Notes under the pieces: model-generated
What the model was told of the DNA's origin: nothing
Databases searched by the model: none
What the model saw: only the letters and a program-made list of their open reading frames with translations
Translations under genes and position numbers: made by a program
Source of the DNA: a virus
Direction: 5' to 3' (one strand)
Virus record (IMG/VR): IMGVR_UViG_3300046000_003154
Location: 1 to 64,000 of that record
Length of the DNA: 64,000 nucleotides
Shown: positions 1 to 64,000 of the stretch, one piece after another
Layout of the letters: each line of letters opens with the position of its first letter
Position numbering within the stretch: the stretch's first letter is position 1

Positions 1-161
1 GGAGCTACAGAGGACGTTATTCATACTCAAGGGTGCTGGCATGGGTTCCGTTACATTGATGCCTCTGGTGGTCCTCTAATTGCCTCTGGTGGGTATATTA
101 CTGAGGAAGTTGAGTACCGTGACTTTCGCGTGAAACACTTCATTTCTTAAAAGGTATTAAA

Positions 162-353
162 ATGACATTACTTATTGGTATTGTTTATTGGTTATATGCG
201 CTAACACAAGCTGTTTTGGTTTGTAGGTCTTTTCATCAAAAAGAAGTTATTTTTGTGTTTTTATTTGCGCTTTTTGCACCAATCATATCAATTCTTATTA
301 TGATTGATTTAACAGGTAAATTTCTTAATTATCTTCTAACGGTTGGGAAATAA
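162..353 (+). CDS. small hydrophobic membrane protein
   Basis: 63-aa ORF, two hydrophobic segments; stop overlaps next ATG (ATGA). Confidence 0.3.
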   Translation: MTLLIGIVYWLYALTQAVLVCRSFHQKEVIFVFLFALFAPIISILIMIDLTGKFLNYLLTVGK

Positions 354-667
354 TGTCTGACAAAAAACATATTGTCAAAGCAACGACAATGGACAAACAT
401 GGCAGGATTATTGCAACAAGCCTGAATTCCTATGAAAAAAGTCATCCAATAATGGCTAAATTGGGTAAAGAGGTCGGACTACCAGAAAAGATAAAACTTC
501 ACGCAGAAGTAGCTGCTATTATTAAATCCAAGCTGCGTAAAATACATTCTATTAAAATAGAAAGATATGATACAAAGGGTAATCCAAAATTAGCAAAACC
601 TTGTAAAATTTGTGAACGTATGATAGCAAATTATGGGATAAAGTTTGTTAGTTATACTATTGGTTGA
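353..667 (+). CDS. cytidine/dCMP deaminase-like zinc-binding protein
   Basis: HAE ... PCKIC motif pair (H-A-E and P-C-x-x-C, about 30 aa apart), typical of the CDA-fold zinc site. Confidence 0.45.
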
Positions 668-1466
668 TAAATTCACATTTCCAACCTTTATAATGATTTC
701 TAACTCCAGACGCAACTTCATATAGTGGGTTTTTGTTTATTTTTATATTTGAACAAAAAACTGCTAAGTTGTGTACTATAAATTCCTCATTATAAGGTGA
801 TGTGACTTTATATGATCTTGATGATGTACGTTTATTAATTAAATAATTAAAGTCATAAAATTCATAAAATCTATCAACTTTTCTACATTGCCAACCTTTA
901 TGATGAAGATTAAGTTTATTTGACACTTGGTTCATATTAGATGGGGTTAGATTATTCTCTCTACAAAATTTTTGTAAATTGATAATGTTAAATTCTTCAC
1001 CATTAGGAGACATTACAACCCATTCTTTTGATATTTTTTCTGCTTGGTGTAATTTTAATTTCTCTGACCTAATAGATCCAGAAGTCCCTTCACCACCATC
1101 AGTTTTATTTCTTAATATTCCAGTATTATTATCTTTTCTGCCATACCAACGAATATAAAATCTTTCTAATGATAAAGCACCTATTTCTGACAAATTATTT
1201 TCCATGATAATAATTTTTGTTTTGTCTTTTGGTGGTTTTGTTGTGTGTTCTCTATCCCATGCTCTCTTTTTAGTTCCTTTACCAATATAATAAGGTGTTC
1301 CATCATCACGCAAATAAGCATAAATGTAGTAACGAAACTCTGGTGAATAAATATCCATGCTGATACTCCTTGAAAGTGTTAGAGTCCTTGGGTATTGGCG
1401 TACCGCGAAGGACATTTTTGTTGACTGTTTATTTATATAATTTATCAAAAAGACCCTACAAGTCAC
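657..1466 (-). CDS. GIY-YIG homing endonuclease with duplicated C-terminal DNA-binding modules
   Basis: N-terminal YIYAYL...[25 protein letters not shown] motif; two repeated ~40-aa modules ending KGW(K/Q)C. Confidence 0.8.
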
Positions 1467-1477
1467 TCAAGTATTCG

Positions 1478-1507
1478 TTGACAGTCTTTTTTGAAGCATG
1501 TTATAAT
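1478..1507 (+). promoter_or_regulatory. sigma70-like early promoter (TTGACA-N18-TATAAT) with conserved upstream box ccctacaagtcactcaagtatt
   Basis: TTGACA 1478-1483, TATAAT 1502-1507; module repeated at 3503, 6537, 6894. Confidence 0.6.
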
Positions 1508-1536
1508 TCCTTATCGAAACGAAATCGGAGAATAAA

Positions 1537-2043
1537 ATGACAGTAATGACAGTGATGGAAAAAGTGGAACAAGTCCAAGAAACACTGGCTCGTAAGGGTT
1601 ATCCTATCATTAACATCGATGTGATTGTTAAGACTCTCAGGACAGGGGTGGCTGGTCAAGCATATAACTACAAAGACCAAATCGATATCTCCAAGGAATA
1701 TTTGGAGAAACATCCTGATGAAATTTTTGGTAATACTATTCCTCACGAAATTTGTCATCTGTATGTGCGTCACTATGCCAAGGGATACAAACAAGCCCAC
1801 GGTCCTGAATTTCGGCGTTTCATGGGTCTTTTGGGTCTTGCTGGTGCGACTTATCATTCTATGCCCAGAATTCCCACTGGTGTCGGTAAGACAAAAACTC
1901 GGTTCGTTTACATTACACCAACAGGGCGTAACATAGAATTAACTATTGGTCAACATTTTAAAGCCCAACGTGGTGTTATAATCACAACAAAAGATACAAA
2001 TGAAATTGTGATATTCACTGGAAAACAGGTACAATTCAAGTAA
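1537..2043 (+). CDS. SprT-like zinc metallopeptidase
   Basis: HEICHLYVRH (HExxH) in the SprT-like context TIPHEICHL. Confidence 0.5.
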   Translation: MTVMTVMEKVEQVQETLARKGYPIINIDVIVKTLRTGVAGQAYNYKDQIDISKEYLEKHPDEIFGNTIPHEICHLYVRHYAKGYKQAHGPEFRRFMGLLGLAGATYHSMPRIPTGVGKTKTRFVYITPTGRNIELTIGQHFKAQRGVIITTKDTNEIVIFTGKQVQFK

Positions 2044-2058
2044 CAAAAGGGATTTGAA

Positions 2059-2463
2059 ATGACAACAGAAACAAACTTACCAATGCATCAAGAACTGTAT
2101 GCAATTATCAAAGACCAAGAACTTGAAATTGCACAGTACGAAGTAAATCAGCGGGATCTAGATGCAAAGATTGAATCACTACTAGACGAAGTGGAAATGT
2201 GGAAAGCCACTGCAAATGCGACTGTTGACTTTGAAATGTCAGCACTAAAACAGGAGATTGAAGTACTTACATCAAGGTTGGCAGCGGTGAAAGTCATGTA
2301 CAATGAACAAGCTGATGATCTTGAATCATTAAGCCTTGATGCTGCTCGGTATCGGTGGTTATGTGACAGAGGTTCCAACAGTCTCTGGATAGAATGTGGA
2401 CGCATGGATGCGTGTGACGATGTTGATGCCGCTATTGATGCGGCTATTGAAAGATTAAAATGA
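2059..2463 (+). CDS. hypothetical coiled-coil protein
   Basis: 134-aa ORF, heptad-like acidic sequence. Confidence 0.4.
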   Translation: MTTETNLPMHQELYAIIKDQELEIAQYEVNQRDLDAKIESLLDEVEMWKATANATVDFEMSALKQEIEVLTSRLAAVKVMYNEQADDLESLSLDAARYRWLCDRGSNSLWIECGRMDACDDVDAAIDAAIERLK

Positions 2464-2609
2464 TTGTTATATGTAATGAATGTGGTGAGGAACATAACGT
2501 TGAAGATGTTGAATTTGTTAACGTCGAAGAAAGTATAGAAGGTTTGGACGTTTATTATTTTATCTGTCCTGTCACTGGTCAAGAAACTAATTCTTATGTG
2601 AGGGGATAA
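2460..2609 (+). CDS. small Cys-containing (zinc-ribbon-like) protein
   Basis: 49-aa ORF MIVICNECGEEH...ICPVTG, not in the ORF track (<60 aa); ATG overlaps preceding stop. Confidence 0.3.
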   Translation: MIVICNECGEEHNVEDVEFVNVEESIEGLDVYYFICPVTGQETNSYVRG

Positions 2610-2611
2610 TT

Positions 2612-2809
2612 ATGATTACAATTAAACCTCGTGGAACTCTCAGCATTCTCAGTAATACTTCTAGTGGAATACATTCACATGCTCCATTATTTCCACGACA
2701 GTATGACAAAGCAATCGAAGAATATTATAAATCAATTGAAGAATGTATTAAAAATAGAGAGAAACGTCTAGAAATAACACTTGACAACAATACAAAGACA
2801 TTGTTATAA
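2612..2809 (+). CDS. hypothetical protein
   Basis: 65-aa ORF. Confidence 0.3.
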   Translation: MITIKPRGTLSILSNTSSGIHSHAPLFPRQYDKAIEEYYKSIEECIKNREKRLEITLDNNTKTLL

Positions 2810-3008
2810 TTCGGTGTCTGGAATGATAAGGAATAATATATGAACACTAATAACCCTCTAATAGTCTCTACGAATCCTCTAGAAGACGTTAATGATGATA
2901 CTGGTTACACATTGGATGATCTTGCTAGGGACATTGCTAGTGTCTCTGGTGACGATTATGAATATGATGTGTATAATGAAAATGAAGAATATTTCAAGGA
3001 AGAATAGA

Positions 3009-3323
3009 ATGAAAATAGATCGTAAATTACTACTCGAAACTATTCTTGAAACATCTTTTAACAGATTGTCTAATAAAGAATTAAAAGATTATTATATTGA
3101 TAGTGAAAGACAATATTTTAATGGTCTTGAAGATGATGAATTGTGTGAATATGCTGTTAAAAATGATATCACACTACCTCAATCTATAACAGTATCCAAA
3201 AAAGAATTAATGGAATTATTGTATAAAGTAAACGAAGTCACTAACTATATTACTGCTGATGGTTATGGTCCACAAGGTAAAATAATTAATGCGATTGAAA
3301 AATATATTGATGGATGCGAATAA
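3009..3323 (+). CDS. hypothetical protein
   Basis: ORF 2892..3323 trimmed to the internal ATG (MKIDRK...) with better spacing after the upstream ORF. Confidence 0.3.
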   Translation: MKIDRKLLLETILETSFNRLSNKELKDYYIDSERQYFNGLEDDELCEYAVKNDITLPQSITVSKKELMELLYKVNEVTNYITADGYGPQGKIINAIEKYIDGCE

Positions 3324-3478
3324 TGACACAATTTATTATCGGACTTCTAATGCTTTTCAGTGTATCAGGATCATTTGATGATGCCACTGATGATCAATTG
3401 CCTATGCTCTGGGGCTTTGCGTCTATTGGTATCGTTCTAATGGGTACTTCATCAGTCATTGATCGTAAAAACAAATAA
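3323..3478 (+). CDS. small membrane protein
   Basis: 51-aa ORF MTQFIIGLLMLF..., TAATG overlap with upstream stop. Confidence 0.3.
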   Translation: MTQFIIGLLMLFSVSGSFDDATDDQLPMLWGFASIGIVLMGTSSVIDRKNK

Positions 3479-3502
3479 CCCTACAAGTTACTCAAGTATT
3501 GG

Positions 3503-3532
3503 TTGACAGTCTTTTTGAGACTATGATACAAT
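3503..3532 (+). promoter_or_regulatory. sigma70-like early promoter with extended -10 (TGaTACAAT) and conserved upstream box
   Basis: TTGACA 3503-3508, TACAAT 3527-3532, upstream ccctacaagttactcaagtatt. Confidence 0.55.
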
Positions 3533-3564
3533 CAGTCATCGCAATAAAACTCTGAAAGAAAATC

Positions 3565-3957
3565 ATGGGAACACGCTCACTAACTTATGTGTATAACGAA
3601 AACAATGCTAAATTGCTTTGTATGTATCGGCAATTTGACGGTTATATAAATGGTCATGGAAAAGAGCTAGGTGAGTTCTTGAAAGACCGTGTAGTAGTCA
3701 ATGGTTACAACGAATCATCAAAGAAAATCTCAAATGGTATGGGTTGTCTCGCTGCATCACTTGTATCAAACTTCAAAGATGAAACTGGTGGGATTTACCT
3801 CTTTCCAACAAACACAAAAGATTCTGGACAAGAATTTGAATATCATGTGTACGTTGATAAAGTAGTGGTAAAAACTGTAGGTTCCAAGAAAAAAACAATC
3901 TTCACTGGTTCATGGTACAACTTTAACAAATTCGCCAATGTACCAAATCCCTGCTAA
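3565..3957 (+). CDS. hypothetical protein
   Basis: 130-aa ORF downstream of promoter. Confidence 0.45.
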   Translation: MGTRSLTYVYNENNAKLLCMYRQFDGYINGHGKELGEFLKDRVVVNGYNESSKKISNGMGCLAASLVSNFKDETGGIYLFPTNTKDSGQEFEYHVYVDKVVVKTVGSKKKTIFTGSWYNFNKFANVPNPC

Positions 3958-4142
3958 GAGGCTCACAATGTTCAATCTATCATCACCAATAGCAATCCTA
4001 CCAACAGACTCCAAAAACCTCTCTGTGATCGATCTAGGTCCACGCAAAGGGTATCCTGATGCTGTCACAAAGGAATGCTCAGAACTAGGCACGAAGGTCT
4101 ACACAAAAACTGGATATATTTTCAGAGTCAAAGACCTTACAG

Positions 4143-4172
4143 TTGACAGGGTTTTTGGTATTGATCTATAAT
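4143..4172 (+). promoter_or_regulatory. sigma70-like early promoter
   Basis: TTGACA 4143-4148, TATAAT 4167-4172, followed by conserved leader tcgttatcgcaacaaa. Confidence 0.55.
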
Positions 4173-4202
4173 TCGTTATCGCAACAAAAACTGGAAATCA
4201 AA

Positions 4203-4418
4203 ATGAAGTACCGTCTGATTGTCAATGGAGTTTGTTTTTACTCCACTACCACACAAATAAACAAAGGTGTGGGTGATTTTACGAATGTCAATATTGCAGT
4301 ACAACAATCTCTAACAGCACTCAGGAATATGCAAAAAGGTTCTGGTGCTGCTGATAAAGCCACTGTCGGTTTGAGTGGTACATGGAGTGGTTTCAACGTT
4401 CAAATTAATGAGGCTTAA
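4203..4418 (+). CDS. hypothetical small protein
   Basis: ORF trimmed to ATG 4203 (MKYRLIVNG), downstream of promoter. Confidence 0.35.
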   Translation: MKYRLIVNGVCFYSTTTQINKGVGDFTNVNIAVQQSLTALRNMQKGSGAADKATVGLSGTWSGFNVQINEA

Positions 4419-4420
4419 TC

Positions 4421-4837
4421 ATGGCATACGTTTCTCAAGCTAACAAATTGTCCAAGGCTCCAGCAATCAAGGCTATATTAAAAAAATATGGCATCAAAGG
4501 TTCTCTGGCGATATCCAATCACATGACTCTGGTGCTCAACGTCAAGTCTGGAAGCATTGATTTCATGGAAGACCACTACAACGTTTGTTCTGAAATTCTT
4601 CGTTACTCTAATCCCTATCATGACACCGCACAACGCACATCACATATCAGCGTGAATCCGTACCATTTCGAACGTCAACATAGTGGAACTGCTAGGGACT
4701 TTTTGAGGGAAGTGATTGATGTAATGAACATTGGCAATCATGATGACTCTGATGTTCAAACAGACTATTTCGATGTTGGTTGGTACATTGATGTGAACAT
4801 TGGGAAGTGGAATAAACCTTACATTCTAGTCAAGTAA
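4421..4837 (+). CDS. hypothetical protein
   Basis: 138-aa ORF. Confidence 0.45.
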   Translation: MAYVSQANKLSKAPAIKAILKKYGIKGSLAISNHMTLVLNVKSGSIDFMEDHYNVCSEILRYSNPYHDTAQRTSHISVNPYHFERQHSGTARDFLREVIDVMNIGNHDDSDVQTDYFDVGWYIDVNIGKWNKPYILVK

Positions 4838-4850
4838 TCATTGACAGTCT

Positions 4851-4880
4851 TTTTAGAACTCGTTTATAATTCGTTATCGC
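4851..4880 (+). promoter_or_regulatory. sigma70-like early promoter
   Basis: TTGACA 4851-4856, TATAAT 4875-4880, same leader tcgttatcgcaacaaa as 4173. Confidence 0.55.
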
Positions 4881-4901
4881 AACAAATTCTGAAAGTAAAA
4901 A

Positions 4902-5141
4902 ATGTCTAAAGTCTCCAAGAAAACAGCAATCGAAATCACCAAGATTCTGAATTCTATCGTTGTGTGGAATAAAATTGCATCTGACTCTGAGAAAGAATCT
5001 GGCTCACGCACTGATGCAATGAATTGGCACGATCAGGAAATGGATAAGCTTTCCAAGATTCTCGGAATGGAAGCTGGTGTGAAATTCAACTTTACACCTT
5101 ATATCCCTATGGTTGACAGGGTTAATGCTTCTGCTGTATAA
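4902..5141 (+). CDS. hypothetical protein
   Basis: 79-aa ORF. Confidence 0.4.
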   Translation: MSKVSKKTAIEITKILNSIVVWNKIASDSEKESGSRTDAMNWHDQEMDKLSKILGMEAGVKFNFTPYIPMVDRVNASAV

Positions 5142-5243
5142 TTCAAGTACACCAAGCAAAAGGAGAAAAGAAAACGAAAACTTCCTCTAACTGACCTAGA
5201 GTATATCGGTCAGTGAGTATGGTAAGCAAGTAACAAAAAGAAC

Positions 5244-5273
5244 TTGCAAACCTCTCAAAAAGTGTGTTAGAAT
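5244..5273 (+). promoter_or_regulatory. sigma70-like promoter (TTGCAA-N18-TGtTAGAAT)
   Basis: TTGCAA 5244-5249, TAGAAT 5268-5273 with TG at 5265-5266. Confidence 0.4.
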
Positions 5274-5312
5274 TCATGTGTCGGTTAATTAAACTCTAAA
5301 AGGAAATTTAAA

Positions 5313-5633
5313 ATGTCTAAGGCAAATGTGGTTGGTGGTTCTGTTGTTGTTTTGAACAAGCGCGAAGTCGCTAAGACTCTTGTGAACATTCAACGTGGAC
5401 GCATCTTCACGGCATATTTTGTGTCTAAGGTTGATGGTACTTCTCGCCGTGTGAATGGACGTATGGGTGTCACAAAGTACCTCAAAGGTGAAAACAACGT
5501 GAACAATGCTGCTGGTCATCCTGATCTACTTACTACCTTTGCGATGGGTGACAAACTCGCTTATCGTAACATCGTTTTGGATTCCATCACCGAAATTCGT
5601 GCTGGTGGTAATCGTTACAAGTTCGAAGGATAA
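5313..5633 (+). CDS. hypothetical protein
   Basis: 106-aa ORF. Confidence 0.45.
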   Translation: MSKANVVGGSVVVLNKREVAKTLVNIQRGRIFTAYFVSKVDGTSRRVNGRMGVTKYLKGENNVNNAAGHPDLLTTFAMGDKLAYRNIVLDSITEIRAGGNRYKFEG

Positions 5634-5711
5634 TCTGTCTATTATCTTGGACAAATGATCGATATACTGAGCATTTGTCCAGAATAAGAAACACTTTAAA
5701 AGAAAATCAAA

Positions 5712-5897
5712 ATGGTTCCAAAAGAATTTATAAACGAAAATATTCAGTTTCAATGTGTACAGATATTAACTCTGGCACACAATCTTGAAATTGAAAATAT
5801 TGATAATTGGGTTGTTGCCAGTTATTGTATCGACGCACCTTGGTATCTTCCATCTGGGTGTGTTTCTAGTGGCTATGTACACAATACACGAGATTAA
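5712..5897 (+). CDS. small protein, paralog of 8712..8936
   Basis: shared motif NW(V/L)..SYC(I/L)DAP with ORF 8712..8936. Confidence 0.35.
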   Translation: MVPKEFINENIQFQCVQILTLAHNLEIENIDNWVVASYCIDAPWYLPSGCVSSGYVHNTRD

Positions 5898-6099
5898 TAT
5901 GCAAACTACTAAAAATACTCCAGAGAAAATGAACAAGAAAAAAGAAAAGCGTTACGAATACGAGGATTTGATTCGACTCAAGAAGTTTAATAAACCTAAA
6001 CATACAGACAAGAAACGTCAACAATAAATTTTACTGAGTTGATCAAAAAACAACAGTCATAAAAAACTCTTGCAAATCCTTTGAGGATCGTCTACATTA

Positions 6100-6516
6100 A
6101 TGGCTGGACAACAAATTAATCAGGAAACCGAAATGAACAAGTCTTTCGTACCAGTTGAATTCACAGCAATGTCAGACATTTGTGTAGTTGGATACAATTC
6201 TGAGAATGCTGATTGTGTTAACCCTAAAGGCGCAATTTACGGGTATCAGGTCTATATTCAGGCAGATAGTGAGTACGGTGACACTCGCATCATGTACGTT
6301 GGCGAACCCACTATGGACGGTGACAATGCCACGTTAAAGGCACAAAAACAGGCTGATGCTATGATGGCACGTTGGAACAATTTTAAGAAGCTCCCAATCA
6401 ATTTTGGTGCTTGGGTTGAGGGTAGAGCGGTGTATGGTTCAGATGCTTATCAGGCATATGGTCAAGATGATGAATTGGCACTTGAAATGCGCGAAGAAGA
6501 AGAAAGCTGGTATTAA
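6100..6516 (+). CDS. hypothetical acidic protein
   Basis: 138-aa ORF. Confidence 0.45.
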   Translation: MAGQQINQETEMNKSFVPVEFTAMSDICVVGYNSENADCVNPKGAIYGYQVYIQADSEYGDTRIMYVGEPTMDGDNATLKAQKQADAMMARWNNFKKLPINFGAWVEGRAVYGSDAYQAYGQDDELALEMREEEESWY

Positions 6517-6536
6517 CCCTACGAATCACTTGGGTA

Positions 6537-6566
6537 TTGACAACAAAGCCAATACCCGCTTATAAT
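6537..6566 (+). promoter_or_regulatory. sigma70-like early promoter with conserved upstream box ccctacgaatcacttgggtat
   Basis: TTGACA 6537-6542, TATAAT 6561-6566. Confidence 0.55.
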
Positions 6567-6600
6567 CCTAGTGTCGCAGCAAAACTCTGGAAGAAACAAA

Positions 6601-6870
6601 ATGTACGTTATTTACAATATCGAATCTACAAAGATTATTCGTAAAGCCCAATATGATGTTGGATATGCTTCAATTGGTGCTGCAAAAGCTGCCATGACTC
6701 GCAACAAAATTGACAAGAATACTCACACAATCTCTGAATACACTCACTTTTTCACCAACATCGAAAAGACCGAAACCCGCAAGAATTTCATGTCTGGAAA
6801 AGAATTTGAAACAAGCGTGAATTCTAACTATACAACGTGTCCAAGTTCTGAAACGTACTGGTCAACGTAA
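6601..6870 (+). CDS. hypothetical protein
   Basis: ORF trimmed to ATG 6601 (MYVIYN). Confidence 0.4.
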   Translation: MYVIYNIESTKIIRKAQYDVGYASIGAAKAAMTRNKIDKNTHTISEYTHFFTNIEKTETRKNFMSGKEFETSVNSNYTTCPSSETYWST

Positions 6871-6893
6871 TAACCCTACGAATCACTTGGGTA

Positions 6894-6923
6894 TTGACAG
6901 TAAGATCAAAAGTGTGTCATAAT
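6894..6923 (+). promoter_or_regulatory. sigma70-like early promoter, extended -10 TGtCATAAT
   Basis: TTGACA 6894-6899, CATAAT 6918-6923; upstream box identical to the 6515 copy. Confidence 0.55.
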
Positions 6924-6956
6924 TCAGTCACCGAAACAAATCACTGAAAGCTCCAA

Positions 6957-8132
6957 ATGTCCTCTTATCTGATCCCTGCTCAAAACGTCGAATCCCTCAA
7001 AGCACAATTCGCAACATTGGTCAAGAAGGCAATCAAGGTTTCTGCTGAGTTGCCTACACTGATCATTGGTGTTGTTCAGATGGTAGAAAAGAAGGATGAT
7101 AACGGCAATAAATTCTTTGCTGAATACTTTCCCGTTGAAGTCACTGGAACTGCTCCAAAACTCTCTGGATGGACGTTTAACGGTACATTAGAGACATTAG
7201 AAGGTACTGACAAGACAATCGTTCGTTCTATCCCTGATGCTCCTATTCCTGATCGTTTTCGTTACGTCAATGCATCCAATTGTGACCATTGTGGTGTCAA
7301 TCGTTTCCGTCTTGCTACCTTTGTGGTGTCCAATGGTACTGAATATAAACAAGTTGGACGTTCATGCTTGAAGGATTTCTTGGGTCATGCTAATCCTGAT
7401 CAAATAGCATCCTATGCACAATATCTGTCATCAATGGATTTTGGTGGATTTGAGAATGAATCTGGCGGTTATGTTGATCCATTGTTTGAAACAGTGAATA
7501 TTCTGAGTGCTGCCGTGAATCTGATTAAAGCTGTTGGATATCGCAAGTCTGAATATGAAAACTCTACTAAGGGTGACATTATTTCCCATTTGTTGGCTAA
7601 GAAACAATCGGAACGTCTTGATATTACTGCTGATGATATTGCCACTGCTGAATTGATTAATGCATGGTTGATCACAAAGTCTGGATCTGAATTCTGGGAT
7701 AACCTCTCTGCATATGCTGGCGAAGAGTATGTCAAGCACAAAGCCATTGGATATCTTGCTGCTGGTGCGATGATGTACCTAAAAGAAGTGGAAGCAATCA
7801 AAGTATTCCAATCAAAGAAGGACGGTATCTCTAATGACCCAATCGCTCCAATTGATACCAAGGTCAAGGTAGAAGGAATTGTGGTGTCTGCTCATCGTTT
7901 TGAACGTGCTGCATACCATTATGGCGACTCTGGTATCTCTCAGGTTCTGGTGATCAAGACCAACGACAATAAACTGATCAAAATGTTCTCTGCCAATCTG
8001 AATATCACTCAAGACTCTACTGTTACAATTTCTGGAAAGATTGGTAACATTCAAACAGAAACATTTGAGAAAAGCCCATTCAAGGGTTGTAATATCACCA
8101 CAATGGCTCCACGTTCACGCATCACTATTTAA
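6957..8132 (+). CDS. hypothetical protein (391 aa)
   Basis: long early ORF, no recognisable motif. Confidence 0.5.
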   Translation: MSSYLIPAQNVESLKAQFATLVKKAIKVSAELPTLIIGVVQMVEKKDDNGNKFFAEYFPVEVTGTAPKLSGWTFNGTLETLEGTDKTIVRSIPDAPIPDRFRYVNASNCDHCGVNRFRLATFVVSNGTEYKQVGRSCLKDFLGHANPDQIASYAQYLSSMDFGGFENESGGYVDPLFETVNILSAAVNLIKAVGYRKSEYENSTKGDIISHLLAKKQSERLDITADDIATAELINAWLITKSGSEFWDNLSAYAGEEYVKHKAIGYLAAGAMMYLKEVEAIKVFQSKKDGISNDPIAPIDTKVKVEGIVVSAHRFERAAYHYGDSGISQVLVIKTNDNKLIKMFSANLNITQDSTVTISGKIGNIQTETFEKSPFKGCNITTMAPRSRITI

Positions 8133-8243
8133 TCATGGAAAACAATATGAAACGTTCTGATATATTTCTGATAATCGCTAATATTCTCTTTTGGTTTGGT
8201 ATTCTCCCCTTCATGGCATATATTAAATAAAGGTATATTAAAA

Positions 8244-8462
8244 ATGAAACACTTTAAAAACTTGTCGGATGACCAATTGATGGAAGAGTACAGGACCATC
8301 AGGAAAGAAATGATAACAATTCGCAATATCAATCCAATGACATTAAATTTCGCCTGTATGTATTTGAACGTCACCACTGAACTGATTGACCGTGGCATTA
8401 CCATACAGGAAAGCAAAGATGGTATATGGCGATTTTTGAGTGATAAACAGGCATCAACATAG
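8244..8462 (+). CDS. hypothetical protein
   Basis: ORF trimmed to ATG 8244 preceded by ggtatattaaaaATG context (repeated at 8461). Confidence 0.3.
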   Translation: MKHFKNLSDDQLMEEYRTIRKEMITIRNINPMTLNFACMYLNVTTELIDRGITIQESKDGIWRFLSDKQAST

Positions 8463-8472
8463 TATATTAAAA

Positions 8473-8715
8473 ATGATTAATATTAAAAAAGTAATAACAG
8501 TTCGTGTGATATACAAATCAGGATATGCACACAATTTTGATGTATATTCAATTAAATTTGAGGATAACGGTAGAGTGATACGATGGACTCCCACAAATGA
8601 TTCTGGTCCATTAATGCTTGGAATTGATAACATTGAAGCTGTTTATTACATCAAACACAAATACAATATCGTCCTTGCTGATTGGGTGAATAAACTACTG
8701 AGAATCTCACAATGA
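8473..8715 (+). CDS. hypothetical protein
   Basis: ATG 8473 in the same gtatattaaaaATG context. Confidence 0.35.
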   Translation: MINIKKVITVRVIYKSGYAHNFDVYSIKFEDNGRVIRWTPTNDSGPLMLGIDNIEAVYYIKHKYNIVLADWVNKLLRISQ

Positions 8716-8936
8716 AACAAAATAAAATAGAAACCCTCAGATATATCATTGGGGATCACGTAGCATTTACTGTTCACAATGCTATTATCATGTCCCGTTG
8801 CGGAATCATGGAACGCTCTAAGGATGAAGTACAAAACTGGCTTGATGTATCCTATTGTCTTGATGCTCCAATCCTAACACCAACAGGATCTAACTCTAAA
8901 GCACATGGTAGATTCATGATCAATTATCACCGTTAG
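8712..8936 (+). CDS. small protein, paralog of 5712..5897
   Basis: QNWLDVSYCLDAP motif. Confidence 0.35.
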   Translation: MKQNKIETLRYIIGDHVAFTVHNAIIMSRCGIMERSKDEVQNWLDVSYCLDAPILTPTGSNSKAHGRFMINYHR

Positions 8937-8944
8937 AGAATCAT

Positions 8945-9118
8945 ATGGAAAAAATTAATATCACTCTGAAAATGCAATGTGAGGACTGTGGACATATTCA
9001 AACTGTCAAGGGTTTTCTGACAAGTGATGGAGGATATTATTTTGGTAGTGCATATTCTTATTGTGATGAATGTGATGGATTACCAAACCCCATAGAAGAA
9101 CCAAAACAAATAGAATAA
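8945..9118 (+). CDS. small zinc-ribbon protein
   Basis: 57-aa ORF with CEDCG...CDECDG (two CxxC pairs); not in ORF track. Confidence 0.35.
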   Translation: MEKINITLKMQCEDCGHIQTVKGFLTSDGGYYFGSAYSYCDECDGLPNPIEEPKQIE

Positions 9119-9141
9119 AACAATCCAATAAACACCACAAA

Positions 9142-9170
9142 AGCCTGACTTCAAACATCAGGCTTTTTGT
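9142..9170 (+). terminator. rho-independent terminator
   Basis: agcctga-cttcaaaca-tcaggct followed by TTTTTG. Confidence 0.55.
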
Positions 9171-9179
9171 ACTCGCTTT

Positions 9180-10638
9180 AGCTTGTACTTTCATATCATC
9201 AAACAGTAATGATTCTCAATAAACACATTCAATAAAACGCTCTACAAGGCATCAATAGACTATTCATGTAGGGTAGCATAGGATAGAACAAAACAACGTA
9301 AGGAAGACCCCATAGAAACGATTTAATAGGGGATAGAGAATCAGTAGGACAATCACTGAAATTTATCTGTAGCTTCGCTGAGAATCACTGAGAATCGCTG
9401 AGAATAAATGTGATAATTTCCCATTTATATTGGACTACTGTGGGACCATTGAAAACCATTGAGAATGTTTTGAGAATCTTTGGTATTTTTTATTACTCTC
9501 TGGTATTCTCTGAGACTCTCTGTTCACTTTCTGTACTGATCAGTCTATATTATTACCAGACAGTATCAGATCACTTCCAGATCCACTCCAAGAACTCTCC
9601 AAGGTTTCTCCCACCTACCACAAATAATCCTCCATGTCAATTCTGATGATCCTCTGATGATCCTCTGTGGCTTCGCTGATATCCACCCAGATCCCTACCA
9701 CAAACAGATCCAGAAGTCAACCAGAACCACATCCAGAACCAGATATCCAGAACCAGAACGAGATCCAGAACCACTATCATAACCATAGCACCCACACCAT
9801 ACCCAGAGCGGCATCCAGCCTATAATGCGTTTTTGAACATTATTACTTGTGTGGTCATGTAGGGTAGGTAGGGTATCTGTAAATATGTGTTTTTATGCTC
9901 TGTAAGTCCTTGATTTATAAGGCTTTTTTTCTGCGTTTTTTCATTATTTTGCGTAATGCCTTTCTGATGATTCTCTGAGGCTTATCTGATGATCCTTGAC
10001 AGACCTTTGATTGTATGATAGGAATCTCTGAGGGTATCTGTGCATCCTTATATAATTGTCTGCTTATATGCTGATGGACTTATGAATGATTCTCTAACAT
10101 ATCTCTGAGGATTTGTCAAGTGTTTTCTGTTGACTCGCTGATAGGATTCGCAGAGGGTTTCCGAATGCCTTCCTAGCACGTTTTGGAGGATTTGTCAAGT
10201 GTTTTCCGAGGGTTTGAAAATAAATAAAAATATATTTGTTTGTTGCGAAAATGGTCGATACTGGAGTGAAATAGTCGGGAAATGCTTGACAGGGGGCCAA
10301 AAAGAGTGTATGGAAGGGTGGTCGGGAGTCCTCTGGGTGGGGCTAAGAATCCTTTGAGCCTCAAATCATTCTCAAAAAATTTTCTAGAACGAAAACCAAA
10401 TCATTCTCAAATTTTTTTCTAATATACCCTCTAACGAAGTCTCTATGGATTTTCTGATAAGCCTCAAATTTTCCCCTACAAAAAGTCTCTAAAAAATTTT
10501 CCCAGAAATTTTTACAGTGGAAATAGACGCCCATAGAGGACAAGCTAAAGCGAGTCCATAAAAAATCCCCTGAGAATTAACTGAGGGGATTCTGGGAGTC
10601 TCTGATGACCTTCTGATGATTCTGTAATGGTATGGGAA
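9180..10638. repeat. gene-free region rich in short degenerate direct repeats (iteron-like)
   Basis: ctgagaatc x3 at 9378-9410; ccagaacc x5 at 9720-9775; ctgatga(t/c)cctctg repeats; ggatttgtcaagtgttttc duplicated at 10108 and 10183. Confidence 0.5.
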
Positions 10639-11334
10639 TTAGACCACACACACTTCTAGAGGTTGCCAAAGATTCACTACTGGCATGATTGGTTTCTCTA
10701 TTACTGGAACAACGGTTTCTTTATCCCCATGATTCGCAAATTCGCCATGATGTTCGTTTCTGAGAGATATAACTTTTGCTTCTGCTTCTTCTAGAGTATC
10801 ATAACACCCTCCCCATATCATCTTATTATTGACACCAACGTTTACACAAAATTTTCCTTTTCTCATGAACACTCCTTTGACACCAGTTTTATTGTTTTTT
10901 GCTGTTTTTCTATTATAAGAATTTTGTGTGTTTGTCGCTAGTCTTAAATTTTTTAATATGGTATTTCTTGGATTGTTGTCATCATGATCGATCACGAAAC
11001 CTTTTTGTGGGAAGCTACCATAAACATACAACCAAATTAAATTATGATTTTTGTATGTGTTATATTCTAGAGTAATTCTTCTATATCCTTTTATGTCTTC
11101 GGAACCAGCATGATCCCCAAAATATACTCCGCATCCTTTTGGTGGATTCTTCCAAGTCAACAAACCTGTCTCTGGATCGTAATTAAAGAAGTATCTGACT
11201 TTTTCCTGAGTGAGTATTGGTTTGATCTTGCCCAACCTGTACTGCACGATATCAATGGCTTTCTGCACAACCTCTGATGACCCACTGACACTATCTAATG
11301 CTTCTTTGATCGTTTCAAGTTCTTCTTTGTCCAT
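10639..11334 (-). CDS. HNH homing endonuclease with AP2 DNA-binding domain
   Basis: GFVIDHDDNNPRNTILKNLRLATNTQN (HNH) and GVKGVF...WGGCYDTLEEA (AP2-like). Confidence 0.75.
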   Translation of the reverse strand: MDKEELETIKEALDSVSGSSEVVQKAIDIVQYRLGKIKPILTQEKVRYFFNYDPETGLLTWKNPPKGCGVYFGDHAGSEDIKGYRRITLEYNTYKNHNLIWLYVYGSFPQKGFVIDHDDNNPRNTILKNLRLATNTQNSYNRKTAKNNKTGVKGVFMRKGKFCVNVGVNNKMIWGGCYDTLEEAEAKVISLRNEHHGEFANHGDKETVVPVIEKPIMPVVNLWQPLEVCVV

Positions 11335-11439
11335 ACACTCTCCTAGAGTTATAAAGGTATCATTTTACATCTTAAATCGATCATTGTCAACTTTATGTAC
11401 GATTTATACAACATTAATGAAAATAGTTGAAAATAGTAC

Positions 11440-11468
11440 TTGACAAGGTTTTTTCATGGTGTTAGAAT
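11440..11468 (+). promoter_or_regulatory. sigma70-like promoter (TTGACA-N17-TAGAAT)
   Basis: TTGACA 11440-11445, TAGAAT 11463-11468. Confidence 0.45.
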
Positions 11469-11508
11469 TCAGGTGTTCCGCTTTGATAATATTTAATTAT
11501 TAGATTGT

Positions 11509-11516
11509 TATAAATA
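11509..11516 (+). promoter_or_regulatory. T4-type late promoter box TATAAATA
   Basis: exact TATAAATA about 30 nt upstream of ATG 11546, ahead of the internal-protein operon. Confidence 0.4.
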
Positions 11517-11545
11517 GTCTCTAGAAGAATAACTAAAACAATAAT

Positions 11546-11749
11546 ATGTGTACAATTAAAACAATGAAGAATATAGAGAACACAATGATTCTATTATGGA
11601 TCGCAATATGGATAACATGTATTACAATCATTCCACATGAAATAATACATTTTATACTTGCTATCATTGCTGGTATTAAATTTTCTGAATGGATGATGAA
11701 ACTAACCCAAATGGTAATATACAAATATGACAAATATAAAAACGTTTAA
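11546..11749 (+). CDS. small membrane protein
   Basis: 67-aa hydrophobic ORF. Confidence 0.3.
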   Translation: MCTIKTMKNIENTMILLWIAIWITCITIIPHEIIHFILAIIAGIKFSEWMMKLTQMVIYKYDKYKNV

Positions 11750-12401
11750 AGAATTTATTTCTGAGGAAGAACGTGTAAATGCTTCTGGAAGAACTCAAGT
11801 AGCAACCACTGGAGGAACTTATGAGAAAACTGGAAAGTTCCTCAAAGATAAGCTACCACCAAAGGCTAAGATTGTTTCTATTGGTGCTGGTCTAGATCAT
11901 ACTCGTAAGGCACTCCATACAGGTCTAGGAGAAAATTCTGGTCATACTGTACACGATATGGAACCTAATCCAGAAGGACGTAAAGAAGCACCAGAATATA
12001 CCAAGGGTGAAGACATTCCTAAGAACCACTATCATGCTGCTGTTTCTCATAATGTCTTGAATGTTGTAGAACCCCATGTAAGAGAACATGTAATGCATTC
12101 TATATTCCATTCTGTTAAAGAAGGTGGTCATGCAGTTATTGGTACTCGTAAATGGAAGGGTGATATTGAGAAGAATAAAAATAGTATTCCCGGTGATGAA
12201 CCAAAGAGTATGTGGGTTAAGCGTAAGAAAAAAGGTGGTGGAGAAGAAACTTCATACCAAAAGGGATTTGATGGAAATGAACTCAAAGACTATGTTGAAG
12301 ATTACGCCAAGAGACATGGACACGAAGTAGAAGTCCATAAAGTACCTCTAGCAGCTTCTGGTGTTCATGTGCATATTAAAAAGAAAAATGAAAAGCTTTA
12401 A
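11727..12401 (+). CDS. putative internal head protein with T4-like capsid-targeting N-terminus
   Basis: N-terminus MTNIKTFKEFISEEE resembles the T4 IP capsid-targeting signal MKTYQEFIAE with an (L/I)xE protease site; first of four translationally coupled genes. Confidence 0.5.
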   Translation: MTNIKTFKEFISEEERVNASGRTQVATTGGTYEKTGKFLKDKLPPKAKIVSIGAGLDHTRKALHTGLGENSGHTVHDMEPNPEGRKEAPEYTKGEDIPKNHYHAAVSHNVLNVVEPHVREHVMHSIFHSVKEGGHAVIGTRKWKGDIEKNKNSIPGDEPKSMWVKRKKKGGGEETSYQKGFDGNELKDYVEDYAKRHGHEVEVHKVPLAASGVHVHIKKKNEKL

Positions 12402-12726
12402 AGAATATATTATCGAAAACTCTTCTCAAAAAGAGAAAGATAATTTCCACTATGATTCATCTAAGTTTGATTCCAATGGTGTGTTCTCTGGAATGGGGCA
12501 TAAATTTTTTGCTGTTGGAGCCACTGTAAAGACACCAGAGATATACAAAGGTGTCGGTCATGGTGTGGTAAAGAATGTGTATAAAAAAAATGGTTCTGGT
12601 GGTGTCAATTATGAAATAGAACATAATTTGCCAAAAGGTCATGAAGACGCATATGATGAAAATGGTGAACCAGACCATAAAAAAACAGCAATTCATTCTG
12701 ATGATGCTTTACAGAGACATAACTAA
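12388..12726 (+). CDS. putative internal head protein (CTS family)
   Basis: N-terminus MKSFKEYIIENS; ORF trimmed to this ATG. Confidence 0.45.
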   Translation: MKSFKEYIIENSSQKEKDNFHYDSSKFDSNGVFSGMGHKFFAVGATVKTPEIYKGVGHGVVKNVYKKNGSGGVNYEIEHNLPKGHEDAYDENGEPDHKKTAIHSDDALQRHN

Positions 12727-13205
12727 TGAAAACCTTTAAAGATTTCCTAAATGAAGAAAAATCTGTAGGTAAGAAAATGGGACACGATCTATACGTCCAC
12801 AAAGACTATGCTGAGAACCATCCAGACATTCCCCATGAAGGACTCCAAAAAGCCAAGAGTCACCTTCCTAAAGATTTTGATTACACTGCTGTTAAATATA
12901 ATAAAAAAGAAGGTTCTCATTCTTTTATTCATTCTCCAGACTTTGACACTGCTGACGAACCAACTGTAGGAAAATCTATTAAAGTTCATGCATCAGGAGA
13001 AACAAAGGTAAACAATCCTCCAAAAGATCCTCTAATCTGGCATGGAAAACATCAATGGGTTAAAGATGATCATAAAGGATTTGATGTAGAAAAATCTAAA
13101 GAACGTCATAAACATTGGAAGTCTGTTCTTGGTGTTAATAAAGATGTGTCAAGCAGAATTGGTCGTAAATCATATTGGGACAAATGGACTAAAGAAAACC
13201 TATGA
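12726..13205 (+). CDS. putative internal head protein (CTS family)
   Basis: N-terminus MKTFKDFLNEEK; ATGA overlaps with neighbours. Confidence 0.5.
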   Translation: MKTFKDFLNEEKSVGKKMGHDLYVHKDYAENHPDIPHEGLQKAKSHLPKDFDYTAVKYNKKEGSHSFIHSPDFDTADEPTVGKSIKVHASGETKVNNPPKDPLIWHGKHQWVKDDHKGFDVEKSKERHKHWKSVLGVNKDVSSRIGRKSYWDKWTKENL

Positions 13206-14110
13206 AGTCATTTAAAGATTATAATAAAGAAAAAGAATCCAAGAAAATTCCAACACTTTCTTGGGACTCTTCTTTTGCCGAACAAAGACCAAAAGGTAAA
13301 AAAAGAGAATCAGTGTTATCATGGGATTCTGCCTTTGCTGATGTTCGTGATAAGAAACCAATCAAAGAAGCAAAAGAGAAATTTAATTTAGATACTTCAT
13401 ACAAATCGCATGAATCACAAGGTTTCAATAAAGTTGGTTGTTCATATGACGAAAATTTTCATGGACATTCTCAAGTAAAACCTCAAAGTTTAACCAAAGA
13501 ACATGAAAATGCTATTAGACATTATTCAGAGGATTCTTCTGGTAACGATGAACATGGACACGCATCTTCTGGTAATATGAATGCATGGTTAAGAAATAAA
13601 GAAGGTGATGGAAAACAAAATATTCGTGGTAAACATGATCCAAAGAATGTTGAAAAATCTGTCAAGAAATTATCATCTGCTTTTACTCGTGAAAATACCA
13701 ACCGCAAACCATTAACGACATATGGTGGAGTTCCAGAACACATTGGAAATAAATTAGAGAATAGTGGAAAAGGTGCTGAACATCATTTAGCTGGATTCAC
13801 ATCAACATCATCTTCTGTTCGTACTGCTAAACATTTTGCTCGTACCTATAATGGTCGTGATAATTCTAAAGTGCATCACATAGTAAAATATGATGTAAAG
13901 CCTCATGCTGGATTATCTATAGCAGGACATTCAACCTATCCAGAAAATGAAGTAATGTTGCATCATGGGGCTAAAGTCAAATATTCTCATACAACAGAAC
14001 ATGATGATGGTGAAGATGGAACTATTAAAGTGCATCATGTTACTGTATCACCAAGACATAAGAAATTGTCAGAATATGGTGAATATCACGATACTTCAAA
14101 TTTTTCTTGA
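13202..14110 (+). CDS. ADP-ribosyltransferase with capsid-targeting N-terminus (Alt-like)
   Basis: N-terminus MKSFKDYNKEKE; R ... GFTSTSSS (STS motif) ... ENEVML (ExE motif) = R-S-E ART signature. Confidence 0.55.
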   Translation: MKSFKDYNKEKESKKIPTLSWDSSFAEQRPKGKKRESVLSWDSAFADVRDKKPIKEAKEKFNLDTSYKSHESQGFNKVGCSYDENFHGHSQVKPQSLTKEHENAIRHYSEDSSGNDEHGHASSGNMNAWLRNKEGDGKQNIRGKHDPKNVEKSVKKLSSAFTRENTNRKPLTTYGGVPEHIGNKLENSGKGAEHHLAGFTSTSSSVRTAKHFARTYNGRDNSKVHHIVKYDVKPHAGLSIAGHSTYPENEVMLHHGAKVKYSHTTEHDDGEDGTIKVHHVTVSPRHKKLSEYGEYHDTSNFS

Positions 14111-14135
14111 CAATTCTCTAAAAATTCTCTAAAAT
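14107..14135 (+). promoter_or_regulatory. sigma70-like promoter (TTGACA-N17-TAAAAT)
   Basis: TTGACA 14107-14112, TAAAAT 14130-14135. Confidence 0.4.
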
Positions 14136-14167
14136 CCCTCTAACTAAAAACTAGAGGGATTTTTTAT
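14136..14167 (+). terminator. rho-independent terminator after the ART gene
   Basis: ccctcta-actaaaaac-tagaggg followed by ATTTTTTAT. Confidence 0.55.
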
Positions 14168-14651
14168 GAATATCTTTGTTGTGCATCCAGATCCTATTGT
14201 TTCTGCTCAGATGCTAAATGATAAACACGTAGTAAAAATGATCTTAGAAAGTGCTCAGATTCTTTCTACTGTCAATTTTAAAAATAATAAAAAAGCTACT
14301 TATAAACCAACGCATCACAATCACCCATGTACGCTTTGGGCTGGTAAGACTGTGGATAACTACAACTGGTTAAAACAACATGGAATTGCTCTTTGTGAGG
14401 AATATACCAACAGATACAAGAAAATTCATAAAAGTATGCAATATTACTTTACAGAATACAATATTCCTGATACAATTAAAGACATTGGATTAACAGAATT
14501 CGTCCAAGCAATGCCAGAACAGTATCGTGACATTAATCCTGTGTTGGCATATCGTAAGTATTATATTGGTGAAAAGTCTGGATTTTCTAAGTGGACAAAC
14601 AGAGAAATTCCTAGTTGGTTTGAGTACAGAAATATTGAAATGGAGATGTAA
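14166..14651 (+). CDS. pyrimidine-dimer DNA glycosylase (denV / endonuclease V)-like
   Basis: N-terminal IFVVHPDPIVSAQML and C-terminal AYRKYYIGEK resemble T4 DenV (INLTLVSELADQHL ... WYKYYGKA) as recalled from memory. Confidence 0.45.
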   Translation: MNIFVVHPDPIVSAQMLNDKHVVKMILESAQILSTVNFKNNKKATYKPTHHNHPCTLWAGKTVDNYNWLKQHGIALCEEYTNRYKKIHKSMQYYFTEYNIPDTIKDIGLTEFVQAMPEQYRDINPVLAYRKYYIGEKSGFSKWTNREIPSWFEYRNIEMEM

Positions 14652-14652
14652 A

Positions 14653-15051
14653 ATGACAAGAAAGAAAACTAAATGTCATAATGAATCATGCAACAATTTA
14701 TCTTTTGGTTTTTTATGTAGACCTTGTGACTTAGAACGAAGAAAAAAACCTTATACAAGACAAGAATATTGTAGAGAATGGAATCTTAATAAAAAATATG
14801 GTTTAGACTCTTCTGGATTTGATGTTTTATGGATTGCTTTTAGGGGGAAATGCGGAATATGCGACAAAATTTTAAAAATGCCTGAATATAAAAGAGGGCA
14901 ATCTTTAGATGTAGCTGCTATTGATCATGATCATAAAACTGGAAATATTAGAGGTTTATTATGTAATTCATGTAATAAAGGTATTGGACATTTTTACGAT
15001 GACGTAAATATTTTAAAAAATGCTATTAATTGGTTGGAGAAACAAAAATGA
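14653..15051 (+). CDS. endonuclease VII-like (HNH family) nuclease
   Basis: AIDHDHKTGNIRGLLCNSCNKGIGHF matches the T4 gp49 EndoVII motif DHDHxTGxxRGLLCxxCN; N-terminal CHNESC...CRPC. Confidence 0.65.
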   Translation: MTRKKTKCHNESCNNLSFGFLCRPCDLERRKKPYTRQEYCREWNLNKKYGLDSSGFDVLWIAFRGKCGICDKILKMPEYKRGQSLDVAAIDHDHKTGNIRGLLCNSCNKGIGHFYDDVNILKNAINWLEKQK

Positions 15052-16097
15052 GAAAATTAGCTACAATTAGGAAAATTTCAAATATCATTAGTATTCCAGA
15101 TGCAGATAAAATTTGCACATATGTTGTTGATGGATGGACTATTGTTGATAATGTTGGAAAATATCAAATTGACGAATTAGTTATTATGATAGAAATAGAT
15201 TCATGGATTCCAACAGAACTTGCTCCATTTCTTTCTAAGGGCAAAGAACCTCGTGAATATAATGGTGTCAAAGGTGAAAAACTAAGAACCATTAGACTAC
15301 GCAAGCAACTCTCACAAGGGTTGATTCTTCCATTGAAAGTTCTGATTAAATCACATGGTAAAGATTCTTTTAGTAGCACAGTTCCGTATGTAGAAGATAA
15401 TGATGTAACTGAATTTCTAGGAATTCAAAAGTGGGAAGCACCAATTAATGCTCAACTTGCTGGTCTTGTTCGTGGTAACTTTCCTTCTCTTGTCCCAAAG
15501 ACAGATCAAGAGCGTATTCAGAATCTAAAAAATGAATTAGATCAATGGACAAACAATGAAAACTTTACATGGGAAATATCTGAGAAACTTGAAGGATCAT
15601 CTTGTACCATGTATATTGATGACGAAGGTGAATTCCATGTTTGTTCTCGTAATCTAGACTTAAAGAAAGATGAAAATAATTCTTTCTGGAAAGTTGCTAT
15701 AGATAATAAAATAGAACAAAAGATGAAGGATGCTGGTCTAATGGGATATGCACTTCAAGGTGAATTAGTAGGTGCTGGTATTCAAGGTAACATATACGAA
15801 ATGCAAGATCAACGTTTCTATGTTTATGATATATACGATACGCACAAGGGGGAATTTATTAAGCCTTTGTATGTAAGAGTTTTATGTCAAGAAATGGGAA
15901 TTAATCATGTCCCTATTATGGATGTTGCATTCGTTATTGATAAGACTATGAGCCAAATGTTAGATTTTGCTGATGGTCAGTCTGTAATGGGTCTAATTGG
16001 ATGCTTGCGAGAAGGTTTAGTATTCAAGTGTAATGAATATGGTGGACCAAGTTTTAAAGTAATATCTAATAAGTATCTATTAGGAGTTAAGGATTAA
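15048..16097 (+). CDS. RNA ligase-like nucleotidyltransferase
   Basis: N-terminus MRKLATIRKI; candidate motif I KLEGSS (KxxG); ATGA overlap with EndoVII gene. Confidence 0.45.
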   Translation: MRKLATIRKISNIISIPDADKICTYVVDGWTIVDNVGKYQIDELVIMIEIDSWIPTELAPFLSKGKEPREYNGVKGEKLRTIRLRKQLSQGLILPLKVLIKSHGKDSFSSTVPYVEDNDVTEFLGIQKWEAPINAQLAGLVRGNFPSLVPKTDQERIQNLKNELDQWTNNENFTWEISEKLEGSSCTMYIDDEGEFHVCSRNLDLKKDENNSFWKVAIDNKIEQKMKDAGLMGYALQGELVGAGIQGNIYEMQDQRFYVYDIYDTHKGEFIKPLYVRVLCQEMGINHVPIMDVAFVIDKTMSQMLDFADGQSVMGLIGCLREGLVFKCNEYGGPSFKVISNKYLLGVKD

Positions 16098-16388
16098 TAT
16101 GTCGGCAATAGCTTATATATTAATTACTATAATAATTTTTGGATTACTTATAGGATTAGTGACATTGCTTGGTATGTTGTTTGAATTATGAAAGATTAAT
16201 TTATGTTTAGTATGGTAATGTTTTTTGTGGCAGTGTTTATTTTTGTGAATGTGTTTGCATCTGTAGTGTACAAAACAACAATTAATGAAAAAATAATTTT
16301 TATGAAGTTTGTTTTGTATGGTATAGTAATGATACTAATCACATTGGGTGTAATTGGTGTTTTTGTTAGTTTATTTTAAAGGAAAAAT

Positions 16389-17192
16389 ATGAAAAAGCTT
16401 TTTGGTATGTTTTTTGTTGTGTTGGCACTAGTAGGACTTCAAGCTTGTACTAGAATTGAAACTGGTGAGGTTGGGGTTCGAATTAATGCTTCGAAACAAA
16501 TTGAAGGAAATGAATTAATGCCCGGTTCTTGGAATCAAACATTAGTTGGTCATGTTTTAACTTTTCCGGTTAAAGATATTACAGTTAGTCTTGAAAATAA
16601 GACACCAATGACACTAGATAATTCTGCACTTGCTGATTTTGACATTACTGTAGTGTATGCAATCAATCCATCGTCTGTTGCTGAAATTTATTCTACAAAA
16701 TCAAGGTCTTTCCATACAGAGGATAAAAGTGGAGATATTTACTTGATGTATTCTTATATTTCGACTTTGGTTAATAATGCATCCTATAAAGCTATTAGAG
16801 GTTATAAGGCTTTAGATGTTGCTGATAATCGTGCAAAGTTAGAGCAGGAAATTCATGCTATCGTAGCTGAACAATTGAAAGTGGAAAAGTTGGACACATC
16901 AATTAGTCTTACTGTTGTTCAAATTCGTAATGTGCAACCAAATGCTGAAATTTTAAAGTCTGCTACAGATTATGTTCGTGCTCAGAATGAATTGAAAATT
17001 AAAGAGACTGAAGTTGCTATTGCTAAGAAAGAATCAGAACGTATGGCAGCATTATCATCAAATTCTGTACAATCTATTGCTTATATGCAAGCACAAGCAC
17101 AAATGAAAATTGCAGAGGGGATTGCTGCTGGTAAGGTGAATACCATTGTAGTTCCTATGGATTTCAAAGGTATGGTTAATGTTGGTAAATAA
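16389..17192 (+). CDS. lipoprotein, SPFH/band-7-like
   Basis: signal + lipobox MKKLFGMFFVVLALVGLQAC; Ala/Glu-rich coiled-coil C-terminus typical of SPFH proteins. Confidence 0.4.
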   Translation: MKKLFGMFFVVLALVGLQACTRIETGEVGVRINASKQIEGNELMPGSWNQTLVGHVLTFPVKDITVSLENKTPMTLDNSALADFDITVVYAINPSSVAEIYSTKSRSFHTEDKSGDIYLMYSYISTLVNNASYKAIRGYKALDVADNRAKLEQEIHAIVAEQLKVEKLDTSISLTVVQIRNVQPNAEILKSATDYVRAQNELKIKETEVAIAKKESERMAALSSNSVQSIAYMQAQAQMKIAEGIAAGKVNTIVVPMDFKGMVNVGK

Positions 17193-17202
17193 GGAGTAAA
17201 TT

Positions 17203-17553
17203 ATGGATGCAGTAAAAGTGGCAGTTGAAGATCTTTTGAAGGTTTTGAAAGAAAATCGTGAGAAACATGTAAAAGAATATGATGAAGCAATTGTTGGTTA
17301 TCGTATTGAATTGATTAAACAATTTAAAGAAAAACTAAATCAAGCCGAACGAAATTTGGATGTTGAACATTCTCTAAAATTAGTTCGACCAGTAACATAT
17401 GTGAATGATTATGATGATGCTATTATGATGATGGAATGGACTGTTGATAAGGAAGTTGAATTAGGTCGCCATGAATTCTTACAATATGTAAATGATTCAT
17501 GGTCATGGAAAAATAACTTCTCAAATATTTCTTCGTCATATAAATCAAAGTAA
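17203..17553 (+). CDS. hypothetical protein
   Basis: 116-aa ORF. Confidence 0.4.
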   Translation: MDAVKVAVEDLLKVLKENREKHVKEYDEAIVGYRIELIKQFKEKLNQAERNLDVEHSLKLVRPVTYVNDYDDAIMMMEWTVDKEVELGRHEFLQYVNDSWSWKNNFSNISSSYKSK

Positions 17554-17556
17554 ATC

Positions 17557-17979
17557 ATGGCATACAAGTCAACCAGAACGAAAACTGGCAACACTACAAG
17601 AACAGTAACTAAAAACAGCAATGGTGGTGTTAGATACACGACAAGTAAGTGTTACCATGAACCAAAAAAATCTGGTTTGACTATTTCTAATTCATGGTCT
17701 GGTGGAAATAAGAGAACAACCACTACTTATAAAAATGGTGGTGGTTGGATCACTAGAAAAAATACAACTCAAAATTTAGTTAAAGATTCTAAACCAGCAA
17801 AGAGATATAAAAATGTTGGTGACGAAAACTATGATTGTGATGATGATTCAGAAAATGACGAAAATTTCTTATACACTTTAGCTATGTTTCCTATTCGTGT
17901 TCTTGGTTTTTTGTTTAAAGTAATTTGTATAATTTTATTTTTTGTTTTTGTTGTACAAATAGTAATTCTTGTGTTATAA
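17557..17979 (+). CDS. C-terminally membrane-anchored basic protein
   Basis: Thr/Lys-rich N-terminus, acidic stretch, single C-terminal TM helix. Confidence 0.4.
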   Translation: MAYKSTRTKTGNTTRTVTKNSNGGVRYTTSKCYHEPKKSGLTISNSWSGGNKRTTTTYKNGGGWITRKNTTQNLVKDSKPAKRYKNVGDENYDCDDDSENDENFLYTLAMFPIRVLGFLFKVICIILFFVFVVQIVILVL

Positions 17980-17986
17980 TCAAGAC

Positions 17987-18340
17987 ATGACAAATACTAA
18001 AGAAAATTTACCACAAAAATTTGACGGAATTTACTTTCTGCCATCTTCTGAACAAGACTCTACTGTAAAATACTTATTTTTTGATTTATCAGAAGAATTT
18101 GTAAGTAGTCAAAAAGTTGATCATTCATCTATTGGAGATTGTTTTCATATTGCTTTTGTTAGACCAAATGAAAAAGGTATGCCAATTCTTAATGATCATT
18201 TTGAGGCTATATTGATAGATCCTATGACTTATCTTAGGACTCTGATTGGGACTGATATATATGGATGTATAGTGAGAAAGACAGAAAAATCTCATCTTTG
18301 GTTTAATCAATATGTTAATAGAATGAAGGAGTTAGTATGA
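17987..18340 (+). CDS. hypothetical protein
   Basis: ORF trimmed to ATG 17987. Confidence 0.4.
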   Translation: MTNTKENLPQKFDGIYFLPSSEQDSTVKYLFFDLSEEFVSSQKVDHSSIGDCFHIAFVRPNEKGMPILNDHFEAILIDPMTYLRTLIGTDIYGCIVRKTEKSHLWFNQYVNRMKELV

Positions 18341-18528
18341 AAAATACTTTGACGGTTTTAGGATTGTTTTTTATTTTTGTTTCAGTTTTGATTTTTATGC
18401 CATTACTAACAATTTGGGCATTGAATACATTATTTCCAGTGTTAGCAATTGGGTATAATATTTCTACTTGGTTTGCTGTTATTATTGTTGGTGGTTTTCT
18501 ACGTGCTAAAGTGAATATGAGTAAGTAA
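18337..18528 (+). CDS. small two-TM membrane protein
   Basis: 63-aa hydrophobic ORF. Confidence 0.35.
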   Translation: MKNTLTVLGLFFIFVSVLIFMPLLTIWALNTLFPVLAIGYNISTWFAVIIVGGFLRAKVNMSK

Positions 18529-18530
18529 TT

Positions 18531-18818
18531 ATGTCAAACACTTTAGCATTTGAAGAAAAAGAAACACGCGATTGGTTAAGAGGGTTGCTTCAAGAAGGGG
18601 TGATGACCATTCGTTTTAAGAAAGCTGATGGTACTGATCGTGTAATGATTTGTACCTTATCTGAATCTAAAATTCCAAATGAACATAAACCAAAAGGAAC
18701 AACAAAACGAATGGGGATATCAGAAGAAGTTCAAGTAGTTTTTGATTTAGAAGCAAATGGTTGGAGAAGTTTTCGTTGGGAATCTATTAATCAGTTAAGT
18801 TTTGATCTTGGAGGTTAA
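18531..18818 (+). CDS. hypothetical protein
   Basis: 95-aa ORF. Confidence 0.4.
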   Translation: MSNTLAFEEKETRDWLRGLLQEGVMTIRFKKADGTDRVMICTLSESKIPNEHKPKGTTKRMGISEEVQVVFDLEANGWRSFRWESINQLSFDLGG

Positions 18819-18820
18819 AT

Positions 18821-19114
18821 ATGCGTTATATTGTTGAATCCATTTCTACGTTCCATGAAATGCACGTAGTCGAAGCAGATTCTAAAGAAGATGCAAAGTT
18901 AGTAGCTGAAAATGCTGATTGGAATTCATCTGTTCATGTTGGTGTTCAGGTTCTTGGTGTTTATGCTGCAAATGAACATGATAAAGCTAGAATGAAAGCA
19001 AAGGATGATTATTTCTTTGAGGGATATTCTCATATTAATAAAGAGGGTGTACTAGCATATCATCATGAGAATGGTCTTGTTAATGATAATATGCCAATCC
19101 AAAAGGTTTTATAA
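18821..19114 (+). CDS. hypothetical protein
   Basis: 97-aa ORF. Confidence 0.4.
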   Translation: MRYIVESISTFHEMHVVEADSKEDAKLVAENADWNSSVHVGVQVLGVYAANEHDKARMKAKDDYFFEGYSHINKEGVLAYHHENGLVNDNMPIQKVL

Positions 19115-19842
19115 TGGAAGCGTTGGTTATTTGTTCTCGTGATAGTAATAAGTCTCTGGATGTTCTTATGGCATCCTTAGAGGCTTATGATTTCCCTGTT
19201 CCTGTGTATATTTCTGGAGTTCATAAAGAAAATACAAATTATACAGAGAATACTGCGACTAATTTTGGTGATGCTTATAATTATGCAGTCACAGAGGCTT
19301 TTAAAGATGGTTATAATTCTATTTTAATGGCTAATGATGATGTGGTAATTCGTCCAGACACCTATGAGTTAATGTTAGAGGATTGGAATAAGCTTCAAGG
19401 TATGGGTCAGAAAATTGGATTTCTTGGTGCTAGGTCTGATTGGGTATTGAATACACAAAATATTCGATACCCCTTTGATAATAATGACTATATTATTAAC
19501 CATAGATTCATTTCGGAGACATATATCAAAGAGGTTATTGAAATTGCTCCGATATTTGCTGCGATTTCTCGTGAGGCATGGGAAGAAGAACAATTTCCAC
19601 CTTTAGATTGGTATTCTGATAATGTTATATGTTATAATCTAGCAAAAAAGGGATATCATCATTTTACTAGTCGAGGTTATGTTCATCATATTGGTGCTCA
19701 TTCAGTTGATTTGAATCCTAAATTACAGATGGATAAGGCAGAAAGTTGGATGAAAGCTAATGCACCAGAACTTTATCAACACTATTATATTGATGAACCA
19801 AAACAAAATGAAGAAATGAAGAAAAAACTTGGAATTATTTGA
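19114..19842 (+). CDS. putative glycosyltransferase-like protein
   Basis: ILMANDDVVIRPDTYELM (DxD-like). Confidence 0.3.
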   Translation: MEALVICSRDSNKSLDVLMASLEAYDFPVPVYISGVHKENTNYTENTATNFGDAYNYAVTEAFKDGYNSILMANDDVVIRPDTYELMLEDWNKLQGMGQKIGFLGARSDWVLNTQNIRYPFDNNDYIINHRFISETYIKEVIEIAPIFAAISREAWEEEQFPPLDWYSDNVICYNLAKKGYHHFTSRGYVHHIGAHSVDLNPKLQMDKAESWMKANAPELYQHYYIDEPKQNEEMKKKLGII

Positions 19843-20019
19843 AATTTGACGAAAAAAAATACTAAATACTATTATGAATAAAATAAACAAACTCTTTAAA
19901 GCGATTACTATGTCCACATCACAGTGGCATGGATCATATCGCCCAGAGAATTGCGATAGTATCCAAGGGGTTTGTGAGGCGTGTAGAGACTAATCTTAGT
20001 ACAACACCAAAACACCAAA

Positions 20020-20048
20020 CCCCTAGACCTAAAATCTAGGGGTTTTTT
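20020..20048 (+). terminator. rho-independent terminator
   Basis: cccctaga-cctaaaa-tctagggg + TTTTTT; near-identical design to 23168. Confidence 0.6.
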
Positions 20049-20357
20049 CATTGTTCTTTAAAAATTTAAGTCTAATAATTCTTTGACGTTGAGTTCATAA
20101 CTCCACCTGTCGGGATGACATTGTGTGTCAAAGAATTTTACTATAATATATTCACAATAGTGTGTTATAGTAAGATTGGGATATAGTGTAATAGATAGCA
20201 CAACAGACTTTGACTCTGTTAGTTTGGGTTTGAACCCCGATATCCCTGCCAGTAATTTTGGAAGATGAAGGAGCAAGGTGCTTCAACTGTTTTGAAAGCA
20301 GATTGTGTCAGAAATGGCATGGATTTCGAGTATACCCGTCTTCCTCCAAAAAATATG

Positions 20358-20442
20358 GATAGTTGCCTGAGTGGTTAAAGGAGCAATTTGCTAAATTGTC
20401 GGTGAGAAATCGCCGCATTGGTTCGAATCCAATACTATCCTC
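20358..20442 (+). tRNA. tRNA-Ser (GCU), class II long variable arm, CCA encoded
   Basis: hand-folded: acceptor ggatagt/actatcc, anticodon loop ttGCTaa, T-loop ggttcgaatcc. Confidence 0.6.
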
Positions 20443-20451
20443 CAAAATATG

Positions 20452-20526
20452 TGCGTGTGACCGAGTGATCCAAGGTAGCTGTCTGCAAAACAGTAAAATC
20501 GTCAGTTTGAATCTGACCATGCACTC
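20452..20526 (+). tRNA. tRNA-Cys (GCA)
   Basis: hand-folded: acceptor gtgcgtg/catgcac, anticodon loop ctGCAaa, T arm gtcag-tttgaat-ctgac, CCA encoded. Confidence 0.5.
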
Positions 20527-20535
20527 CAAAGATAT

Positions 20536-20543
20536 ATAAATAG
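20536..20543 (+). promoter_or_regulatory. T4-type late promoter TATAAATA
   Basis: exact TATAAATA 33 nt upstream of ATG 20576. Confidence 0.45.
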
Positions 20544-20575
20544 ATTATAAACACTATTTACAAGGAAATTTTAGA

Positions 20576-22408
20576 ATGTTAAATTTTAAACAATTTATTA
20601 ATGAATCTGATAAACACGATGATCAAAACGATGAAGTCGAATATGAAGGTTTGGATGAATTATTATCACATCATTTTTATAATAATGATGTGCCACCTGA
20701 AATTGAGAAACATATATTGTCACACAAACCTTTAAATGAAGAAGAGGAAACAGATACTGATAAATTTGTTCATGGAGAGGTAAAAAAAGCTTTAAAAAGA
20801 CATAAAGAAGTTTACGGAAAAGATATTGGAGAACCAGTTAAACCAGAAGATGCTCCAGAGATTGGTAGAAAAGCTGTGGAAGAACATTTTAATAAATCTC
20901 CAGAAGAACAACATGCATCATTAAAATTAGCTGCTAAAAGAATTGGTCATGTTGCTTATGGTGATAAGAATATAAACCCAAAAACTTTAGCTAAAAGAAT
21001 ATCTAGTGGAAATAGAAAAACTGATACTGTTATTAATAATAAATTAGTAAAATATAAAGGGAAATTAACTTCTGCTGTTTCTAGTTATGGTGGTGCTGCT
21101 GGAAATTATGAACATCATCATTCCGGTGAAAATGATGATGTTAAACACACAAAAGTAACAACATGTGAACATGCAACTTCTGGGTGTATGTCAGGTGGAA
21201 AAATTAACACAACAGATAATAAAGGAGCAGAAAAAGCCATTAAAGTTGGTGCTTCTTGTTTAGCTAAAAGTGGTGCTTATAATTTTCCCGGAGTTAGAAA
21301 AAAAGTTCAAATAAATTCTCATATTAGAAGTGGACATGATACTATAAAAGATCATGCTATATTAGTTGCACATCATTTACAAAATGAAGCGAAAGATGCA
21401 GAAAAAAAAGATACTGTTCATTCTGTTAGAGGACAAACAACAGACGAAAGAGGAAAAGATATTAGTGCTATAGCTAACGAAACTGCTAAACATGATCCAT
21501 CAGTTAAAAAAAATACTGTTTTGTTTGGTTATACAAAATCGCCAAAAGAAGCATTAGATGCGTCTAGAAAAACAAAAAAAGGTGATGGTGTTCCAGAAGT
21601 TATAGCACATAGTCATCCCGGTCCAGCAGTCTATAGAGATGGAAATGGAAAAGCCCAATTAAACGTTAAAACTATTCAAAGATTAAAAGGTCTTAGACAT
21701 GCCCATGAAACAGCAAAAAAAGAAGGTCTTCATATAAATGATTATGTTGTTGCTGGTGGTAAATCACTTGATGAAAACGGAAATGGAATTGATGGTAGTG
21801 TATATTCACAACTAAGAACACCCGGAAAGAAAGCAACAGCAGAGAAAAAAGCTTCCCATGCTGTTGAAAAAGCTAGATTTAATAGGGTTGATGGATCAAT
21901 TAAAAAGGTTAGATATTGGGATTTACATCACAGTGGTGAATTGAAACCCGGAGAAAAGCCTGACCATCATGATGAAAAAACTGGAACTGGGCATACAACT
22001 GTTGTTCAGGATGGAAAACAATTAAAAATTGGATATCATGATAGAGATGCTAATGTTGGCGATACAGATTCTGGTCATACAACATATGCAGAAAGACATG
22101 ATGGTAGATATGCTGATGGAGAAAATAAGAAATCTTCGTCACACGTAACTGCTAGTGTCTCTTCTGGGTCTAATATTGCTAAATCTGGAGCGTTTAAAAA
22201 TGCATTAACACATCAAATGGAAGAACATTTTGATATGCATGGTGATAAGAAAAGACATAGTGCTCCCGGAACACTTCATGAAGCACATCCCGATATGATG
22301 AAAGAAGCTGGTCATAAATACGAAGATAAAGATACTACATATAAAAATCATGTAGATGGTGAAGACACAACACCAAAACGTAAAGTTATACCAATCAAAG
22401 CACAATAA
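20576..22408 (+). CDS. large His/Lys-rich putative internal head protein (CTS family)
   Basis: N-terminus MLNFKQFINESDK matches the CTS consensus of the 11727-14110 operon. Confidence 0.5.
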   Translation: MLNFKQFINESDKHDDQNDEVEYEGLDELLSHHFYNNDVPPEIEKHILSHKPLNEEEETDTDKFVHGEVKKALKRHKEVYGKDIGEPVKPEDAPEIGRKAVEEHFNKSPEEQHASLKLAAKRIGHVAYGDKNINPKTLAKRISSGNRKTDTVINNKLVKYKGKLTSAVSSYGGAAGNYEHHHSGENDDVKHTKVTTCEHATSGCMSGGKINTTDNKGAEKAIKVGASCLAKSGAYNFPGVRKKVQINSHIRSGHDTIKDHAILVAHHLQNEAKDAEKKDTVHSVRGQTTDERGKDISAIANETAKHDPSVKKNTVLFGYTKSPKEALDASRKTKKGDGVPEVIAHSHPGPAVYRDGNGKAQLNVKTIQRLKGLRHAHETAKKEGLHINDYVVAGGKSLDENGNGIDGSVYSQLRTPGKKATAEKKASHAVEKARFNRVDGSIKKVRYWDLHHSGELKPGEKPDHHDEKTGTGHTTVVQDGKQLKIGYHDRDANVGDTDSGHTTYAERHDGRYADGENKKSSSHVTASVSSGSNIAKSGAFKNALTHQMEEHFDMHGDKKRHSAPGTLHEAHPDMMKEAGHKYEDKDTTYKNHVDGEDTTPKRKVIPIKAQ

Positions 22409-22419
22409 GGAACAATAAA

Positions 22420-23136
22420 ATGCAACAAAACTTAACAGAAGAACAAATCCAAGAAAAGGAAGAGTTGTTCTTTACGATTCTTGAACAATTCATTGATGAC
22501 AATTTTGAAGTAGATCCAGACTATGAAATGACAGAAGATGATGCTTATATTCTATCTATTGTTAAAGAACATTTTGACGAAAACTTTAGATTCCCAACAT
22601 TACAAGAGTCTGCTTTAGAAGCAATTACTGGTTGGGATGTTAACGAAGCTTTATACGAAGAAATGGCTTTAGCTATTCTTGACGAAACTGTAGGTACATT
22701 TATCGCTGGTGCTCGACACGGTATTTCTCACTTCTTAGCAAAACGTAAAGAAGCTGGTGCTACTAAGTCATATGATAAGGCTCATGCTGCTAATAAAGTT
22801 GCTAAAACAGTTGCCTCTGATACAACTAAAGCACATAAGACTGCTGTAAAACAAAAAACTTATGGTGGTGGCGCTACTGGTGCTTTTAAATCTGCCGTTG
22901 CTGGTGGTAAAGTACAAGCTAAACAAAATAAAGCAGTAAAAGCAACAGCAGTTCTAGCGAAGACTAAAGATAAGTTTCATGCAGCTAGTAATAAAAAAGC
23001 TGAAGTTGGCGCAAAGAGAACTGGTTTAGCGAATAAGATTGATACAGGTATTGCGAACGTCAAGAATCGTGTCAAGTCTGCTATAACCACTGGCGCACAA
23101 AGAATTGGTGGATTTTTGGGTAGGGCAATGGGGTAA
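22420..23136 (+). CDS. acidic-N / Ala-Lys-rich-C protein
   Basis: 238-aa ORF; C-terminal AK-rich low-complexity region. Confidence 0.4.
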   Translation: MQQNLTEEQIQEKEELFFTILEQFIDDNFEVDPDYEMTEDDAYILSIVKEHFDENFRFPTLQESALEAITGWDVNEALYEEMALAILDETVGTFIAGARHGISHFLAKRKEAGATKSYDKAHAANKVAKTVASDTTKAHKTAVKQKTYGGGATGAFKSAVAGGKVQAKQNKAVKATAVLAKTKDKFHAASNKKAEVGAKRTGLANKIDTGIANVKNRVKSAITTGAQRIGGFLGRAMG

Positions 23137-23167
23137 TATAAAAGTATTTTAAAATACTAAAATAAAA

Positions 23168-23197
23168 CCCCAAGACCTAAAAATCTTGGGGTTTTGT
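23168..23197 (+). terminator. rho-independent terminator
   Basis: ccccaaga-cctaaaaa-tcttgggg + TTTTGTCATTTT. Confidence 0.55.
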
Positions 23198-23208
23198 CAT
23201 TTTGGGTG

Positions 23209-23237
23209 TTGACAAAGGGTTTAAAAACTCATACAAT
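23209..23237 (+). promoter_or_regulatory. sigma70-like promoter for tRNA cluster (TTGACA-N17-TACAAT)
   Basis: TTGACA 23209-23214, TACAAT 23232-23237. Confidence 0.5.
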
Positions 23238-23303
23238 ACACTCATGCGATAACAAATGATTCAGTTAGTTATCAAAAGTTCATTAAAAATATAATTGAGA
23301 TTT

Positions 23304-23375
23304 ATCCGGTGAGACTGCTGGTGTGGTCAGTTGCCTTTCAAGCAACCTAGAGGGGATCGTAACCCCTACCGGATA
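23304..23375 (+). tRNA. tRNA-Glu (UUC)
   Basis: hand-folded cloverleaf: acceptor atccggt/accggat, anticodon stem gttgc/gcaac, loop ctTTCaa, CCA encoded. Confidence 0.6.
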
Positions 23376-23657
23376 CCATAATTAAACATTGGTGTAAATG
23401 TGCATACTTGGTATAGGTCTAGAACTATATGTAAACAAGAGGAACACTCGGCTCAGAAAGGCAGATGAGAGTATGTTTAATTATGGTATAAGGTGATTCA
23501 TCCCACCAGTTATTCAAAGGCATGGAGTAATTCCCAGAAGTATGAATAACGTTGAGAGATAATATTACTCAATGAATAATCTGGAGGATGGTCGGTTCGA
23601 TTTCCGACACCAGAGATATGAAATTTCCCCTTACGAAGTTTCATATTGATAAATTTT

Positions 23658-23728
23658 GGGATCGTAATTCAATGATAGAATAGTCGGCTTTTAACCGATT
23701 TACGAGAGTTTGATTCTCTCCGGTCCTA
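23658..23728 (+). tRNA. tRNA-Lys (UUU)
   Basis: hand-folded: loop ctTTTaa, T arm gagag-tttgatt-ctctc, CCA encoded; acceptor has two G-U pairs. Confidence 0.5.
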
Positions 23729-23738
23729 CCAGAATTGT

Positions 23739-23810
23739 GGGTTAGTAGCTTAATGGTAAAGCAGTGAACTCATAATTCATTGAGTGTAGGTTCAATTCCT
23801 ACCTAACCCA
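23739..23810 (+). tRNA. tRNA-Met/Ile2-type (CAU)
   Basis: acceptor gggttag/ctaaccc, loop ctCATaa, T-loop ggttcaattcc, CCA encoded. Confidence 0.65.
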
Positions 23811-24080
23811 CCATAAATCGGGTAACGTCATGTTATCTGTTAATCCTTAGAATAAGTCTAAGGCGTGTTAATCGGATAATCACCAGATTGTCTTTCGATA
23901 TCTACGTTAAAGATATGGCTAAAGATCGTAATGCTAAATATTTTGTAAGAAAAAGCTGACCCCTAGAAATAGGACAGGCATTGACTAGGTTACTAAGGTC
24001 GAGATATCTGTCTCTGAGACTCCGAATGTGGTAGAATTCCTAGCAAGTCATATAAGTCGCCCTGAGATATGACAACTATT

Positions 24081-24155
24081 TGGTCTTAAAGTGTTCATGG
24101 ACGCACACAACACTGTCAATGTTGAAGAGTGGGGATCGTTACCCCCTAAGACCGC
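24081..24155 (+). tRNA. tRNA-Asp (GUC), imperfect T stem
   Basis: acceptor tggtctt/aagaccg, anticodon stem caaca/tgttg, loop ctGTCaa. Confidence 0.4.
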
Positions 24156-24310
24156 CAATATATACTGCGGGTAGTGTAGCAACAGTTCTGTCTCATAAGC
24201 ACGAACCATCGGAGGTGCAAGTCCTTCACCCGCATCCATTTTAGGATTCATTCAGCACATAAATACGGCATTGTATAAAAGCGAATCCTGTTGATTAATA
24301 AAGGTATATT

Positions 24311-25165
24311 ATGACAATTTATGGAATGACAACATCAAGAGTTTCCCAAAGGTTTACTAAGTTAGCTATTGATTCTTTTTTTGAGAATACTAAATTTAAA
24401 CCCAAAGATCTTTTCATATTAGTTGACAATGATAATTCAATTGATTTTAAATTGGATAATAGAGTATTACATATTAGAAATGACACCCCACAGTATTTTG
24501 CTGTTAATGCTAATAAAGTGTTAAAGTTTGCTATAGAGAATAAAGCAGATTTAGTGTTGATGAATAATGATATAGTTCTAACCCCTAATTGGTTGGACGC
24601 ATTAGAGAAGTATGACAACAAGATTACAGTCCCTAGTTGTAATGAGCATATCGAAATGAGTCTTGGTGGACTTACTTTGAAACCAGCAATGGAATTAGAT
24701 GAAGTGTTAAGTTATCGTAAAGAGTTGGATGAAATTTCGGATACTATTATAAGTTATCCAGAGAATAGAAATAAATTTGTATCTTTATTCAGAATGGGCT
24801 TGTATGTAATGAGGATTCCGTATACAATATCATCTATCGTAGGTTTAATGGATGAAGAGTATGGTCGTGGTGGTGGAGAGGACATTGATTACAGGATTAG
24901 AACTTGGAAAGCAGGTTTTGATACTTCTGTAGTTTTGGATTCTTTTATTATTCATTTTATGGGTAAATCAACATGGCGATCAGGAGAGTCTAGTTTTGAT
25001 ACTAGAAAGTGTGAAGAACAATATCAAAAACACTTCTTGGAAAAATGGGGCGAGAATATCACCAGAGTATTTTTAGAGGGTGATGTAGGAACCATGAGAA
25101 GATTTGGTGTTGAGAATTTGATGATGAATAGAGAGTATAAGAAAGTTTTAGATATTATTCCGTAG
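24311..25165 (+). CDS. putative glycosyltransferase-like protein
   Basis: 284-aa ORF; LVLMNNDIVLTPNWL (DxD-like). Confidence 0.3.
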   Translation: MTIYGMTTSRVSQRFTKLAIDSFFENTKFKPKDLFILVDNDNSIDFKLDNRVLHIRNDTPQYFAVNANKVLKFAIENKADLVLMNNDIVLTPNWLDALEKYDNKITVPSCNEHIEMSLGGLTLKPAMELDEVLSYRKELDEISDTIISYPENRNKFVSLFRMGLYVMRIPYTISSIVGLMDEEYGRGGGEDIDYRIRTWKAGFDTSVVLDSFIIHFMGKSTWRSGESSFDTRKCEEQYQKHFLEKWGENITRVFLEGDVGTMRRFGVENLMMNREYKKVLDIIP

Positions 25166-25234
25166 AATTCAAGCATGGTGCATGGACCTGACTGTTAATC
25201 AGAGATTAGCTGAGATCGTTACTCAGATACGGAG
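25159..25234 (+). tRNA. tRNA-Asn (GUU), overlaps the stop codon of the upstream CDS
   Basis: anticodon arm cctga-ctGTTaa-tcaga, T arm ctgag-atcgtta-ctcag, CCA encoded; acceptor has one mismatch. Confidence 0.4.
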
Positions 25235-25366
25235 CCAAATAGAATCAAGTGGAAAGCAAGAGCCACAAAGTAAATGCTGATCATCATGGCAATTCGGTGA
25301 TCTATGCAAAGCCATAGCATAGTGGCAGCGGGGTAAGAGTCCTAACTTAGAGTTGTCAGATATTTT

Positions 25367-25447
25367 GGGTGTATGTCCGAGAGGCCGAAGGAGTCTGACT
25401 GTAAATCAGATCGTAACAGCACGGTGGTTCGAATCCATCTGCACCCA
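25367..25447 (+). tRNA. tRNA-Tyr (GUA), long variable arm
   Basis: acceptor gggtgta/tgcaccc, loop ctGTAaa, T-loop ggttcgaatcc, CCA encoded. Confidence 0.65.
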
Positions 25448-25457
25448 CCAAGAATTA

Positions 25458-25529
25458 GGTGATATGACGTAGACGGATGCGTATTGGTTTCATAAGCCAA
25501 AGAGATTGGTTCGATACCAATTATCACCA
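25458..25529 (+). tRNA. tRNA-Met/Ile2-type (CAU), second copy
   Basis: acceptor ggtgata/tatcacc, loop ttCATaa, T-loop ggttcgatacc, CCA encoded. Confidence 0.65.
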
Positions 25530-25727
25530 CCAGTTACGCAGGATCAGTTCGAACGGAATTGATTTCATGAGTCAATTCATCCTGCGACCATTTATGGGAC
25601 TAAAAATATAATTCAGACATGAATTTACACAGCAATAAAAAAAGTCCCACCATTTTAGGATAGGTTCTGCAAAAAACTCAGCAAAACTTTTTGGTTGTCT
25701 TGCGACAAAAACTATCCTGTTGTATTC

Positions 25728-25798
25728 GCTCTTATAGTATATTGGTATTACAATTGCCTTGTAAGCATTTGAATGAGGTTCGATTCCTTGTTGGAGCA
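25728..25798 (+). tRNA. tRNA-Thr (UGU)
   Basis: acceptor gctctta/ttggagc (one mismatch), loop ctTGTaa, T-loop ggttcgattcc, CCA encoded. Confidence 0.45.
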
Positions 25799-25850
25799 CC
25801 AAAAAACTCTCCCTAACATATGGAGTATAATAGGATAAGTTATATGTTTT

Positions 25851-25931
25851 GCGAGTGTGGTGGAACGGTATACACACAAGACTTAAAATCTTGCGCCGAA
25901 AGGCTTGCGGGTTCGAATCCCGCCTCTCGCA
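25851..25931 (+). tRNA. tRNA-Leu (UAA), long variable arm
   Basis: anticodon arm caaga-ctTAAaa-tcttg, variable arm cgccgaaaggc, T arm gcggg-ttcgaat-cccgc, CCA encoded. Confidence 0.55.
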
Positions 25932-25936
25932 CCAAA

Positions 25937-26012
25937 GCATTTGTGGACAATTTGGTAAAGTCGCTTGTCTTAGAAACAAGAAATTCTGTGGGTTCGACTC
26001 CCACCAAATGCA
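25937..26012 (+). tRNA. tRNA with anticodon UAG (Leu by anticodon, but class-I length)
   Basis: acceptor gcatttg/caaatgc perfect, anticodon arm cttgt-ctTAGaa-acaag, T arm gtggg-ttcgact-cccac, only 7-nt variable region. Confidence 0.5.
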
Positions 26013-26023
26013 CCAGATAAATA

Positions 26024-26098
26024 CCGTGATTAGGCTAGTCTGATCAAGTCACTCGATTTGGGGTCGAGATATCGCAAGTTTGAATCTTGCATCACGGA
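26024..26098 (+). tRNA. tRNA-Pro (UGG)
   Basis: acceptor ccgtgat/atcacgg, anticodon arm ctcga-ttTGGgg-tcgag (G37), T arm gcaag-tttgaat-cttgc, CCA encoded. Confidence 0.6.
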
Positions 26099-26120
26099 CC
26101 ATTATTATTAAAAGGATGTT

Positions 26121-26474
26121 ATGAAAAAGGAATTCATATTCGACGCAAAGGTTATCAATGTAGTCGATGGAGATACTATTGATGTTGTAATTGATCTAGG
26201 ATTCTCTATGACAACCCAACAAAGACTTAGATTGTATGGGATTGATACTATGGAGACTAATTCTAAAGATCCATTATTAAAAGAAAATGGTTTATCTGCT
26301 AAGAAGTTTGTTAGTGATTCTGTGTTAAATCAAGATGTAACTATTCACACATTCAAACCAGATAAGTACGGAAGATATCTAGCAAACGTTTATTTTAAAG
26401 ATATGTTTGTTAATGAAGAATTGAAACGTAGAGGATTAGCTAAAGAATATTTTGGAGGATCAAAAAATGTCTGA
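26121..26474 (+). CDS. staphylococcal nuclease (SNase)-like thermonuclease
   Basis: VVDGDTIDV ... RLYGIDTMET matches the SNase DGDT / R-GIDAPE motifs. Confidence 0.6.
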   Translation: MKKEFIFDAKVINVVDGDTIDVVIDLGFSMTTQQRLRLYGIDTMETNSKDPLLKENGLSAKKFVSDSVLNQDVTIHTFKPDKYGRYLANVYFKDMFVNEELKRRGLAKEYFGGSKNV

Positions 26475-26643
26475 CGGTGGAAAAGGTAGTAAAGCAAGAC
26501 CATATAGCGTAACACATGATGAATATAGTAATCGTTGGGATATGATTTTTGGTCGAGATTTAAACAAAGAAGAAGTTAAAGAAGAAAATAAAAAACAAGA
26601 AGAAACTGTAGAAGTAATCGGTAGACTTCTTGTAGATCAATAA
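26467..26643 (+). CDS. small basic/acidic protein
   Basis: ORF trimmed to ATG 26467 adjacent to the upstream stop. Confidence 0.3.
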   Translation: MSDGGKGSKARPYSVTHDEYSNRWDMIFGRDLNKEEVKEENKKQEETVEVIGRLLVDQ

Positions 26644-26644
26644 T

Positions 26645-26717
26645 GGGCTGATAGTGATATTGGGATACACGAGGCACTTGCAATGCTTAGATGGGAGTTC
26701 GATCCTCCCTCGGTCCA
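26645..26717 (+). tRNA. tRNA-Ala (UGC)
   Basis: acceptor gggctga/tcggtcc (G3-U70 wobble present), anticodon arm aggca-ctTGCaa-tgctt, T arm gggag-ttcgatc-ctccc, CCA encoded. Confidence 0.55.
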
Positions 26718-26934
26718 CCATTAAGGAAACATATGAACGAACCAGAAGTCCCTCAAAAAACTTATGAGATAAAACTTAGAATTTTGGGAAATGAAGTCTT
26801 TGCAATTTCATTATCGTCTTCAAATGATGATAAATGGACAGCAATAGGACTTTTCACAGTGTTTTCTATACTTACCGTTATCGGAGCGTATGGAGATAAG
26901 ATTGTGAGTTTGTTTAAAATGTTAGTAGGTTAAT

Positions 26935-27008
26935 ACGTTGGTAGCATAACTGAATAATGCCCTAGACTACGAATCTAGAAGATTGGAGTTTGAATCCCCA
27001 CTAACGTA
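26935..27008 (+). tRNA. tRNA-Arg (ACG)
   Basis: D stem gcat/atgc, anticodon arm ctaga-ctACGaa-tctag, CCA encoded. Confidence 0.6.
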
Positions 27009-27016
27009 CCAAGAAT

Positions 27017-27088
27017 GGCTAGGGAGCATATTGAACATGCAATCGACTGATAATCGATAGATAATAGGTTTAATTCCTATACTAGCTA
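27017..27088 (+). tRNA. tRNA-Ile (GAU)
   Basis: D stem gcat/atgc, anticodon arm atcga-ctGATaa-tcgat, T arm atagg-tttaatt-cctat, CCA encoded. Confidence 0.6.
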
Positions 27089-27097
27089 CCAAAATTT

Positions 27098-27169
27098 GTA
27101 TCGTTAGTGTAAATGGCAACACACCAATCTCCAAAATTGGAATAGAGGATTCGAGTTCTTCACGGTACG
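27098..27169 (+). tRNA. tRNA-Trp (CCA)
   Basis: acceptor gtatcgt/acggtac, D stem gtgt/acac, anticodon arm ccaat-ctCCAaa-attgg. Confidence 0.6.
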
Positions 27170-27212
27170 CCCTAGAGTCAATGTCAAGACTCGAACTATT
27201 ATATATAGAAAT

Positions 27213-27869
27213 ATGGAGAAATTTATGTTCTATACAATATATAAAATAACAAATCAAATTAATGGCAAGCACTACATAGGTAGTCATAAGACCAGAGATT
27301 TGAATGACAACTATATGGGTTCTGGAAAGTACCTAAAACATGCCATAGGAAAATATGGTGAACAAAATTTTACCAAAGAAATTATGTTTGTTTTTGATAC
27401 ACCAGAAGAGATGTATCTAAAAGAAGGTGAAATTGTTAATGAAGATTTTCTAACAACAGAGAACACTTATAATTTAAAAACAGGTGGTTTTGGTGGTTTT
27501 GATTATATCAACTCAAATAATATGAGAAGTTATTCGAAAGAAAGAGCTAATAAAATTAGCTCAAAATTAAAAGAATATCATGCTGATCCTATAATAAAAG
27601 AAAAAAATAATAAATTGTTAAATGAAAATAGAATTAAGGCAACATTAGAAATAAAACGTAAATATCCAAATGGTACTTTTGTTAATAAAAAGCATACAGA
27701 TGAAACTAAAGAAAAAATTGGAAAAACTAATACAATTAAACAGAATGGTGAAAAAAATTCTCAATATGGTACAATATGGATAACTGATGGAACAAATAAT
27801 TTAAAAATAAAAAAAGATTGTGATATTCCAATTGGTTGGAAGTTAGGAAGAGTTATTAAAAAACAATAG
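27213..27869 (+). CDS. GIY-YIG homing endonuclease
   Basis: MFYTIYKITNQINGKHYIGSHKT ... YMGSGKYLKHAIGKYG (GIY-YIG); Lys-rich C-terminal DNA-binding region. Confidence 0.75.
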   Translation: MEKFMFYTIYKITNQINGKHYIGSHKTRDLNDNYMGSGKYLKHAIGKYGEQNFTKEIMFVFDTPEEMYLKEGEIVNEDFLTTENTYNLKTGGFGGFDYINSNNMRSYSKERANKISSKLKEYHADPIIKEKNNKLLNENRIKATLEIKRKYPNGTFVNKKHTDETKEKIGKTNTIKQNGEKNSQYGTIWITDGTNNLKIKKDCDIPIGWKLGRVIKKQ

Positions 27870-27877
27870 GAGTTATA

Positions 27878-28348
27878 ATGAAAAAGATAGATTTAGATGA
27901 AGTGAAAAAGTACATTGATTCTCAGACACCAGAGACTAAAATTTATCTTGGTTGTGACTCTGAAAGATTCAAAATTGATGGTCAGTGGTACGCTGATTAC
28001 ATTGTGGCTATTGTTGTTCACATTAATGGAAATTCTGGATGTAAAGTGTTTGGTGAAGTAACTCGTGAAAGAGACTACGAACAAAAACGCAATCGTCCCA
28101 GATATCGTCTTATGACAGAAGTGTATAAAGCTGCTGATATGTATTTAAAACTTTCAGAAATAGTTCCAGATCGTGACATTGAAGTTCATCTTGACTTAAA
28201 TCCAGATGAAGTGTATGGATCATCTTGTGCTGTTCAGGAAGCTATGGGATACATCAAAGGAATGTGTAATGTTGTTCCTATGATTAAACCAAATGCTCCT
28301 GCTGCTAGTTACTGTGCTGATAGATTTAAATCTCTAAAAATTGCATGA
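27878..28348 (+). CDS. hypothetical protein (possible RNase H-like fold)
   Basis: 156-aa ORF; IYLGCDSERF ... IVAIVVH ... HLDLNPDE pattern. Confidence 0.3.
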   Translation: MKKIDLDEVKKYIDSQTPETKIYLGCDSERFKIDGQWYADYIVAIVVHINGNSGCKVFGEVTRERDYEQKRNRPRYRLMTEVYKAADMYLKLSEIVPDRDIEVHLDLNPDEVYGSSCAVQEAMGYIKGMCNVVPMIKPNAPAASYCADRFKSLKIA

Positions 28349-28518
28349 TAAATGGATTTTCTAAGAGGAATACAAATTTTCAGAAAAGGTGATAGAGTGA
28401 TACATGAACAAACAGGAATTTCTTACATAGTTTCTTATGTTCATGTTAGAGGATATGAGTTGATGTTGAACATGGAAGATGGTTCAAAAATTAATTCAAA
28501 AGAAGTTTATAAAATCTC

Positions 28519-28547
28519 TTGACTTTGGAATTAAACTCTTGTATAAT
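28519..28547 (+). promoter_or_regulatory. strong sigma70-like promoter (TTGACT-N17-TGTATAAT)
   Basis: TTGACT 28519-28524, extended -10 TGTATAAT 28540-28547; precedes a 315-nt structured leader before CDS 28869. Confidence 0.55.
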
Positions 28548-28868
28548 TCATTCTGTTGAGAGATAGAGATAAAAAAGGATAGGTACTGCAACAATCATAA
28601 ACTACTATGACTAGTTTTTACAATAGAGGACAACAAACTCCTTTATATAAAAACAAACTGCGAAAAACTCGTAAAGCAGTTAAAAAAGATGAGAACAACT
28701 ATCCTGTTGTAATTTAGAGTGGTTCCAGCAAAAATAATACATTCAACTTGTAATTGAAACCGTAAAAACCCACTCTGTTGAATAAAGGCTAATTTCAGCA
28801 AAAACTAAAAAAGTTAAACTTGAAATTTAAACAAAAAATTAACCTGTTAAAAAGAAAGAAGATATATT

Positions 28869-30290
28869 ATGAATACATTTGTAAATGCAGTAGCAAACCA
28901 AGAAGCACGTACTGATAATGGTATGAAGGCACGTAAAAACACAGCTAATGCTTGTGTTGATCTTTTCTTTAAGATTGGTGCTTCTCGTGGTAAAGACGTA
29001 ACTAAGGACTTTATTGCAGCTTTCGTTGAAGATAAAGACCTAGCATTGCGTATTGCTGGATGGGTACGTGATGTTCGTGGTGGTGCTGGTGAACGTCAAA
29101 TCTTCAAGGATATCCTAAAGTATCTAGAAAAGAATGACATTGAATCAGCAAAAGCATTGGTTGCTAAAGTGCCAGAAATTGGTCGTTGGGATGATATCTT
29201 TGTGTTTGAAGACAAGGAATTGAAAAGCTTTGCCTACACTATGCTTGGGGATGCTCTACGTGCTAAGAATGGTCTAGCAGCAAAATGGACTCCACGTAAA
29301 GGACCAGTTGCAGCAGAAGTTCGTCAATTTTTTGGAATGTCACCAAAGTTTTATCGTAAATCTTTAGTTGAAATGACTAATGTTGTCGAAACTCAAATGT
29401 GTGCTAAAGAATGGGATGGGATTAATTTCTCACACGTTCCTTCTGTAGCTGCTGCACGTTACAAGAAAGCATTCAATCGTAATACTACAAAGTATGCCGA
29501 ATATGTTGCTAAACTTGTAAAAGGTGATGATGCGTCAGTGAAAGTTAATGCTGCTGCTGTGTTTCCTTATGATGTTTTGAAGGGTCGTATCACTTCTTAT
29601 GGTGTTGTTAGTGTTGATAAAACTGAGAGAGATCTTATCCAAAAACAATGGGAAGCACTACCTAATTATGTTGGGGATGCTAACATTCTTCCTTTGGTTG
29701 ATGTTTCTGGTTCAATGACTTGTTCTGCTGGAAAGAACACTACTGTTACTTGTCTAGATGTTGCTGTATCACTAGGACTATATCTAGCTGATAAGAATAC
29801 TGGTAAATTCAAGGACACTTTCTTGACTTTCTCAGGATCACCAGAATTGATTACTTTAAAAGGTAATATTATTGAAAAGATTGATCAAATGGTTAAATCT
29901 ACTTGGGCGATGAATACAGACCTTAACAAAGCGTTTGTAAAAATTCTTAACGTTGCTGTAAAAGGTAATGTTCCCCAAGAAGAAATGCCAAAGATGCTTT
30001 TGATTCTTTCTGATATGCAATTTGACGGTTGTGTTGATCATGATGACTCTGCTATTGAAATGATTCGTCGTAGTTATGAAGTAGCTGGTTATGAAATGCC
30101 AAAGGTAGTGTTCTGGAACTTAAATGCTCACGATAATGTGCCAGTTAAGTTTAATGAATCAGGAACTGCATTGGTATCTGGTTTCTCACCAGCAATCGTA
30201 AAACCATTGCTATGTGGAGACATGGAGGAATTCACTCCAGAAGCGATCATGCTAAAGACTGTGATGCAAGATCGTTATGCGTTAGTTTAA
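28869..30290 (+). CDS. vWA/MIDAS-domain protein with helical N-terminal domain (Ro60/TROVE-like or DUF2828-like)
   Basis: VDVSGSM (DxSxS MIDAS) near residue 278 followed by vWA-like beta-alpha pattern; about 270-aa helical N-terminal region. Confidence 0.45.
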   Translation: MNTFVNAVANQEARTDNGMKARKNTANACVDLFFKIGASRGKDVTKDFIAAFVEDKDLALRIAGWVRDVRGGAGERQIFKDILKYLEKNDIESAKALVAKVPEIGRWDDIFVFEDKELKSFAYTMLGDALRAKNGLAAKWTPRKGPVAAEVRQFFGMSPKFYRKSLVEMTNVVETQMCAKEWDGINFSHVPSVAAARYKKAFNRNTTKYAEYVAKLVKGDDASVKVNAAAVFPYDVLKGRITSYGVVSVDKTERDLIQKQWEALPNYVGDANILPLVDVSGSMTCSAGKNTTVTCLDVAVSLGLYLADKNTGKFKDTFLTFSGSPELITLKGNIIEKIDQMVKSTWAMNTDLNKAFVKILNVAVKGNVPQEEMPKMLLILSDMQFDGCVDHDDSAIEMIRRSYEVAGYEMPKVVFWNLNAHDNVPVKFNESGTALVSGFSPAIVKPLLCGDMEEFTPEAIMLKTVMQDRYALV

Positions 30291-30424
30291 GACAGTCTGG
30301 GGATTCTTAGGAGTCCTCATTTTGAAGTGTATTATTACGAAAATATTATAAACTAGGAAGGTTCGACCCGACTTATTATAATATTTGGTAGTATGTTGCA
30401 ACGGTAATATACTTCAAAATGATT

Positions 30425-30495
30425 GCAGGGTTAGTTTAATGGTAAAATTAGAGTCTTCCAAACTCAAGTCAAGGGTTCGATTCCCTTATCCTGCT
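30425..30495 (+). tRNA. tRNA-Gly (UCC)
   Basis: acceptor gcagggt/atcctgc, loop ctTCCaa, T arm aaggg-ttcgatt-ccctt, CCA encoded. Confidence 0.55.
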
Positions 30496-30507
30496 CCAAA
30501 ATTTTAT

Positions 30508-30581
30508 GGTGTCTATAGTGTAGTGATTCTGCATTTATGTCTGTGAAACATAAGGTATGGGTTTAATCCCCATTAGACACC
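30508..30581 (+). tRNA. tRNA-His (GUG) with encoded G-1
   Basis: extra 5' G pairing with C73; acceptor gtgtcta/tagacac; anticodon arm tatgt-ctGTGaa-acata; CCA encoded. Confidence 0.65.
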
Positions 30582-30603
30582 CCAATATATAAGAAAGAAT
30601 TTT

Positions 30604-31149
30604 ATGTCTAGCGTATGGATCACATCAGATACACATTTTGGTCATCATGGAGTTTGTAAATTTCTTACAGATGAAGGTGATAAACTACGTCCTTGGGATA
30701 ATCCTGATGATATGGATGAACATATGGTTAAAGTCTGGAATGAAACAGTTAAACCAAGTGATAAGGTATATCATCTTGGTGACGTTGTGATGAATCGTAA
30801 AGCTCTCAAAACACTTTATAGACTTAATGGTGACAAGGTTCTTATTAAAGGGAATCATGATATATTTAAACTTGAAGAATATACACCTCATTTTAGAGAT
30901 ATTCGTGCGTATCATGTGATGAACAATATAATGCTTAGTCACATTCCAGTACACCCAAATAGTAAGGGGAGATTTAATGGTAATATTCATGGTCATCTTC
31001 ATTCAAATAAAGTAATGAAAGATAATGGATATGGGAAAGACGTTATTGATCCTTGGTATCATTGCGTATGTGTTGAGCAGACTGATTTTAAACCCATACT
31101 TTTTGATGATGTTTTGAAACGCATGAAAGATAGTGCATCGGTAATTTAA
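30604..31149 (+). CDS. calcineurin-like metallophosphoesterase
   Basis: ITSDTHFGHH ... YHLGDVV ... KGNHD phosphoesterase motifs. Confidence 0.55.
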   Translation: MSSVWITSDTHFGHHGVCKFLTDEGDKLRPWDNPDDMDEHMVKVWNETVKPSDKVYHLGDVVMNRKALKTLYRLNGDKVLIKGNHDIFKLEEYTPHFRDIRAYHVMNNIMLSHIPVHPNSKGRFNGNIHGHLHSNKVMKDNGYGKDVIDPWYHCVCVEQTDFKPILFDDVLKRMKDSASVI

Positions 31150-31205
31150 TGGTAGAATGTCGCTTTTACACGGCGAATACGGGAGTTCGATTCTCCAACG
31201 ATGTA
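31135..31205 (+). tRNA. tRNA-Val (UAC), 5' end overlaps last codons of upstream CDS
   Basis: anticodon arm tcgct-ttTACac-ggcga, T arm gggag-ttcgatt-ctcc, CCA encoded; acceptor 6/7 pairs. Confidence 0.45.
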
Positions 31206-31216
31206 CCAAAAAACAC

Positions 31217-31245
31217 TTGTACGATAACATAAGTAGTGTTATAAT
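31217..31245 (+). promoter_or_regulatory. sigma70-like promoter for tRNA-Phe/Arg (TTGTAC-N17-TGtTATAAT)
   Basis: TTGTAC 31217-31222, TATAAT 31240-31245 with TG at 31237-31238. Confidence 0.45.
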
Positions 31246-31261
31246 ACATTTATGGTATTAA

Positions 31262-31334
31262 GCAACTTTAGCTGATGTGGTCATAGCGGTGGTCTGAAGA
31301 ACCATTGAAGTAGGTTCGATTCCTACAGGTTGCA
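31262..31334 (+). tRNA. tRNA-Phe (GAA)
   Basis: acceptor gcaactt/aggttgc, D stem gctg/tagc, anticodon arm gtggt-ctGAAga-accat, T arm gtagg-ttcgatt-cctac, CCA encoded. Confidence 0.65.
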
Positions 31335-31345
31335 CCAAAGAATTT

Positions 31346-31417
31346 CTGGCGTTAGTTCAATGGATAGAACAGTAGCCTTCTAAGCTATTAATAGGGGTTC
31401 GATTCCCTTACGCCGGA
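31346..31417 (+). tRNA. tRNA-Arg (UCU)
   Basis: D stem gttc/gaac, anticodon arm gtagc-ctTCTaa-gctat, T-loop ggttcgattcc, CCA encoded. Confidence 0.6.
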
Positions 31418-31440
31418 CCAAAATTGATAGGACATGCATT

Positions 31441-32517
31441 ATGGTAACGGAAAATCTCAATTATATTATTGCTGGACAGGAACCAAAATTTGACCATGAT
31501 ATGTCAAAGATTGAATTGTCACAAGCACTCAACTGGTATTCACAGAACAAGACCTCAAAGGATTCTGTAAAATACATTCACACATTCTTCAAAAAAGTTC
31601 ACAAATTAGACTTAAATTTAGAACATCACAAAAATCAACCAACAACATTCGGATACGTCTGTAAGATCGTATTAAATGGTGGATATTTACCACCAGAAAA
31701 TAGAAGTTGGTTTAATGAACAAGTAGACGAAGTATTAAAAAACTTCAATACAAAAAAGAAAAAAACAATACAACCAACAACAGAAATAGAAAAACCAAAC
31801 ATACAAGACAGGATTCAAGAAAGTGTTTCGGATATTCTTGGTCAGTTTGAAGGTTCTGTTGATGATTATATTCTAAGTTCTTTCAAGACTGTTCCTGTAC
31901 CTAAAGCTATTCTTCATGATAAGGCTAAAGGGGTTCATGCTCGTAAAATTATTGATTGGGCTAAAAAACGTAAAACAGAATTTGAAGAAGTCTACACAAC
32001 AGAAGACAAATATATCATCGAAGGATATTCAAATTTTTCTAGACTTCAAATCCGTAGGTTAATAGCGTATTTTCAATTAATTATCCAAGAGTGTTCTGAT
32101 ATCATTGGAACATCTGTCAAAACACGCAAACCAAAAAAGAAAAAAGAAAAAACACAAGATCAAATTGTGTCTAAGATTAAGGTGTGTAAAGAGTTTCCAG
32201 AATTAAATTTAAAATCTCTTCCACCAAAAGATATTCTTGGTGCTTCACAGGTTTGGGTGTATAATACAAAATATAAGAAATTAGGAGTTTATAATGCGAG
32301 TATTGGTGGACTATATGTTATTGGTGCTTCTATCACTAATTTTGACGAAACAAAGTCAACGCAAAAAATTGTAAGAAAACCTCTATTAACTCTCCCAGAA
32401 GTTTTAAAGAGTAGTAAGACAGCTTTGAAAGGGTTTATGACTACTATTAAATCAACTGAGAATCCATTATCTGGTCGTTTAGGGGAAGACACCGTAATAC
32501 TGAAAGTATTTAAATGA
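31441..32517 (+). CDS. hypothetical Lys-rich protein (358 aa)
   Basis: long ORF, poly-K tracts, no recognisable motif. Confidence 0.45.
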   Translation: MVTENLNYIIAGQEPKFDHDMSKIELSQALNWYSQNKTSKDSVKYIHTFFKKVHKLDLNLEHHKNQPTTFGYVCKIVLNGGYLPPENRSWFNEQVDEVLKNFNTKKKKTIQPTTEIEKPNIQDRIQESVSDILGQFEGSVDDYILSSFKTVPVPKAILHDKAKGVHARKIIDWAKKRKTEFEEVYTTEDKYIIEGYSNFSRLQIRRLIAYFQLIIQECSDIIGTSVKTRKPKKKKEKTQDQIVSKIKVCKEFPELNLKSLPPKDILGASQVWVYNTKYKKLGVYNASIGGLYVIGASITNFDETKSTQKIVRKPLLTLPEVLKSSKTALKGFMTTIKSTENPLSGRLGEDTVILKVFK

Positions 32518-33341
32518 AAATCGCATATTGTTCGGATTTACATTTAGAATTTAAAACATTGGAATTAACAAACACAGAAAATGCTGATGTTTTGGTGTTA
32601 GCTGGTGATATTCTAAATGCACAAGATCTTTATAAACACAAACAACCCGGAATGTTACCACCTTTACCTTGGGGTGCTGGTCAAGCTTCTGCATATAGAT
32701 TTCGTGAATTTCTGGAACGTGTTAATAGTGAATTCAAAAACATTATTGTAATTGCAGGAAATCATGAGTTTTATAGTGGTAAATGGGTGAAGAGTTTAAA
32801 ACATTTGCGTGATGAATATTCAAATTACTCCAACATACATTTCTTAGAACGTGATATAATATCTATCAATGATGTTACATTTGTTGGTGGGTCTTTGTGG
32901 ACGGATATGAATAGATTTGATCCACTAACTCTACATGCAACAAGAGATATGATGCAAGATTATAATATGATACGACATGATGATCTTGAATATAGAAAGT
33001 TAAAACCAGCAGATACAGCAAAACGTCATAAAGAAACATTGGGTTACTTTAAAGAAGTTGTGAAAGATAAAGAAAAGGTTGTTATTGTATCACACCATGC
33101 TCCATCTGTGCTTAGTGTTAATGAGATGTATAGGGGGCATTTTGCAATGAATGGTGCTTATTACAGTGACTTATCAGAATTTATTTTAGACAATCCACAA
33201 ATTAAACTCTGGGTTCATGGACATATGCATGATGATATTGATTATACATTAGGGGAAACTAGGGTTGTTTGTAATCCTAGAGGATACGCTGGATACGAAA
33301 CTCGTGCCAACACTTTTAATCTTAGATACATAGAAGTATAA
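32514..33341 (+). CDS. calcineurin-like metallophosphoesterase
   Basis: CSDLHLEF ... LVLAGDIL ... IAGNHEF ... GHMH. Confidence 0.55.
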   Translation: MKIAYCSDLHLEFKTLELTNTENADVLVLAGDILNAQDLYKHKQPGMLPPLPWGAGQASAYRFREFLERVNSEFKNIIVIAGNHEFYSGKWVKSLKHLRDEYSNYSNIHFLERDIISINDVTFVGGSLWTDMNRFDPLTLHATRDMMQDYNMIRHDDLEYRKLKPADTAKRHKETLGYFKEVVKDKEKVVIVSHHAPSVLSVNEMYRGHFAMNGAYYSDLSEFILDNPQIKLWVHGHMHDDIDYTLGETRVVCNPRGYAGYETRANTFNLRYIEV

Positions 33342-33356
33342 CAAAAGGAATATATA

Positions 33357-34205
33357 ATGATCATCTTTGATTATAATCAGGTAGCAATTTCAAACCTAAT
33401 GGAACAAATCGGATCTTCAAAAGAAGCAGTTGATGAAGATCTAGTTCGCCATATGATTTTAAATACTTTGCGTAAACATATTAAAAAATATAAACAGTCT
33501 CATGGTCCAGAAGTAGTAATTGCTTGTGATAGTAGACATTATTGGCGCAAGGAAATTTTTGCACCATATAAAGCAAATAGGAAGAAAAATCGTGACACAT
33601 CTGGTCATGATTGGTCTACGATTTTTCATTGCCTAGCATTGATTAAAGACGAGTTGAAAGAACATTCTCCATATAAAGTGTTGGAAATAGATACTTGCGA
33701 GGCTGATGATATTATTGGTGTTCTAACACAAAAATATGCACCATCAGAAAAAATAATTATTCTTTCAAGCGATAAAGATTTCGCGCAACTACAAAAGTAT
33801 CAAAATGTAAGTCAACATTCTCCTATTATGAAAAAGGATATTGTTGAAAAGATGCCAGATTTACAACTAAAACAATTAATTATTCGTGGTGATAAGGATG
33901 ATGGTATTCCAAATATTCTTTCACCAGATGATGTGTTTATTTCTGGTGGAAGACAAAAACCAATCATGGAAGCAAAATTATCTGTCTGGATGAATCAGAA
34001 ACCAGAAGATTTCTGTACTGGTGAAATGTTAAGAAATTATTATAGAAATCAAGCATTAATTGATCTTACGAAAATTCCAGAAGATATTGTTGGTAAAATT
34101 TTAGAGTCATACGAAACCACTAAACCAAAAAACAAATCACACTTTATGAATTATATGATAGAACATAGACTTAAAAATCTTATTGAGTGTCTTGACGAAT
34201 TTTGA
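33357..34205 (+). CDS. rnh: RNase H / 5'-3' flap exonuclease (T4 rnh homolog)
   Basis: MIIFDYNQVAIS ... VIACDS ... YKANRK ... IDTCEADDIIGVL ... ILSSDKDFAQL ... KGDKDDGIP aligns with T4 RNase H along its length (recalled from memory). Confidence 0.8.
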   Translation: MIIFDYNQVAISNLMEQIGSSKEAVDEDLVRHMILNTLRKHIKKYKQSHGPEVVIACDSRHYWRKEIFAPYKANRKKNRDTSGHDWSTIFHCLALIKDELKEHSPYKVLEIDTCEADDIIGVLTQKYAPSEKIIILSSDKDFAQLQKYQNVSQHSPIMKKDIVEKMPDLQLKQLIIRGDKDDGIPNILSPDDVFISGGRQKPIMEAKLSVWMNQKPEDFCTGEMLRNYYRNQALIDLTKIPEDIVGKILESYETTKPKNKSHFMNYMIEHRLKNLIECLDEF

Positions 34206-34248
34206 TCATATATACCTATGATACAATGCTATATTACTGGAGAAACTA

Positions 34249-34677
34249 ATGTCATCTGAAAAACTATATTCTGAAATCTTTGATGATTTTGTGAAAGCCG
34301 CAACAAAAGAGGCTAAGATTAATGTGTTGAAAATTAATGATCACCCTCGTTTTCGTGAATTTTTTATTATGTTGTTTAATCCTAGAATTGTTTTTGATGT
34401 GGAAATTCCTGAATATCGTCCAGCACCAGAACCAGCAGGAATGAATTGGACATACTTGGATAGTGAAATGAGTAAGATGTATAGGTTTATTAAAGATCAT
34501 CCAAAACGCACTAATGTCTCTCCAGTAAAATTAAAGAATTTGCTTGCTATGGTATTAGAATCTCTTCATAAAGACGAAGCTGAAATTCTTGTTAAATTAT
34601 TAAAGAAGGATTTGGATATCAAATATTTAAATCCAAAAATTGTATCAGAAGCTTTTCCGGGGATTGAATTAAAATGA
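34249..34677 (+). CDS. hypothetical protein
   Basis: 142-aa ORF. Confidence 0.45.
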   Translation: MSSEKLYSEIFDDFVKAATKEAKINVLKINDHPRFREFFIMLFNPRIVFDVEIPEYRPAPEPAGMNWTYLDSEMSKMYRFIKDHPKRTNVSPVKLKNLLAMVLESLHKDEAEILVKLLKKDLDIKYLNPKIVSEAFPGIELK

Positions 34678-35417
34678 AAGTTGCAATTGTCACACCAACA
34701 ATAGGAACTAAGTTTTTAAGTAAGTGTGTCGAAAGTGTTGACTCACAAACATATCAAAATTTAGTTCATTATGTTTTTATTGATGGTGCTCAATATTTAC
34801 CGCAAGTAGAAGAAACACTATTAGGAGCGTCAAAAGTTCGTACAGTGCTTCTTGAAGAGAATGTGGGTAAAGGTTGGTATGGTCATCGTGTGTATGCTGC
34901 AAGTTCGTTTTTGGTTGATGCTGACATTATATGCTACCTTGATGAAGATAATTGGCTTGACCCAACCCATGTGGAAAAAATGGTAAATAAGATAAAAGAC
35001 GGTAATGATTGGGTTTATTCGTTAAGAAAAATTTATGACAAGGATGAAAATTATCTTTGTGATGATAACTGTGAATCATTAGGAAAATGGCCTGTGTTTT
35101 TTGATAAAGATAATTATTTAATTGATACATCTTGTTTTGCTGTTAAACGTGATGTTGCTTTACAAATAGGTCATTCTTGGTATGGTCAATGGGGTGCTGA
35201 TAGACAATTCTTTAAAGCATTAAGAGAATACTTTCCAAATTATAGTTGCACTTCAGAATACTCTTTGTGTTATCGTTTAGATGGTAATCCAAATTCTGTT
35301 AAACCAGAATTTTTCGAAAAGGGTAATGAGTTTAACAGTAAAAAATATAATGGGAAATTCCCTTGGACAAAACAAAATTTACTACGGGTTGCTCCTAACA
35401 TAAATATTGTTTTATAA
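34674..35417 (+). CDS. family 2 glycosyltransferase
   Basis: VAIVTPTIGTKFLSKCVESVDSQTY ... YLDEDN (GT-A N-terminus + DxD). Confidence 0.55.
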   Translation: MKVAIVTPTIGTKFLSKCVESVDSQTYQNLVHYVFIDGAQYLPQVEETLLGASKVRTVLLEENVGKGWYGHRVYAASSFLVDADIICYLDEDNWLDPTHVEKMVNKIKDGNDWVYSLRKIYDKDENYLCDDNCESLGKWPVFFDKDNYLIDTSCFAVKRDVALQIGHSWYGQWGADRQFFKALREYFPNYSCTSEYSLCYRLDGNPNSVKPEFFEKGNEFNSKKYNGKFPWTKQNLLRVAPNINIVL

Positions 35418-35441
35418 AACATCTTATGATTGGTATAAAAC

Positions 35442-36020
35442 ATGAAAAAAAATGAAAATATTGACGCATCAGAAATGATGGTTGCTGTTGAAAGAGTTAA
35501 TTCTGGATTACTCAATAATCATATCCATTTTCTGAATGGTGATATTGATGAATATTCCGTTGGTGATGCCATTAAATGGATCATATATGAAAACACAATA
35601 GCAGAACAAGATAAAATGTTGACGTTATACATCAGTTCTTGTGGTGGCTCATTAAATGATGCGTTTGCTTTAATTGACATTATGCGCCAATCAAACTGTC
35701 CAATTAGAACAATAGGAATTGGTAGTATTATTTCTGCTGGATTTTTAATTTTTTCGTGTGGAACAAAAGGTGAACGTATTATTGCAAAGAATACTAGCAT
35801 TATGTGTCATCAATATAGTGGCGGTGCATATGGAAAACATCATGATTTACAAGCACACGTAAAAGAAATGGAATATACAAATACTAGAATGATTAACATT
35901 TTAAAAGAAGTTACTGGACTAGATGATAAAAATGTTATGTCTAAACTATTACCAGCAACCGATCAATGGTTAACACCAAAAGAAATTGTCGATTTGGGTA
36001 TTGCTGATATCATTTCATAG
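35442..36020 (+). CDS. ClpP-like (S14) serine peptidase
   Basis: GIGSIISAGF (Ser nucleophile context) and MCHQYSGG (His context) align with ClpP AASMG / IHQPLGG. Confidence 0.6.
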   Translation: MKKNENIDASEMMVAVERVNSGLLNNHIHFLNGDIDEYSVGDAIKWIIYENTIAEQDKMLTLYISSCGGSLNDAFALIDIMRQSNCPIRTIGIGSIISAGFLIFSCGTKGERIIAKNTSIMCHQYSGGAYGKHHDLQAHVKEMEYTNTRMINILKEVTGLDDKNVMSKLLPATDQWLTPKEIVDLGIADIIS

Positions 36021-36355
36021 GAGAAAAAAATGCTAGTTGGTGGGGATAAGAAAATTAGTAAACCAGAAAAAACAAAGTTTCGTAAAAATCAGGAAAATGA
36101 TTGGAACAATACGAAAAAAGAAAAACCTAAACATCATGACAAATCTTATTATAGATTAGTGAAACAAGAAGAAAGAGAAGTAGACGATGAACTATAAACA
36201 AACGATACAAAAACAAATTCAAGAACTTGAAGAAAAGATCCAAACATATTCTGGTGAAAAAATAGAATTAGTTAAACTATTAAACAATTTAAGGTTTATC
36301 GAATCCCAAGAAAACAATAATGTTTCCGATAATCGCCAACTACTAAAAGGGTAAT

Positions 36356-36664
36356 ATGCCAACATACCAATTTTATAATTCAGAAACAAAAGAACAATTT
36401 GAAGAGTTTATGTCTATTTCTATGAAAGAAGATCTTCTATCAAAGAATCCACATATCAATCAAATGCCAACAGGGTGTGCTATTGTTTCTGGTGTTGGGA
36501 GTATTGATTCTAAAACGGATAATACTTGGAAAGAGGTTCTATCAAAAGTAGCAGAAAAACATCCAGATAGTAATGTTGGAAAACGTTATGGGAAAAAATC
36601 AATTGCTCAAGTAAAAACTCAACAAATCATTCAAAAACATAGGGATAAATGGAAAAACAAATAA
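36356..36664 (+). CDS. hypothetical protein
   Basis: 102-aa ORF. Confidence 0.4.
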   Translation: MPTYQFYNSETKEQFEEFMSISMKEDLLSKNPHINQMPTGCAIVSGVGSIDSKTDNTWKEVLSKVAEKHPDSNVGKRYGKKSIAQVKTQQIIQKHRDKWKNK

Positions 36665-36743
36665 CGGTTCAATAACAATAGCGCATCTAGGAATATCTTA
36701 ATAACAAGAGGTATTCCTTTTATTTTTTTAAAAGGTATAATAA

Positions 36744-37466
36744 ATGACAAGAAGAACTCAACAATCTCAATTAGAAAATTCTACATTAGCAAAAAAAGTT
36801 AGACCAAAAATCGACAACTTTAATCTTAAAAAAATTGAAGCAAAAACAGAAGGTCAAAGGGATATGATGGAGGCTTTTGATGAAGGATTGAATGTTGTAG
36901 CTGCTGGATCTGCTGGTACTGGAAAGTCATATATCGCATCATATTTGGCATTGAAAAAACTTTTATCTAAACAAGTTGATAAAATTATAGTTGTTCGTTC
37001 AGCAGTTAATATTCGTGGTCAAGGTTTCTTACCCGGAACCCTAGAAGAAAAGGAAATGGTTTATACTATTCCTTATAAAAACATTTTTGATGATATTTGT
37101 AATTCTGGTACTGCTTGGGAGTCATTAACAAAGAAAGATATGGTACAATTCATTTCTACAACATATGTTCGTGGATTAACATTGAATAATTGTGTTGTTA
37201 TTGTTGATGAAATCCAAAACTTAGATGCTAGTGAATGTGAATCTATTCTTACTCGTTTAGGTGAAAATTGTCAAGTAATTCTTTGTGGTGATATTAGACA
37301 ATCAGATCTTTTTCGTAAGCGTGAAGTAAGTTGTTATCCTTGGTTAATTAGTTTAGCAGATAAGCTAGTTGATTATTTCGAAGTTGTTGAATTTACAAGT
37401 GATGATATTGTTCGTTCAGAATTATGTAAAGCTATTATTATGGCTATTGAAGAGATAGAGAAGTGA
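36744..37466 (+). CDS. phoH: PhoH-like ATPase
   Basis: Walker A GSAGTGKSYIA and overall PhoH-like arrangement. Confidence 0.6.
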   Translation: MTRRTQQSQLENSTLAKKVRPKIDNFNLKKIEAKTEGQRDMMEAFDEGLNVVAAGSAGTGKSYIASYLALKKLLSKQVDKIIVVRSAVNIRGQGFLPGTLEEKEMVYTIPYKNIFDDICNSGTAWESLTKKDMVQFISTTYVRGLTLNNCVVIVDEIQNLDASECESILTRLGENCQVILCGDIRQSDLFRKREVSCYPWLISLADKLVDYFEVVEFTSDDIVRSELCKAIIMAIEEIEK

Positions 37467-37505
37467 TAATAGTTATTATAATGACTACTATGGAAAATAT
37501 GTAAA

Positions 37506-38186
37506 ATGAAAAAATTTGATTATGTAAAACTTGATAAACTTCAATTTGATATGGAAGCAAAAACTGGTGTGTCTGGAAGAGTATACGAAACCCCCAATGG
37601 AGACATATACTCTTCTATTACCACAATTCTTTCACATCTTGGTAAAAAACATATAGCAGCATGGAAAGAACGTGTAGGGGAAGTGGAAGCTAATAGGATA
37701 TCTCGTTTAGCTTCTGCTCGTGGCACTAAAGTACATTCTGCTTGTGAACGATATTTGCTCAACGAAATGAGTCAAATGGAACTTCAGATGATGATGCCAG
37801 ATACAAAGCAATTATTTAAAATGCTCCAACCAGAACTTGATAAGAGTCTTAATAATATATACTCTTTGGAACAGGCATTATACTCTGATGAACTTAGGGT
37901 TGCTGGTAGAGTTGATTGTATTGCAGAGTGGGATGGAAAGTTATCAGTGATCGACTTTAAGACTTCTTCGAAAATTAAAGACGAAGAAAATATTCAAAAT
38001 TACTTTATGCAATGTACAGCTTATAGTATAATGTTTGAAGAGATTACAGGAATTCCGATTGATCAGATAGTCGTTGCAATTGCTGTAGAAGAAGATTTAC
38101 ACCCACAAATTTTCGTTCGTGAGAAAGCTAAATATCTAGAGAACACTAAGAAATTTATCAGAGGTTATCACTTGACTTGTGTTTGA
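37506..38186 (+). CDS. PD-(D/E)xK nuclease, RecB/Cas4-like
   Basis: DCIAEWDGKLSVIDFKTS (D...E.D...DxKT) and QCTAY (QxxxY) motifs. Confidence 0.5.
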   Translation: MKKFDYVKLDKLQFDMEAKTGVSGRVYETPNGDIYSSITTILSHLGKKHIAAWKERVGEVEANRISRLASARGTKVHSACERYLLNEMSQMELQMMMPDTKQLFKMLQPELDKSLNNIYSLEQALYSDELRVAGRVDCIAEWDGKLSVIDFKTSSKIKDEENIQNYFMQCTAYSIMFEEITGIPIDQIVVAIAVEEDLHPQIFVREKAKYLENTKKFIRGYHLTCV

Positions 38187-38200
38187 TTTTTTGGTATAAT
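38172..38200 (+). promoter_or_regulatory. strong sigma70-like promoter for tmRNA (TTGACT-N17-TGGTATAAT)
   Basis: TTGACT 38172-38177, extended -10 TGgTATAAT 38192-38200. Confidence 0.6.
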
Positions 38201-38206
38201 CTAAGA

Positions 38207-38549
38207 AATGGTAGTAAACTGGTTTTTAGAAAAGTTAGCAACACTCGGGTGCAATTCCCGACAGGTCCACCATAATCATTCTAATACGGAAGCACTAGGT
38301 CTAGCTAGGAAACGGTGTGAAAGTTGCACTCTCTGGGCAGTTATCGAACAGGGCAAGTTAAAGATAGCTAGAATGATTTTGATGGGCTTGACTTAGGATC
38401 GACTGATAAACTAGTACAATAATCGGCTACTTGTCAAAGAAGACATTAAAACTAAATCAAAATAAATGCAAATGACGAAAGTTACGCATTAGCAGCTTAA
38501 ACGCTACTTAGGGTTTTTGTGGGTTCCTCGTAACAGAATACCCACTTTT
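38207..38549 (+). ncRNA. ssrA: circularly permuted (two-piece) tmRNA gene
   Basis: acceptor piece: T arm tcggg-tgcaatt-cccga + 3' acceptor caggtcc + A73 + CCA (38245-38272). Coding piece starts gggcttgacttaggatcgac (38384), cf. E. coli ggggctgattctggattcgac, giving G3-U70. Tag ORF GCA AAT GAC GAA AGT TAC GCA TTA GCA GCT TAA = ANDESYALAA* (38468-38500). Terminal hairpin gtgggt...acccac + TTTT. Confidence 0.8.
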
Positions 38550-38573
38550 AATTAACAAAAAGGAAATTTATAA

Positions 38574-39014
38574 ATGAAGAAACTTATTATTGCAACTGCT
38601 CTTATTCTATCTGCTGGTTTTGCTGCTGCTTCTGATGTAGGAGTGTCAACATTACGTGACTATGCTGTAGAAAAGAATGGTGTACGTGTTGAAACATCTG
38701 TTGGAAAACTTGGAGCACTAACCCCAAAACTATCATTTACCCACGTAGACGGTTCTTATAATCGCTATGGTTTTGGGACTGATATTAATGTGTTTGAATA
38801 TAAAAACGTAACACTTTCTGCTAATGTCGGTGGTGTTTATCAGGACACTAGTTATGGTGCTAATGGATATGGTCTAGTTACTGGAGTGAAAGCTTCTGTT
38901 GATTTGACAAAATATGTGTCAGCTAATATTGGTGTTGATCGATTTACAGGGCAAAGTCGTGTAAGTTCTTTTGATGGAAACACTACAACTCTTGGTGTAG
39001 TTCTGAAGTTCTAA
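38574..39014 (+). CDS. outer-membrane beta-barrel protein (Ail/Lom/OmpX-like)
   Basis: signal peptide MKKLIIATALILSAGFAAA; alternating amphipathic strands; C-terminal LGVVLKF (terminal Phe); mature size about 127 aa. Confidence 0.55.
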   Translation: MKKLIIATALILSAGFAAASDVGVSTLRDYAVEKNGVRVETSVGKLGALTPKLSFTHVDGSYNRYGFGTDINVFEYKNVTLSANVGGVYQDTSYGANGYGLVTGVKASVDLTKYVSANIGVDRFTGQSRVSSFDGNTTTLGVVLKF

Positions 39015-39114
39015 AAAGAATTGACTTAATTTTAGGGGTGGGTTATAATGACTCACCCTTACTTATTGAACCGTACCAAATTGCTGATTTCCTAAATAAT
39101 ATTAGGAGAATAAA

Positions 39115-39753
39115 ATGTACTTGTATATAAAAACACACAATAAAACTGGATTAAAATACTTAGGAAAAACTTCATCTAAAGATCCTTTTAAATATAAAGG
39201 GTCTGGATTATATTGGAAAAGACATATAGAAAAACATGGCTATGATGTGTTCACAGAAATAATTTACGAAAGCGATGATGTAAACATAATAAAAGAACAA
39301 GGATTGATTTTTTCTAAACTTTATAATATTGTAGAAGATCCCAATTGGGCAAATCTAAAAGAAGAATCTGGTGATGGTGGGTGGGATTTTGTAAATAAAG
39401 ATGAAAATATAAGAAAAACTAGATCAAAGCGTATGTTAGGTTCTGGAAATCCTTTTTATGGCAAAACGCACACAAAAGAAACAAAAGAAAAATTAAGTGA
39501 GTACACAAAAAAACAAATTTTTCCAAAAAGAACATTAGAACATAATGAAAAAATAAAAAAATCTTTACTAGGAAAAAAACATTCAAAAGAAAGATGTGAG
39601 AATATAAGTCTTGCTAAAAAAGGAAAACCTCCACACAATAAAGGTATTCCAGATTTAAAAATAGAATGTCCTTATTGTAAAAAGATTGGTGGAAGATCTA
39701 ATATGAAAAGATGGCATTTTGAAAATTGTAAATTTAAAAAGGAAATATCATGA
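39115..39753 (+). CDS. GIY-YIG homing endonuclease with NUMOD-like repeats
   Basis: MYLYIKTHNKTGLKYLGKTS ... YKGSGLYWKRHIEKHG; repeats GSGNPFYGKTHTKETKEKLS / GKKHSKERCENISLAKKG. Confidence 0.7.
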   Translation: MYLYIKTHNKTGLKYLGKTSSKDPFKYKGSGLYWKRHIEKHGYDVFTEIIYESDDVNIIKEQGLIFSKLYNIVEDPNWANLKEESGDGGWDFVNKDENIRKTRSKRMLGSGNPFYGKTHTKETKEKLSEYTKKQIFPKRTLEHNEKIKKSLLGKKHSKERCENISLAKKGKPPHNKGIPDLKIECPYCKKIGGRSNMKRWHFENCKFKKEIS

Positions 39754-40406
39754 AAGTTTATATAGGGCCATATATTGATTTTTTAGGCCCATATCAAATA
39801 GCAGAAAAAATCTTATTCTGGTTGGATAAGCATGAAGACAAACGTGTTCATAAATTTGGGGAATGGTTAGCGGATAAAACACCACTATCAAAAATTTGCG
39901 AATGGATTCATGCCAAAAAGAAACGCAACATCAAAGTAAAAATCCACAAATATGACACATGGAGTCTTGATTCCACCATATCTATTGTGATTCTTCCAAT
40001 GTTAAAGCAATTATATTTGACAAAGCATGGTGCAGGACTTGTTGATGATAAAGACGTTCCAGAAGGTCTTGGATTGCGTTCAACGGAATGTCAAGAAAAG
40101 AAAAATGAATGGGATACAGATGATAATTTCTTCAAGCGATATGATTGGATAATGGAAGAAATGATTTGGGCTTTTGAACAAATGCAACCAGACTGTGATT
40201 GGGAAGCGCAATATCATTCTGGAAAATCTGACATAGAATGGGTTGTTACCGAATATGATGACAAAGGTGAACCAAAACTTTATAAGATGGATAGAGGCGT
40301 AAACGATACCCATAAATTTGATTCAGAGGGTTATATGAAACATTCTGATCGTATCGATAATGGTTTACGTCTTTTTGGAAAATATTTCAGAACACTCTGG
40401 GATTAA
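39750..40406 (+). CDS. hypothetical protein
   Basis: 218-aa ORF, ATGA overlap with upstream gene. Confidence 0.45.
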   Translation: MKVYIGPYIDFLGPYQIAEKILFWLDKHEDKRVHKFGEWLADKTPLSKICEWIHAKKKRNIKVKIHKYDTWSLDSTISIVILPMLKQLYLTKHGAGLVDDKDVPEGLGLRSTECQEKKNEWDTDDNFFKRYDWIMEEMIWAFEQMQPDCDWEAQYHSGKSDIEWVVTEYDDKGEPKLYKMDRGVNDTHKFDSEGYMKHSDRIDNGLRLFGKYFRTLWD

Positions 40407-40430
40407 TTTAAAATAAAATTAGGAGAATTT

Positions 40431-40925
40431 ATGAAAAGGTTTTTGATAACCTTGTGTATATCTTTTACTTTTTTATTTGGGTGTACTGATTTAAATCAAT
40501 ATTCGAATAAACAAGTAACAGTAGAATACTCAAAAGAAAATGAAAAAGATATTAAATGTCTTACTGATAACATTTATTACGAATCAAAGGGAGAATCTTA
40601 CGAAGGAAATATTGCAGTAGCTTTTGTTACATTGAATCGTTTAAATCACGAAAAATTCCCAAAGGATATTTGTGGTGTCGTGAAACAAAAACGAAATGGT
40701 GTATGTCAATTTTCTTGGCATTGCACAAAAAGCTTGACAGCAAAGACAGATTTGAGGTATAATTACTTTAGAAAACTTGCAGAGTATATCTTCCATAACC
40801 ACAAAGACATAGAAGATCCAACAAATGGTGCATTGTTTTTTCATGCAACCTACGTTAATCCAAAATGGAAAAATATGGAAAAGACTGCAACAATCGGTAA
40901 ACACATTTTTTATGTAAATATTTGA
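40431..40925 (+). CDS. SleB-like cell-wall hydrolase lipoprotein
   Basis: lipobox LFGC; IAVAFVTLNRLNHEKFPKDICGVVKQ ... QFSW matches the SleB/Hydrolase_2 consensus. Confidence 0.5.
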   Translation: MKRFLITLCISFTFLFGCTDLNQYSNKQVTVEYSKENEKDIKCLTDNIYYESKGESYEGNIAVAFVTLNRLNHEKFPKDICGVVKQKRNGVCQFSWHCTKSLTAKTDLRYNYFRKLAEYIFHNHKDIEDPTNGALFFHATYVNPKWKNMEKTATIGKHIFYVNI

Positions 40926-40934
40926 AAGGGTACT

Positions 40935-41207
40935 ATGACAATTCAACAAATGGCAATTAATCAACTATCAAATCCAGCAGATCGTGAAAAACTTTTGCAT
41001 GTTATTCGTGATTGTTCAGATTCACTAACACGAATGAGTGCTGAACGTGATCTAATGAAAGAATCTATTGACGAAATTAGTAAGCAACTTGACATTCCTA
41101 AAAAGTTTATCAATCGCATGGTTAAGGTATATTTTAAACAGAACTATGACGAAGAAGTTGCTGTCCACGAGCAATTCGAAACCCTTTATGAATCTATTGT
41201 AAAATAA
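40935..41207 (+). CDS. hypothetical protein
   Basis: 90-aa ORF. Confidence 0.4.
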   Translation: MTIQQMAINQLSNPADREKLLHVIRDCSDSLTRMSAERDLMKESIDEISKQLDIPKKFINRMVKVYFKQNYDEEVAVHEQFETLYESIVK

Positions 41208-41217
41208 GGAGATTATT

Positions 41218-41523
41218 ATGAACAGGTATGAATTTTCACAAGTATTTATTGGTGAATGTGATAATAAAGTAAGCACCGTAACACATTCATTTGATGAAGA
41301 TTATTTGGATGAAGTTGTGGTAAGATTTGAAGAATTTCTACGGGGTTGTGGTTATATTTTTTCTGGAAGTCTTCAGATTGTTGACGAAGAAGATGCTTAC
41401 ACAGGCCACCAAGATAGAAATTATCATGATAGTTTTAGTGTTCAAGAACAAGATCAAGAACCAACAGACAAAAAATGTTGCGGCAATGTATGTGAATCAA
41501 AATTTTGCAACGGTAGATATTAA
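41218..41523 (+). CDS. hypothetical protein (Cys-rich C-terminus)
   Basis: 101-aa ORF ending KKCCGNVCESKFCNG. Confidence 0.4.
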   Translation: MNRYEFSQVFIGECDNKVSTVTHSFDEDYLDEVVVRFEEFLRGCGYIFSGSLQIVDEEDAYTGHQDRNYHDSFSVQEQDQEPTDKKCCGNVCESKFCNGRY

Positions 41524-41747
41524 TGCCAACAAAAGATGAAATGAATACCTTTGCTTTATTGATTGAGGCATTAGTATTAAAAACTAAAGTTGGTTATGTT
41601 GATGCTATTGTAGATTATTGTGCAGAAACTGGACTAGAAATTGAAGTAGCAGCAACATTAGTAAATCAAAACCTAAAGTCAAAAATTGAAAGTGATGCAG
41701 CAGATAGGAATATGTTTAAAGAAAAAAGCGCAAGGTTGCCTATATGA
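41523..41747 (+). CDS. hypothetical protein
   Basis: 74-aa ORF. Confidence 0.35.
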   Translation: MPTKDEMNTFALLIEALVLKTKVGYVDAIVDYCAETGLEIEVAATLVNQNLKSKIESDAADRNMFKEKSARLPI

Positions 41748-42334
41748 CAGGTTATGATTGTTATTCTATTTTCAGTGGTATAAAGTTACATTTTTCTACA
41801 GATTCTTATGATTTTTTTAAGTATTCTGGAAAATCAAATGTAAGCCAAACATCATTCGAAAATAGGAAAGACAAATACTTCTTTTATAAGTTATCTAGAA
41901 AATATCCAACTAAAGAAATTCTAATAGATTTCCTTGTTGCTAATTTTCTAGAAAACGAAAAGATGTGGATTGGGGATTTGATTAATGATGACGCAGATAG
42001 TATTTACCTAAAACGTCAAAAATTTGTTCAGTCCCTTTCTTATTCATTTGAAGAAGATTGTAAGATTATTTTTGAAGATGTTAAAGATCCAAATGATGTA
42101 TTAGTTGTTGAGCAAGATTATCCTATATTACTCACAAAGACTTTTCGTAAAGAAATTCATTTTGAGACTCTTTGTATATTAAATATGATTTTGGATTTTT
42201 TACCAATGTGGAAAAATAAGATTTCTGATACAATTCGTTTTCCAGAATATGCAAGAAAAATAGAAAAATTTACTTGCTTTCTTCCAAAAGATGTGGTAAA
42301 ATATAAGTTGATTTTGAGGAAAGTTGTTTTATGA
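41744..42334 (+). CDS. hypothetical protein
   Basis: 196-aa ORF. Confidence 0.45.
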   Translation: MTGYDCYSIFSGIKLHFSTDSYDFFKYSGKSNVSQTSFENRKDKYFFYKLSRKYPTKEILIDFLVANFLENEKMWIGDLINDDADSIYLKRQKFVQSLSYSFEEDCKIIFEDVKDPNDVLVVEQDYPILLTKTFRKEIHFETLCILNMILDFLPMWKNKISDTIRFPEYARKIEKFTCFLPKDVVKYKLILRKVVL

Positions 42335-42825
42335 TTAGTAAAATTTATTTGGATATGGATGGAGTGGTTGCAGATTTCCATAAGAGATATGTTGATTTAT
42401 TTAAAATGACTCCAACAGAATCTCGTGAACAAAAAGAATTTCATCCACATTGGAAAGAATTTATATTAACAAACCAATTTGCTTCTTTGGATTGGTGGTA
42501 TGATGGACAAGAACTACTTGATTATATTAAAACAATTGATTCTAAAGTTCAAATTGAAATGTTAACTTCTTCTGGTGGATTGAAATATCATGATCAAGTA
42601 AAGGAGCAAAAACTTCACTGGTTAAAAGAAAAAGGAATTACATATAAAGCTAATGTAGTCGCTGGAAGGCGTAAAAAAGCTGAGTATGCAACACCAGATG
42701 TTATTCTGGTTGATGACACACTAGATGTTATTGAATCATTCAATGCTGCTGGTGGTATTGGTATCCATCACAAAGATGCCAAGGTGACTATCGAAATTAT
42801 TAAAGCACATTTAAACAGTGCCTAA
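42331..42825 (+). CDS. HAD-family 5'(3')-deoxyribonucleotidase (NT5C-like)
   Basis: N-terminal DMDGVVADF motif I. Confidence 0.55.
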   Translation: MISKIYLDMDGVVADFHKRYVDLFKMTPTESREQKEFHPHWKEFILTNQFASLDWWYDGQELLDYIKTIDSKVQIEMLTSSGGLKYHDQVKEQKLHWLKEKGITYKANVVAGRRKKAEYATPDVILVDDTLDVIESFNAAGGIGIHHKDAKVTIEIIKAHLNSA

Positions 42826-42891
42826 ATAATTCTTTATAATGAATAATGTGGATAAATTTTAATACAAACATACGAAATAAGAGGTAATTAT

Positions 42892-43782
42892 ATGAGTTCT
42901 TTTGCAAACATGAAGCGTGGTAATGACTTTGAAAAACTTCAAAGCACTTTGAAACAAACAACTTCCCCACAAGAATCTGGTGGTAAAGACGATTCTCGTT
43001 TTTGGAATCCATCTGTAGACAAAGCTGGTAATGGAATGGCAATTGTCCGTTTCCTTCCTGCTCCTGCTGCTGATGGTGATGAAGGTCTTCCTTGGGTACG
43101 TGTCTTTAAACATGGTTTCCAAGGTCCGGGAGGATGGTTGATTGACGATTGTTTGACTACGATTAATGGTAAATGTCCAGTTTGTGAAAACAATAGCGTA
43201 TTGTGGAATTCTGGTGTTGAAGCAAATAAGGGTATTGCGCGTGACCGTAAGCGTAAACTAACATATATTGCTAATATTCTAGTCTTATCAGATCCAAGTA
43301 ATCCAGAGAACGAAGGACAAATTAAGTTATTTAAGTTTGGAAAGAAAATTTTCGACAAACTTAATGAAGCTATGAATCCTGAGTTTGCAGATGAAACTCC
43401 TTTGAATCCATTTGATTTCTGGAAAGGTGCTAACTTCAAACTAAAGATGCGTAACGTAGAAGGTTATCGCAACTATGATAAATCAGAGTTTGATAGCGTA
43501 TCTGCATTATTTGATGGTAATGATGATAAACTAGAAACACTTTGGAAGAAAGAATATTCTCTAGCTGAGTTTATTGATCCTACAAAGTTCAAGACATACG
43601 ATCAAATTAAAGATCGTCTTGATAAAGTTTTGGGTGGTCAAACATCTAATTCAAAGGCAGAGGATTCTCCAATGTCAAAGTTTAAAGATGAACTTCCTAC
43701 TAGGACTGCCGCACCAAAGGCTAAAATTGAAGATGATGACGATGATATGAATTACTTTAAATCATTAGCTAACGCTGATTAA
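42892..43782 (+). CDS. 32: single-stranded DNA-binding protein gp32
   Basis: AGNGMAIVRFLPAP ... ANILVLSDPSNPENEGQIKLFKFGKKIFDKLNEAM ... WKGANFKLKMR closely parallels T4 gp32 (NAGNGQAVIRFLPS ... [34 protein letters not shown]); acidic C-terminus. Confidence 0.85.
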   Translation: MSSFANMKRGNDFEKLQSTLKQTTSPQESGGKDDSRFWNPSVDKAGNGMAIVRFLPAPAADGDEGLPWVRVFKHGFQGPGGWLIDDCLTTINGKCPVCENNSVLWNSGVEANKGIARDRKRKLTYIANILVLSDPSNPENEGQIKLFKFGKKIFDKLNEAMNPEFADETPLNPFDFWKGANFKLKMRNVEGYRNYDKSEFDSVSALFDGNDDKLETLWKKEYSLAEFIDPTKFKTYDQIKDRLDKVLGGQTSNSKAEDSPMSKFKDELPTRTAAPKAKIEDDDDDMNYFKSLANAD

Positions 43783-43784
43783 TA

Positions 43785-43808
43785 AAAAGCCCCATTTGGG
43801 GCTTTTTC
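43785..43808. terminator. bidirectional rho-independent terminator between convergent genes
   Basis: AAAAGCCCC-attt-GGGGCTTTTT. Confidence 0.6.
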
Positions 43809-46201
43809 TATGTAAAAATTCTTTTCCATATAGAAAAATCATCATAATTTTTTTTATTATTTGATACGTTTTGTACTACCTTATTGTTATTATTAGTTGT
43901 ATTATTGATAATAATTGGAATTGATGGTTTTTGTTGTTGACGTTGTTCTGATGATATTGTATTTGATTCTATGGCAATTTGTGTACCAAAATTTGGTGTT
44001 AACGAAACTTCTGGTACAACAATCTTTTCTTCTTTAATGTCATTATTTTTATCATCTTTACCAGCAATTAAAGAAGGTTTTCCGGGATTGTTTGGATTAT
44101 CTGATACTGGTTGTGTTCCAGCTAATTGAACATGCCAATCTTCACCTTTAACTGGTCGTGTTAAACCAAATTTTTCTAACCATCCAGAAGATTTATTTTG
44201 TGTTCCAGCAAGAGTATTTAAACCATTAGCTTCTTTTGAATTAATATCAATGGCAAGACCAGAAGCATGTAAACTTCCTTTACCATTTCCTAACGGTGCT
44301 GATGGTTCTGCTACTTTTTCTTTTGTTAATTTAATGTCTGCATGATTTTCGGCTAATTTTGTGTCCCATAATTTTTTCTGTTCTTCATTTGTTCTCACAC
44401 CAGAAGTCGCAGTTAATTTTTTACCAGTTTCCTCTTTAAACGCTGAAGCCATTTTAGACACACGATCAGTTAAAGATTTCGAAATATCATTTAAATTAAC
44501 TCCAGCATTTTGTTTTGTTATTACAGTTGATAGTGATCCACCAACATTTGTAATATCACCAGATTTACCTTCTGTTTCTTTAGATGGTGGTAATGATGCT
44601 TTTGCTGTCATTATAGTAGGGGTTGTTGAATCACCACCAGATTTTATCAAAGCAACAATATCCTTTGATCGACCAGCTACTTGTTTATACCATTTAGATC
44701 CTTCAAGATTTTCAACAAGTTCTTTATTATTACCAGCAACTAATGATTTAACAAAATTGGGCCATTTTTTATACCAAGATGCTCCCATATTAAAGGTTAA
44801 ATCTATTAAAGCACCTTGAGTAGCTTTATTAGCATTTTTATAGCCGGGAATTTTCTCTGCTGCTTTTTTGTGTTCTTCAAAATCTTTAATAAACATAGCA
44901 TCAACTTCTGCCATTGTAAATTCACGATTATATTCAGGTGGTAATGATTTTCCATCCCCTATTAAGTGTCCAACACCAACCGTCCAAAGACCTAAACTAT
45001 CTTTATATGGAGTAGTGCGAACACCTTCATGTTTTTTAATCATGTCCATAATCCATTTGTCATCATTGCTTATATTTGGAATATTAGCTTCTTTTGATGG
45101 TGTTGTAGATGGAACCTTTACTTCTGGAGGTGTTCTTGTTGGAGTTTTAGAAACATAAACTTCTCCCCTAGCATCTGCTTCCTCTTTTTTCATTGTCTCT
45201 GTTTTGTTAGATAAACCTAATCTTTTTCGAATAATTTCATCATCACCAGTATATTGTTTTTCTTCTTGTTCTTTTTTAACACGCGCAGTTTCTGTTCTTT
45301 CTTTTTCTATTTCTTTGAAATATTCTTCATTTTGTATTTCTTGTCCCTTGATAGAATCAACACCACCAACAGCTTTTGTTAAACCACTTGTGTCTACATT
45401 TTGTTGTTTTTGTTTTGGTGTTTCTATGGGAACTTCTAATATCTTTTTCTTAACACCAACACCCATAAACTTTTTTAGCTCTCCAAATTTTTCTGTAAAT
45501 AAATCACCGAATCCAAAGAAATCCGCTACTGATTTCATGACTTCTTCAATAGCTTTTAAACCCCAATCAAAAAATTCTGAAACCATTTTTTTATCTATTA
45601 AACCAAAAGTAAAAAATTCAGTTATAGACCCAATACCAGCTTTTAATGCTTCCCAGATGCTTCCTGATTGTTGCCATTCTTCCCATGCTCCAGTTACACC
45701 TTCCCACAAAGATACCACTATCATTAATGGTAATGCTATTTTGCCTAATAATGATAGAATTTTTTTGGGGTTAAATATATTAATCAAACCATCAAACATT
45801 CCACTAGATTTTTTTTCTCCAATTTTACCTTTATCAATTTCTGATATCACTTTTGTGGGAGAAGTTGATGTTATTTTTTCATTTATTTTTTTAGTTGGAG
45901 AATCTGTTTCTGTTGCTGGTTTTCCACCTTTCATTATAACTAATTGAATAATATCTTCTTTGATTTTTTGAAGATCGTCAGAAAGTTTTGGAACCAACGC
46001 AGAAATATCAGAAACTTCTTTAAGATACTTTAGTGCTCCAGAAAAATCAACTTTTTCTTTAGGTTCTTCTTTCGGAGATTCATTTTGCGGTGATTCTTCG
46101 TGAGATTCAACGGGTTTAATTTCTTCTTTTTGTTCCTGAACAATAGAATTAATCTTTTGTTTAGGGTCTTGTAATACTTTTTTTCTAATTTTTTTTGCCA
46201 T
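43808..46201 (-). CDS. large transmembrane virion-associated peptidoglycan hydrolase: T4-lysozyme-like + peptidase M15 (VanY-like) domains
   Basis: MIKKHEGVRTTPYKDSLGLWTVGVGHL (T4-lysozyme/GH24-like) and GSLHASGLAIDIN (M15 SxHxxGxAxD); central TM helices; Lys/Glu/Pro-rich N-terminus. Confidence 0.6.
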   Translation of the reverse strand: MAKKIRKKVLQDPKQKINSIVQEQKEEIKPVESHEESPQNESPKEEPKEKVDFSGALKYLKEVSDISALVPKLSDDLQKIKEDIIQLVIMKGGKPATETDSPTKKINEKITSTSPTKVISEIDKGKIGEKKSSGMFDGLINIFNPKKILSLLGKIALPLMIVVSLWEGVTGAWEEWQQSGSIWEALKAGIGSITEFFTFGLIDKKMVSEFFDWGLKAIEEVMKSVADFFGFGDLFTEKFGELKKFMGVGVKKKILEVPIETPKQKQQNVDTSGLTKAVGGVDSIKGQEIQNEEYFKEIEKERTETARVKKEQEEKQYTGDDEIIRKRLGLSNKTETMKKEEADARGEVYVSKTPTRTPPEVKVPSTTPSKEANIPNISNDDKWIMDMIKKHEGVRTTPYKDSLGLWTVGVGHLIGDGKSLPPEYNREFTMAEVDAMFIKDFEEHKKAAEKIPGYKNANKATQGALIDLTFNMGASWYKKWPNFVKSLVAGNNKELVENLEGSKWYKQVAGRSKDIVALIKSGGDSTTPTIMTAKASLPPSKETEGKSGDITNVGGSLSTVITKQNAGVNLNDISKSLTDRVSKMASAFKEETGKKLTATSGVRTNEEQKKLWDTKLAENHADIKLTKEKVAEPSAPLGNGKGSLHASGLAIDINSKEANGLNTLAGTQNKSSGWLEKFGLTRPVKGEDWHVQLAGTQPVSDNPNNPGKPSLIAGKDDKNNDIKEEKIVVPEVSLTPNFGTQIAIESNTISSEQRQQQKPSIPIIINNTTNNNNKVVQNVSNNKKNYDDFSIWKRIFT

Positions 46202-46202
46202 A

Positions 46203-48620
46203 TTACATATTCTTTAATAAATCCATTAAATCTAAATCATAAACAGATGCTACATTTTTTTCTTGTCTTCCACTTGAAACAGAAGAGGAATTATTTACTG
46301 CATTATTTGTGAAACTTCCTTGATCGGCAGAAGCTTCCATTCTTTGACCTTCAGAGATATCAGACGATTCTTTTGATATCTCTGGACCAGATACACTAGT
46401 CACACTTGGTTGTAATTCTGGGGTTGCGTCATTAGAAGCAGATTCAACAGGAGAAATTGATGGAGTACCAGAAGCAGATTCAACAGGAGAAATTGATGGA
46501 GTACCAGAAGCAGATTCAACAGGAGAAATTGATGGAGTACCAGAAGCAGATTCAATGCCACTAGATGGTGCTACAGCGGTTGGAGAAGCTTCAGTTGGTG
46601 TAGTACTACCAGAATCTGATTTAGACGCTCTAGTGTCGTTTAAATCGGTCTTTGTTAACCCTTCTGCTTGAGTTGGTTTACTTTCTGTGTTTGTTTCTGG
46701 TAATGTTTTATCTTCTTTTGTTATATTTTTTGGTGTATTATCTTTTGGTTTTTCTTCTGTCTCTATCTTCTTAGGTTCAGATTCATTTTTAATTTTATTT
46801 TTTATGAATGGATCTTGTTCTAATTTTTTAACTTGTTTTGTTTTTTCTTCAATATTAGGCTTATATTTTTCGTCAATTGCCAATAGTTCTGCTGGATAGT
46901 CTTTTGATTTAGGATCATCACTAACACCTTCTGGGAATCTTTGTTTGTCGCTATCTAAAATAGATAATATTTTACCTTTCTCAGATTTATATTCTTGAAG
47001 ATTATTATTTAAATCTAATTTTGTACTCTTGTATGTTTCATACGTTTTCTCTCCTTGTTCTTTGTCTACAACCTCTTTAGAAGGTGTGACTTGTTCTGGA
47101 GATGTTGAATCTTTTTTAGATGTTGTTTCAGAAGGTTTTTCTGTGTTTATTTTATTTTCTTTTTCTATAACCTTTTCTGTATCTTTTTTATCTTCTGTTA
47201 CACGTTTGGTTTTTTCATTATCATTACGTTCATTCGTATAACTTTCAAAACTAGTCTTCATCCCTTTTGCTGTGTCTTTGAATGGATAATAAGGACCAAT
47301 AGTACCTAACTTCCAAGGACCAATGCTTATGTCTCCACCTAATGCTTTTGGAAGAGGTATTACCATTCCCGGAATAGTTGGAAGTTTTATTTCTGGTATA
47401 CCTACATTTTCACCAATCCATTCCATAATACCCATCAAGGCATTTCCAACAGTATCTATAATTGGATTAAGAAAATCTTGAACGGTTTTAAACATTTTCT
47501 TAACAGAATCTTCCCCAAATAAACCAAATGTTAAAAAATCTAAAATAGCGCCAAGACCAGCAAAAATAGCATCCTTTAAGTCGCCAGTTTCTTTCCATCG
47601 TTCAAAGCCAGCAGTAATGCCTTTAAATAAAGATATTAAAACTGTTCCAATTAAAAAAATCTTACCGAATAGTTTTAATATAGCTCCGGGATTGAATAAT
47701 GTTTTAATAGCATTAACGAATCCACCAGAAAACATTCCTATGATTGTGTCTAATATCCCACCACCAGAACTTTCTTTTTTAACATTAGTTACTGGTGTCA
47801 CTTTTTGTTCTTTTGGTTTTATTCTTGCTGTTTCAGATGCTGTTTCTACTTTATCATTTTCACTAAATGAAGCCTTTGCTATTTCTTCTGTTTTTTCTTG
47901 TTTTAATTTTTCTGCTTCTTTTTTCTTATCTTCCTCTACACCAACTAACTGATTTATATTTTGTTTAACCACATTCAAATCATCAGCTATTTTAATAAAT
48001 GAAGCGAAATTACTAGAAATAGTTTTTAACAATCCACTAAAATTATTTAAATCACCACCAGTTTCTTTATTTTCTTTAACAGCTTCTTCTTGGGTTTCTA
48101 TTTCATTTTTTCTTTGTTTTTTGATTGATCTTCCACGCATATAAGAAGAAAACAAATCATCACCAGAAAAGAAATCTCTGTACACTTTACGCCCAAGTTT
48201 TTTGATATTTTTTGGAGCATTTAATGGATTTATACTATCTTTAATTGTTTTGGCTTTAACATCAATAGCACCACCAAAAGATTCACCAATTCCACCACCA
48301 TGAGATAATCTATTTGATATATCGGAATGTAAATCTTTTGATGATGGAGCAAGTTTATGTTTTAAAGCACGAACATCAGAAAATCCTAATTCTTGAGCCA
48401 ATCTTTTAGCTAGTTCACCATCAACTGAAACTTTTCTTTTCTTTTTTGTTTCTTTTACAGGTTCTTTAGTTGACGGTTCTTCTTTGGGAATTTCTTTAGG
48501 AGACTCTTGAATAGGAGGATTCACCTGAGTTTCAACAGGTTTAATTTCTTCCTCTTTTTTTTCTTCTGGTGGTTTGTTGGCAGGGTTTAGATATCTGCCT
48601 TTATTTTTTTTAGTTGCCAT
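46203..48620 (-). CDS. paralog of the 797-aa protein (shared N-terminus and TM core), enzymatic domains not recognised
   Basis: N-terminal KKxxK...ESPKEIPKE and TM block LKLFGKIFLIGTVLISLFKGITAGFERWKETG parallel the 797-aa protein; 3 x ESASGTPSISPV. Confidence 0.5.
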   Translation of the reverse strand: MATKKNKGRYLNPANKPPEEKKEEEIKPVETQVNPPIQESPKEIPKEEPSTKEPVKETKKKRKVSVDGELAKRLAQELGFSDVRALKHKLAPSSKDLHSDISNRLSHGGGIGESFGGAIDVKAKTIKDSINPLNAPKNIKKLGRKVYRDFFSGDDLFSSYMRGRSIKKQRKNEIETQEEAVKENKETGGDLNNFSGLLKTISSNFASFIKIADDLNVVKQNINQLVGVEEDKKKEAEKLKQEKTEEIAKASFSENDKVETASETARIKPKEQKVTPVTNVKKESSGGGILDTIIGMFSGGFVNAIKTLFNPGAILKLFGKIFLIGTVLISLFKGITAGFERWKETGDLKDAIFAGLGAILDFLTFGLFGEDSVKKMFKTVQDFLNPIIDTVGNALMGIMEWIGENVGIPEIKLPTIPGMVIPLPKALGGDISIGPWKLGTIGPYYPFKDTAKGMKTSFESYTNERNDNEKTKRVTEDKKDTEKVIEKENKINTEKPSETTSKKDSTSPEQVTPSKEVVDKEQGEKTYETYKSTKLDLNNNLQEYKSEKGKILSILDSDKQRFPEGVSDDPKSKDYPAELLAIDEKYKPNIEEKTKQVKKLEQDPFIKNKIKNESEPKKIETEEKPKDNTPKNITKEDKTLPETNTESKPTQAEGLTKTDLNDTRASKSDSGSTTPTEASPTAVAPSSGIESASGTPSISPVESASGTPSISPVESASGTPSISPVESASNDATPELQPSVTSVSGPEISKESSDISEGQRMEASADQGSFTNNAVNNSSSVSSGRQEKNVASVYDLDLMDLLKNM
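46435..46556 (-). repeat. 3.4 x 36-bp perfect tandem repeat inside CDS
   Basis: agaagcagattcaacaggagaaattgatggagtacc x3 + partial copy. Confidence 0.8.
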
Positions 48621-48810
48621 CGTTATTTCTTAGATTGTTTTTGTAATCTTATGCGCTCTTTTTCTTCCCTTAAATAATTAACTAACAAAGAAACATAAAT
48701 GCTTCTTTCCCAAGGTAACATTTCTTCAAGTTCAGACAAACTATATTTGTGATGTTGCATCATCGCAAAGTTTGTCTGATAATAATTACTCAAGGTATCA
48801 TAACGAAGGA

Positions 48811-49545
48811 CTATACGAAAAAATTTTGAAGACCCTTTACTACAATGTCTTCTTCATATCCACATTTTGGACATTTAAAATGTAGAAGTTTTTTAATCTC
48901 AGGAACAGTCTCAAAGAATGTTTTGATTTTTTCTAGGTCTTTTTGTTGAAGATTATCGATAAATTCTTGGAGTTCTTCCTTAGTGTTATCTTTGGAATAG
49001 TAAATATTATCTTTATCATAGATGTAATCGATACAATCAACAAGAACTTCCAACATGACTTTTTCTTTTGTCATATTTTCATACTTTTCAACAAGTTCAA
49101 TTGTTGGGTACTTCATACAAATACCAAGATTCTCTGTGATTTTGATTTTGTTTGTGTGTGTTGGATTCTTTGTTGGTTCGATTTCCATAAGATTTAAATC
49201 AAACTCAACAACACCTTTACACTGAACTTCAATACCTTCTTCATTTGCAAGTTTGTTGTTGCATTTATATTTTAATTGTACAATTTCTTCAACAGATTTT
49301 GCACGAAGATGTAAGAAAATCCACTCCAATTCAAATGTTGGAAGATTGTCTACATCAACATCATCAAGAATACAATTTCTTAATACTTGTCTAATTGTTT
49401 TTAATGTGTCAACTTGGTCATTAGACTCAGATGCCATTAGAAATAGTTTTTGTTCTTTCACTAAGAATGGACGATATCTAATAGTTTTACCTGTAGAAAT
49501 CAACTTAATCTCATAAATCGGAACGTCTAAACGTGGAAGCTTCAT
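48811..49545 (-). CDS. hypothetical virion-module protein with C-terminal zinc ribbon
   Basis: 244-aa ORF; C-terminal FKCPKCGYEED. Confidence 0.4.
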   Translation of the reverse strand: MKLPRLDVPIYEIKLISTGKTIRYRPFLVKEQKLFLMASESNDQVDTLKTIRQVLRNCILDDVDVDNLPTFELEWIFLHLRAKSVEEIVQLKYKCNNKLANEEGIEVQCKGVVEFDLNLMEIEPTKNPTHTNKIKITENLGICMKYPTIELVEKYENMTKEKVMLEVLVDCIDYIYDKDNIYYSKDNTKEELQEFIDNLQQKDLEKIKTFFETVPEIKKLLHFKCPKCGYEEDIVVKGLQNFFV

Positions 49546-49568
49546 AATTAATCCTTATAATAAAAAAT

Positions 49569-50312
49569 TTAACCTAATGGTAAAGTTCTAGCTGCCGCAG
49601 TACCAGCTAACATAGCAGCAGCAGCACCAGCATCATATTTACCTTTATATATTGTCCTAAAACTTTGATATGCAAATTGTACTTGTAATCTATGGAAGTC
49701 ATTAGACCCCCAATTCAAAGCTTGTGCAGCAATACCAATTGGAAATGCATCAATTAACTCAACAGCATAAATCTGTTTGATGAAATCGTCATACTGTATA
49801 ACAGTAATATTTGTCATATATCCACCGTTTATATTTGAACCATCTCCTTTTGGAAATCTTAAATTATTTGTGTCAGTAGGAGAAATGCATTCCATCCAAC
49901 GATCAAATAACTTTCTTTCTTCAAATTGATTAGTACATAAAAACGTTAAATCCATAGGTTGGTAAGCAACCCTATAAGGAACCTTAAAAGATGGTCCATA
50001 TATTCTAACGTCAGCGGTCTGAAGATCTTTACCGGGTAATGAGGCATTTTCGCATTGAAGGGCTAAATACCTTGACATTTCTGCTGTTGTTGTATTATTA
50101 TTTCCAGCACTAGCACCCAAGGCATTGTTGATAGCACCACTTATATCACTAAAGATAGAATTTGGAAGATTTAAAATAGTATTTAAAACTGAATTGGAAA
50201 TAAAACTATTAACGTAATTTGGTATTGGTAGTATAATTTCAAAACGACTTGGTTTTGCAAGCCCATCCTTTGATCTTATATTAGCTAAAAAAATATTTGG
50301 TGAGAATGACAT
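49569..50312 (-). CDS. tail-tube-family protein (gp19/gp3-like)
   Basis: ORF trimmed to internal Met (MSFSPN); RFEIILPIP ... MDLTFLCTNQFEER ... FDRWMECIS pattern resembles T4 gp19 (LFQVEISYLGQN ... DDWTVTVMNDE ... VDWQS) as recalled from memory. Confidence 0.35.
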   Translation of the reverse strand: MSFSPNIFLANIRSKDGLAKPSRFEIILPIPNYVNSFISNSVLNTILNLPNSIFSDISGAINNALGASAGNNNTTTAEMSRYLALQCENASLPGKDLQTADVRIYGPSFKVPYRVAYQPMDLTFLCTNQFEERKLFDRWMECISPTDTNNLRFPKGDGSNINGGYMTNITVIQYDDFIKQIYAVELIDAFPIGIAAQALNWGSNDFHRLQVQFAYQSFRTIYKGKYDAGAAAAMLAGTAAARTLPLG

Positions 50313-50313
50313 A

Positions 50314-50964
50314 TTAGAATTTCTTTTTAGAATCTGCCCAAACTTTAACTTGAGAATGTTTCTTAAATTGTTGGAATGGTAGAGTGCATACAATATCCCA
50401 TTCGTCAGCAGATATTGGTAAAAATTTAGATCGCACATGATTAAAAAGATAATGTTTAATACATGGGGTTGCTTCAAATAAACTTTTATAATTTTTTAAA
50501 ACAGCATATGTCATTTTTAACTTTGTTGTTTTATCATAATTTTTATTTGTTAATTTGTTAATAGAATCTATTTTATCCAATAATTCCATTCTATATTTTG
50601 GGTGTATATAATGGAGATTCAATCCCAAAAATCCGGGTTCTTTTTTTGAAGCGGATTTTGATGATGGCATAAAATCAAGAGGGATTATCAATGGGAATGT
50701 GTCATAATATGGTAAAACATCTTTTGTTTTTGGGTCATAAAAATAGAAATACATCTTTGTTTCGCCAGAAGATAATTCACGAAGAAATTCAGCAGAAGAC
50801 ATTGACAATTTTGATTGGTTGACAAATGCCTTTTTAGCTCCACCGGGCATATTAACTTCTTTAACTTTTTTTCGTAACCATTCTCTAGATGCATTTGTAC
50901 GTGCAACCATTCCCTCTTTTGCGAGTTCGTCTTTAATTCTGTCTAATAATCTTTTATTTGCCAT
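50314..50964 (-). CDS. hypothetical virion-module protein
   Basis: 216-aa ORF immediately upstream of the tail-tube-like gene. Confidence 0.4.
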   Translation of the reverse strand: MANKRLLDRIKDELAKEGMVARTNASREWLRKKVKEVNMPGGAKKAFVNQSKLSMSSAEFLRELSSGETKMYFYFYDPKTKDVLPYYDTFPLIIPLDFMPSSKSASKKEPGFLGLNLHYIHPKYRMELLDKIDSINKLTNKNYDKTTKLKMTYAVLKNYKSLFEATPCIKHYLFNHVRSKFLPISADEWDIVCTLPFQQFKKHSQVKVWADSKKKF

Positions 50965-50978
50965 ATACTATTTAGGTC

Positions 50979-51410
50979 TTATATTCCTAAGTCTTTTTCT
51001 GTAATTAAACCAAACTTCCATCCTTGCTCCAGACAAAACAATTCTGCTGCTCTCCATTTTTCCTGATTAATAGCATAGGTAGCAGCTTCTTGAATGAACT
51101 TTTTTGTTCTTTTCTGTTGGGTTGGTTTTAGAGTTTGTTTATATGGTTTGACTTCCCACATATGAGTTGACTCTTTTCCAGTTTTGTCTTTAACTCTTAA
51201 AACAAAATCTGGATAATATTTGTGTATTTTGTTATCAACTGGTGACATATAACGAACAAATAATTCTTCTGAAGACCACCAAATAACATCTTTATGATCA
51301 TCAAGCCATTTCATAACTCTAAGTTCCCAATTTGAACGATATATTATGTTAGTTGAGTCACCATTATATTTTTTAGGTGATTTTGGTGTGAACGTTCCTT
51401 TATATGACAT
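50979..51410 (-). CDS. PD-(D/E)xK-like nuclease-fold protein (possibly gp4 head-completion-like)
   Basis: YRSNWELR ... YYPDFVL ... WEVKP (PD...EVK pattern); placed divergently next to the baseplate genes as gene 4 is in T4. Confidence 0.35.
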   Translation of the reverse strand: MSYKGTFTPKSPKKYNGDSTNIIYRSNWELRVMKWLDDHKDVIWWSSEELFVRYMSPVDNKIHKYYPDFVLRVKDKTGKESTHMWEVKPYKQTLKPTQQKRTKKFIQEAATYAINQEKWRAAELFCLEQGWKFGLITEKDLGI

Positions 51411-51453
51411 AAATAGTATATAGGTAATTTAATTAAGTTTATAAGAGGTATTT

Positions 51454-52626
51454 ATGTCACTGTTCGGTTTTGCTGATATTTCATTTGAAAAAGGAGCAAC
51501 TATTAGGGGTCCATTACAAAATTTAGTAATTAGTCCATACCCAAACACAACTTACAAATATCCTTCAGATATTGGGCAATATGACAAAGGTCATTACATG
51601 ATTTTCTATATTAGAAAACAATCAAAAACAAAATATGCCACACAAGATGGAAGTGAAGGTGCTATAAACAGTAGCCCCGGAGGGTTTCCAACAACTGGTG
51701 GAGTTGCTGTTCCTGCGGCTGGAGGTTTTGGTGGGTCTTTATTAAATAGTTTAGCATCTTCTATTAGTTCTGCTTTACCATCTGGAGTTTCTAGCTTAAT
51801 ATCAAGAATGACTAAATTACCATCTGCTGGTCAACAATCAACACAAACAGAAATTAGTAATTCTATTAAATCATTAACTGGCGGCAGTGTTCAAGCAATA
51901 AAGGTAACAAAATTATCACAAGATGCTATTGCTTTATATATGCCTGATACATTAATGTATTCTTATGATCAATCTTATGATAATGCGAATGTTGGTTCTG
52001 AATTAGGTGGAAAAATTGCTGGTGCTGGTATATCGGCAATGGAAGGGTATCAAAAAAATGGTGGGGCTGGTATTTTTGATTCTGTAGTAAAAACTGCTGT
52101 GTTGGAAGCTGGTCGTGCAGCATCAAATGGTACGGCATCGAATATTGCTGGTTCAAATTCTGCTAAATTGGGATTTCAAAAACTTACGGGACAAGTACAA
52201 AACCCAATGTTGGAAATGATCTATAGTTCACCGCAATTTAGAAAATTTACGTTTGAGTTTAAATTTTATCCAAGAGATTCTAAAGAAGCTTTACAGGTAC
52301 AAAACATTATTGGAAGATTTAGGTTTCACCAAGCACCAGAATTTGCCCAAGGATCATCAAAAGCATTCTTAGTACCACCATCAGAATTTGAAATTAGAAT
52401 GTATTATGGTGGACAAATAAATCCAAATTTACCATCATTTGCTACTTGTATTTTGACAAGCATTAATGTAGATTATGCTCCTGATGGTTTTAGTGCATAT
52501 GAATCACCAAACGAAGATCGTCCATCATTAGGTAAAACTGGTATGCCAGTTTGTATTGTAATGACATTAAATTTCCAAGAAACTACTTATTTAACAAAAG
52601 AAGATTTTTTGGGTTCAAATATATAA
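51454..52626 (+). CDS. baseplate tail-tube-fold protein (gp48/gp54-like)
   Basis: C-terminal FRKFTFEFKFYP ... EFEIRMYYGG ... PVCIVMTLNFQE alternating-hydrophobic pattern; Gly/Ser/Ala-rich central region. Confidence 0.35.
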   Translation: MSLFGFADISFEKGATIRGPLQNLVISPYPNTTYKYPSDIGQYDKGHYMIFYIRKQSKTKYATQDGSEGAINSSPGGFPTTGGVAVPAAGGFGGSLLNSLASSISSALPSGVSSLISRMTKLPSAGQQSTQTEISNSIKSLTGGSVQAIKVTKLSQDAIALYMPDTLMYSYDQSYDNANVGSELGGKIAGAGISAMEGYQKNGGAGIFDSVVKTAVLEAGRAASNGTASNIAGSNSAKLGFQKLTGQVQNPMLEMIYSSPQFRKFTFEFKFYPRDSKEALQVQNIIGRFRFHQAPEFAQGSSKAFLVPPSEFEIRMYYGGQINPNLPSFATCILTSINVDYAPDGFSAYESPNEDRPSLGKTGMPVCIVMTLNFQETTYLTKEDFLGSNI

Positions 52627-52637
52627 TAAGGTTAACA

Positions 52638-53267
52638 ATGGCTAAATATTTCAATTATTATCCAAAAACTTTTTATAGTAATCCATTTACAAAAAGTAAA
52701 GCACTTGATATTGTAACAAATATAACATCAAGATTTACTTTTCAACCACAATTAAAAGAAAATGCAGTAACATTTTATGAATATTCGGTGCAAGAAGGAG
52801 ACACACCAGAAATAATTGCTCATAAATATTATGGTCATTCAGAAAAACATTGGATAATATTATTATTTAATGATATTGTTGATCCACAATTTGATTGGCC
52901 TATGTCAGAAAGTTTATTAAATAGATATGTGGATAAAAAATATCAACATCTTGGTGGATTGTCATGGGCAAAAAATGTTAATAATATTCATTCATATTAT
53001 AAAATAATTACAACAAAACTTGATTATGATGGAACAGAGTTGGTAAATAAATTAAACATAACAGCACAAGAACATTATGTGACAGGAACATCAGTAATGA
53101 CATATTTATTACATGATGGGTATGGTATAACAGAGACTATCACAACAGAAACAATATCATATTTTGAATATGAACAGCAAGAAAATGAAGCTAAAAGAGT
53201 TATTAAATTACTAAAACCAGAATTTGTTGATATGGTCGAAGAACAATTAAAAGAGGTTTTTGTATAA
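52638..53267 (+). CDS. baseplate wedge protein with LysM-like motif (gp53-like)
   Basis: ORF trimmed to ATG 52638; YSVQEGDTPEIIAHKYYG (LysM-like); position before gp27/gp5-like genes. Confidence 0.35.
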   Translation: MAKYFNYYPKTFYSNPFTKSKALDIVTNITSRFTFQPQLKENAVTFYEYSVQEGDTPEIIAHKYYGHSEKHWIILLFNDIVDPQFDWPMSESLLNRYVDKKYQHLGGLSWAKNVNNIHSYYKIITTKLDYDGTELVNKLNITAQEHYVTGTSVMTYLLHDGYGITETITTETISYFEYEQQENEAKRVIKLLKPEFVDMVEEQLKEVFV

Positions 53268-54610
53268 TGGCAGAAATTAGAGAATCGACGGATTTCCATA
53301 TCAAAAAAATGGAAATTATTAAAAAAGATGGAGACACAGTTGATATTAGAAACATATATGAAGAGTTAAACCTATTTGATTCTATTTTTTCTCCAGTATC
53401 TAGTGGTAATATTTTATTAACTGATGCTATAGGACTTTCTGAAGAATTAAAATTTGATGGATCAGAAGCTATAAAAATTGAAATTGTTAAATTTTTAGAT
53501 GATGATAGAGCATCATTTAAACAAGCATTTAGAATATATAAACAAACCGGAAGACAAAATCAAAATCAAGGAAGTGAAAAATATATTCTACATTTTGTTG
53601 CTGATGAATTATTATATTCTGACCAACAAAGAATAAATCAATCGTATGATATGACATATACCGAAATTGTCAAAAAAATAATGGAAAAATATTTAAAAAT
53701 ACCCACAAACGAACTTGATGGAATTTTTGATACTTCGATGGGAATTAGAAAATTAGTTATACCAAATTTACGTCCATTAGCAGCAATAGAATGGTGTGCA
53801 AAAAGAGCAGTTGACGATTACCAATCACCAAATTATATGTTCTTTCAAAATAAAGTTGGTTTTAATTTTGCAAGATTATCTAATTTATTGACACTAGACC
53901 ATATTTTGGATATAAATTTTAAAGTAAAAAATCTTGAAAAAGACAAACTTATTTCTGAATTATGTGGCGCTAGATATTTGGAAATAATAGATCAAAGAAA
54001 TTCTACAGAACGAACAAGATCTGGTGTAGAGGCTGGTAAATTTATTGGATTTGATCCATTAAACAGAAAAATTGATTTTAAAAATATTGGTTATTATGAC
54101 CATTATGATAAAATGAAACATGCTAATAAAACACCAAATCTTTCAGAAATACCTAATAGAGAAACAAAGAAAAACATTGAGATGTTTGACACTAAAAAGG
54201 TTGTTAGTACATTTAATACATCATTAAAAAATAGTAATTATGTTAAAAAAAATGACCCAGAATCTATATTAAAAGCAGATGACACAGAAAATTATATTTT
54301 TCAAAGAACCGCACTATTACAAAATTTAATGAGTCGTAGAATTAAATTAGTCATGCCCGGTAATTTTCAATTATCTTCTGGATTTAATGTTAAATTAAAG
54401 GCTCCAAATTTTTCAGAAAAAGAAACTGGTACAAATGATAGTAATAGTGACGAATCTATTAATGGTAAATATATCATAATAGCATCAAGACAAATTATTA
54501 AATATGATAAACATGAAACAGTTTTAGAAATAGCAACAACTTCTACTATGTCCGATAGAGTTGAACAAGGAACTATGAAACAAACTGAGGAAATTAAAAA
54601 TTATGGATAA
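53267..54610 (+). CDS. baseplate hub protein gp27-like
   Basis: FDGSEAIKIEIVKF ... FRIYKQTG resembles T4 gp27 MDGNEIIQISV ... TRIYGCKHF; directly upstream of the gp5-like gene. Confidence 0.45.
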   Translation: MAEIRESTDFHIKKMEIIKKDGDTVDIRNIYEELNLFDSIFSPVSSGNILLTDAIGLSEELKFDGSEAIKIEIVKFLDDDRASFKQAFRIYKQTGRQNQNQGSEKYILHFVADELLYSDQQRINQSYDMTYTEIVKKIMEKYLKIPTNELDGIFDTSMGIRKLVIPNLRPLAAIEWCAKRAVDDYQSPNYMFFQNKVGFNFARLSNLLTLDHILDINFKVKNLEKDKLISELCGARYLEIIDQRNSTERTRSGVEAGKFIGFDPLNRKIDFKNIGYYDHYDKMKHANKTPNLSEIPNRETKKNIEMFDTKKVVSTFNTSLKNSNYVKKNDPESILKADDTENYIFQRTALLQNLMSRRIKLVMPGNFQLSSGFNVKLKAPNFSEKETGTNDSNSDESINGKYIIIASRQIIKYDKHETVLEIATTSTMSDRVEQGTMKQTEEIKNYG

Positions 54611-55700
54611 TCAAGATAGGATTGAGTTTGCTGGTAAAAATGGATTTACTTGGTGGATGGGTATAGTTGAAGATAAACAAGACCCTTTAAAACTTGGTCG
54701 TTGTAGAGTTCGTTGTGTTGGTTGGCATTCTGATAATAAAATGGATTTACCAACCAATATGTTACCGTGGGCAATGTCATCAAATCCAGTTAATAATATA
54801 CATCCATATGCACCAAGAGAGGGTGACATGGTTTTTGGGTTTTTTACTGATGGTGAAAAGGCTCAAAATCCTATTATGCTTGGTGTTCTTCCCGGAATTC
54901 CATTAGAAGCACCTGATAGCACAAAAGCTTTTAATGATTCAAGAACACCCGAAATTTTAGCTAAAGCACCTAGATTTCCTGCAAGTAAAACCTATAATAC
55001 TGATGGTTCTGGTATTGTTATTATTGAAAAATCTACTGCTGAATTATACACGCATTCTGATAAATTAGACGAACCAACTACTCCAAGAATGGCAAGGAAT
55101 GATCCAGAAACTATTACTAAAACATTTATACAAGAACGTAAAGACAAAGTAGTTAAAGGTGTTAAGGTAGTAAACACAACTTGGGATGAACCACTAACAA
55201 AATATGACACATTATATCCGTATAATAATGTGAACGAAACTGAATCTGGGCATCATTTTGAATTGGATGATACTTTTGGAAAAGAGAGAATTCATTTAGC
55301 ACATAGAAATGGATCTTTTCAAGAATGGTATCCAAATGGTGATAAAGTCGAAAAAATTACCAGAGACAACTTTCAAATTGTTATGAAAGATGATCACATT
55401 TATATTATGGGTAAATGTTTCATAACAGTACAAAAAGATGCAGAAATACATGTACAAAAAGATGCGTATATAAATGTGGATGGTGATGTTAAAGTTGGTG
55501 TTGGTGGAAATTATTATGAACATGTTGCTGGTTCATATACAGTAATTTCTGATGGTGATATGAAAATTAACGGCAGAACCATTAATTTAAATAATGGTAT
55601 AAATGGTGCGGTTAGAATTGGTGATCATGATGACGATAGTGAATCAAATGGTCCAGATAAAATGGTTGAAGGTTCTCACACAGTCTTTATTGGGGATTAA
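54603..55700 (+). CDS. baseplate central spike gp5-like (OB domain + beta-helix, no lysozyme domain)
   Basis: N-terminal TWWMGIVEDKQDPLKLGRCRVRCVGWH (gp5 OB-fold motif); C-terminal repeats HVQKDAYINVDGDVKVGVGGNYYEHVAGSYTVISDGDMKING. Confidence 0.55.
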   Translation: MDNQDRIEFAGKNGFTWWMGIVEDKQDPLKLGRCRVRCVGWHSDNKMDLPTNMLPWAMSSNPVNNIHPYAPREGDMVFGFFTDGEKAQNPIMLGVLPGIPLEAPDSTKAFNDSRTPEILAKAPRFPASKTYNTDGSGIVIIEKSTAELYTHSDKLDEPTTPRMARNDPETITKTFIQERKDKVVKGVKVVNTTWDEPLTKYDTLYPYNNVNETESGHHFELDDTFGKERIHLAHRNGSFQEWYPNGDKVEKITRDNFQIVMKDDHIYIMGKCFITVQKDAEIHVQKDAYINVDGDVKVGVGGNYYEHVAGSYTVISDGDMKINGRTINLNNGINGAVRIGDHDDDSESNGPDKMVEGSHTVFIGD

Positions 55701-55711
55701 TAAATAGTCAT

Positions 55712-56116
55712 ATGGCAGAAATAACAATACAAACAAAAGCAAATTTTTCAGATTTAGATTTGAATTTTACTGCTCATCCTGTTAAAAAGGATATAACAAA
55801 ATATTTAAACGAATATGCTATACTAAATTCTATAAAAAATTTAGTATTAACAAATCATTACGAAAGACCATTTCAACCAGATATTGGTAGTAATATAAGA
55901 AGATTGTTATTCGAAAATATTGATACTTTAGTTGCGGCACAATTAGAAAAAGAAGTAGAAGATACTATTACTAATTTTGAGCCTAGAGTACAGATTAAAA
56001 AAGTAACAGCAAAAGCATCACCAGACGAACATAGATATAATTTAACTTTAGAATTTTATCTAATAAACAATCATAACTTAGTAACATTAAATTTCTTTTT
56101 GGAACGATTAAGATAA
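55712..56116 (+). CDS. 25: baseplate wedge protein gp25-like (GPW/lysozyme-like)
   Basis: NFSDLDLNFTAHPVKKDITKYLNEYAILNSIKNLVLTNHYERPFQPDIGS matches the gp25/GPW family core. Confidence 0.7.
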   Translation: MAEITIQTKANFSDLDLNFTAHPVKKDITKYLNEYAILNSIKNLVLTNHYERPFQPDIGSNIRRLLFENIDTLVAAQLEKEVEDTITNFEPRVQIKKVTAKASPDEHRYNLTLEFYLINNHNLVTLNFFLERLR

Positions 56117-56117
56117 T

Positions 56118-58205
56118 ATGGCAGACCGAATCAAAATAGCAGAGTTAGACTTTGATACTATCAAAAACAATTTAAAGTCATTTTTACAACAACAATCAGA
56201 ATTTGTTGATTATGATTTTGATGGTTCAGGATTAAGTGTATTATTAGATTTATTGGCATATAACACACATTATCAAGCATATTATCTTAATATGGTGTCC
56301 AATGAAGCTTTCTTGGATACTGCTGTACTTAGAGAATCGGTTGTGTCTCATGCCAAAACACTAGGATATAGACCTCATTCAAAAACTGCTGCGGTAGCAA
56401 CTATAAATGTTGTAGTACCAACAACAGATAGTCTTAGTGGTGTGTTGACTATTCCCAGAGGATATGGGTTTCTTTCTGATCAAATAGACGGAAATTCATA
56501 TAGATTCATTGTTTTAAATGATACAATTTCAACAAAGTCTGGTAACAATTATTATTTTGATAATCTAGCAATTCATGAAGGACAAATGAATAACTATATG
56601 TTCGTACATAATAGACAACAAAATCCAAAACAAATATACACAATCCCAGACTTAAATATAGATATGTCTACCCTAATGGTTTCTGTTTCACCATCAATCG
56701 CAAACACAAATATAACTGTTTACAGTCTAATTAATGACGAATTAGATGTTGAATCTAATGGTAATGTATACTTTATCCAAGAAGGATTAAAAGGTAATTA
56801 TGAAATTTATTTTGGAGATGATGTATTAGGAAATAGATTGGGTGATGGTAATGTTATATATTTATCTTATGTAGTAACAAATTCAACTGCTGCAAACAAA
56901 GCTAATAATTTTATAGCTACAGCAACCCTTACTGCTGTAGAAAAATTATCAGAATCATCTTCTGAAACATATAATAAAAATTATACAAATATACTCGTAA
57001 CTCCAGTAACAGCAGCAGAGGGTGGTGGTATTAATGAAACTGTTGATGAAATTAAATATAATGCTCCACTACAATATTTAAGCCAAAATAGAATTGTTAC
57101 TGCTAAAGATTATGAATTGTATATAAGAAAAAGTTATCCAGATATTGATTCTATATCTGTTTGGGGCGGTGATGAAGAATATCCACCAATATATGGAAAA
57201 GTTTTTATTTCTTTAAAACCAAAAGATGGTTATTATATTTCCGAAATAGAAAAAACAAGAATTATTGATGAAATTATTAACCCAAAAGTTATGATGACGG
57301 TTAAAACTGAAATAAGAAATCCAGAATTTCTTTACATATTAACTAGTTCATATGTGGAATATAACAAAGATAAAACATCACTATCTAATGATGCCTTAAA
57401 AAATAAAATAAAAGAAGCCATTCTTTTATATAAACAAACATATTTGAATAAATTTGGTTCTAGATTTGTTATTTCTAAATTACAAGAATATATCACTAAT
57501 GTTGATTTGAATTCTATTGTTGGTTGTGATACATTTGTGTATGCTCAAAAACGATTTGACCCAACTTTAGAAAGCAATAATAATTATACTATTGATTTTG
57601 GTATACCATTAATCCAAAGTCAGAAAAATAAATTGACAACAACAGAATTTAGTGTTTATGACAATAACGGAATTTTAAGAAATGTTATTATTGAAGAAAT
57701 ACCAAAGTCTACCACTGGTGTAAATTCTATAGAAATAGTAGATGCTGGAGCAAATTATACAACAGCACCTATAGTAACTATAACTGGTGATGGTATAGGA
57801 GCATCAGCAGTCGCTACAATATATCGTGGAAAACTTACTGGAGTAACTGTTACTAATCCCGGTATGGATTATAATAAAGCTATTGTTACTTTTTCTGGTG
57901 GTGGTGGAAATAGTGCAACTGCTTTAGCTAAAATAGATGCGTCATTCGGTCAATTAAGATTGGTATATTATGATGTTAATAGTGTTCGCCAAGTTGTTGA
58001 TAATTTAGTTGGTACTATCGATTATACAAATGGAATTGTTCAATTAAATGATATTAATATATTACAAGTAAGTTCTACTGATGGTTATGTTCGAATTAAT
58101 TGTGCAGTTAAAAGTGGAATTATTCAAACAACAAAAAATAATATAATATCAATAGATAGTGGTGATTCCTCATCAATTACTATAGATTTACAAGCAGTGA
58201 AATAA
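56118..58205 (+). CDS. 6: baseplate wedge protein gp6-like (baseplate J family)
   Basis: 695 aa directly after gp25-like and before a ~1030-aa gene, as in T4 (25-6-7-8); N-terminus DFDTIKNNLKSFLQQQSEFVDYDFDGSGLSVLLDLLAY. Confidence 0.6.
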   Translation: MADRIKIAELDFDTIKNNLKSFLQQQSEFVDYDFDGSGLSVLLDLLAYNTHYQAYYLNMVSNEAFLDTAVLRESVVSHAKTLGYRPHSKTAAVATINVVVPTTDSLSGVLTIPRGYGFLSDQIDGNSYRFIVLNDTISTKSGNNYYFDNLAIHEGQMNNYMFVHNRQQNPKQIYTIPDLNIDMSTLMVSVSPSIANTNITVYSLINDELDVESNGNVYFIQEGLKGNYEIYFGDDVLGNRLGDGNVIYLSYVVTNSTAANKANNFIATATLTAVEKLSESSSETYNKNYTNILVTPVTAAEGGGINETVDEIKYNAPLQYLSQNRIVTAKDYELYIRKSYPDIDSISVWGGDEEYPPIYGKVFISLKPKDGYYISEIEKTRIIDEIINPKVMMTVKTEIRNPEFLYILTSSYVEYNKDKTSLSNDALKNKIKEAILLYKQTYLNKFGSRFVISKLQEYITNVDLNSIVGCDTFVYAQKRFDPTLESNNNYTIDFGIPLIQSQKNKLTTTEFSVYDNNGILRNVIIEEIPKSTTGVNSIEIVDAGANYTTAPIVTITGDGIGASAVATIYRGKLTGVTVTNPGMDYNKAIVTFSGGGGNSATALAKIDASFGQLRLVYYDVNSVRQVVDNLVGTIDYTNGIVQLNDINILQVSSTDGYVRINCAVKSGIIQTTKNNIISIDSGDSSSITIDLQAVK

Positions 58206-61200
58206 TGTCCACTAATAAAAAGACCTCTCTACTTATTAATCGTCAAGTACCAGATTTTGTTCGTGATGATTATCCAAATTTCGTTCTATTTTTAGAAGCA
58301 TATTATGAATTTTTAGACAATAATAATTATGGGCTTGCTAAAACTTTAAGAAATATTTCTGATGTTGATGTGTCTATGGAACTTTCTTCGGACATAGATG
58401 ATTCTTTACATACATTTGAAGACCACTTTTTTAATAGTTTTCTTCCGTTTATACCAAAAGATACAGCAATTAGTAAAGATATTATTATTAAAAACGTGAT
58501 GCCTTTATTATTGTCAAAAGGATCTGAAAAATCTTATATGCTTCTTTTTAGAATGTTGTTTGACACGGAAGTTGTAATGAGTCATCCAAGCGATAATATA
58601 TTAAGAGCATCGGCTGGTAAGTGGTCGAAAGAAAATGTGTTGAGAGTGATGCCAATATATTATAGTGAATATGTAAGCGACGGAGTAAAAAAAACATATT
58701 ATTTACCAGAAATATTAAATTCTTCTGATGTTTATGTTTATGTTGATGGAGTATTAATCACCAATTATAGTTTTAGAAAAGAATCCAAAAAAATAGTTTT
58801 AGATAACATTCCACCGCTAAACTCTTTAATAAAAATAGAATATATTACACTTAATGTTGAGGTTTTAACAAATAGTTTAATCACTTCTTTAACATCAGGC
58901 GCAACAGCAATTATAGAAAAGGTTGGAAGAAATAATAATTTTTCATTTAATTATTTCGAATTATTTTTAAACACAAAAAATATTATTGGAAGTTTTAATG
59001 CTGGAGAGACATTAAAAATTGTTTATAAAGGATTAGAAGATATTCCAATATATCTACAAACATTTTCTGATATTGGGTCTGTTCAAATTATAGATGGTGG
59101 TGCTTATTATAATGTTGGTGATCCGGTTATTATTAGTGGTGGAACAAACGACTCACTATCAAAAAACGCCACAGCTATTGTTGATAGTGTTGCGATTGGA
59201 AATATAGAATATTTAACTATTTCAGATGGTGGTGTTGGATTTCAAGCCAATAATATAATTGAAGCTGTTGGATATGATAACACATATTTCGATGCTAAGG
59301 TATTAACAGTTGATACTACTGGTGATGTTACACCAAATACAGCAACTTTAAATATTGATTTAATATCAACTTATGCCAACACCTCACTTAGCGCACAAAA
59401 TTTTAATTTTTCTGGGGCTATTTCTTCTGGTGATTGGGTGACTAGAACATCTGGAACTGTATCAACATTATATGCTACAACATATGGAAATGGTGTTTTT
59501 ATATACAGTGGTCTTGGTGGTGTTTTAGGTTCTTCCACAAATGCCGCAAATTGGTCTTTAAGAACTTCTGGTTCAGTTGGTGTGTTGTATGCTTTGACAT
59601 ATGGCAATAGTATCTATGTTTATGGTGGCTCTAGTGGTGTTTTAGGTTCTTCTATAAATTCATCAGATTGGACTTTGAGAACTTCTGGAACAGTTTCTCC
59701 AATAAATGCTTTAACGTATGGTAATGGAATTTATGTGTATGCTGGTAATGGTGGTGTTTTAGGTTCTTCTGTAAATGCTACTAACTGGACTTTGAGAACT
59801 TCTGGAACAGTTTCTATATTATTTGCTTTAACGTATGGTAATGGAATTTATGTGTATGCTGGTAATGGTGGTGTTTTAGGTTCTTCTGTAAACGCTACTA
59901 GCTGGACTTTAAGAACATCTGGAACTACTACACAAATAACCACATTAACATATGGTAACGGAATCTATGTTTATGGTGGTCCTAATGGTCTTTTAGGATC
60001 TTCCACTAATGCTATAGATTGGACTCTGAGAACTTCTGCGACAGTAACAACTATAACTGGTTTAAATTATACAAATGGAATTTATGTATATGTTGGAACT
60101 TCTGGGGCTTTAGGAACTTCATCAAATGCTAATAATTGGACAGCAAAAATTTCTAATACAACTACTGGTTTGAATAGTATCACTAGCGGTCTTGGATTAA
60201 GTATCTATGTTGGGCTTAACGGAATATTAAAAACTTCTAGTAATGCCGCATTCAGTGATATTGATTCGACAATATCTACAAGATTTTTAAATACTACTAT
60301 AAGCAATTTAGGTTCGATAACTAATTGGAAAATAAATTCTTCTACAATTGGTTCTAGAAACAATCAACAAATAAATGCTATCCCTTCAACAGTTGTTGGT
60401 AATCTATCGCTAAATTCTTTTGGTATTATTGGAAAAGTTGATATATTAAATGCTGGTCAAAATTACCAAATTGGTCAATATTTAACTTTTGCGAACACTG
60501 GTTTATATACTGGTCAAAGTGCAAATTTACAAGTCTCAAATGTATCAGTTACTGGTGGAATTACAAAAATAAAAATTAATAGTGGTGGTATATCTTATCA
60601 AGGAAACACAATCATAACACTAACTTCCACCACTGGAACCAATGCTATGATTAATATTGCTAAAACTCTCGGAGACTATGAAAATATAATAGCTGGAACA
60701 ACAAATAAAAATGTTGGACAAATTTTATCTGTGAAATTAGTTGATTCTGGATATAATTATGCATCAAATCCAACTATAAATATGAGCAGCTTTGGTGATG
60801 GTGGTGCTATTTTATCTGCTAATTTAAGAAATGCTTATTTAAACATCCCCGGAAGATGGACAACTTCTGATGGAAAGCTTTCAAATGAGGATATGGTTTT
60901 ACAGGGTAGAGATTATTTTGTAGATTTTACATATGTTTTATCATCGCAAGTGGAATTTTCAAAATACAAATCAATTCTAAAAAATCTTTTACACCCTTCT
61001 GGATTAAAGCTTTTTAGTAGATTTATAAAAGCTAATGAAGTTAACACAAATACAAATATTATTATTTCATCATCAAATACAAAACAATTGTCTGGAACAG
61101 TAAATATTACTAGTGGTTCTGTTGTGGTACAAGGAACAAACACAAAGTTTGTCCTTATAAATCCAGTGACAATTATAGTGAATAATGAAATTAAGACGGT

Positions 61201-61288
61201 TTCTTCTATAACAAGTAATACATCCTTAAATGTAAGTAGTGCATTTATAAACACAGCAAATAACCAATTTATCAATTTAATCGCATAA
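58205..61288 (+). CDS. baseplate wedge/fibre protein gp7-like with nine ~38-aa repeats
   Basis: 1027 aa (T4 gp7 is 1032 aa) in the gp7 position; repeated WTLRTSGTVS..ALTYGNGIYVY.G.GGVLGSS.NA units. Confidence 0.45.
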   Translation: MSTNKKTSLLINRQVPDFVRDDYPNFVLFLEAYYEFLDNNNYGLAKTLRNISDVDVSMELSSDIDDSLHTFEDHFFNSFLPFIPKDTAISKDIIIKNVMPLLLSKGSEKSYMLLFRMLFDTEVVMSHPSDNILRASAGKWSKENVLRVMPIYYSEYVSDGVKKTYYLPEILNSSDVYVYVDGVLITNYSFRKESKKIVLDNIPPLNSLIKIEYITLNVEVLTNSLITSLTSGATAIIEKVGRNNNFSFNYFELFLNTKNIIGSFNAGETLKIVYKGLEDIPIYLQTFSDIGSVQIIDGGAYYNVGDPVIISGGTNDSLSKNATAIVDSVAIGNIEYLTISDGGVGFQANNIIEAVGYDNTYFDAKVLTVDTTGDVTPNTATLNIDLISTYANTSLSAQNFNFSGAISSGDWVTRTSGTVSTLYATTYGNGVFIYSGLGGVLGSSTNAANWSLRTSGSVGVLYALTYGNSIYVYGGSSGVLGSSINSSDWTLRTSGTVSPINALTYGNGIYVYAGNGGVLGSSVNATNWTLRTSGTVSILFALTYGNGIYVYAGNGGVLGSSVNATSWTLRTSGTTTQITTLTYGNGIYVYGGPNGLLGSSTNAIDWTLRTSATVTTITGLNYTNGIYVYVGTSGALGTSSNANNWTAKISNTTTGLNSITSGLGLSIYVGLNGILKTSSNAAFSDIDSTISTRFLNTTISNLGSITNWKINSSTIGSRNNQQINAIPSTVVGNLSLNSFGIIGKVDILNAGQNYQIGQYLTFANTGLYTGQSANLQVSNVSVTGGITKIKINSGGISYQGNTIITLTSTTGTNAMINIAKTLGDYENIIAGTTNKNVGQILSVKLVDSGYNYASNPTINMSSFGDGGAILSANLRNAYLNIPGRWTTSDGKLSNEDMVLQGRDYFVDFTYVLSSQVEFSKYKSILKNLLHPSGLKLFSRFIKANEVNTNTNIIISSSNTKQLSGTVNITSGSVVVQGTNTKFVLINPVTIIVNNEIKTVSSITSNTSLNVSSAFINTANNQFINLIA
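59395..60250 (+). repeat. array of about nine degenerate ~114-bp in-frame repeats; two adjacent copies (59711-59824 / 59825-59938) nearly identical
   Basis: gctttaacgtatggtaatggaatttatgtgtatgctggtaatggtggtgttttaggttcttctgtaaa(t/c)gctacta repeated. Confidence 0.7.
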
Positions 61289-61298
61289 ATAAGCTATT

Positions 61299-62843
61299 AT
61301 GACAACAAATTACACATCAGCAAAAAATAAAACATACTTAGCTAAAACTTTTAAAGATTCTTTAGGATTTACTAATATATACAACACAGGATACGTGTTT
61401 ATAGGTAAACCTTTGGAGTGGGCAAACACTTCAAATATTGATAGTATTTCTTGTACAGTACAGGATGAAAAAAGTATTTGGAATGAAATGATTGCTGCTA
61501 AATTGATAAACTATTCTGATTTAGAAATAGTTTCGCCTAGATTAAATTGGACAGCAAATAAAGTATATCAACAATATGATGATATTGCCTTATTATCAGA
61601 TTTGGTTGTTGCTGATATTGACAAAAATCAAGAAGCGATGTATGTTTATAATTCAGAAGGAAATGTTTATAAATGTTTGTCAAACAATTTATCAGCAAAC
61701 TCTACAATTGAACCAACCGGGACATACACTTCAGCTAATGGTTTTATTAAAACACCTGACAGTTATGTTTGGAAATATCTTTATAATATAAAAGCTTCTA
61801 ATAAATTTTTAACACTTGATTATATTCCTGTACCATCTGCTATTGATATGTCAACAACTTCCACTGATTATGATATGAACGAATCTAGTCTTGTTGATGG
61901 AAGTGTAAATTTAATTATAGTAACTCATGGTGGAAGTGGGTATGTACACACAACAATCACTACACCTTTTTCTTCAGGTCAATCATATCTATCAGTTCCG
62001 AATACTATAAATATGATAGAAAATATGGAGGTTTCTGGCACTGGTATTATTAATGGAACATATATAACTAACGTATCATCATTTGAAAATAAAATTTATT
62101 TATCATATCCAACTACTTCTTCTGGTAATACATTTGATATTTTAACAAGAATTTCTATCGATGGTGATGGTAAAGATTTATCCGCATCAGCAGTGTTATC
62201 TGGAAATACACTACAAAAAATATTAATTATCTCGGATGGTTCAAATTATTCAAAAGTAAATGTATCTATCTATGGCACAGCAACTAGTAATGTAGCTAAC
62301 GCAAGAGCAGTTTTATCTGTAAAAAATGGACATGGTTACGTTCCATCGATTGAGTTATTATCATCTAATGTTATGATTGTTAAGCGTATAGGTGATGTTG
62401 ACTCTACAGAAGGTGGTATATTGTCTACTGATTATGCTTTTAGGCAATATGGTTTATTAGTAAATCCTCATATATACGGAGAATTTGAAGATGTTGTGTA
62501 TACGTCTGCAAATAGTGTAATATCACAAACTTTAGATGTTACAGTAGCGACCGGATCTAATTATACTCAATTTGAATATGTATATCAAGGAAGTCAATCT
62601 TCACCATATTTTACTGGCTATGTATTGTCACAAACAAGCACCGTTGTAAAGTTAATAAATACTTATGGAACCATAGATGTTGGATCTGTCCTAAAAGGAA
62701 GTGTTATATCAAGACCCGTAGTTTCATACAAAACACCAGAATTTCAACCATATACAGGAGACATATTATATGTCGATAATGTATCCGCTATAAGTAGAAG
62801 TGATGGTCAAGCAGAAGAAATTAAATTCATAATAAAGTTTTAA
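61299..62843 (+). CDS. baseplate/fibre structural protein (gp8 position)
   Basis: 514-aa ORF following the gp7-like gene; call is by position only. Confidence 0.3.
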   Translation: MTTNYTSAKNKTYLAKTFKDSLGFTNIYNTGYVFIGKPLEWANTSNIDSISCTVQDEKSIWNEMIAAKLINYSDLEIVSPRLNWTANKVYQQYDDIALLSDLVVADIDKNQEAMYVYNSEGNVYKCLSNNLSANSTIEPTGTYTSANGFIKTPDSYVWKYLYNIKASNKFLTLDYIPVPSAIDMSTTSTDYDMNESSLVDGSVNLIIVTHGGSGYVHTTITTPFSSGQSYLSVPNTINMIENMEVSGTGIINGTYITNVSSFENKIYLSYPTTSSGNTFDILTRISIDGDGKDLSASAVLSGNTLQKILIISDGSNYSKVNVSIYGTATSNVANARAVLSVKNGHGYVPSIELLSSNVMIVKRIGDVDSTEGGILSTDYAFRQYGLLVNPHIYGEFEDVVYTSANSVISQTLDVTVATGSNYTQFEYVYQGSQSSPYFTGYVLSQTSTVVKLINTYGTIDVGSVLKGSVISRPVVSYKTPEFQPYTGDILYVDNVSAISRSDGQAEEIKFIIKF

Positions 62844-62852
62844 GGTAAATAA

Positions 62853-64000
62853 ATGTCATCAAATATCAATTTCAATTTAAATCCGTACTACGATGATTTT
62901 GACGAAACGAAGAATTTTCAAAGAATTTTATTTCGTCCCGGTTATGCTGTTCAAGCGAGAGAATTAACACAAATACAATCTCAGCTTCAAAATCAAATTG
63001 AAAAATTCGGTAAACATATTTTTAAAGATGGTGGTATTGTTTTGGGTGGACAATTCAATATTGACACTAAAGTTGATTATGTTAAAATTACAGAAGCTAC
63101 TGATGTAACGAACACTACTCTATCAGATTTAATAGGAACAATTTTGGTTGGTGTTTCTAGTGGTGTTAAAGCTTATGTTGTTGATATTGGGTATAAGTCT
63201 GATTGGGGTTATGATAGTGATGTGTTAATGGTTCGATATACAACTTCTGGGGCGTCTTCTTCTTTATTTACAGTTTCTGAACAATTGAGAGTAGAAACAG
63301 ATTTAGCACCAATTACATATACAGTAGCATCAATATCCCCAACAGGAAAAGGCTCATTATTTTCTATTGATGAGGGTGTAGCCTTTTCAAGAGGTTTTTT
63401 TGTTAATTTTGAAAAACAAAATATTGTACTAGACCCAATTAGTAGCACTCCAACTTGTAAAATTGGATTTTCTAGTTTAGAAAGCATCATAAGTCCTAAT
63501 CAAGATCCGTCATTATTAGATCCAGCATTAGGATCATATAACTATTCTGCGCCCGGTGGTGATCGTTTACAAGTATATTTAACTTTAACCAAAGTTGATA
63601 TAGCCGAAGAAACTAGTTTACCAGATTTTTCTGTTTTATTCTCTATAGTTAATGGTGATGTAGTTGAACTAAAAGAAAGAACAGCTTATTCTAGAATATA
63701 TGACGAATTTGCTAAAAGAACATACGACGAATCTGGTGATTATGTTGTAAATGGTTTTGGTGTTCGTATTCGTGAACACTTGGATACTGGTTCTAATGAG
63801 GGATATTTATCATTACCATCCGGTAATGTTAATTCTCTAGCTATTGGTATAGAACCCGGAGTGGCTTATATCAAAGGATATGAAGTAAATAATAGAGTAA
63901 CAAAATATATTGAAACTGATAAAAGTTCTGATTATTTACGTGTCAATTCTGAAATCATTTCTGCAAAAAATGGAAATTATATTTTAGTAAATCAGGTAAT
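62853..64000 (+). CDS. structural protein, partial (continues beyond window)
   Basis: open frame from ATG 62853 to end of window. Confidence 0.4.
   Translation, partial: MSSNINFNLNPYYDDFDETKNFQRILFRPGYAVQARELTQIQSQLQNQIEKFGKHIFKDGGIVLGGQFNIDTKVDYVKITEATDVTNTTLSDLIGTILVGVSSGVKAYVVDIGYKSDWGYDSDVLMVRYTTSGASSSLFTVSEQLRVETDLAPITYTVASISPTGKGSLFSIDEGVAFSRGFFVNFEKQNIVLDPISSTPTCKIGFSSLESIISPNQDPSLLDPALGSYNYSAPGGDRLQVYLTLTKVDIAEETSLPDFSVLFSIVNGDVVELKERTAYSRIYDEFAKRTYDESGDYVVNGFGVRIREHLDTGSNEGYLSLPSGNVNSLAIGIEPGVAYIKGYEVNNRVTKYIETDKSSDYLRVNSEIISAKNGNYILVNQV

Follow-up and report, generated by a model that had tools for sequence, protein, structure and literature searches.

A gene-free island of helically phased repeats in a distant T4-like phage, tentatively read as a replication origin

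Introduction

What would a T4-like phage do with about 1.4 kb of DNA that holds no gene? The question is raised by positions 9180-10560 of the stretch analysed here, a 64,000-nt window covering positions 1 to 64,000 of the IMG/VR record IMGVR_UViG_3300046000_003154. T4-like genomes are among the most tightly packed known, with replication origins that are poorly defined beyond T4 itself, and since this genome is almost gap-free elsewhere, a non-coding segment of such length is unusual. An earlier note on the sequence had offered three roles for the locus: a replication origin, a packaging or terminus region, and a regulatory RNA locus. If an array of phased sites were an origin, it would be a rare and readily testable candidate in an uncultured phage; alternatively, the island could be a phage-carried DNA element that titrates proteins or organises nucleoprotein; and if it were decayed hyperplastic DNA, it would show how much 'dead' regulatory sequence such genomes can bear.

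Results

Setting and non-coding status of the island

The phage is a distant T4-like myovirus with T4/Kyanoviridae-like structural and replication genes, and its host is probably a betaproteobacterium, possibly one of Methylophilales type. It encodes gp59, gp32, 22 tRNAs and a beta-type tmRNA, and its T4-type replication genes (gp59 N-domain, 41744-42334; gp32, 42892-43782; RNase H, 33357-34205) were counted in favour of an origin. No initiator (Rep), RHH or HTH gene was recognised among the scanned neighbours and larger ORFs, which was counted against an origin, and no partition gene (ParR, ParM, ParA) was recognised among the ORFs scanned for it. Around the island, tiny orphan genes fill more than 19 kb; the contig reaches at least 27 kb upstream of the island, and two assemblies traverse it without a break. 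That co-directional gene blocks lie around it, with no strand switch there, was also counted against an origin. The minus-strand HNH gene reported to its right was confirmed as a free-standing homing-endonuclease gene of the HNH_3 type with a promoter of its own (TTGACA-17-TAAAAT at 11390-11362).

The claim that the region is gene-free held throughout. No ORF in 9180-10638 had a PHROGs or Pfam match. In a second, independent assembly of this phage (Logan SRR35487358_14609, with 100% identity across 18 kb), the gene caller made no call between the 57-aa gene and the HNH gene. Period-3 power was 0.36 in the island, where the background averages 7.9 and goes no lower than 0.34. A pseudogene or frameshifted gene is likewise not indicated, as period-3 power at the window minimum leaves no residual coding signal and no ORF has PHROG or Pfam homology; nor is the region coding in any relative found, since none carries it. 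We read the island as cis-acting DNA rather than a gene. It had been described as less AT-rich than its surroundings, which is true relative to the window mean (GC 0.391 versus 0.331, in the top 4% of windows), although the 4 kb directly upstream is at 0.382. Across the island the GC skew changes sign (-0.35 to +0.36), and GATC occurs nine times in 456 bp, both counted for an origin; counted against it were a cumulative GC skew with no signal at the island, the lack of DnaA boxes (TTWTNCACA) in 8500-11500, and IHF sites that were not enriched (one consensus site).

Terminators and an inverted repeat enclose the island

The left limit at 9180 stood, as did the early-operon terminator placed beside it. 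This hairpin (9139-9167) is bidirectional, closes a long plus-strand block of small early genes, and folds at -12.6 kcal/mol (z = -4.4) on the plus strand and -17.3 kcal/mol (z = -4.7) on the minus strand. The right limit, given as 10638, had to be moved to ~10560, the hairpin at 10564-10591 being the terminator that belongs to the HNH gene. Both terminators face inward and each is followed, 2-4 nt behind, by one arm of a 16-nt inverted repeat (Table 1), an arrangement that was counted for the island being a binding platform or origin. The repeat is perfect over 16 nt and extends to 26 nt at 88%; its 16-mer has just two copies in the 64 kb. Inside the island, the 3' half and tail of a terminator-like hairpin resemble the left terminator with its repeat arm (9157-9179 versus 9917-9939, 74%).

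Such edges could also belong to a non-autonomous MITE-like element with TG...CA terminal inverted repeats (TGTACTCGCTTTAGCTTGT ... ACAAGCTAAAGCGAGTCCA) that had landed in neutral sequence separating two converging terminators. The exact placement of the repeat at both edges, a GC content above the genome mean, absence from relatives and an adjoining mobile HNH gene would all fit. We nevertheless regard this explanation as very improbable, since the arms are flanked by no target-site duplication or other direct repeat, no second copy exists in the 64-kb window, the eight matches of the 16-mer arm in IMG/VR are unrelated and at chance level, the island ORFs include no transposase remnant by PHROGs or Pfam, and 1.38 kb is long for this class of element.

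Table 1. Features of the island and its borders, in window coordinates.
Feature	Position	Strand	Composition	Basis or remark
Left boundary, bidirectional intrinsic terminator	9139-9172	+	hairpin 9139-9167 + T-run	fold, inverted repeat, terminator scan
Inverted repeat, left arm	9171-9186	+	ACTCGCTTTAGCTTGT	perfect 16 nt; 2 nt past terminator T-run
Array A	9356-9408	+	5 units at 10-11 nt: CTGAAATTTAT CTGTAGCTTCG CTGAGAATCA CTGAGAATCG CTGAGAATAAA	direct repeat, TRF period 10
Array B	9438-9481	+	4 units: CTGTGGGACCA TTGAAAACCA TTGAGAATGTT TTGAGAATCTT	TRF
Array C	9497-9541	+	4 units: TCTCTGGTAT/TCTCTGAGAC/TCTCTGTTCA..., into TGATCA palindrome 9537-9542	direct and inverted repeats, TRF
Array D	9557-9610	+	5 units: CAGACAGTAT CAGATCACTTC CAGATCCACTC CAAGAACTCTC CAAGGTTTCTC	direct repeat
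Bipartite element	9614-9640	-	TTGACA-N17-TAGG	paired with copy at 9694-9720 (TTGACT-N17-TAGG); TTTGTGGTAGG common to both
Array E	9642-9700	+	TCTGATGATCC x2, then CTGTGGCTTCG CTGATATCCACC CAGATCCCTACC	direct repeats, TRF period 11, 100%
Array F	9705-9790	+	CCAGAAC(C) units at 6/12/14 nt	direct repeats, TRF
Internal terminator-like hairpin	9897-9930	+	hairpin + U7	-8.4 kcal/mol, z = -2.7
Array G	9963-10048	+	~8 units: TCTGATGATTC TCTGAGGCTTA TCTGATGATCC TTGACAGACCT ... CTGAGGGTAT CTGTGCATCC	direct repeats, TRF
Bipartite element	9996-10022	+	TTGACA-N17-TAGG(AA)	
Bipartite element	10093-10127	-	GAAAACACTTGACA-N17-TAGA(GA)	contains 19-mer copy 1 (10109-10127)
Bipartite element	10172-10206	-	GAAAACACTTGACA-N17-TAGG(AA)	contains 19-mer copy 2 (10188-10206)
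Long imperfect inverted repeat/hairpin	10188-10297	.		-34.8 kcal/mol, z = -4.5, 0/200 shuffles as good
Bipartite element	10286-10312	+	GGAAATGCTTGACA-N17-TATG(GA)	
G-cluster	10316-10342	+	GGGTGGTCGGGAGTCCTCTGGGTGGGG	1 of only 2 triple-G-run motifs on both strands in 64 kb
AT-rich segment	10357-10512	+	five AnTn tracts	lag-11 = 0.40; AT60 = 0.78, top 5%
Inverted repeat, right arm	10540-10555	-		perfect 16 nt; 4 nt past HNH terminator T-run
Right boundary, HNH-gene intrinsic terminator	10556-10591	-	hairpin 10564-10591 then U6	-16.4 kcal/mol
Array H	10570-10630	+	6 units: CTGAGAATTAA CTGAGGGGATT CTGGGAGTCT CTGATGACCTT CTGATGATT CTGTAATGG	direct repeats
HNH_3 homing-endonuclease gene (outside island)	10639-11334	-		phrog_99 2.9e-60; PF13392

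Repeats recur at helical-turn intervals in one orientation

The repeat density seen at first reading exceeds chance in autocorrelation, 4-mer recurrence and word counts alike. Autocorrelation at lag 10/11 was 0.37 compared with 0.282 ± 0.028; the 10-12-nt periodicity is the strongest of the 64 kb, with the ten best 600-nt windows all falling within 9001-10700; and 4-mers recurring at +10 to +12 nt numbered 128, as against 37 ± 10 in other windows (maximum 67) and 27 ± 6 in shuffles. Among individual words, TCTGATGA occurs six times in the island (0.07 expected), CTGAGAAT four times, CCAGAAC five times and GAGAAT/ATTCTC 13 times (~1.4 expected). The ~45-50 short units share a TCTGA/CWGA core, lie nearly all in the same orientation (CTGA 21 versus TCAG 3; CTGAG 9 versus CTCAG 0) and are grouped into at least nine short arrays of 4-8 units, each 10-12 nt long, with variable spacers. 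Array H overlaps the HNH terminator and extends to the HNH stop codon. Because it is the TCTG/CTGA core that is conserved rather than whole units, and because the units of nine separate arrays are all 10-12 nt long, slippage alone is argued against, as it would give arbitrary lengths and uniform decay. Long-range Fourier coherence of the period was only ~2 sd above background and was counted against a binding platform. A higher-order unit of ~300 nt was considered and rejected, similarity between segments being weak and local (z about 3-4).

Several repeats named in the earlier note required adjustment. Of the three copies reported for ctgagaatc, two are exact (9378, 9388) and the third reads ctgagaata (9398); the fivefold motif with ~12-bp periodicity is ccagaac, the longer ccagaacc being exact four times and the spacings 12, 14, 6 and 12; ctgatga(t/c)c, assigned to the edges, is found at 9643, 9654, 9964, 9986, 10602 and 10613 and so is not confined to them; and the 19-bp duplication does have two copies (starts 10109 and 10188), which lie 79 rather than 75 nt apart, start to start. 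The broader view that this is not ordinary intergenic DNA was borne out: non-coding sequence with statistically exceptional repeats at helical-turn intervals and in a single orientation is the signature of cis-acting protein-binding arrays.

Promoter-like elements and the central module

Six bipartite elements of the type TTGAC(A/T)-N17-TAGG punctuate the island. The first hexamer is a perfect TTGACA in five and TTGACT in the sixth, and the spacing is exactly N17 in all six; in place of a usable -10 box stand TAGG, TAGA or TATG, which makes priming transcripts doubtful. The duplicated 19-mer is the reverse complement of a promoter -35 module, and an exact scan matched it to ordinary promoters in seven unrelated IMG/VR contigs and to nothing else. 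In a promoter scan of the island, promoter-like sites were all weak and not enriched, and none was strong. T4 middle promoters have a spacing of roughly 13 nt from box to -10; by inspection, 19 nt separate the TGCTT-like box at 10283-10289 from the -10-like hexamer closest to it, and MotA-type spacing was not found.

The long hairpin pairs the -35 modules of the elements at 10172-10206 and 10286-10312 around an AT-rich centre (10214-10245). To its right, the G-cluster at 10316-10342 resembles, as judged from its sequence, an R-loop-initiation or G-quadruplex motif, and the AT-rich segment beyond contains a 25-nt direct repeat (CAAATCATTCTCAAA...) at 10362-10386 and 10397-10421. The AT-rich parts are unexceptional for an AT-rich genome (the best 60-mer is only in the window top 5%), which was counted against an origin.

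Transcripts that the island might produce

Given the sign change in GC skew, RNAs transcribed outward from about the island centre would be rich in G where the skew is strong (9450-9900 and 10050-10350). On the plus strand, array F is C-rich and G-poor (GC skew -0.35), and its RNA would be nearly free of structure (9700-9819: -0.8 kcal/mol, z = +2.2). The island might accordingly specify one or more non-coding RNAs acting as RNA-binding-protein sponges or Rho-loading spacers, for example a C-rich, unstructured plus-strand RNA of ~0.5 kb from an extended -10-like TGTGATAAT (9408-9417) to the hairpin with U7 at 9897-9930, or, starting leftward from the TTGACA elements, a G-rich RNA carrying 16 GGA and 11 GGAU motifs. 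The internal terminator is correctly oriented for the former, and the plus-strand RNA of 9540-9830, C-rich and almost without structure, is like a Rho-utilisation (rut) site; for the latter, the minus strand has 16 GGA where 3.3 ± 2.1 are expected and 11 GGAT where 1.1 ± 1.1 are expected. Several results make a non-coding RNA unlikely, and of the roles first suggested for the locus the regulatory RNA fared worst. Rfam 15 yielded nothing above E = 0.4 in 8800-11800, the island being empty at gathering thresholds and without any family at E ≤ 1; fold z is ~0 over most of the island, with significant structure confined to the terminators and one hairpin; the promoter-like sites are weak and not enriched; and phasing at 10-12 nt belongs to the DNA helix rather than to RNA. 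The GGA motifs are, unlike those of CsrB-type sponge RNAs, mostly base-paired in the predicted fold, on which ground a CsrA sponge was rejected. A hammerhead or C/D-box interpretation of CUGAUGA was rejected as well, there being no Rfam support.

Relatives of the island and a possible origin by decay

Megablast and blastn searches of the island against 50,697 phage records gave no match. Synteny was traced through the flanks with homologues of the 391-aa gene (43-48% identity) and of the 224-aa methyltransferase-like gene (67-89% identity); none of the ~25 metagenomic loci so reached had the same neighbours or any comparable island, nor did the first 50 kb of Melnitz. The island is absent from every relative found, Melnitz and these loci included, and therefore is not a conserved essential element. 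Searched exactly, the 57-aa and HNH proteins matched the same phage only, CTGAGAATCNCTGAGAATC had no exact match, and the one exact match of TCTGATGATYCTCTGAKG was a chance hit within a primase-helicase gene. Phased TCTGA arrays do recur in other viral contigs, one of which (L076) has CTGAGAAT/CTGAGAGT units in both orientations, and this was counted for a binding platform; plain minisatellites account for many of the 11-mer arrays in other viruses, which was counted against it. Scans of genomes and metagenomes for CTGATGATYC dimers retrieved GC-rich contigs with a fumarase-like gene disrupted by CTGATG arrays (L053, L055), a single array adjoining relaxase genes (L052) and chance matches; these may be unrelated minisatellites and were left out of the homology evidence.

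Absence from the relatives found would also fit a non-functional relic. The island could have been left after gene loss in a hyperplastic region of high gene turnover, a mixture of terminator fragments, promoters no longer active and minisatellites produced by slippage, which the slack of headful packaging would let the genome tolerate. T4-like early regions turn over by recombination of terminator/promoter cassettes (PeSLs) and by homing-endonuclease traffic, and the PeSL biology described elsewhere (PMC4122927) supports such a history, as do the surrounding >19 kb of tiny orphan genes with the mobile HNH gene adjoining, the -35 modules identical to real promoters elsewhere yet lacking -10 boxes, the degenerate copy of the left terminator and its box within the island, and the commonness of plain 11-mer minisatellites in viral contigs. 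Random decay, however, should also have eroded the -35 hexamers and their spacing; nor would it restrict unit lengths to the helical repeat and keep the core while spacers vary, hold a single polarity across 1.4 kb, or leave a perfect 16-nt inverted repeat exactly at both edges, and 1.4 kb of junk is unusual in an otherwise near gap-free genome. A relic is a serious candidate that we consider somewhat unlikely.

Discussion

A cis-acting platform as a candidate origin

We tentatively interpret the island as a cis-acting site, shielded from outside transcription, on which proteins bind cooperatively, and its most plausible role as that of a lineage-specific replication origin; the interpretation is possible rather than probable. 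From its anatomy, its repeat statistics, its insulation by terminators and the T4-type replication genes of the phage we infer protein binding to the arrays and, as an outcome, replication initiation. On the arrays, a sequence-specific DNA-binding protein would line up in many copies along one helix face, and the loaded arrays could form a wrapped or filamentous nucleoprotein complex. The inward-facing terminators, each with the same 16-nt box after it, would block outside transcription from entering. The central module, with two diverging TTGACA elements flanking an AT-rich spacer, the G-cluster at right, a left segment with a would-be G-rich leftward transcript, and AnTn tracts, might open or form an R-loop, where gp59 could load the helicase, and the island would then act as a lineage-specific origin for the T4-type replisome. 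An origin, as suggested in the earlier note, is compatible with the findings; no initiator gene was recognised among the ORFs scanned, and DnaA boxes and conservation are absent. T4 origins are themselves lineage-specific and share no common motif, oriE carrying evenly spaced 12-nt repeats (PMC3016281), and the proven origin of the satellite PLE is a 2.7-kb non-coding region bearing repeats (PMC7145576).

It is improbable that the island represents a new class of cis-element, a dedicated and insulated 'landing pad' on which a virulent T4-like phage assembles a large, helically wrapped nucleoprotein complex. It might then be an iteron-driven origin in a family thought to initiate solely by R-loop or recombination, or a decoy that titrates a host DNA-binding regulator through the ~45-50 TCTGA/GAGAAT sites or, in a variant, traps host RNA polymerase at -35-only TTGACA sites.

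Comparison with known systems

That the island, lying where the first-expressed genes end, is a packaging or terminus signal (a pac site for the small terminase subunit, a boundary of a direct terminal repeat or a T5-like injection-stop) is quite unlikely, and no evidence was found for this suggested role. It would fit such a signal that small terminase subunits wrap DNA whose short repeats are in phase with the helix, for instance at the SPP1 pac site. T4-like genomes are circularly permuted and have no fixed ends, which makes the role unlikely in this phage family, as do the T4/Kyanoviridae-like structural and replication genes and the passage of both assemblies, and of at least 27 kb of upstream contig, through or beyond the island. 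In favour, the architecture parallels the left end of T5, where plus-strand small early genes and a terminator precede a non-coding stretch of ~1.7 kb that holds a 'bewildering array' of direct and inverted repeats and is followed by converging minus-strand genes with HNH genes inserted nearby (bioRxiv 10.1101/866236). The T5 iss/Repeat Region 3 is thus like the island in comprising ~1.5 kb of non-coding DNA after small early genes and a terminator, with HNH genes in or beside it, and in following early genes transcribed by host RNA polymerase. It differs in its eight DnaA/DnaA* boxes, paired within 131-bp inverted repeats (IRC/IRD), and in its irregularly spaced 15-mers without 10-11-nt phasing; the largest inverted repeats of the island measure 16-34 nt, and it has no similarity to T5 9100-11000. 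T5 is moreover a siphovirus with fixed ends and terminal repeats, whereas this phage is a T4-like myovirus with the island at least 27 kb from any contig end.

PeSL cassettes resemble the island in setting terminator hairpins beside sigma-70-type TTGACA modules in an orphan-rich early region, and the -35 module of the island is common to unrelated phages. PeSLs, however, are functional units of ~50-70 bp that flank genes, whereas the island has neither -10 boxes nor genes between its modules, and they leave the phased TCTGA arrays unexplained.

In parC of plasmid R1, bound by ParR, and in other RHH-bound arrays, tandem 10-11-bp direct repeats likewise lie in helical phase and one orientation. 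The protein-bound DNA of these type II partition centromeres coils into a superhelical filament. By comparison, the island is several times as long and is more heterogeneous; parR, parM and parA were not recognised among the ORFs scanned, and partition would serve no evident purpose in a virulent T4-like phage.

Iteron-type origins (plasmid and lambda origins, PLE, T4 oriE) share with the island evenly spaced direct repeats, AT-rich DNA and promoter-like elements, with repeats likewise in a non-coding region of a mobile genome. Classical iterons are few, 17-22 bp long, and accompanied by an adjacent initiator gene and often by DnaA boxes, none of which applies to the island with its ~45-50 degenerate units of 10-12 nt in at least nine arrays; the oriE repeats, in turn, lie within the coding sequence of gene 5, whereas the island is non-coding. 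The R-loop origins of T4 (oriF/oriG) combine an active promoter with a persistent R-loop over an unwinding element, where the island has TTGAC(A/T)-N17 elements without -10 boxes, a G-cluster and a skew favouring G-rich RNA; the helicase loader and replisome genes of the T4 system are present here too.

Coding status and limits of the island

The gene-free, repeat-rich island to the left of the HNH gene is genuine and unusual non-coding DNA that stands up to statistical testing, and the analysis has defined its anatomy much more closely. The phage was also assembled independently (Logan SRR35487358_14609); that contig was 100% identical over 18 kb and continuous through the island, which is therefore no artefact of one assembler. 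The observations of the earlier note were all present, with small corrections only. Its claim that the stretch is free of genes held, as searches of the island ORFs against PHROGs and Pfam returned zero matches, an independent gene caller left the island empty, and the period-3 power of 0.36 was at the minimum of other windows (mean 7.9); a decayed gene was rejected on the ORF searches and the minimal period-3 signal. A known RNA was likewise rejected, the island having no Rfam match, and nucleotide searches found no homology to sequenced phages. The right edge, formerly placed at 10638, belongs at ~10560, because a minus-strand hairpin followed by U6 is the HNH gene's own terminator. The description of the island as less AT-rich than its surroundings applies to the window (GC of 0.391 versus 0.331) but not to the upstream 4 kb, which is similar at 0.382.

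Phased repeat arrays

The density of short repeats, also claimed previously, proved far above chance by autocorrelation, 4-mer recurrence and counts of TCTGATGA. Lag-10/11 autocorrelation was 0.37 in the island versus 0.282 ± 0.028, and the top ten 600-nt windows for this measure in the 64 kb all lay inside 9001-10700. Recurrences of 4-mers at +10 to +12 nt, most often of TCTG, CTGA, CTCT and CAGA, numbered 128, where other windows gave 37 ± 10 (67 at most) and block-shuffled sequence gave 27 ± 6, and TCTGATGA occurred six times against 0.07 expected. The island holds at least nine arrays, each of 4-8 units of 10-12 nt, in which a short common core (TCTGA, CTGAG/CTGAT, CAGA or TTGA) is accompanied by 5-7 variable nucleotides. 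Motif polarity was extreme (CTGA 21 versus TCAG 3; CTGAG 9 versus CTCAG 0, with 0.6 and 0.4 expected), and a second motif, GAGAAT, was found 13 times, in both orientations, against ~1.4 expected. The arrays share no common phase across 1.4 kb, and Fourier power at 10.8 nt was only ~2 sd over background.

Coordinates of features in and around the island and of a four-unit array in other viral contigs
Feature	Position	Strand
Phased array	9356-9408	
Phased array	9438-9481	
Phased array	9497-9541	
Phased array	9557-9610	
Phased array	9642-9700	
Phased array	9705-9790	
Phased array	9963-10048	
Phased array	10105-10160	
Phased array	10570-10630	
Bipartite element	9614-9640	-
Bipartite element	9694-9720	-
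Bipartite element	9996-10022	+
Bipartite element	10093-10119	-
Bipartite element	10172-10198	-
Bipartite element	10286-10312	+
16-nt repeat arm, left	9171-9186	+
16-nt repeat arm, right	10540-10555	-
Internal terminator-like hairpin	9897-9930	+
HNH gene terminator hairpin	10564-10591	-
Four-unit array (IMG/VR)	L065 6745-6790; also L068, L077, L093, L095, L096, L102, L107, L113, L115, L125, L127	

We propose that a protein may bind cooperatively along one helix face over these arrays, because unit lengths equal one helical turn in nine arrays, cores are kept while spacers vary, and orientation is uniform. Judged from sequence, these three features match the prediction of cooperative binding by a putative protein and would be hard to obtain through slippage and neutral decay. 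They thus weigh against the main rival explanation, a somewhat doubtful one in our estimate, in which the island is a relic of turnover in a hyperplastic region, made of dead terminator/promoter cassettes (PeSLs) and minisatellites beside a homing endonuclease.

Boundaries and promoter-like modules

The island is bracketed by a perfect 16-nt inverted repeat, ACTCGCTTTAGCTTGT, with no further copy in the window, each arm lying 2-4 nt behind the T-run of an inward-facing terminator, so that outside transcription would be halted at either edge. The terminators with their identical boxes look like insulation and may insulate a nucleoprotein complex; a packaging or terminus signal is very improbable, and a MITE-like element bounded by the inverted repeats about equally so. 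An internal terminator-like hairpin followed by U7 (z = -2.7) has a 3' region resembling the left terminator and repeat arm.

Bipartite elements matching TTGAC(A/T)-N17-TA(G/T)(G/A) number six in the island, all inside a 700-nt stretch, out of 13 matches in the window versus 2.6 ± 1.5 in Markov-1 simulations. The -35 hexamer is kept in all six, as TTGACA in five and TTGACT in one, and the spacing is exact, but the -10 position is occupied by TAGGAA, TAGAGA, TAGGTG, TAGGGA or TATGGA. The 19-nt duplication reported earlier is indeed present; read on the opposite strand it is GAAAACACTTGACAAATCC, which forms the -35 module in two of the six elements. Seven unrelated IMG/VR contigs also contain this 19-mer, followed 17 nt downstream by TATAAT or CATAAT in L001, L003 and L005 at least and by a similar AT-rich box in L007; the copy in L006 apparently falls within coding sequence. 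Elements 10172-10206 and 10286-10312 diverge, and their -35 modules pair as a long predicted hairpin (z = -4.5) enclosing an AT-rich centre. Directly to its right is a G-cluster, a type of motif found only twice in 128 kb (both strands), and further right comes AT-rich sequence containing five AnTn tracts and a direct repeat of 25 nt. GC skew was -0.35 over 9450-9750 and +0.36 over 10050-10350, and given this pattern outward RNAs would be G-rich over the strongly skewed parts. The predicted plus-strand RNA of 9700-9819 is nearly structure-free (-0.8 kcal/mol, z = +2.2); that the island specifies non-coding RNAs is improbable.

Genome setting

The window derives from a distant T4-like myovirus. 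Baseplate genes (gp5, gp6, gp7, gp8, gp25-like and gp48/54-like) occupy 48-63 kb, gp6 best matching those of Methylophilales phage Melnitz, pelagimyophages and cyanomyophages with no more than 35-38% identity, and T4-type replication genes (gp59, gp32, RNase H) are present. The order PhoH, PD-(D/E)XK nuclease, tmRNA, gp59, gp32 is that of Melnitz, so a betaproteobacterial host is likely on gene order. The tmRNA, phage-encoded and of the beta/permuted type (38158-38554, plus strand; Rfam beta_tmRNA 92.8 bits, gathering 84; tmRNA_permuted 103.9 bits), was not reported by ARAGORN and lies between the nuclease gene and gp59, as in Melnitz. There are 21-22 tRNA genes at 20-31 kb, the 22nd (27017-27088, plus strand; Rfam, 46.8 bits) having been overlooked by ARAGORN; inside this cluster a 473-aa DUF2828/DUF7788 protein (28869-30290, plus strand) belongs to PHROG 850, labelled 'RNA-binding protein', and is possibly Ro/TROVE-like.

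The island is set within a long run of tiny plus-strand orphan genes with perfect TTGACA-18-TATAAT promoters at 1478, 2781, 4143, 4841, 5113 and 6537 and near-perfect ones at 3503 and 6894. This block continues at least 9.6 kb upstream of the window start (locus L046); including 1-9118 it exceeds 19 kb, with ~55-60 tiny co-oriented genes, almost no family matches and a consistent, unusual 18-nt promoter spacer. Just downstream of the island, 13202-16097 (plus strand) encodes in a run an Alt-like ADP-ribosyltransferase (PF03496), a DenV-like pyrimidine-dimer excision enzyme, endonuclease VII and RNA ligase.

Relatives and other viral contigs

Apart from the source contig, only one contig, an identical one from Logan, had the flanking genes in this arrangement. 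Homologues of two conserved flanking genes led to ~25 loci in related phages, where the neighbourhood was never the same and no comparable island was seen, and the corresponding part of Melnitz is tightly packed, with no island in the first 50 kb of that genome; the island is therefore lineage-specific, which would argue against an ancient essential element. One flanking gene (11727-12401, plus strand; 224 aa, methyltransferase-like, weak Methyltransf_23 match) is highly conserved, with 60-89% identity among many uncultured T4-like phages, in each of which its neighbourhood differs.

A pattern of four TCTGA cores spaced exactly 11 nt apart was found in 68 viral contigs versus <1 expected by chance, most of them plain 11-mer minisatellites. 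Phage contig L076 carries a complex of TCTGAGAATTG/TCTGAGAGTTG units and inverted ATTCTCAGGAA units, and a four-unit array (TCTGAAAWATT TCTGAAATAAT TCTGAAATCCT TCTGAATTTTT) is conserved, although its spacers vary, in ~12 AT-rich contigs. In L065, the sole contig of this family read, the array is intergenic, ~60 nt beyond a bidirectional terminator hairpin, and is probably a regulator binding site. Phased TCTGA-core arrays thus recur among viruses; neither common descent nor shared function follows. In two JGI metagenome contigs of a GC-rich organism (L053, L055; GC 0.63), one-orientation CTGATG(G/A)C... arrays of 11-12 nt repeatedly break up coding segments, among them an apparent class I fumarate hydratase gene, and look intron-like or insertion-like. 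The locus 9512-10096 (minus strand) of phage NBSal003 (NC_048856) was marked in passing.

Candidate role and comparison with known systems

The island is best classed with the repeat-rich, cis-acting non-coding regions known from phages, its function being putative. As its role we tentatively favour a candidate lineage-specific replication origin. The T4 helicase loader acts on R-loops and forks, and the phage encodes this loader; the centre joins diverging promoter-like modules, an AT-rich spacer, the G-cluster and skew. By analogy, non-coding regions that bear repeats have been proven to act as origins elsewhere among mobile genomes (PMC7145576), which also favours the origin reading. Its weak points are that -10 boxes are missing from the island elements, no initiator gene was recognised among the neighbours scanned, DnaA boxes are absent from the island and IHF sites are not enriched, its AT-richness is unexceptional, it shows neither a strand switch nor a global skew signal, and it is not conserved in relatives. 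Lineage-specificity is itself no argument against an origin, because T4 origins have no motif common among them (PMC3016281).

T4 oriE has evenly spaced 12-nt repeats (PMC3016281), and these sit inside gene 5; a likeness to oriE was accordingly rejected. Identity with the T5 injection-stop region was also rejected, since the island has no similarity to it in sequence and lacks the paired DnaA boxes and 131-bp inverted repeats by which it is defined, while the T5 region, whose repeats have been called a 'bewildering array' (bioRxiv 10.1101/866236), shows no 10-11-nt phasing. The parallel with T5 is nevertheless striking, as in both small early genes are followed by a terminator, ~1.5 kb of non-coding DNA with repeats and converging genes, with HNH genes nearby.

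What the first reader, a model, noticed from the sequence alone, without database searches (positions are those of the whole stretch)
11440..14165. Operon of four proteins sharing a T4-like capsid-targeting N-terminus, one an ADP-ribosyltransferase: candidate injected effector set
Four translationally coupled genes (11727, 12388, 12726, 13202; ATGA/TAATG overlaps) all begin MK(S/T)FK(D/E)(F/Y)...(L/I)xE: MTNIKTFKEFISEEE, MKSFKEYIIENS, MKTFKDFLNEEK, MKSFKDYNKEKE. This matches the ~10-aa capsid-targeting sequence MKTYQEFIAE of T4 internal proteins IPI/II/III and Alt, which the prohead protease cleaves after (L/I)xE. The last gene has an R / STS / ExE ADP-ribosyltransferase signature, as T4 Alt does. 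The three small members have no recognisable domains. The bodies behind the signal look hypervariable, like the T4 IP loci where IPI* blocks GmrSD. This suggests a diversifying set of head-packaged proteins injected with the DNA to neutralise host defences. Both an early sigma70-like and a late TATAAATA promoter precede the operon.
Basis: partly seen in the sequence, partly recalled or inferred. Interest (0 to 1): 0.8.

Follow-up and report, generated by a model that had tools for sequence, protein, structure and literature searches.

The report
Phage head-packaged injected enzyme set
An uncultured T4-like phage encodes four neighbouring proteins, plus a fifth 6.5 kb downstream, that all start with T4's short "pack me into the head" tag; two are enzymes (an ADP-ribosyltransferase and a methyltransferase), so this is most likely a new cargo set for a known protein-injection system.

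Summary
Four consecutive genes (11727, 12388, 12726, 13202) start with M-K-(S/T)-F-K-(D/E)-(F/Y). That motif occurs only four times in the six-frame translation of the window, where 0.08 are expected, and all four are at these N-termini. It matches T4 IPI (MKTFKEF) and IPII/IPIII (MKTYQEFIAE) at the residues T4 genetics found critical (4 and 7 for targeting, 8 and 10 for cleavage). Metagenomic homologues of all four proteins keep the tag. Some family members lack it, so it is a modular tag.

- The 302-aa protein is a PF03496 R-S-ExE ADP-ribosyltransferase, the same Pfam family as T4 Alt.
- The 159-aa protein has a confident model with no match in PDB.

The operon sits just upstream of a denV-family gene, as T4 ipIII-ipII does. 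It follows a TATAAATA late-promoter motif and ends in a terminator hairpin. A fifth tagged gene (20576, 610 aa) has its own TATAAATA. Related phages carry different tagged gene sets.

Verdict: a new member of the known T4 capsid-targeting/internal-protein system, with enzymatic cargo. Packaging, cleavage, injection and targets are all inferred, not shown.

The parts
11440..11468 (+). sigma-70-like promoter motif, TTGACA-17 nt-TAGAAT with a TG extension
   Evidence: 11 of 12 matches. It lies in the intergenic region between the divergent HNH gene and the operon. This is a motif match only.
11509..11516 (+). T4-type late promoter motif TATAAATA
   Evidence: There are only 5 copies in the window (10.6 expected by shuffling). 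Two of them precede the two loci with tagged genes.
11546..11749 (+). Doubtful 67-aa ORF with hydrophobic segments and an HEIIH motif, overlapping the g1 start
   Evidence: weak Peptidase_M50/SprT hits. No homologue in related loci. It may be a spurious ORF in the 5' leader.
11727..12401 (+). g1, 224 aa: N-terminal tag MTN-IKTFKEFISE (predicted cleavage after E13, 11727-11765) followed by a class I SAM-dependent methyltransferase fold
12388..12726 (+). g2, 112 aa: tag MKSFKEYIIE (predicted cleavage after E10) followed by a small conserved domain of unknown function
   Evidence: 12 clusters among 1.84 billion representatives. 5 of 12 carry the tag. No Pfam, PHROG or PDB match.
12726..13205 (+). 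g3, 159 aa: tag MKTFKDFLNE (predicted cleavage after E10) followed by a domain whose fold has no PDB match
13202..14110 (+). g4, 302 aa: tag MKSFKDY, then a propeptide-like region with two LSWDSxFAxxR repeats (13256-13288, 13316-13348) and a conserved IKE56 (13361-13369), then an R-S-ExE ADP-ribosyltransferase domain (R131 at 13592-13594; STS at 13802-13810; ENE at 13943-13951)
   Evidence: PF03496, 31.5 bits against a cut-off of 23.4. Invariant catalytic residues. The profile hits Vis toxin, HopU1 and ExoT. [ILV]xE at the aligned position in 20 of 21 sequences.
14131..14163 (+). Intrinsic-terminator-like hairpin (12-bp stem followed by a U run) closing the operon
   Evidence: -14.8 kcal/mol, z = -4.6, 0 of 200 shuffles fold as well.
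14166..14651 (+). denV-family pyrimidine-dimer glycosylase gene; synteny anchor (T4 order is ipIII-ipII-denV)
   Evidence: PF03013, E 1e-12. T4 map. Pairwise identity to T4 DenV is only 23%.
20535..20542 (+). Second TATAAATA late-promoter motif, 33 nt upstream of (41 nt start-to-start from) the fifth tagged gene
20576..22408 (+). g5, 610 aa: fifth tagged protein, MLNFKQFINE (predicted cleavage after E10); His/Lys-rich; borderline Pfam GP88 hit
   Evidence: The homologue in L003 starts MLSFKTFLKE. GP88 scores 34.4 bits in the L019 homologue.
10639..11334 (-). HNH homing-endonuclease gene flanking the cassette
   Evidence: PF13392, E 7e-13. phrog_99.

Best explanation
This is a late-expressed operon of a T4-like myovirus. 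It encodes four proteins that carry the T4 internal-protein capsid-targeting sequence (CTS), and a fifth such gene lies at 20576.

**Proposed mechanism.**
1. Transcription starts from the TATAAATA late promoter, and possibly also from the sigma-70-like promoter. Translation of the four genes is coupled. Transcription stops at the hairpin at 14131-14163.
2. The N-terminal ~10 residues (aromatic at positions 4 and 7) bind the scaffolding core, so the proteins are built into the prohead.
3. The gp21-type prohead protease removes the tag after (I/L)xE:
   - g1 after ISE13
   - g2 after IIE10
   - g3 after LNE10
   - g5 after INE10
   - the ART, which has NKE at 8-10, most likely after the conserved IKE56, which would remove a 56-residue propeptide.
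4. The mature proteins stay in the DNA-filled head and are ejected with the DNA into the next host.
5. There the ART ADP-ribosylates host protein(s), probably on arginine (ExE motif; nearest solved relatives are arginine-specific toxins). The methyltransferase modifies an unknown substrate. g2, g3 and g5 act as binders or accessory factors. The net effect would be host take-over and/or neutralisation of defences before any phage gene is expressed.

**Shown by sequence and models:** the genes, the tag, its conservation, the enzyme folds, the synteny and the regulatory motifs.

**Inferred by homology to T4:** targeting, cleavage, packaging and injection.

**Unknown:** substrates and biological effect.
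For: **The tag**
- The motif is found only at these N-termini.
- It matches T4 IPI/II/III at the residues shown genetically to matter: 4 and 7 for targeting, 8 and 10 for processing (PMC9026906).

**The tag is modular and conserved**
- ART family: 19 of 23 have the aromatic pair.
- MT family: 57 of 92 have the full motif, and 79 of 92 have [LI]xE before the conserved core.
- g3 family: 33 of 71 with the tag; the others start directly at the core.
- g2 family: 5 of 12.
- AF2 places the tag outside the folded domains (pLDDT 58-61 against >90).

**Phage context**
- T4-type baseplate genes gp5, 6, 7, 8 and 48 are present. gp6 is 35% identical to those of Melnitz and other marine T4-like phages (38% over less of the protein for HTVC008M).
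- The operon lies directly upstream of a denV-family gene, as T4 ipIII-ipII does.
- Two of the five TATAAATA copies in the window sit before the two tagged loci.

**The enzymes**
- ART: PF03496 above the gathering score, the same family as T4 Alt. The catalytic R / STS / ExE residues are invariant. [ILV]xE at residues 54-56 in 20 of 21 sequences.
- Independent support for g1: homologous methyltransferase domains are embedded in >1200-aa proteins encoded between portal-side genes and the major capsid gene. These are mycobacteriophage Myrna gp97 and Roseobacter phage CRP-3 gp36, which also carries a cell-wall hydrolase domain.

**Related contigs carry other tagged cargo**
- A GNAT acetyltransferase in L003 and five consecutive tagged genes in L018.

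**Shared composition**
- The tagged proteins have unusual composition: His 6.7-8.2% against a window median of 2.3%, and low hydrophobicity.
Against: - There are no virion proteomics, and no prohead protease or scaffold gene lies in the window. Their presence is inferred from the T4 core genome.
- A strong sigma-70-like promoter also precedes the operon, so early, non-packaged expression is possible.
- The ART lacks I/L at tag position 8, and only 5 of 23 family members have the full motif. Cleavage at IKE56 is a prediction.
- g1 has a 3-residue extension before the tag (ATA where relatives have ATG).
- The ART shows only weak direct similarity to Alt (hhalign probability 19%; no tblastn hit in the phage collection).
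- Pfam methyltransferase hits for g1 are below threshold (17.9 against 27).
Confidence: 0.8

Rival explanations
1. The proteins are targeted into the head by the tag but act mainly as structural or DNA-condensing core components (basic 'stuffing' like bulk T4 IPs), not as effectors acting on the host.
For: - The proteins are Lys-rich and basic: pI 9.2 for g1, g3 and g4.
- The tagged proteins share an unusual composition.
- T4 IPs are abundant DNA-associated basic proteins (PMC9026906).
Against: - Two members have intact catalytic signatures that are invariant across their families (ART R/STS/ExE; methyltransferase G-x-G and acidic residue). A purely structural role does not predict this.
- T4 Ip1-3 themselves are now known to be specific GmrSD inhibitors (PMC12373910).
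- g2 is not basic (pI 6.4).
Confidence: 0.08
2. The proteins are ordinary early cytoplasmic host-takeover proteins (like T4 ModA/ModB). The shared N-terminus would serve another purpose, such as a recognition tag for timed degradation or processing, or a common interaction helix, and would not mediate packaging.
For: - A sigma-70-like promoter with 11 of 12 matches lies at 11440.
- T4 has non-packaged ARTs.
- No virion data exist.
Against: - The tag matches the experimentally defined T4 CTS at exactly the functionally critical positions (PMC9026906).
- The late promoter motif precedes both tagged loci.
- The position matches the T4 ip genes.
- The g1 methyltransferase domain occurs in head-module giant proteins of unrelated phages.
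Confidence: 0.08
3. The conserved 5' sequence acts at the nucleic-acid level, as a translation-initiation enhancer, a leader or a recombination box. The peptide similarity would be a by-product.
For: The DNA ATGAAAnnnTTTAAAGA is similar in the four genes. AT-rich 5' coding ends favour initiation.
Against: - Position 3 (S/T) uses four unrelated codons, and position 8 uses ATT, ATT and CTA.
- Across the homologues, conservation follows residue class at positions 4, 7, 8 and 10, while the other positions vary freely: MKTFSAFISE, MLSFKNFLSE, MISFKQYLEE.
- (L/I)xE is retained even in family members with a different leader, for example ...YIALVE|ERVN.
Confidence: 0.03

Closest known systems
T4 internal proteins IPI, IPII, IPIII and their capsid-targeting sequence (Mullaney & Black 1996; reviewed in PMC9026906 and PMC3012670; Ip1-3 as GmrSD inhibitors, PMC12373910)
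   Same: - An N-terminal ~10-residue tag with aromatic residues at 4 and 7 and (I/L)xE at 8-10 (IPI MKTFKEF; IPII/III MKTYQEFIAE).
- Unrelated protein bodies share only the tag.
- The genes are clustered next to a denV-family gene, in a T4-like phage, behind a late-promoter motif.
- The gene set differs between related phages.
   Different: - The host phage is only distantly related to T-even phages (gp6 about 35% identical to marine T4-likes; no DNA match in 50,697 phage records).
- The cargo is larger and includes predicted enzymes (ART, SAM methyltransferase, and GNAT in a relative) rather than 8-20 kDa inhibitor proteins.
- The proteins are His-rich.
- No body is homologous to Ip1-3.
- Packaging is not demonstrated.
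T4 Alt (head-packaged, injected ADP-ribosyltransferase that modifies RNA polymerase alpha)
   Same: - Same Pfam family, PF03496 (Alt 124 bits, g4 31.5 bits).
- R-S-ExE catalytic signature.
- Predicted to be packaged and processed by the prohead protease and injected with the DNA.
   Different: - g4 is 302 aa against 682 aa and lacks Alt's ~370-residue N-terminal region.
- It carries the IP-type tag rather than Alt's MELITE propeptide.
- It has a propeptide with LSWDS repeats.
- It is not encoded next to baseplate genes.
- Direct similarity is weak (hhalign probability 19%). Its nearest solved relatives by sequence are Vis, HopU1 and ExoT.
- The target is unknown.
Polyvalent / MuF-linked head-packaged effector proteins of phages (Iyer et al. 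2017, PMC5512222; 2022, PMC9503650)
   Same: - The concept is the same: modifying enzymes (ARTs, methylases, peptidases) are delivered from the capsid at injection.
- The g1 methyltransferase domain is found inside giant proteins encoded beside portal and capsid genes, in Myrna gp97 and CRP-3 gp36.
   Different: - Here each effector is a separate small protein addressed by a cleavable tag. It is not a domain of one large polypeptide or a MuF fusion.
- The methyltransferase is not the DarB-type DNA adenine methylase-helicase dyad.
KVP40.0371 / phrog_16075 and the C-terminal domain of NCBIfam TIGR04096 (DNA phosphorothioation-associated putative methyltransferase)
   Same: The g3 body (residues 11-153) is homologous to the N-terminal half of KVP40.0371 (33% identity) and matches profile positions 320-461 of TIGR04096 (E 2e-5; up to 5e-7 for other family members).
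   Different: - g3 is a stand-alone domain with a T4-type tag.
- The scores are far below the TIGR04096 family cut-off (23 against 150 bits), so this is domain-level homology only.
- No function is known for this domain.

Membership tests
T4-type CTS-tagged internal head proteins | N-terminal ~10-residue tag with hydrophobic/aromatic residues at positions 4 and 7 (targeting determinants) | tested here: met
   F4 and F/Y7 are present in g1 (after a 3-residue extension), g2, g3, g4 and g5. The determinants are taken from PMC9026906.
T4-type CTS-tagged internal head proteins | Prohead-protease processing site (L/I)xE at the end of the tag (positions 8 and 10) | tested here: met
   - ISE (g1), IIE (g2), LNE (g3) and INE (g5).
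- g4 has NKE, so it fails at position 8. It does have a conserved IKE56, with [ILV]xE at that position in 20 of 21 homologues.
- The criterion is therefore met for 4 of 5 proteins, with an alternative site for the ART.
- Actual cleavage was not tested.
T4-type CTS-tagged internal head proteins | Encoded by a phage with T4-type head assembly (gp21 protease, gp22 scaffold core, gp23 capsid) | not testable with these tools
   The window shows T4-type baseplate genes but holds no head genes. gp21-23 are core genes of all T4-related phages according to PMC9026906 and PMC3037559, so their presence is inferred.
T4-type CTS-tagged internal head proteins | Late expression together with head genes | tested here: inconclusive
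   TATAAATA motifs lie at 11509 and 20535, directly upstream of both tagged loci, out of only 5 in the window. These are motif matches only. A sigma-70-like motif is also present.
T4-type CTS-tagged internal head proteins | Physical presence in the virion and ejection into the host | not testable with these tools
   This needs virion mass spectrometry or injection assays.
ADP-ribosyltransferase, R-S-E clade (Pfam PF03496 ADPrib_exo_Tox) | Profile match above the curated threshold | tested here: met
   31.5 bits against 23.4. 15 of 23 homologues carry a precomputed PF03496 hit. The profile hits Vis toxin at E 1.5e-4.
ADP-ribosyltransferase, R-S-E clade (Pfam PF03496 ADPrib_exo_Tox) | Catalytic Arg, Ser-Thr-Ser and Glu-x-Glu motifs | tested here: met
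   R131, S201-T202 (S203 nearly invariant) and E248/E250 are invariant in the 23-sequence alignment.
ADP-ribosyltransferase, R-S-E clade (Pfam PF03496 ADPrib_exo_Tox) | ART fold and NAD+-dependent activity | not tested
Activity needs biochemistry.
Orthologue of T4 Alt | Alt architecture (~680 aa, N-terminal domain plus C-terminal ART) and detectable direct similarity | tested here: not met
   - g4 is 302 aa against 682 aa.
- There is no tblastn hit in 50,697 phage records.
- hhalign probability is 19% over 111 columns.
- The N-terminus differs (MELITE).
- g4 is a functional analogue, not an orthologue.
Class I SAM-dependent methyltransferase (g1) | Rossmann-type methyltransferase fold | tested here: met
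Class I SAM-dependent methyltransferase (g1) | SAM-binding motif I (GxG) and an acidic residue after strand 2 | tested here: met
   In the 45-sequence alignment G53 and G55 are invariant and A54 nearly so (IGAGLD), and E79 is invariant.
Class I SAM-dependent methyltransferase (g1) | Sequence-profile membership in a curated methyltransferase family | tested here: inconclusive
   Methyltransf_23 scores 17.9 bits against a cut-off of 27. Some homologues carry a precomputed PF13489 hit. PDB profile hits have E 0.2-1. The substrate is unknown.

The most novel reading that the evidence does not exclude
In environmental T4-like phages, the IP-type tag may have become a general address label for a toolkit of macromolecule-modifying enzymes: an arginine ART, a SAM methyltransferase and a GNAT acetyltransferase. 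These would act at the instant of DNA entry.

Within this operon, the methyltransferase (g1) and the g3 domain may work together. In bacteria, the g3 domain forms the C-terminal domain of a methyltransferase linked to DNA phosphorothioation. The pair could act as an injected modification system that pre-empts a host defence, a DarB-like strategy built from different parts.

The shared His/Lys-rich, low-hydrophobicity composition would then be an adaptation to storage in, and ejection from, the DNA-filled head.
Probability: 0.15. Interest if true: 0.7.

Novelty: new member of a known kind. Interest (0 to 1): 0.5.

Why it matters
- **How far the tag reaches.** The T4 capsid-targeting tag is preserved almost residue for residue in an uncultured lineage whose baseplate protein is only about 35% identical to that of any cultured phage.
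- **A way to find injected proteins.** A 10-residue motif can therefore be used to list proteins likely to be injected in environmental T4-like genomes.
- **New cargo classes.** The cargo extends the known small Ip inhibitors and Alt to a compact ART, a class I methyltransferase, a GNAT and a domain with no PDB match. Each is a concrete candidate host-takeover or anti-defence effector to test.
- **Engineering.** CTS-based protein delivery might be portable beyond T-even phages.

Tried and rejected
- **DNA similarity.** Megablast of the operon against 50,697 phage records found nothing.
- **Protein similarity in the phage collection.** tblastn of the ART, g2 and the 610-aa protein found nothing.
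- **Curated families.** PHROGs gave no family for g1, g2 or g4. NCBIfam gave nothing for g1, g2, g4 or g5.
- **Split-methyltransferase idea.** I tested whether g3 also sits inside the Myrna gp97 and CRP-3 gp36 giant proteins, and whether the C-terminal half of KVP40.0371 is a g1-type methyltransferase. Both were negative by hhalign. g1 does not match TIGR04096. The split-methyltransferase idea therefore rests on weak evidence.
- **The 67-aa HExxH ORF at 11546.** It has no homologue in the related loci and is left as doubtful.
- **Further tagged genes.** A loose-motif scan over all start codons found only the five. MKHFKNLSDD at 8243 does not fit positions 7, 8 and 10.
- **RNA and repeats.** Rfam found nothing in 8000-14400, and no relevant tandem repeats were found.
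- **Prohead protease gene.** I could not retrieve it for this lineage, because the fetch tools return at most 10 kb of flank and the window lacks head genes.


Full report
**1. What is in the sequence**

The + strand carries four tightly packed genes:

| Gene | Coordinates | Length |
|---|---|---|
| g1 | 11727-12401 | 224 aa |
| g2 | 12388-12726 | 112 aa |
| g3 | 12726-13205 | 159 aa |
| g4 | 13202-14110 | 302 aa |

- Public gene callers predict the same four products.
- The overlaps are 14 nt (g1/g2), 1 nt (TAATG, g2/g3) and 4 nt (ATGA, g3/g4).
- The N-termini are MTNIKTFKEFISE, MKSFKEYIIE, MKTFKDFLNE and MKSFKDYNKE.
- The pattern K[ST][FY][KQ][DE][FY] occurs four times in the whole six-frame translation of the 64-kb window, only at these four starts. 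The composition-based expectation is 0.085, and 200 shuffles gave a mean of 0.06 and a maximum of 2.
- Conservation is at the peptide level. The Ser/Thr at position 3 is encoded by ACG, AGC, ACC and TCA.

**2. The phage**

- The window encodes T4-type baseplate proteins (gp5-, gp6-, gp7-, gp8- and gp48-like) and 21 tRNAs.
- The gp6 homologue is at best about 35-38% identical to cultured phages such as Methylophilales phage Melnitz, Pelagibacter phage HTVC008M and cyanomyoviruses.
- The operon has no DNA match in 50,697 phage records.
- It is therefore an uncultured, deep-branching T4-like myovirus. The same operon occurs in a second sample (L016).

**3. Comparison with the T4 capsid-targeting sequence**

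- Read from the T4 record, IPII and IPIII begin MKTYQEFIAE. IPI begins MKTFKEFTSTTTPVSTITE.
- T4 genetics summarised in PMC9026906 shows three things. The first 10 residues of IPIII suffice for head targeting. Residues 4 and 7 carry the targeting information. Residues 8 and 10 direct cleavage by the prohead protease.
- g1 (after a 3-residue MTN extension), g2 and g3 have F at 4, F/Y at 7, I/L at 8 and E at 10.
- g4 has F4, Y7 and E10 but Asn at 8.

**4. Evolutionary test of the tag**

| Family | Clusters found | Tag conservation |
|---|---|---|
| ART (g4) | 23 | Nearly all begin MK(S/T)FK... |
| Methyltransferase-like (g1) | 92 | 57 carry the full aromatic4-aromatic7-[LIVM]8-x-E10 motif; 79 have [LI]xE within 25 residues, directly before the conserved core (R)VN(D/N)T..TQVATTGGTY |
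| g3 | 71 | 33 with the full motif; others start directly at the core (MGHDLY...) |
| g2 | 12 | 5 with the motif |

- In the g1 family, even members with a different leader keep [LI]xE directly before the core (for example ...YIALVE|ERVN).
- The tag is therefore a modular N-terminal address added to unrelated domains.
- AlphaFold models place it outside the folded bodies (pLDDT about 60 against >90).

**5. The ART (g4)**

- Pfam PF03496 scores 31.5 bits against a cut-off of 23.4.
- T4 Alt belongs to the same family (124 bits).
- R131, S201-T202(-S203) and E248-x-E250 are invariant.
- The nearest solved relatives by profile are the arginine-specific Vis toxin, HopU1 and ExoT.
- Similarity to Alt itself is weak. 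g4 lacks Alt's N-terminal 370 residues, so it is an analogue and not an orthologue.
- Residues 1-56 are a variable region with one or two LSWDSSF(A/R/G)E.R repeats. This region ends in a conserved K-x-[ILV]-K-E, with [ILV]xE at that position in 20 of 21 sequences.
- I propose this as the real protease site, giving a 56-residue propeptide. Long or multiply cut propeptides are known for T4 IPI (19 residues), T4 gp23 (65 residues) and giant-phage head proteins (PMC9026906; PMC5694885).

**6. The other bodies**

*g1*
- The G-x-G glycines and the acidic residue after strand 2 are invariant. Sequence profiles alone are sub-threshold.
- Its only relatives in cultured phages are domains inside >1200-aa proteins encoded next to portal and capsid genes. 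These are mycobacteriophage Myrna gp97 and Roseobacter phage CRP-3 gp36, which also has a cell-wall hydrolase domain.
- This position is typical of internal or ejected virion proteins, so it independently suggests the domain is capsid cargo.

*g3*
- It is homologous to the N-terminal half of KVP40.0371.
- It is also homologous to the C-terminal domain of NCBIfam TIGR04096, a putative methyltransferase associated with DNA phosphorothioation.
- Some relatives are fused to GNAT domains.

*g2*
- g2 belongs to a rare family with no detectable relatives of known function.

**7. Regulation and boundaries**

- A sigma-70-like motif (11 of 12 matches, TG-extended) lies at 11440.
- TATAAATA lies at 11509. 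This octamer occurs only five times in the window.
- A 12-bp hairpin followed by a U run at 14131-14163 closes the operon (-14.8 kcal/mol, z -4.6).
- Immediately downstream is a denV-family gene. This reproduces the T4 order ipIII-ipII-denV, although the DenV proteins are only 23% identical.

**8. Beyond the finding**

- A fifth tagged gene lies at 20576-22408: 610 aa, MLNFKQFINE|S, with a borderline Pfam GP88 hit. A second TATAAATA starts 41 nt upstream of its ATG.
- Its homologue in a related 168-kb contig starts MLSFKTFLKE.
- Related contigs carry different tagged sets:

| Locus | Tagged genes |
|---|---|
| L003 | GNAT + ART upstream of denV and RNA ligase |
| L005 | ART + a distant methyltransferase, upstream of denV |
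| L018 | Five consecutive tagged genes, including the g1 and g3 families |
| L019 | g3 and another tagged gene, with a GP88 homologue between them |
| L017 | Methyltransferase, ART and another |

- The cassette content is therefore plastic, while each family is conserved.
- Homing-endonuclease genes flank the cassette in three of these phages.
- The five tagged proteins are among the seven most His-rich proteins in the window (6.7-8.2% against a median of 2.3%) and have the lowest hydrophobic content. This holds across the families but not in the Myrna and CRP-3 carriers. It is unexplained.

**9. Interpretation**

The best explanation (confidence about 0.8) is a set of T4-type, CTS-addressed head proteins. 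They would be built into the prohead core, trimmed by the gp21-type protease and injected with the DNA. An arginine-type ART and a methyltransferase would be the enzymatic cargo.

Targeting, cleavage, packaging and injection are inferred from homology to the T4 system. Substrates are unknown.

Rivals and their confidence:
- Purely structural role: 0.08.
- Non-packaged early proteins: 0.08.
- RNA-level signal: 0.03.

**10. Novelty**

- CTS-tagged internal proteins, their diversity among T-even phages and their anti-restriction role are established (PMC3012670, PMC9026906, PMC12373910).
- Head-packaged ARTs are predicted to be widespread in myoviruses (PMC9503650).
- This is therefore a new member of a known kind.
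- It is noteworthy for three reasons: the depth of tag conservation, the enzymatic cargo classes, and the use of the tag as a discovery handle.

Noticed in passing
window 20535-22408 (+): A fifth gene carries the same N-terminal tag: 610 aa, MLNFKQFINE|S, His/Lys-rich, with a borderline Pfam GP88 hit. It is preceded by TATAAATA starting 41 nt upstream of its ATG and sits among the tRNA genes. Homologues in L003 (MLSFKTFLKE) and L019 (GP88, 34 bits).
   Followed up: partly
window 11546-11749 (+): A 67-aa ORF lies between the late-promoter motif and g1. It has hydrophobic segments and an HEIIH (HExxH) motif, and weak Peptidase_M50/SprT hits. It has no homologue in the related loci and may be spurious.
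   Followed up: partly
window 11727-14110 and 20576-22408; protein families P0001-P0198: The tagged proteins are strongly His-rich (6.7-8.2% against a window median of 2.3%), Lys-rich and low in hydrophobic residues. This holds across the homologue families: g3 family members with the tag average 5.9% His, and those without average 3.0%. Unexplained.
   Followed up: partly
window 13256-13288 and 13316-13348: The ART pro-region contains two copies of the peptide repeat LSWDSxFAxxR. One or two copies are conserved across the ART family. The function is unknown.
   Followed up: partly
window 10639-11334 (-); L003 9184-9696; L005 11966-12778: Homing-endonuclease genes (HNH, GIY-YIG) flank the tagged-gene cassette in three related phages. 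They might promote cassette exchange.
   Followed up: no
window 12726-13205; NCBIfam TIGR04096: The g3 body matches the C-terminal domain of a putative methyltransferase associated with DNA phosphorothioation (E 2e-5; 5e-7 for untagged family members). g3-family genes sit next to g1-type methyltransferase genes in L018 and near one here.
   Followed up: partly
L013 (Myrna gp97) and L014 (Roseobacter phage CRP-3 gp36): The g1-type methyltransferase domain is embedded in >1200-aa proteins encoded beside portal and capsid genes. Myrna gp97 is annotated 'tape measure', which looks doubtful given its position next to the major head protein gene.
   Followed up: partly
window 8132-10639: This 2.5-kb stretch has no ORF of 100 aa or more. 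It contains short TCTGATGAT-type and AACCAG repeats and has no Rfam match.
   Followed up: partly
window 22420-23136 (+): A 238-aa protein lies right after the 610-aa tagged gene. It has a very acidic N-terminal half and an Ala/Lys-rich C-terminal half, is conserved in L003 and matches no family. It could be head-associated.
   Followed up: no
window 11736-11738: g1 has ATA (Ile) where homologues have the ATG of MKTF... An upstream ATG gives a 3-residue extension (MTN) in front of the tag.
   Followed up: partly
window 20177-31420: A cluster of 21 tRNA genes is interspersed with protein genes.
   Followed up: no

What the first reader, a model, noticed from the sequence alone, without database searches (positions are those of the whole stretch)
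28519..30424. vWA/MIDAS protein (possibly Ro60/TROVE-like) flanked by long structured non-coding RNAs
The 473-aa protein has a ~270-aa helical N-terminal domain and a C-terminal vWA domain with DxSxS MIDAS (VDVSGSM). That is the Ro60 (Rsr) architecture, though phage DUF2828-type vWA proteins are an alternative. It is preceded by a strong promoter (28519-28547) and a 315-nt untranslated structured leader with hairpins ggatag...ctatcc and agagtgg...ccactct. Between its stop and tRNA-Gly lies a ~120-nt element (30300-30424). There, a long terminal stem (tgaagtgtattatta / taatatacttcaa) and an inner palindrome (aaatattataa / ttataatattt) enclose a T-loop-like ggttcgaccc. This resembles Y-RNA/YrlA-type RNAs, which have a Ro-binding stem plus a tRNA-like module and sit next to rsr genes in bacteria and some phages.
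Basis: inference. Interest (0 to 1): 0.65.

Follow-up and report, generated by a model that had tools for sequence, protein, structure and literature searches.

The report
Phage Ro60-like gene with companion RNAs
A phage gene for a Ro60-like RNA-binding protein sits inside a tRNA gene array and is preceded by three copies of a conserved, apparently undescribed small-RNA scaffold that also lies beside this gene family in several unrelated phage lineages, making these RNAs the likely partners ("Y RNAs") of the protein.

Summary
ORF 28869-30290 encodes a 473-aa DUF2828 + DUF7788 (vWA, MIDAS) protein. It has no TROVE sequence match, but its predicted fold matches Ro60 end to end.

The 321-nt "leader" is not a plain UTR. 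It holds three tandem copies (28573-28711, 28712-28782, 28786-28845) of a conserved RNA scaffold I call R1: an 8-bp terminal stem, a UCAGCAA motif, a variable middle, an A-run and a CCUGUUG end. Covariation over 122 distinct sequences supports the structure.

In related phages R1 lies directly before this gene and in tRNA-sized slots between tRNAs, always on the tRNA strand. It can carry YrlA-order tRNA-like cores. The same scaffold flanks homologous genes in Mycobacterium, Listeria and Campylobacter phages, with weaker matches in Staphylococcus and others. No Rfam family reaches its threshold.

The downstream element (30318-30421) is a conserved plus-strand RNA hairpin tied to this gene's 3' end. 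Its "T-loop" interior is not conserved, and it is not YrlA-like.

Best reading: a Ro60/Y-RNA-type ribonucleoprotein module with a new RNA partner family; RNA binding is inferred, not shown. R1 also closely resembles Dictyostelium Class I RNAs.

The parts
28519..28547 (+). Sigma-70-type promoter-like site, TTGACT-17-TATAAT
   Evidence: 11 of 12 matches, one of the two best sites in 19000-33500. Function is inferred; the count of such sites in the region is not above chance.
28573..28711 (+). E1: long-form copy of the R1 scaffold. Closing stem AGGAUAG/CUAUCCU, then GUACUGCAA, ending ...CUAUCCUGUUGUA. A diverged 'class D' member.
   Evidence: The minimum-energy fold contains the closing stem, z = -5.5. 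Its ends and 3' region align with class D long forms that lie upstream of the same gene in relatives. The covariance model does not detect it because of the ~100-nt insert, so the assignment rests on alignment and inspection.
28712..28782 (+). E2: canonical short R1 element. It has an 8-bp closing stem, UCCAGCAA, a 5-bp stem with the 7-nt anticodon-like loop CUUGUAA, an A-run, and CUCUGUUG.
   Evidence: 88.9 bits, E = 4e-18 with model R1. It was part of the seed alignment, so it matches by construction. The closing stem appears in the minimum-energy fold.
28786..28845 (+). E3: degenerate short R1 copy ending 23 nt before the ATG
   Evidence: 36.5 bits, E = 3e-6, model positions 5-65. There is one mismatch in the closing stem and no thermodynamic support, z = -0.25. 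Its position matches the R1 copy that ends within 40 nt of the ATG in 53 of 77 related loci.
28869..30290 (+). Ro60-like protein gene: N-terminal helical DUF2828 domain plus C-terminal DUF7788/vWA domain with a MIDAS site
   Evidence: Pfam PF11443 1.9e-22 and PF25043 9e-49, with no TROVE hit. PHROG 850 'RNA-binding protein', 2.5e-141. Model pLDDT 67.6. Fold matches to Ro60. Homologs in 705 phage records.
30300..30317 (+). G+C-rich hairpin (GGGAUUC-UUAG-GAGUCCU) followed by AUUUU. It is terminator-like and is the probable 3' end or stabiliser of the mRNA.
   Evidence: conserved in position in relatives, mostly with GNRA-type loops. The terminator scan does not call it, because only 4 T follow.
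30318..30421 (+). R2: long A+U-rich RNA hairpin, about 20 bp (CAUUUUGAAGUGUAUUAUU / GGUAAUAUACUUCAAAAUG), with a 66-nt non-conserved interior. It ends 3 nt before tRNA-Gly.
   Evidence: In 27 distinct stems, 98.6% of cells are paired and 9 of 16 pairs show changes on both sides. Non-Watson-Crick pairs are 57 G.U on the + strand against 1 A.C. It starts 25-37 nt after the stop in about 40 of 78 relatives. In an R1-centred sample, 6 of 9 such hairpins follow this gene. No Rfam match.
30425..30584 (+). tRNA-Gly(UCC) 30425-30498 and tRNA-His(GUG) 30509-30584, the continuation of the tRNA array
25653..25724 (+). Additional R1 copy in the tRNA array, ending 3 nt before tRNA-Thr
   Evidence: 44.8 bits, E = 4e-8.
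24239..24295 (+). Additional short R1 copy in the tRNA array, just after a weak tRNA-like stretch at 24166-24235
   Evidence: 37.1 bits, E = 2.5e-6. The tRNA-like stretch scores 19.5 bits, E = 5.4.
27878..28348 (+). Linked gene: PF04308 'RNaseH_like' (DUF458) protein, the most consistently co-located coding gene
   Evidence: Pfam 3.8e-16. A homolog lies within 3 kb of the Ro-like gene in 48 of 80 related loci, directly downstream of it in KVP40, and also in BUCT-ZZ01.

Best explanation
This is a Ro60/Y-RNA-type ribonucleoprotein module carried inside the tRNA gene array of an uncultured T4-like phage.

Shown:
(1) The ORF encodes a DUF2828 + vWA/MIDAS protein whose predicted fold is that of Ro60.
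(2) The region between the promoter-like site and the ATG is three tandem copies of a conserved structured RNA scaffold, R1. Its parts are A-G, a 6-8-bp terminal stem, the motif (U/A)(U/A)CAGCAA after the 5' strand, a variable middle, an A-run, the 3' strand, and CUGU(UG).
(3) The scaffold's structure is supported by extensive compensatory change, and every copy lies on the tRNA/gene strand.
(4) In relatives, R1 sits immediately before this gene and in tRNA-sized slots 1-4 nt from flanking tRNAs.
(5) The variable middle can be a simple or anticodon-like hairpin, a T-loop-like hairpin, a normal-order tRNA-like core, or a YrlA-order (T-arm, stem, D-arm) core.
(6) The same scaffold, often in tandem, flanks homologous genes in distant phage lineages.

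Inferred:
- The array is transcribed from the promoter-like site at 28519-28547 and/or by read-through from upstream tRNAs.
- The tRNA-processing enzymes (RNase P at the 5' end of each downstream tRNA, and 3' trimming of each upstream tRNA) release the R1 units as small stable RNAs.
- The Ro60-like ring binds the conserved stem plus the CAGCAA / A-run / CUGU module, as Ro60 binds the conserved stem of Y RNAs, while the variable middle provides tRNA mimicry or recruits other factors.
- The copy abutting the ribosome-binding site could also allow autoregulation.
- By analogy with Rsr-YrlA-PNPase, with the Thermus phage Ro60 homolog and its Yrl RNAs, and with Bas63 gp130, the ribonucleoprotein probably acts on tRNA or other non-coding RNA surveillance or decay, or counters a host defence.
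- The downstream G+C hairpin plus the long R2 hairpin most likely mark and stabilise the mRNA 3' end and the mRNA/tRNA processing junction. They are not a Y RNA.
For: Protein:
- Pfam and PHROG assignments.
- MIDAS residues are invariant.
- Depositors annotate homologs as 'Ro-like' or 'Ro sixty-related' on HHpred evidence.

R1 is a real RNA:
- 8 of 15 pairs show compensatory change and none is broken in the 11-sequence seed.
- In 122 distinct sequences, 96.4% of cells are paired, 350 cells changed on both sides, and the covariation score is 0.421 against 0.109 in shuffles and at most 0.063 in slid controls.
- All 167 hits in the gene-centred loci are on the + strand. In the R1-centred sample all 2956 tRNA/R1 strand comparisons agree.

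Position:
- 53 of 77 loci have R1 ending within 40 nt of the ATG, and most of the rest have one about 140 nt upstream.
- This holds even in Synechococcus phage BUCT-ZZ01, at 48% protein identity.

tRNA-like and YrlA-like cargo:
- Classes of long forms are listed.
- Sub-threshold but significant YrlA matches lie inside R1 scaffolds: L001 794-904 just upstream of the gene (37.5 bits, E = 5e-7 in a local scan), L120 (48.9 bits) and L089 (32.4 bits).
- 8 loci have a scaffold with a YrlA-order T-arm within 320 nt of the ATG.

Cross-lineage linkage:
- Whirlwind has three tandem scaffolds right after its gene, the middle one holding a YrlA-order core.
- Listeria phage LP-124 has three tandem scaffolds right before its gene.
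- Campylobacter phage CP81 has a 29.7-bit hit in the gap before its gene. Weaker hits lie in the flanking gaps of the Staphylococcus 6ec, Bacillus Nate and Pseudoalteromonas J2-1 genes, and in the tRNA array downstream of the EC6 gene.
- All 18 hits in these distant loci are on the gene's strand.

Literature:
- Y RNAs are encoded next to Ro60 genes in bacteria and phages (PMC4201824).
- The Thermus phage phiLo Ro60 homolog binds two upstream Yrl RNAs and host PNPase (PMC12135203).
- The Ro60-like gp130 of phage Bas63, directly upstream of that phage's tRNAs, counters the Ppl defence, and the authors guessed that some of the 'tRNAs' are Y RNAs (PMC11482910).
Against: - No binding or expression data exist. 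The protein-RNA link rests on genomic linkage alone.
- In a sample centred on R1 rather than on the gene, most copies precede tRNAs (78 of 150) or other ORFs (14 of 150, including a metallophosphoesterase). Only 10 of 150 precede the Ro-like gene. In the T4-like clade, R1 is therefore a general tRNA-array element.
- Several homolog-bearing phages show no R1 hit next to the gene: KVP40, S13, GAP32, ME3 and Ochrobactrum OC.
- The window's own copies carry no T-arm or D-arm module, and nothing in the window matches YrlA or Y_RNA.
- E3 is degenerate, and E2 has little thermodynamic support, z = -1.6.
- There is no TROVE match at sequence level, and the structural model is only of moderate confidence, pLDDT 67.6.
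- Alignment A4 was fitted to the model, which inflates the percentage paired. Compensatory changes are less affected by this.
Confidence: 0.6

Rival explanations
1. R1 and R2 are punctuation or processing modules of the polycistronic tRNA-array transcript. Under this view they are structured spacers that guide RNase P, RNase E or RNase III cleavage, or that protect the newly made 5' and 3' ends of tRNAs and embedded mRNAs. They would have no specific relation to the Ro60-like protein, and their linkage to the gene would only reflect the gene living in the array.
For: - In the R1-centred sample, 78 of 150 copies are followed by a tRNA within 15 nt, and 14 of 150 by other ORFs, including metallophosphoesterase genes.
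- Copies sit 1-4 nt after and about 3 nt before tRNAs.
- R2 is a ~20-bp duplex, which is RNase III-like, and it ends 0-6 nt before the next tRNA.
Against: - The scaffold also flanks the homologous gene where there is no array around it: Staphylococcus 6ec, Whirlwind (one tRNA 1.2 kb away) and Campylobacter CP81 (after a terminator).
- A pure spacer role does not explain an invariant single-stranded CAGCAA motif, or YrlA-order tRNA-like cargo.
Confidence: 0.2
2. R1-scaffold RNAs are tRNA or anticodon-loop mimics that act as decoys or sponges for host tRNA-targeting defences (anticodon nucleases) or tRNA-modifying enzymes. They would act on their own rather than as partners of the Ro60-like protein.
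For: - The best-scoring short forms carry a canonical 5-bp stem with a 7-nt loop: CUUGUAA, CUUUUAA or CUUCUAA. These are the loops of tRNA-Thr(UGU), tRNA-Lys(UUU) and tRNA-Arg(UCU).
- Class A long forms are near-complete tRNA-like bodies with UCU or UUU anticodon loops but only a 3-bp acceptor and no CCA end.
- That anticodon nucleases such as PrrC target tRNA-Lys(UUU) is my own knowledge.
Against: - Across the family the middle hairpin varies widely in sequence, and many loops are not anticodon-like.
- What is conserved is the scaffold, not the cargo.
- This rival is compatible with, rather than exclusive of, Ro-like binding.
Confidence: 0.1
3. The flanks are ordinary untranslated sequence: a 5' UTR with incidental hairpins and a terminator region. 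Alternatively, they are decaying pseudo-tRNAs without function.
For: - There is no Rfam match in the window.
- E3 and E2 have weak folding z-scores.
- The R2 interior is not conserved.
- The G+C hairpin is terminator-like.
Against: - Strong compensatory covariation and sequence-invariant motifs across hundreds of copies and several phage families.
- The 57-to-1 G.U asymmetry in R2 shows selection on the RNA itself.
Confidence: 0.05

Closest known systems
Bacterial and mycobacteriophage Ro60 (Rsr) with YrlA-type Y RNAs (Rfam RF02553; PMC4201824)
   Same: - A ring-plus-vWA/MIDAS protein fold.
- One or more small structured RNAs encoded right next to the gene, on the same strand.
- A terminal stem formed by the 5' and 3' ends, plus, in many relatives, a permuted tRNA-like core (T-arm, stem, D-arm).
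- Association with tRNA and RNA-repair genes.
   Different: - The protein is DUF2828, not a Pfam TROVE member.
- The RNA's protein-proximal module is a single 6-8-bp stem with a CAGCAA motif and a CUGU end, instead of YrlA's three-helix stem.
- No copy reaches the YrlA gathering score of 69 bits. The best is 48.9 bits in a relative, and there is no hit at all in the window.
- The cargo is often just a hairpin.
- Copies are numerous and interspersed in tRNA arrays.
Thermus phage phiLo Ro60 homolog with Yrl1/Yrl2 (PDB 9l5y, 9kop; PMC12135203)
   Same: - It is phage-encoded.
- Its candidate Y-like RNAs lie immediately upstream of the gene.
   Different: - The phiLo protein is annotated as TROVE and shares only 15-19% identity with the window protein.
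- Yrl1 and Yrl2 were defined by a CGAA motif in a bulge, not by the CAGCAA scaffold.
- That gene is not described as lying in a tRNA array.
Bas63 gp130, a Ro60-like counter to the Ppl defence (PhageMaP preprint, PMC11482910)
   Same: - A phage protein with a Ro60-like structure directly upstream of a tRNA stretch.
- Presumably the Felixounavirus member of this family. This is inferred from phage EC6, whose 39%-identical homolog lies 165 nt before its tRNA array.
- The authors speculated that Y RNAs hide among the tRNAs.
   Different: - No RNA partner was identified there.
- Here a concrete scaffold is defined, but it is only weakly detected in EC6 (21 bits).
- I did not verify homology to Bas63 gp130 directly.
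Dictyostelid Class I RNAs (Rfam RF01414; PMC7919456)
   Same: - About 60 nt long, with roughly 30-40% G+C.
- A short terminal stem with compensatory changes.
- Start (A)AG and end CUGU, with the C pairing the conserved 5' G.
- An 11-nt motif CCUUACAGCAA directly after the 5' strand, against UUCAGCAA, UUACAGCAA or UAACAGCAA in R1.
- The rest of the RNA is variable.
- RF01414 gives sub-threshold hits of 23-36 bits, and all 7 fall on R1 copies.
   Different: - Class I RNAs are eukaryotic genes with their own upstream promoter element (DUSE), and are reported to be unique to Dictyostelia.
- Their known direct binder is the RRM protein Rnp1A/CIBP.
- No R1 copy reaches the RF01414 gathering score of 41.5 bits, and the window has no RF01414 hit.
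- Homology against convergence is untested.
Phage T4 species 1 and 2 RNAs (rnaC, rnaD)
   Same: Small stable non-tRNA RNAs encoded inside a T4-type tRNA cluster and processed with the tRNAs. The cluster also holds a GIY-YIG homing endonuclease, as the window does.
   Different: There is no sequence or structure match to model R1, best 12 bits. T4 has no DUF2828 gene in the stretch I examined.

Membership tests
Ro60 / TROVE proteins (Pfam PF05731) | Significant match to the TROVE domain profile, or sequence similarity to solved Ro60 proteins | tested here: not met
   There is no TROVE hit at E <= 1 and no PDB sequence hit for the single sequence. A profile of 30 homologs gives only E = 1.6 to the phiLo TROVE protein, over the MIDAS segment alone.
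Ro60 / TROVE proteins (Pfam PF05731) | Architecture: an alpha-helical repeat domain closed by a C-terminal vWA domain, similar in fold to Ro60 over both domains | tested here: met
   [not shown]
Ro60 / TROVE proteins (Pfam PF05731) | MIDAS motif (DxSxS ... T ... D) in the vWA domain | tested here: met
   D278, S280, S282, T350 and D382 are invariant in 30 homologs.
Ro60 / TROVE proteins (Pfam PF05731) | Binds Y RNA and misfolded non-coding RNA | not testable with these tools
   Only genomic linkage to structured RNAs is available.
DUF2828 / DUF7788 phage 'Ro-like RNA-binding protein' family (PF11443 + PF25043; PHROG 850) | Profile matches above the curated cut-offs over both domains | tested here: met
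   PF25043 scores 166 bits against a cut-off of 27.1. PF11443 scores 80 bits against a cut-off of 29. PHROG 850 gives 2.5e-141 over the full length.
YrlA Y RNA-like (Rfam RF02553) | Covariance-model score at or above the gathering score of 69 bits | tested here: not met
   Neither flank of the gene gives a hit at E <= 10. The only YrlA row in 19000-33000 is a 19.5-bit chance match over tRNA-Lys/Met. Relatives' R1 scaffolds reach 32-49 bits, and Whirlwind reaches 38 bits. These are significant E-values but lie below the gathering score.
YrlA Y RNA-like (Rfam RF02553) | Permuted tRNA-like core (T-arm, acceptor-like stem, D-arm) enclosed by a terminal stem | tested here: not met
   This is absent from E1, E2, E3 and R2 in the window. 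It is present in the same scaffold in relatives, as classes B and C, and in Whirlwind.
YrlA Y RNA-like (Rfam RF02553) | Encoded adjacent to, and on the same strand as, a Ro60-type gene | tested here: met
Dictyostelid Class I RNA (Rfam RF01414) | Score at or above the gathering score of 41.5 bits | tested here: not met
   The window gives no hit. Relatives reach 23-36 bits, and all 7 hits fall on R1 copies.
Dictyostelid Class I RNA (Rfam RF01414) | Terminal stem closed by a conserved G-C pair, (A)AG start, CUGU end, and an 11-nt ...ACAGCAA motif after the 5' strand; about 60 nt with a variable remainder | tested here: inconclusive
   All of these features are present in R1 in slightly different form: UAG start, CUGUUG end, and U(U/A)CAGCAA (compared with PMC7919456). 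The Dictyostelium promoter element does not apply to a phage, and common descent is untested.
tRNA (Rfam RF00005 / ARAGORN) | Cloverleaf detected by a tRNA model | tested here: not met
   No tRNA call falls on E1-E3 or R2. Some class A relatives score 28-30 bits.
Intrinsic (Rho-independent) terminator | G+C-rich hairpin followed by a U-tract | tested here: inconclusive
   Hairpin 30300-30317 has 7 pairs, but only AUUUU follows, so it fails the scan's rule of at least 5 T in 8 bases. The U-tract also forms the base of R2.

The most novel reading that the evidence does not exclude
The R1 scaffold (terminal stem...ACAGCAA motif, variable middle, CUGU end) would be the phage counterpart of the Class I RNAs of dictyostelid social amoebae, which are reported to be unique to Dictyostelia. 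Both would be the Y-RNA-like ligands of DUF2828-type Ro60-like proteins. That protein family also occurs in plants and in mimivirus-like sequences.

If so, an abundant, developmentally important eukaryotic RNA class of unknown mechanism would gain a candidate protein partner and an evolutionary origin. [quoted passage not shown] A very large family of phage proteins would at the same time gain its RNA cofactor.
Probability: 0.3. Interest if true: 0.9.

Novelty: new variant of a known kind. Interest (0 to 1): 0.78.

Why it matters
Ro60-Y RNA particles are conserved from bacteria to humans, yet their partners in most phages are unknown. The DUF2828 'Ro-like' family is very common: I found homologs in 705 phage genome records, including Felix O1-like, KVP40-like, Listeria, Staphylococcus, Campylobacter and Mycobacterium phages. 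A preprint reports that a Ro60-like protein of phage Bas63, probably a member of this family, defeats a bacterial defence system. No RNA cofactor has been described for the family.

A sequence-defined, covariation-supported scaffold next to these genes gives concrete molecules for binding, structural and knockout experiments. It also explains many 'empty' slots in phage tRNA arrays. It shows a modular way of displaying tRNA-like, anticodon-like or simple hairpin cargo on one protein-binding handle. The resemblance to Dictyostelium Class I RNAs, if it reflects homology, would link a phage system to an unexplained eukaryotic RNA class.

Tried and rejected
- **TROVE at sequence level.** Pfam at E <= 1, phmmer and a 30-sequence profile against PDB all failed. 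Only fold comparison shows the relation.
- **Rfam.** Scans of both flanks, and of 19000-33000, at E <= 10 found no Y_RNA, YrlA or other family on the flanking elements.
- **Nucleotide relatives among cultured phages.** There are none; the best is 67% identity over 12% of the query.
- **T4 species 1 and 2 RNAs as homologs of R1.** Rejected, best score 12 bits.
- **R2 as a DNA palindrome, protein operator or bidirectional terminator.** Rejected, because 57 of 66 non-Watson-Crick positions are G.U on the + strand only.
- **R2 as a promoter.** In short-loop relatives TTGAAG-17-CAAAAT can be read, but the spacing is destroyed wherever the interior is long. Set aside on inspection.
- **R2 interior as a tRNA-like module.** It is not conserved (3-89 nt, unrelated sequences), and there is no tRNA or YrlA hit on it in the window or in the nine relatives I scanned.
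- **R1 tandem arrays as CRISPR-like repeats or RNA anti-CRISPRs.** Rejected. Pairing is within each unit, not across junctions, and single copies occur between tRNAs.
- **A CAGCA/UGUUG pairing, as the YrlA model would align it.** It cannot be tested because both sides are invariant, and it conflicts with the covariation-supported closing stem.
- **The inverted repeat after tRNA-Glu (23368-23494).** Its folding is no better than shuffles, z = -0.1.
- **Things I could not obtain.** The AlphaFold-database fold library was not installed. I could not get the Avesson 2011 paper, the 2020 Ro60 review, or the Bas63 record; my accession guess was wrong.


Full report
**Setting.** The window carries an array of 22 co-oriented tRNA genes between about 20.2 and 31.4 kb: 21 by ARAGORN plus one more found by Rfam. 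Small ORFs lie among them. They include a staphylococcal-nuclease homolog, a SegE-like GIY-YIG endonuclease, a PF04308 'RNaseH_like' protein and two calcineurin-like phosphoesterases. The layout resembles the T4 tRNA cluster, which also holds a GIY-YIG gene (segB) and two small stable non-tRNA RNAs. No cultured phage is close at the nucleotide level. The nearest protein-level relatives are uncultured IMG/VR contigs and, at 44-48% identity, T4-like phages of Synechococcus, Citrobacter, Cronobacter and Vibrio.

**Checking the observation.** All stated features are present.
- The ORF at 28869-30290 encodes 473 aa and contains VDVSGSM.
- TTGACT-17-TATAAT at 28519-28547 matches 11 of 12 positions, although promoter-like sites as a class are not enriched in the region.
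- The 321-nt leader folds better than shuffled sequence, z = -3.4.
- The 134-nt downstream gap also folds better than shuffled sequence, z = -4.9.
- The named stems exist.

**The protein.** Pfam assigns DUF2828 (PF11443) to the N-terminal part and DUF7788 (PF25043, vWA-like) to the C-terminal part. There is no TROVE hit. PHROG 850, 'RNA-binding protein', matches over the full length. Sequence searches of the PDB find nothing useful.

So the protein has the Ro60 architecture but is not a Pfam TROVE member. It belongs to a large phage family found in 705 records. Some depositors already call it 'Ro-like', for example in Mycobacterium cluster L phages and in Ochrobactrum phage OC on HHpred evidence. 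Two published reports bear on function:
- LeBron gp53, annotated 'Ro-like RNA-binding protein', is toxic when overexpressed (PMC13148394).
- The Ro60-like gp130 of Bas63 lies directly upstream of that phage's tRNAs and counters the Ppl defence. The authors speculated that some annotated tRNAs are Y RNAs (PMC11482910).

I infer, but did not verify, that gp130 is the Felixounavirus member of this family. The basis is phage EC6, whose 39%-identical homolog lies 165 nt before its tRNA array.

**The upstream 'leader' is three copies of a conserved RNA scaffold (R1).** BLAST of the leader against 80 related loci showed that part of it recurs. It appears right before the homologous ATG and also elsewhere in those loci. 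The 'elsewhere' copies sit in tRNA-sized slots between tRNA genes.

An 11-sequence alignment gives this consensus: UUUUAGG-N-U-NNN, (G)UUCAGCAA, an A/U-rich linker, a 5-bp stem with a 7-nt loop, an A-run, then NNN-A-N-CCUGUUG. Of 15 predicted pairs, 8 show compensatory change and none is broken.

A covariance model built from this alignment finds 167 copies in the window and the related loci, all on the + strand. Over 122 distinct sequences:
- 96.4% of cells are paired;
- 350 cells are changed on both sides;
- the covariation score is 0.421, against 0.109 for shuffles and at most 0.063 for slid registers.

The alignment was fitted to the model, which inflates the percentage paired.

The window has four model hits: 24239-24295, 25653-25724 (3 nt before tRNA-Thr), 28712-28782 (E2, 89 bits) and 28786-28845 (E3, 36.5 bits, ending 23 nt before the ATG). 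It also has a long form, E1 (28573-28711). E1 has the scaffold's ends and a stable fold, z = -5.5, but the model misses it because of its large insert. E3 is degenerate and E2 has little thermodynamic support. For these two the evidence is comparative.

No Rfam family reaches its gathering score on these elements.

**Where R1 occurs.** In 53 of 77 gene-centred loci, a copy ends within 40 nt of the Ro-like ATG. Most of the other loci have one about 140 nt upstream. Tandem pairs and triplets are common. The arrangement persists in Synechococcus phage BUCT-ZZ01, at 48% protein identity.

For a sample not selected on the gene, I scanned IMG/VR for the 5' motif alone. That gave at least 120 loci, 95 of them with tRNAs (up to 38 each). 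Among 150 model hits in those loci, the next feature downstream was:
- a tRNA within 15 nt in 78 cases;
- another ORF in 14 cases, four of them the metallophosphoesterase that is also present in the window;
- the Ro-like gene in 10 cases.

All 2956 tRNA/R1 strand comparisons agreed. In this clade R1 is therefore a general, multi-copy component of tRNA arrays, and one preferred site is the leader of the Ro-like gene.

**R1 is a scaffold with exchangeable cargo.** The long forms (90-157 nt) keep the same ends but carry different middles:
- Class A: a near-complete tRNA-like body in normal order, with a D-like hairpin, a UCU or UUU anticodon arm and a T-arm, but only a 3-bp acceptor.
- Classes B and C: a T-arm, then a stem, then a D-arm. 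This is the permuted order that defines YrlA.
- Class D: a conserved GUGAGUUUCGAAUUCUCAC hairpin with a T-loop-like loop. This class includes the window's E1, in diverged form.

Rfam's YrlA model gives significant matches below its gathering score inside such scaffolds. They are L001 794-904, just upstream of the gene in the closest relative (37.5 bits, full-length model, E = 5e-7 in a local scan), L120 (48.9 bits) and L089 (32.4 bits). Under a strict T-arm criterion, 8 loci have a YrlA-order scaffold within 320 nt of the ATG.

The short forms keep only a hairpin. In the best-scoring group this hairpin is a canonical anticodon-type stem-loop, CUUGUAA, CUUUUAA or CUUCUAA. Across the family, however, it varies freely.

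**The scaffold follows the gene across phage lineages.** I ran the model without filters on loci around distant homologs (30-48% identity).
- **Mycobacterium phage Whirlwind.** There is a hit at 4181-4245 (32.4 bits) in the 381-nt gap after the gene. It lies next to a YrlA-like core at 4082-4146 (38.3 bits, E = 5e-7 in a local scan). Reading the sequence shows three tandem units, each with a GGAC... stem, ACAGCAA and a ...GUCCAGU(U) end. The middle unit holds the YrlA-order core, and a terminator follows.
- **Listeria phage LP-124.** Two hits (29 and 26 bits) and a third, long unit fill the 395-nt gap before the gene. A ROOL RNA and an RtcB ligase gene lie nearby.
- **Campylobacter phage CP81.** A 29.7-bit hit lies between a terminator and the gene.
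- **Weaker hits with the same features.** These lie in the flanking gaps of Staphylococcus 6ec (two), Bacillus Nate and Pseudoalteromonas J2-1, and in the EC6 tRNA array.
- **No hit.** KVP40, S13, GAP32, ME3 and Ochrobactrum OC show none next to the gene. In most of these the gene is tightly packed between ORFs.

All 18 hits in these distant loci are on the gene's strand. This recurrent adjacency is the main reason to regard the scaffold as the protein's RNA partner rather than as array punctuation only. It appears in siphoviruses and myoviruses of Actinobacteria, Firmicutes and Proteobacteria, and in some cases there is no tRNA array around the gene.

**The downstream element (R2).** After the stop codon comes a G+C hairpin (30300-30317) followed by AUUUU. 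The long hairpin 30318-30421 follows immediately, and its base includes that U-run. About 40 of 78 relatives have the same arrangement: a G+C hairpin, then CAUUUUGAAG.../...CUUCAAAAUG, ending 0-6 nt before the next tRNA.

In 27 distinct stems, 98.6% of cells pair and 9 of 16 pairs changed on both sides. I located the arms by their pairing, so the paired percentage is partly built in. Non-Watson-Crick positions are G.U on the + strand 57 times and A.C once. The element is therefore selected as an RNA on the gene's strand.

The interior ranges from a 3-nt loop to 89 nt of unrelated sequence. The window's GGTTCGACCC is not conserved, and no tRNA or YrlA signal was found on R2 in the window or in the nine relatives I scanned. 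In the R1-centred sample, 6 of 9 such hairpins start 28-34 nt after a Ro-like stop codon. R2 is thus specific to this gene's 3' end.

I read R2 as a 3'-end and junction element. It could be a stabiliser after RNase P cleavage or an RNase III site, or possibly the remnant stem of a lost module. This is inference.

**Mechanism and confidence.** The best-supported reading is a Ro60/Y-RNA-type module, at confidence 0.6. Under it, tRNA-processing enzymes release the R1 units from the array transcript. The Ro60-like ring binds their conserved stem/CAGCAA/CUGU handle, and the variable cargo provides tRNA mimicry or recruits other factors. The copy at the ribosome-binding site may permit autoregulation.

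Precedents are Rsr-YrlA-PNPase (PMC4201824), the phiLo Ro60 homolog with Yrl RNAs and PNPase (PMC12135203) and the anti-Ppl role of Bas63 gp130 (PMC11482910). The rivals are pure processing punctuation (0.2), free-standing tRNA or anticodon decoys (0.1) and ordinary UTR or pseudo-tRNA (0.05).

The PF04308 gene is the most consistently linked coding neighbour: 48 of 80 loci, and directly adjacent in KVP40. It may be part of the system.

**An unexpected resemblance.** Rfam's Dictyostelium Class I RNA model (RF01414) gives seven sub-threshold hits of 23-36 bits in the related loci, and every one lies on an R1 copy. The published description of Class I RNAs (PMC7919456) lists these features:
- about 60 nt and 32-41% G+C;
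- a terminal stem with compensatory changes;
- an AAG start and a CUGU end whose C pairs with the invariant 5' G;
- the 11-nt motif CCUUACAGCAA beside the 5' strand;
- a variable remainder.

This matches R1 feature for feature. That paper reports Class I RNAs as unique to Dictyostelia. [quoted passage not shown] DUF2828 proteins occur in plants and in mimivirus-like sequences. With these tools I could not test whether Dictyostelium has a DUF2828 protein. I give shared ancestry or a shared protein partner a probability of about 0.3.

**Novelty.** Ro60-Y RNA systems, including phage ones, are known, and the protein family is already labelled Ro-like. The following appear undescribed: the RNA scaffold itself, its modular cargo, its multi-copy placement in tRNA arrays, and its cross-lineage linkage to DUF2828 genes. 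No Rfam 15 family reaches its threshold on it, and my literature searches found nothing on it. I therefore class the finding as a new variant of a known kind.

Noticed in passing
window 27017-27088 (+) and 24166-24235 (+): Rfam's tRNA model finds a tRNA at 27017-27088 (46.8 bits) that ARAGORN missed. It also finds a weak tRNA-like stretch at 24166-24235 (19.5 bits, E = 5.4), immediately before the R1 copy at 24239.
   Followed up: no
window 27878-28348 (+); L081 4482-5012: A PF04308 'RNaseH_like' (DUF458) gene is the most consistent coding neighbour of the Ro-like gene. It is present in 48 of 80 related loci. In KVP40, where there is no tRNA array around the pair, it lies directly downstream of the Ro-like gene. 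It may be a functional partner.
   Followed up: partly
related loci, e.g. L015 348-400, L153 736-791 and 4439-4490, L120 4536-4591, L001 904-959: Sub-threshold hits of Rfam's Dictyostelium Class I RNA model (RF01414, 23-36 bits) fall 7 out of 7 on R1 copies. R1 shares that RNA class's stem, ACAGCAA motif, CUGU end, size and G+C content.
   Followed up: partly
L207 971-1522 (Listeria phage LP-124): A ROOL RNA match (RF03087, 87.4 bits against a gathering score of 99.1, E = 2e-16) lies between tRNAs about 1 kb upstream of the DUF2828 gene. An RtcB-like ligase gene lies 1.3 kb downstream of that gene.
   Followed up: no
window 30501-30515 / 30574-30588: The leader and trailer of tRNA-His pair with each other and so extend the acceptor stem. 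Relatives L029, L032, L034 and L042 have 23-25-bp leader-trailer stems around tRNA-His.
   Followed up: no
window 27213-27869 (+), 26121-26474 (+), 30604-31149 (+), 32514-33341 (+): A SegE-like GIY-YIG homing endonuclease, a staphylococcal-nuclease homolog and two calcineurin-like phosphoesterases are embedded in the tRNA array. In relatives, homologs of the 30604 phosphoesterase are themselves sometimes preceded by an R1 copy.
   Followed up: partly
window 23162-23237 (+): A strong terminator-like hairpin (14 pairs, followed by a T-run) comes directly before the other best promoter-like site in the region, TTGACA-17-TACAAT. This probably marks a transcription-unit boundary inside the tRNA array.
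   Followed up: no
L020 35-121, L053 1237-1310, L056 605-670: R2-like long A+U-rich hairpins (ATTTAWAAACACAT...) also abut tRNA-Asp, tRNA-Phe and tRNA-Met in some relatives. A looser form of this hairpin type is therefore not exclusive to the Ro-like gene.
   Followed up: no
L205 4539-4622, 5311-5494, 5938-6024 (Escherichia phage EC6): The unannotated tRNA array downstream of the Felix O1-type homolog contains odd tRNA-like matches: tRNA-Sec model at 30-39 bits, and permuted tmRNA at 32 bits. These could be non-canonical tRNA-like RNAs.
   Followed up: no
L212 889-1498 (Bacillus phage Nate); L215 1051-1489 (Pseudoalteromonas phage J2-1); L211 1080-1462 (Enterococcus phage VRE9_3): Unannotated or dubiously annotated gaps of about 380-610 nt lie directly upstream of the DUF2828 gene in these phages. 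Model R1 gives only weak hits there, and these gaps probably hold lineage-specific versions of the companion RNAs.
   Followed up: partly
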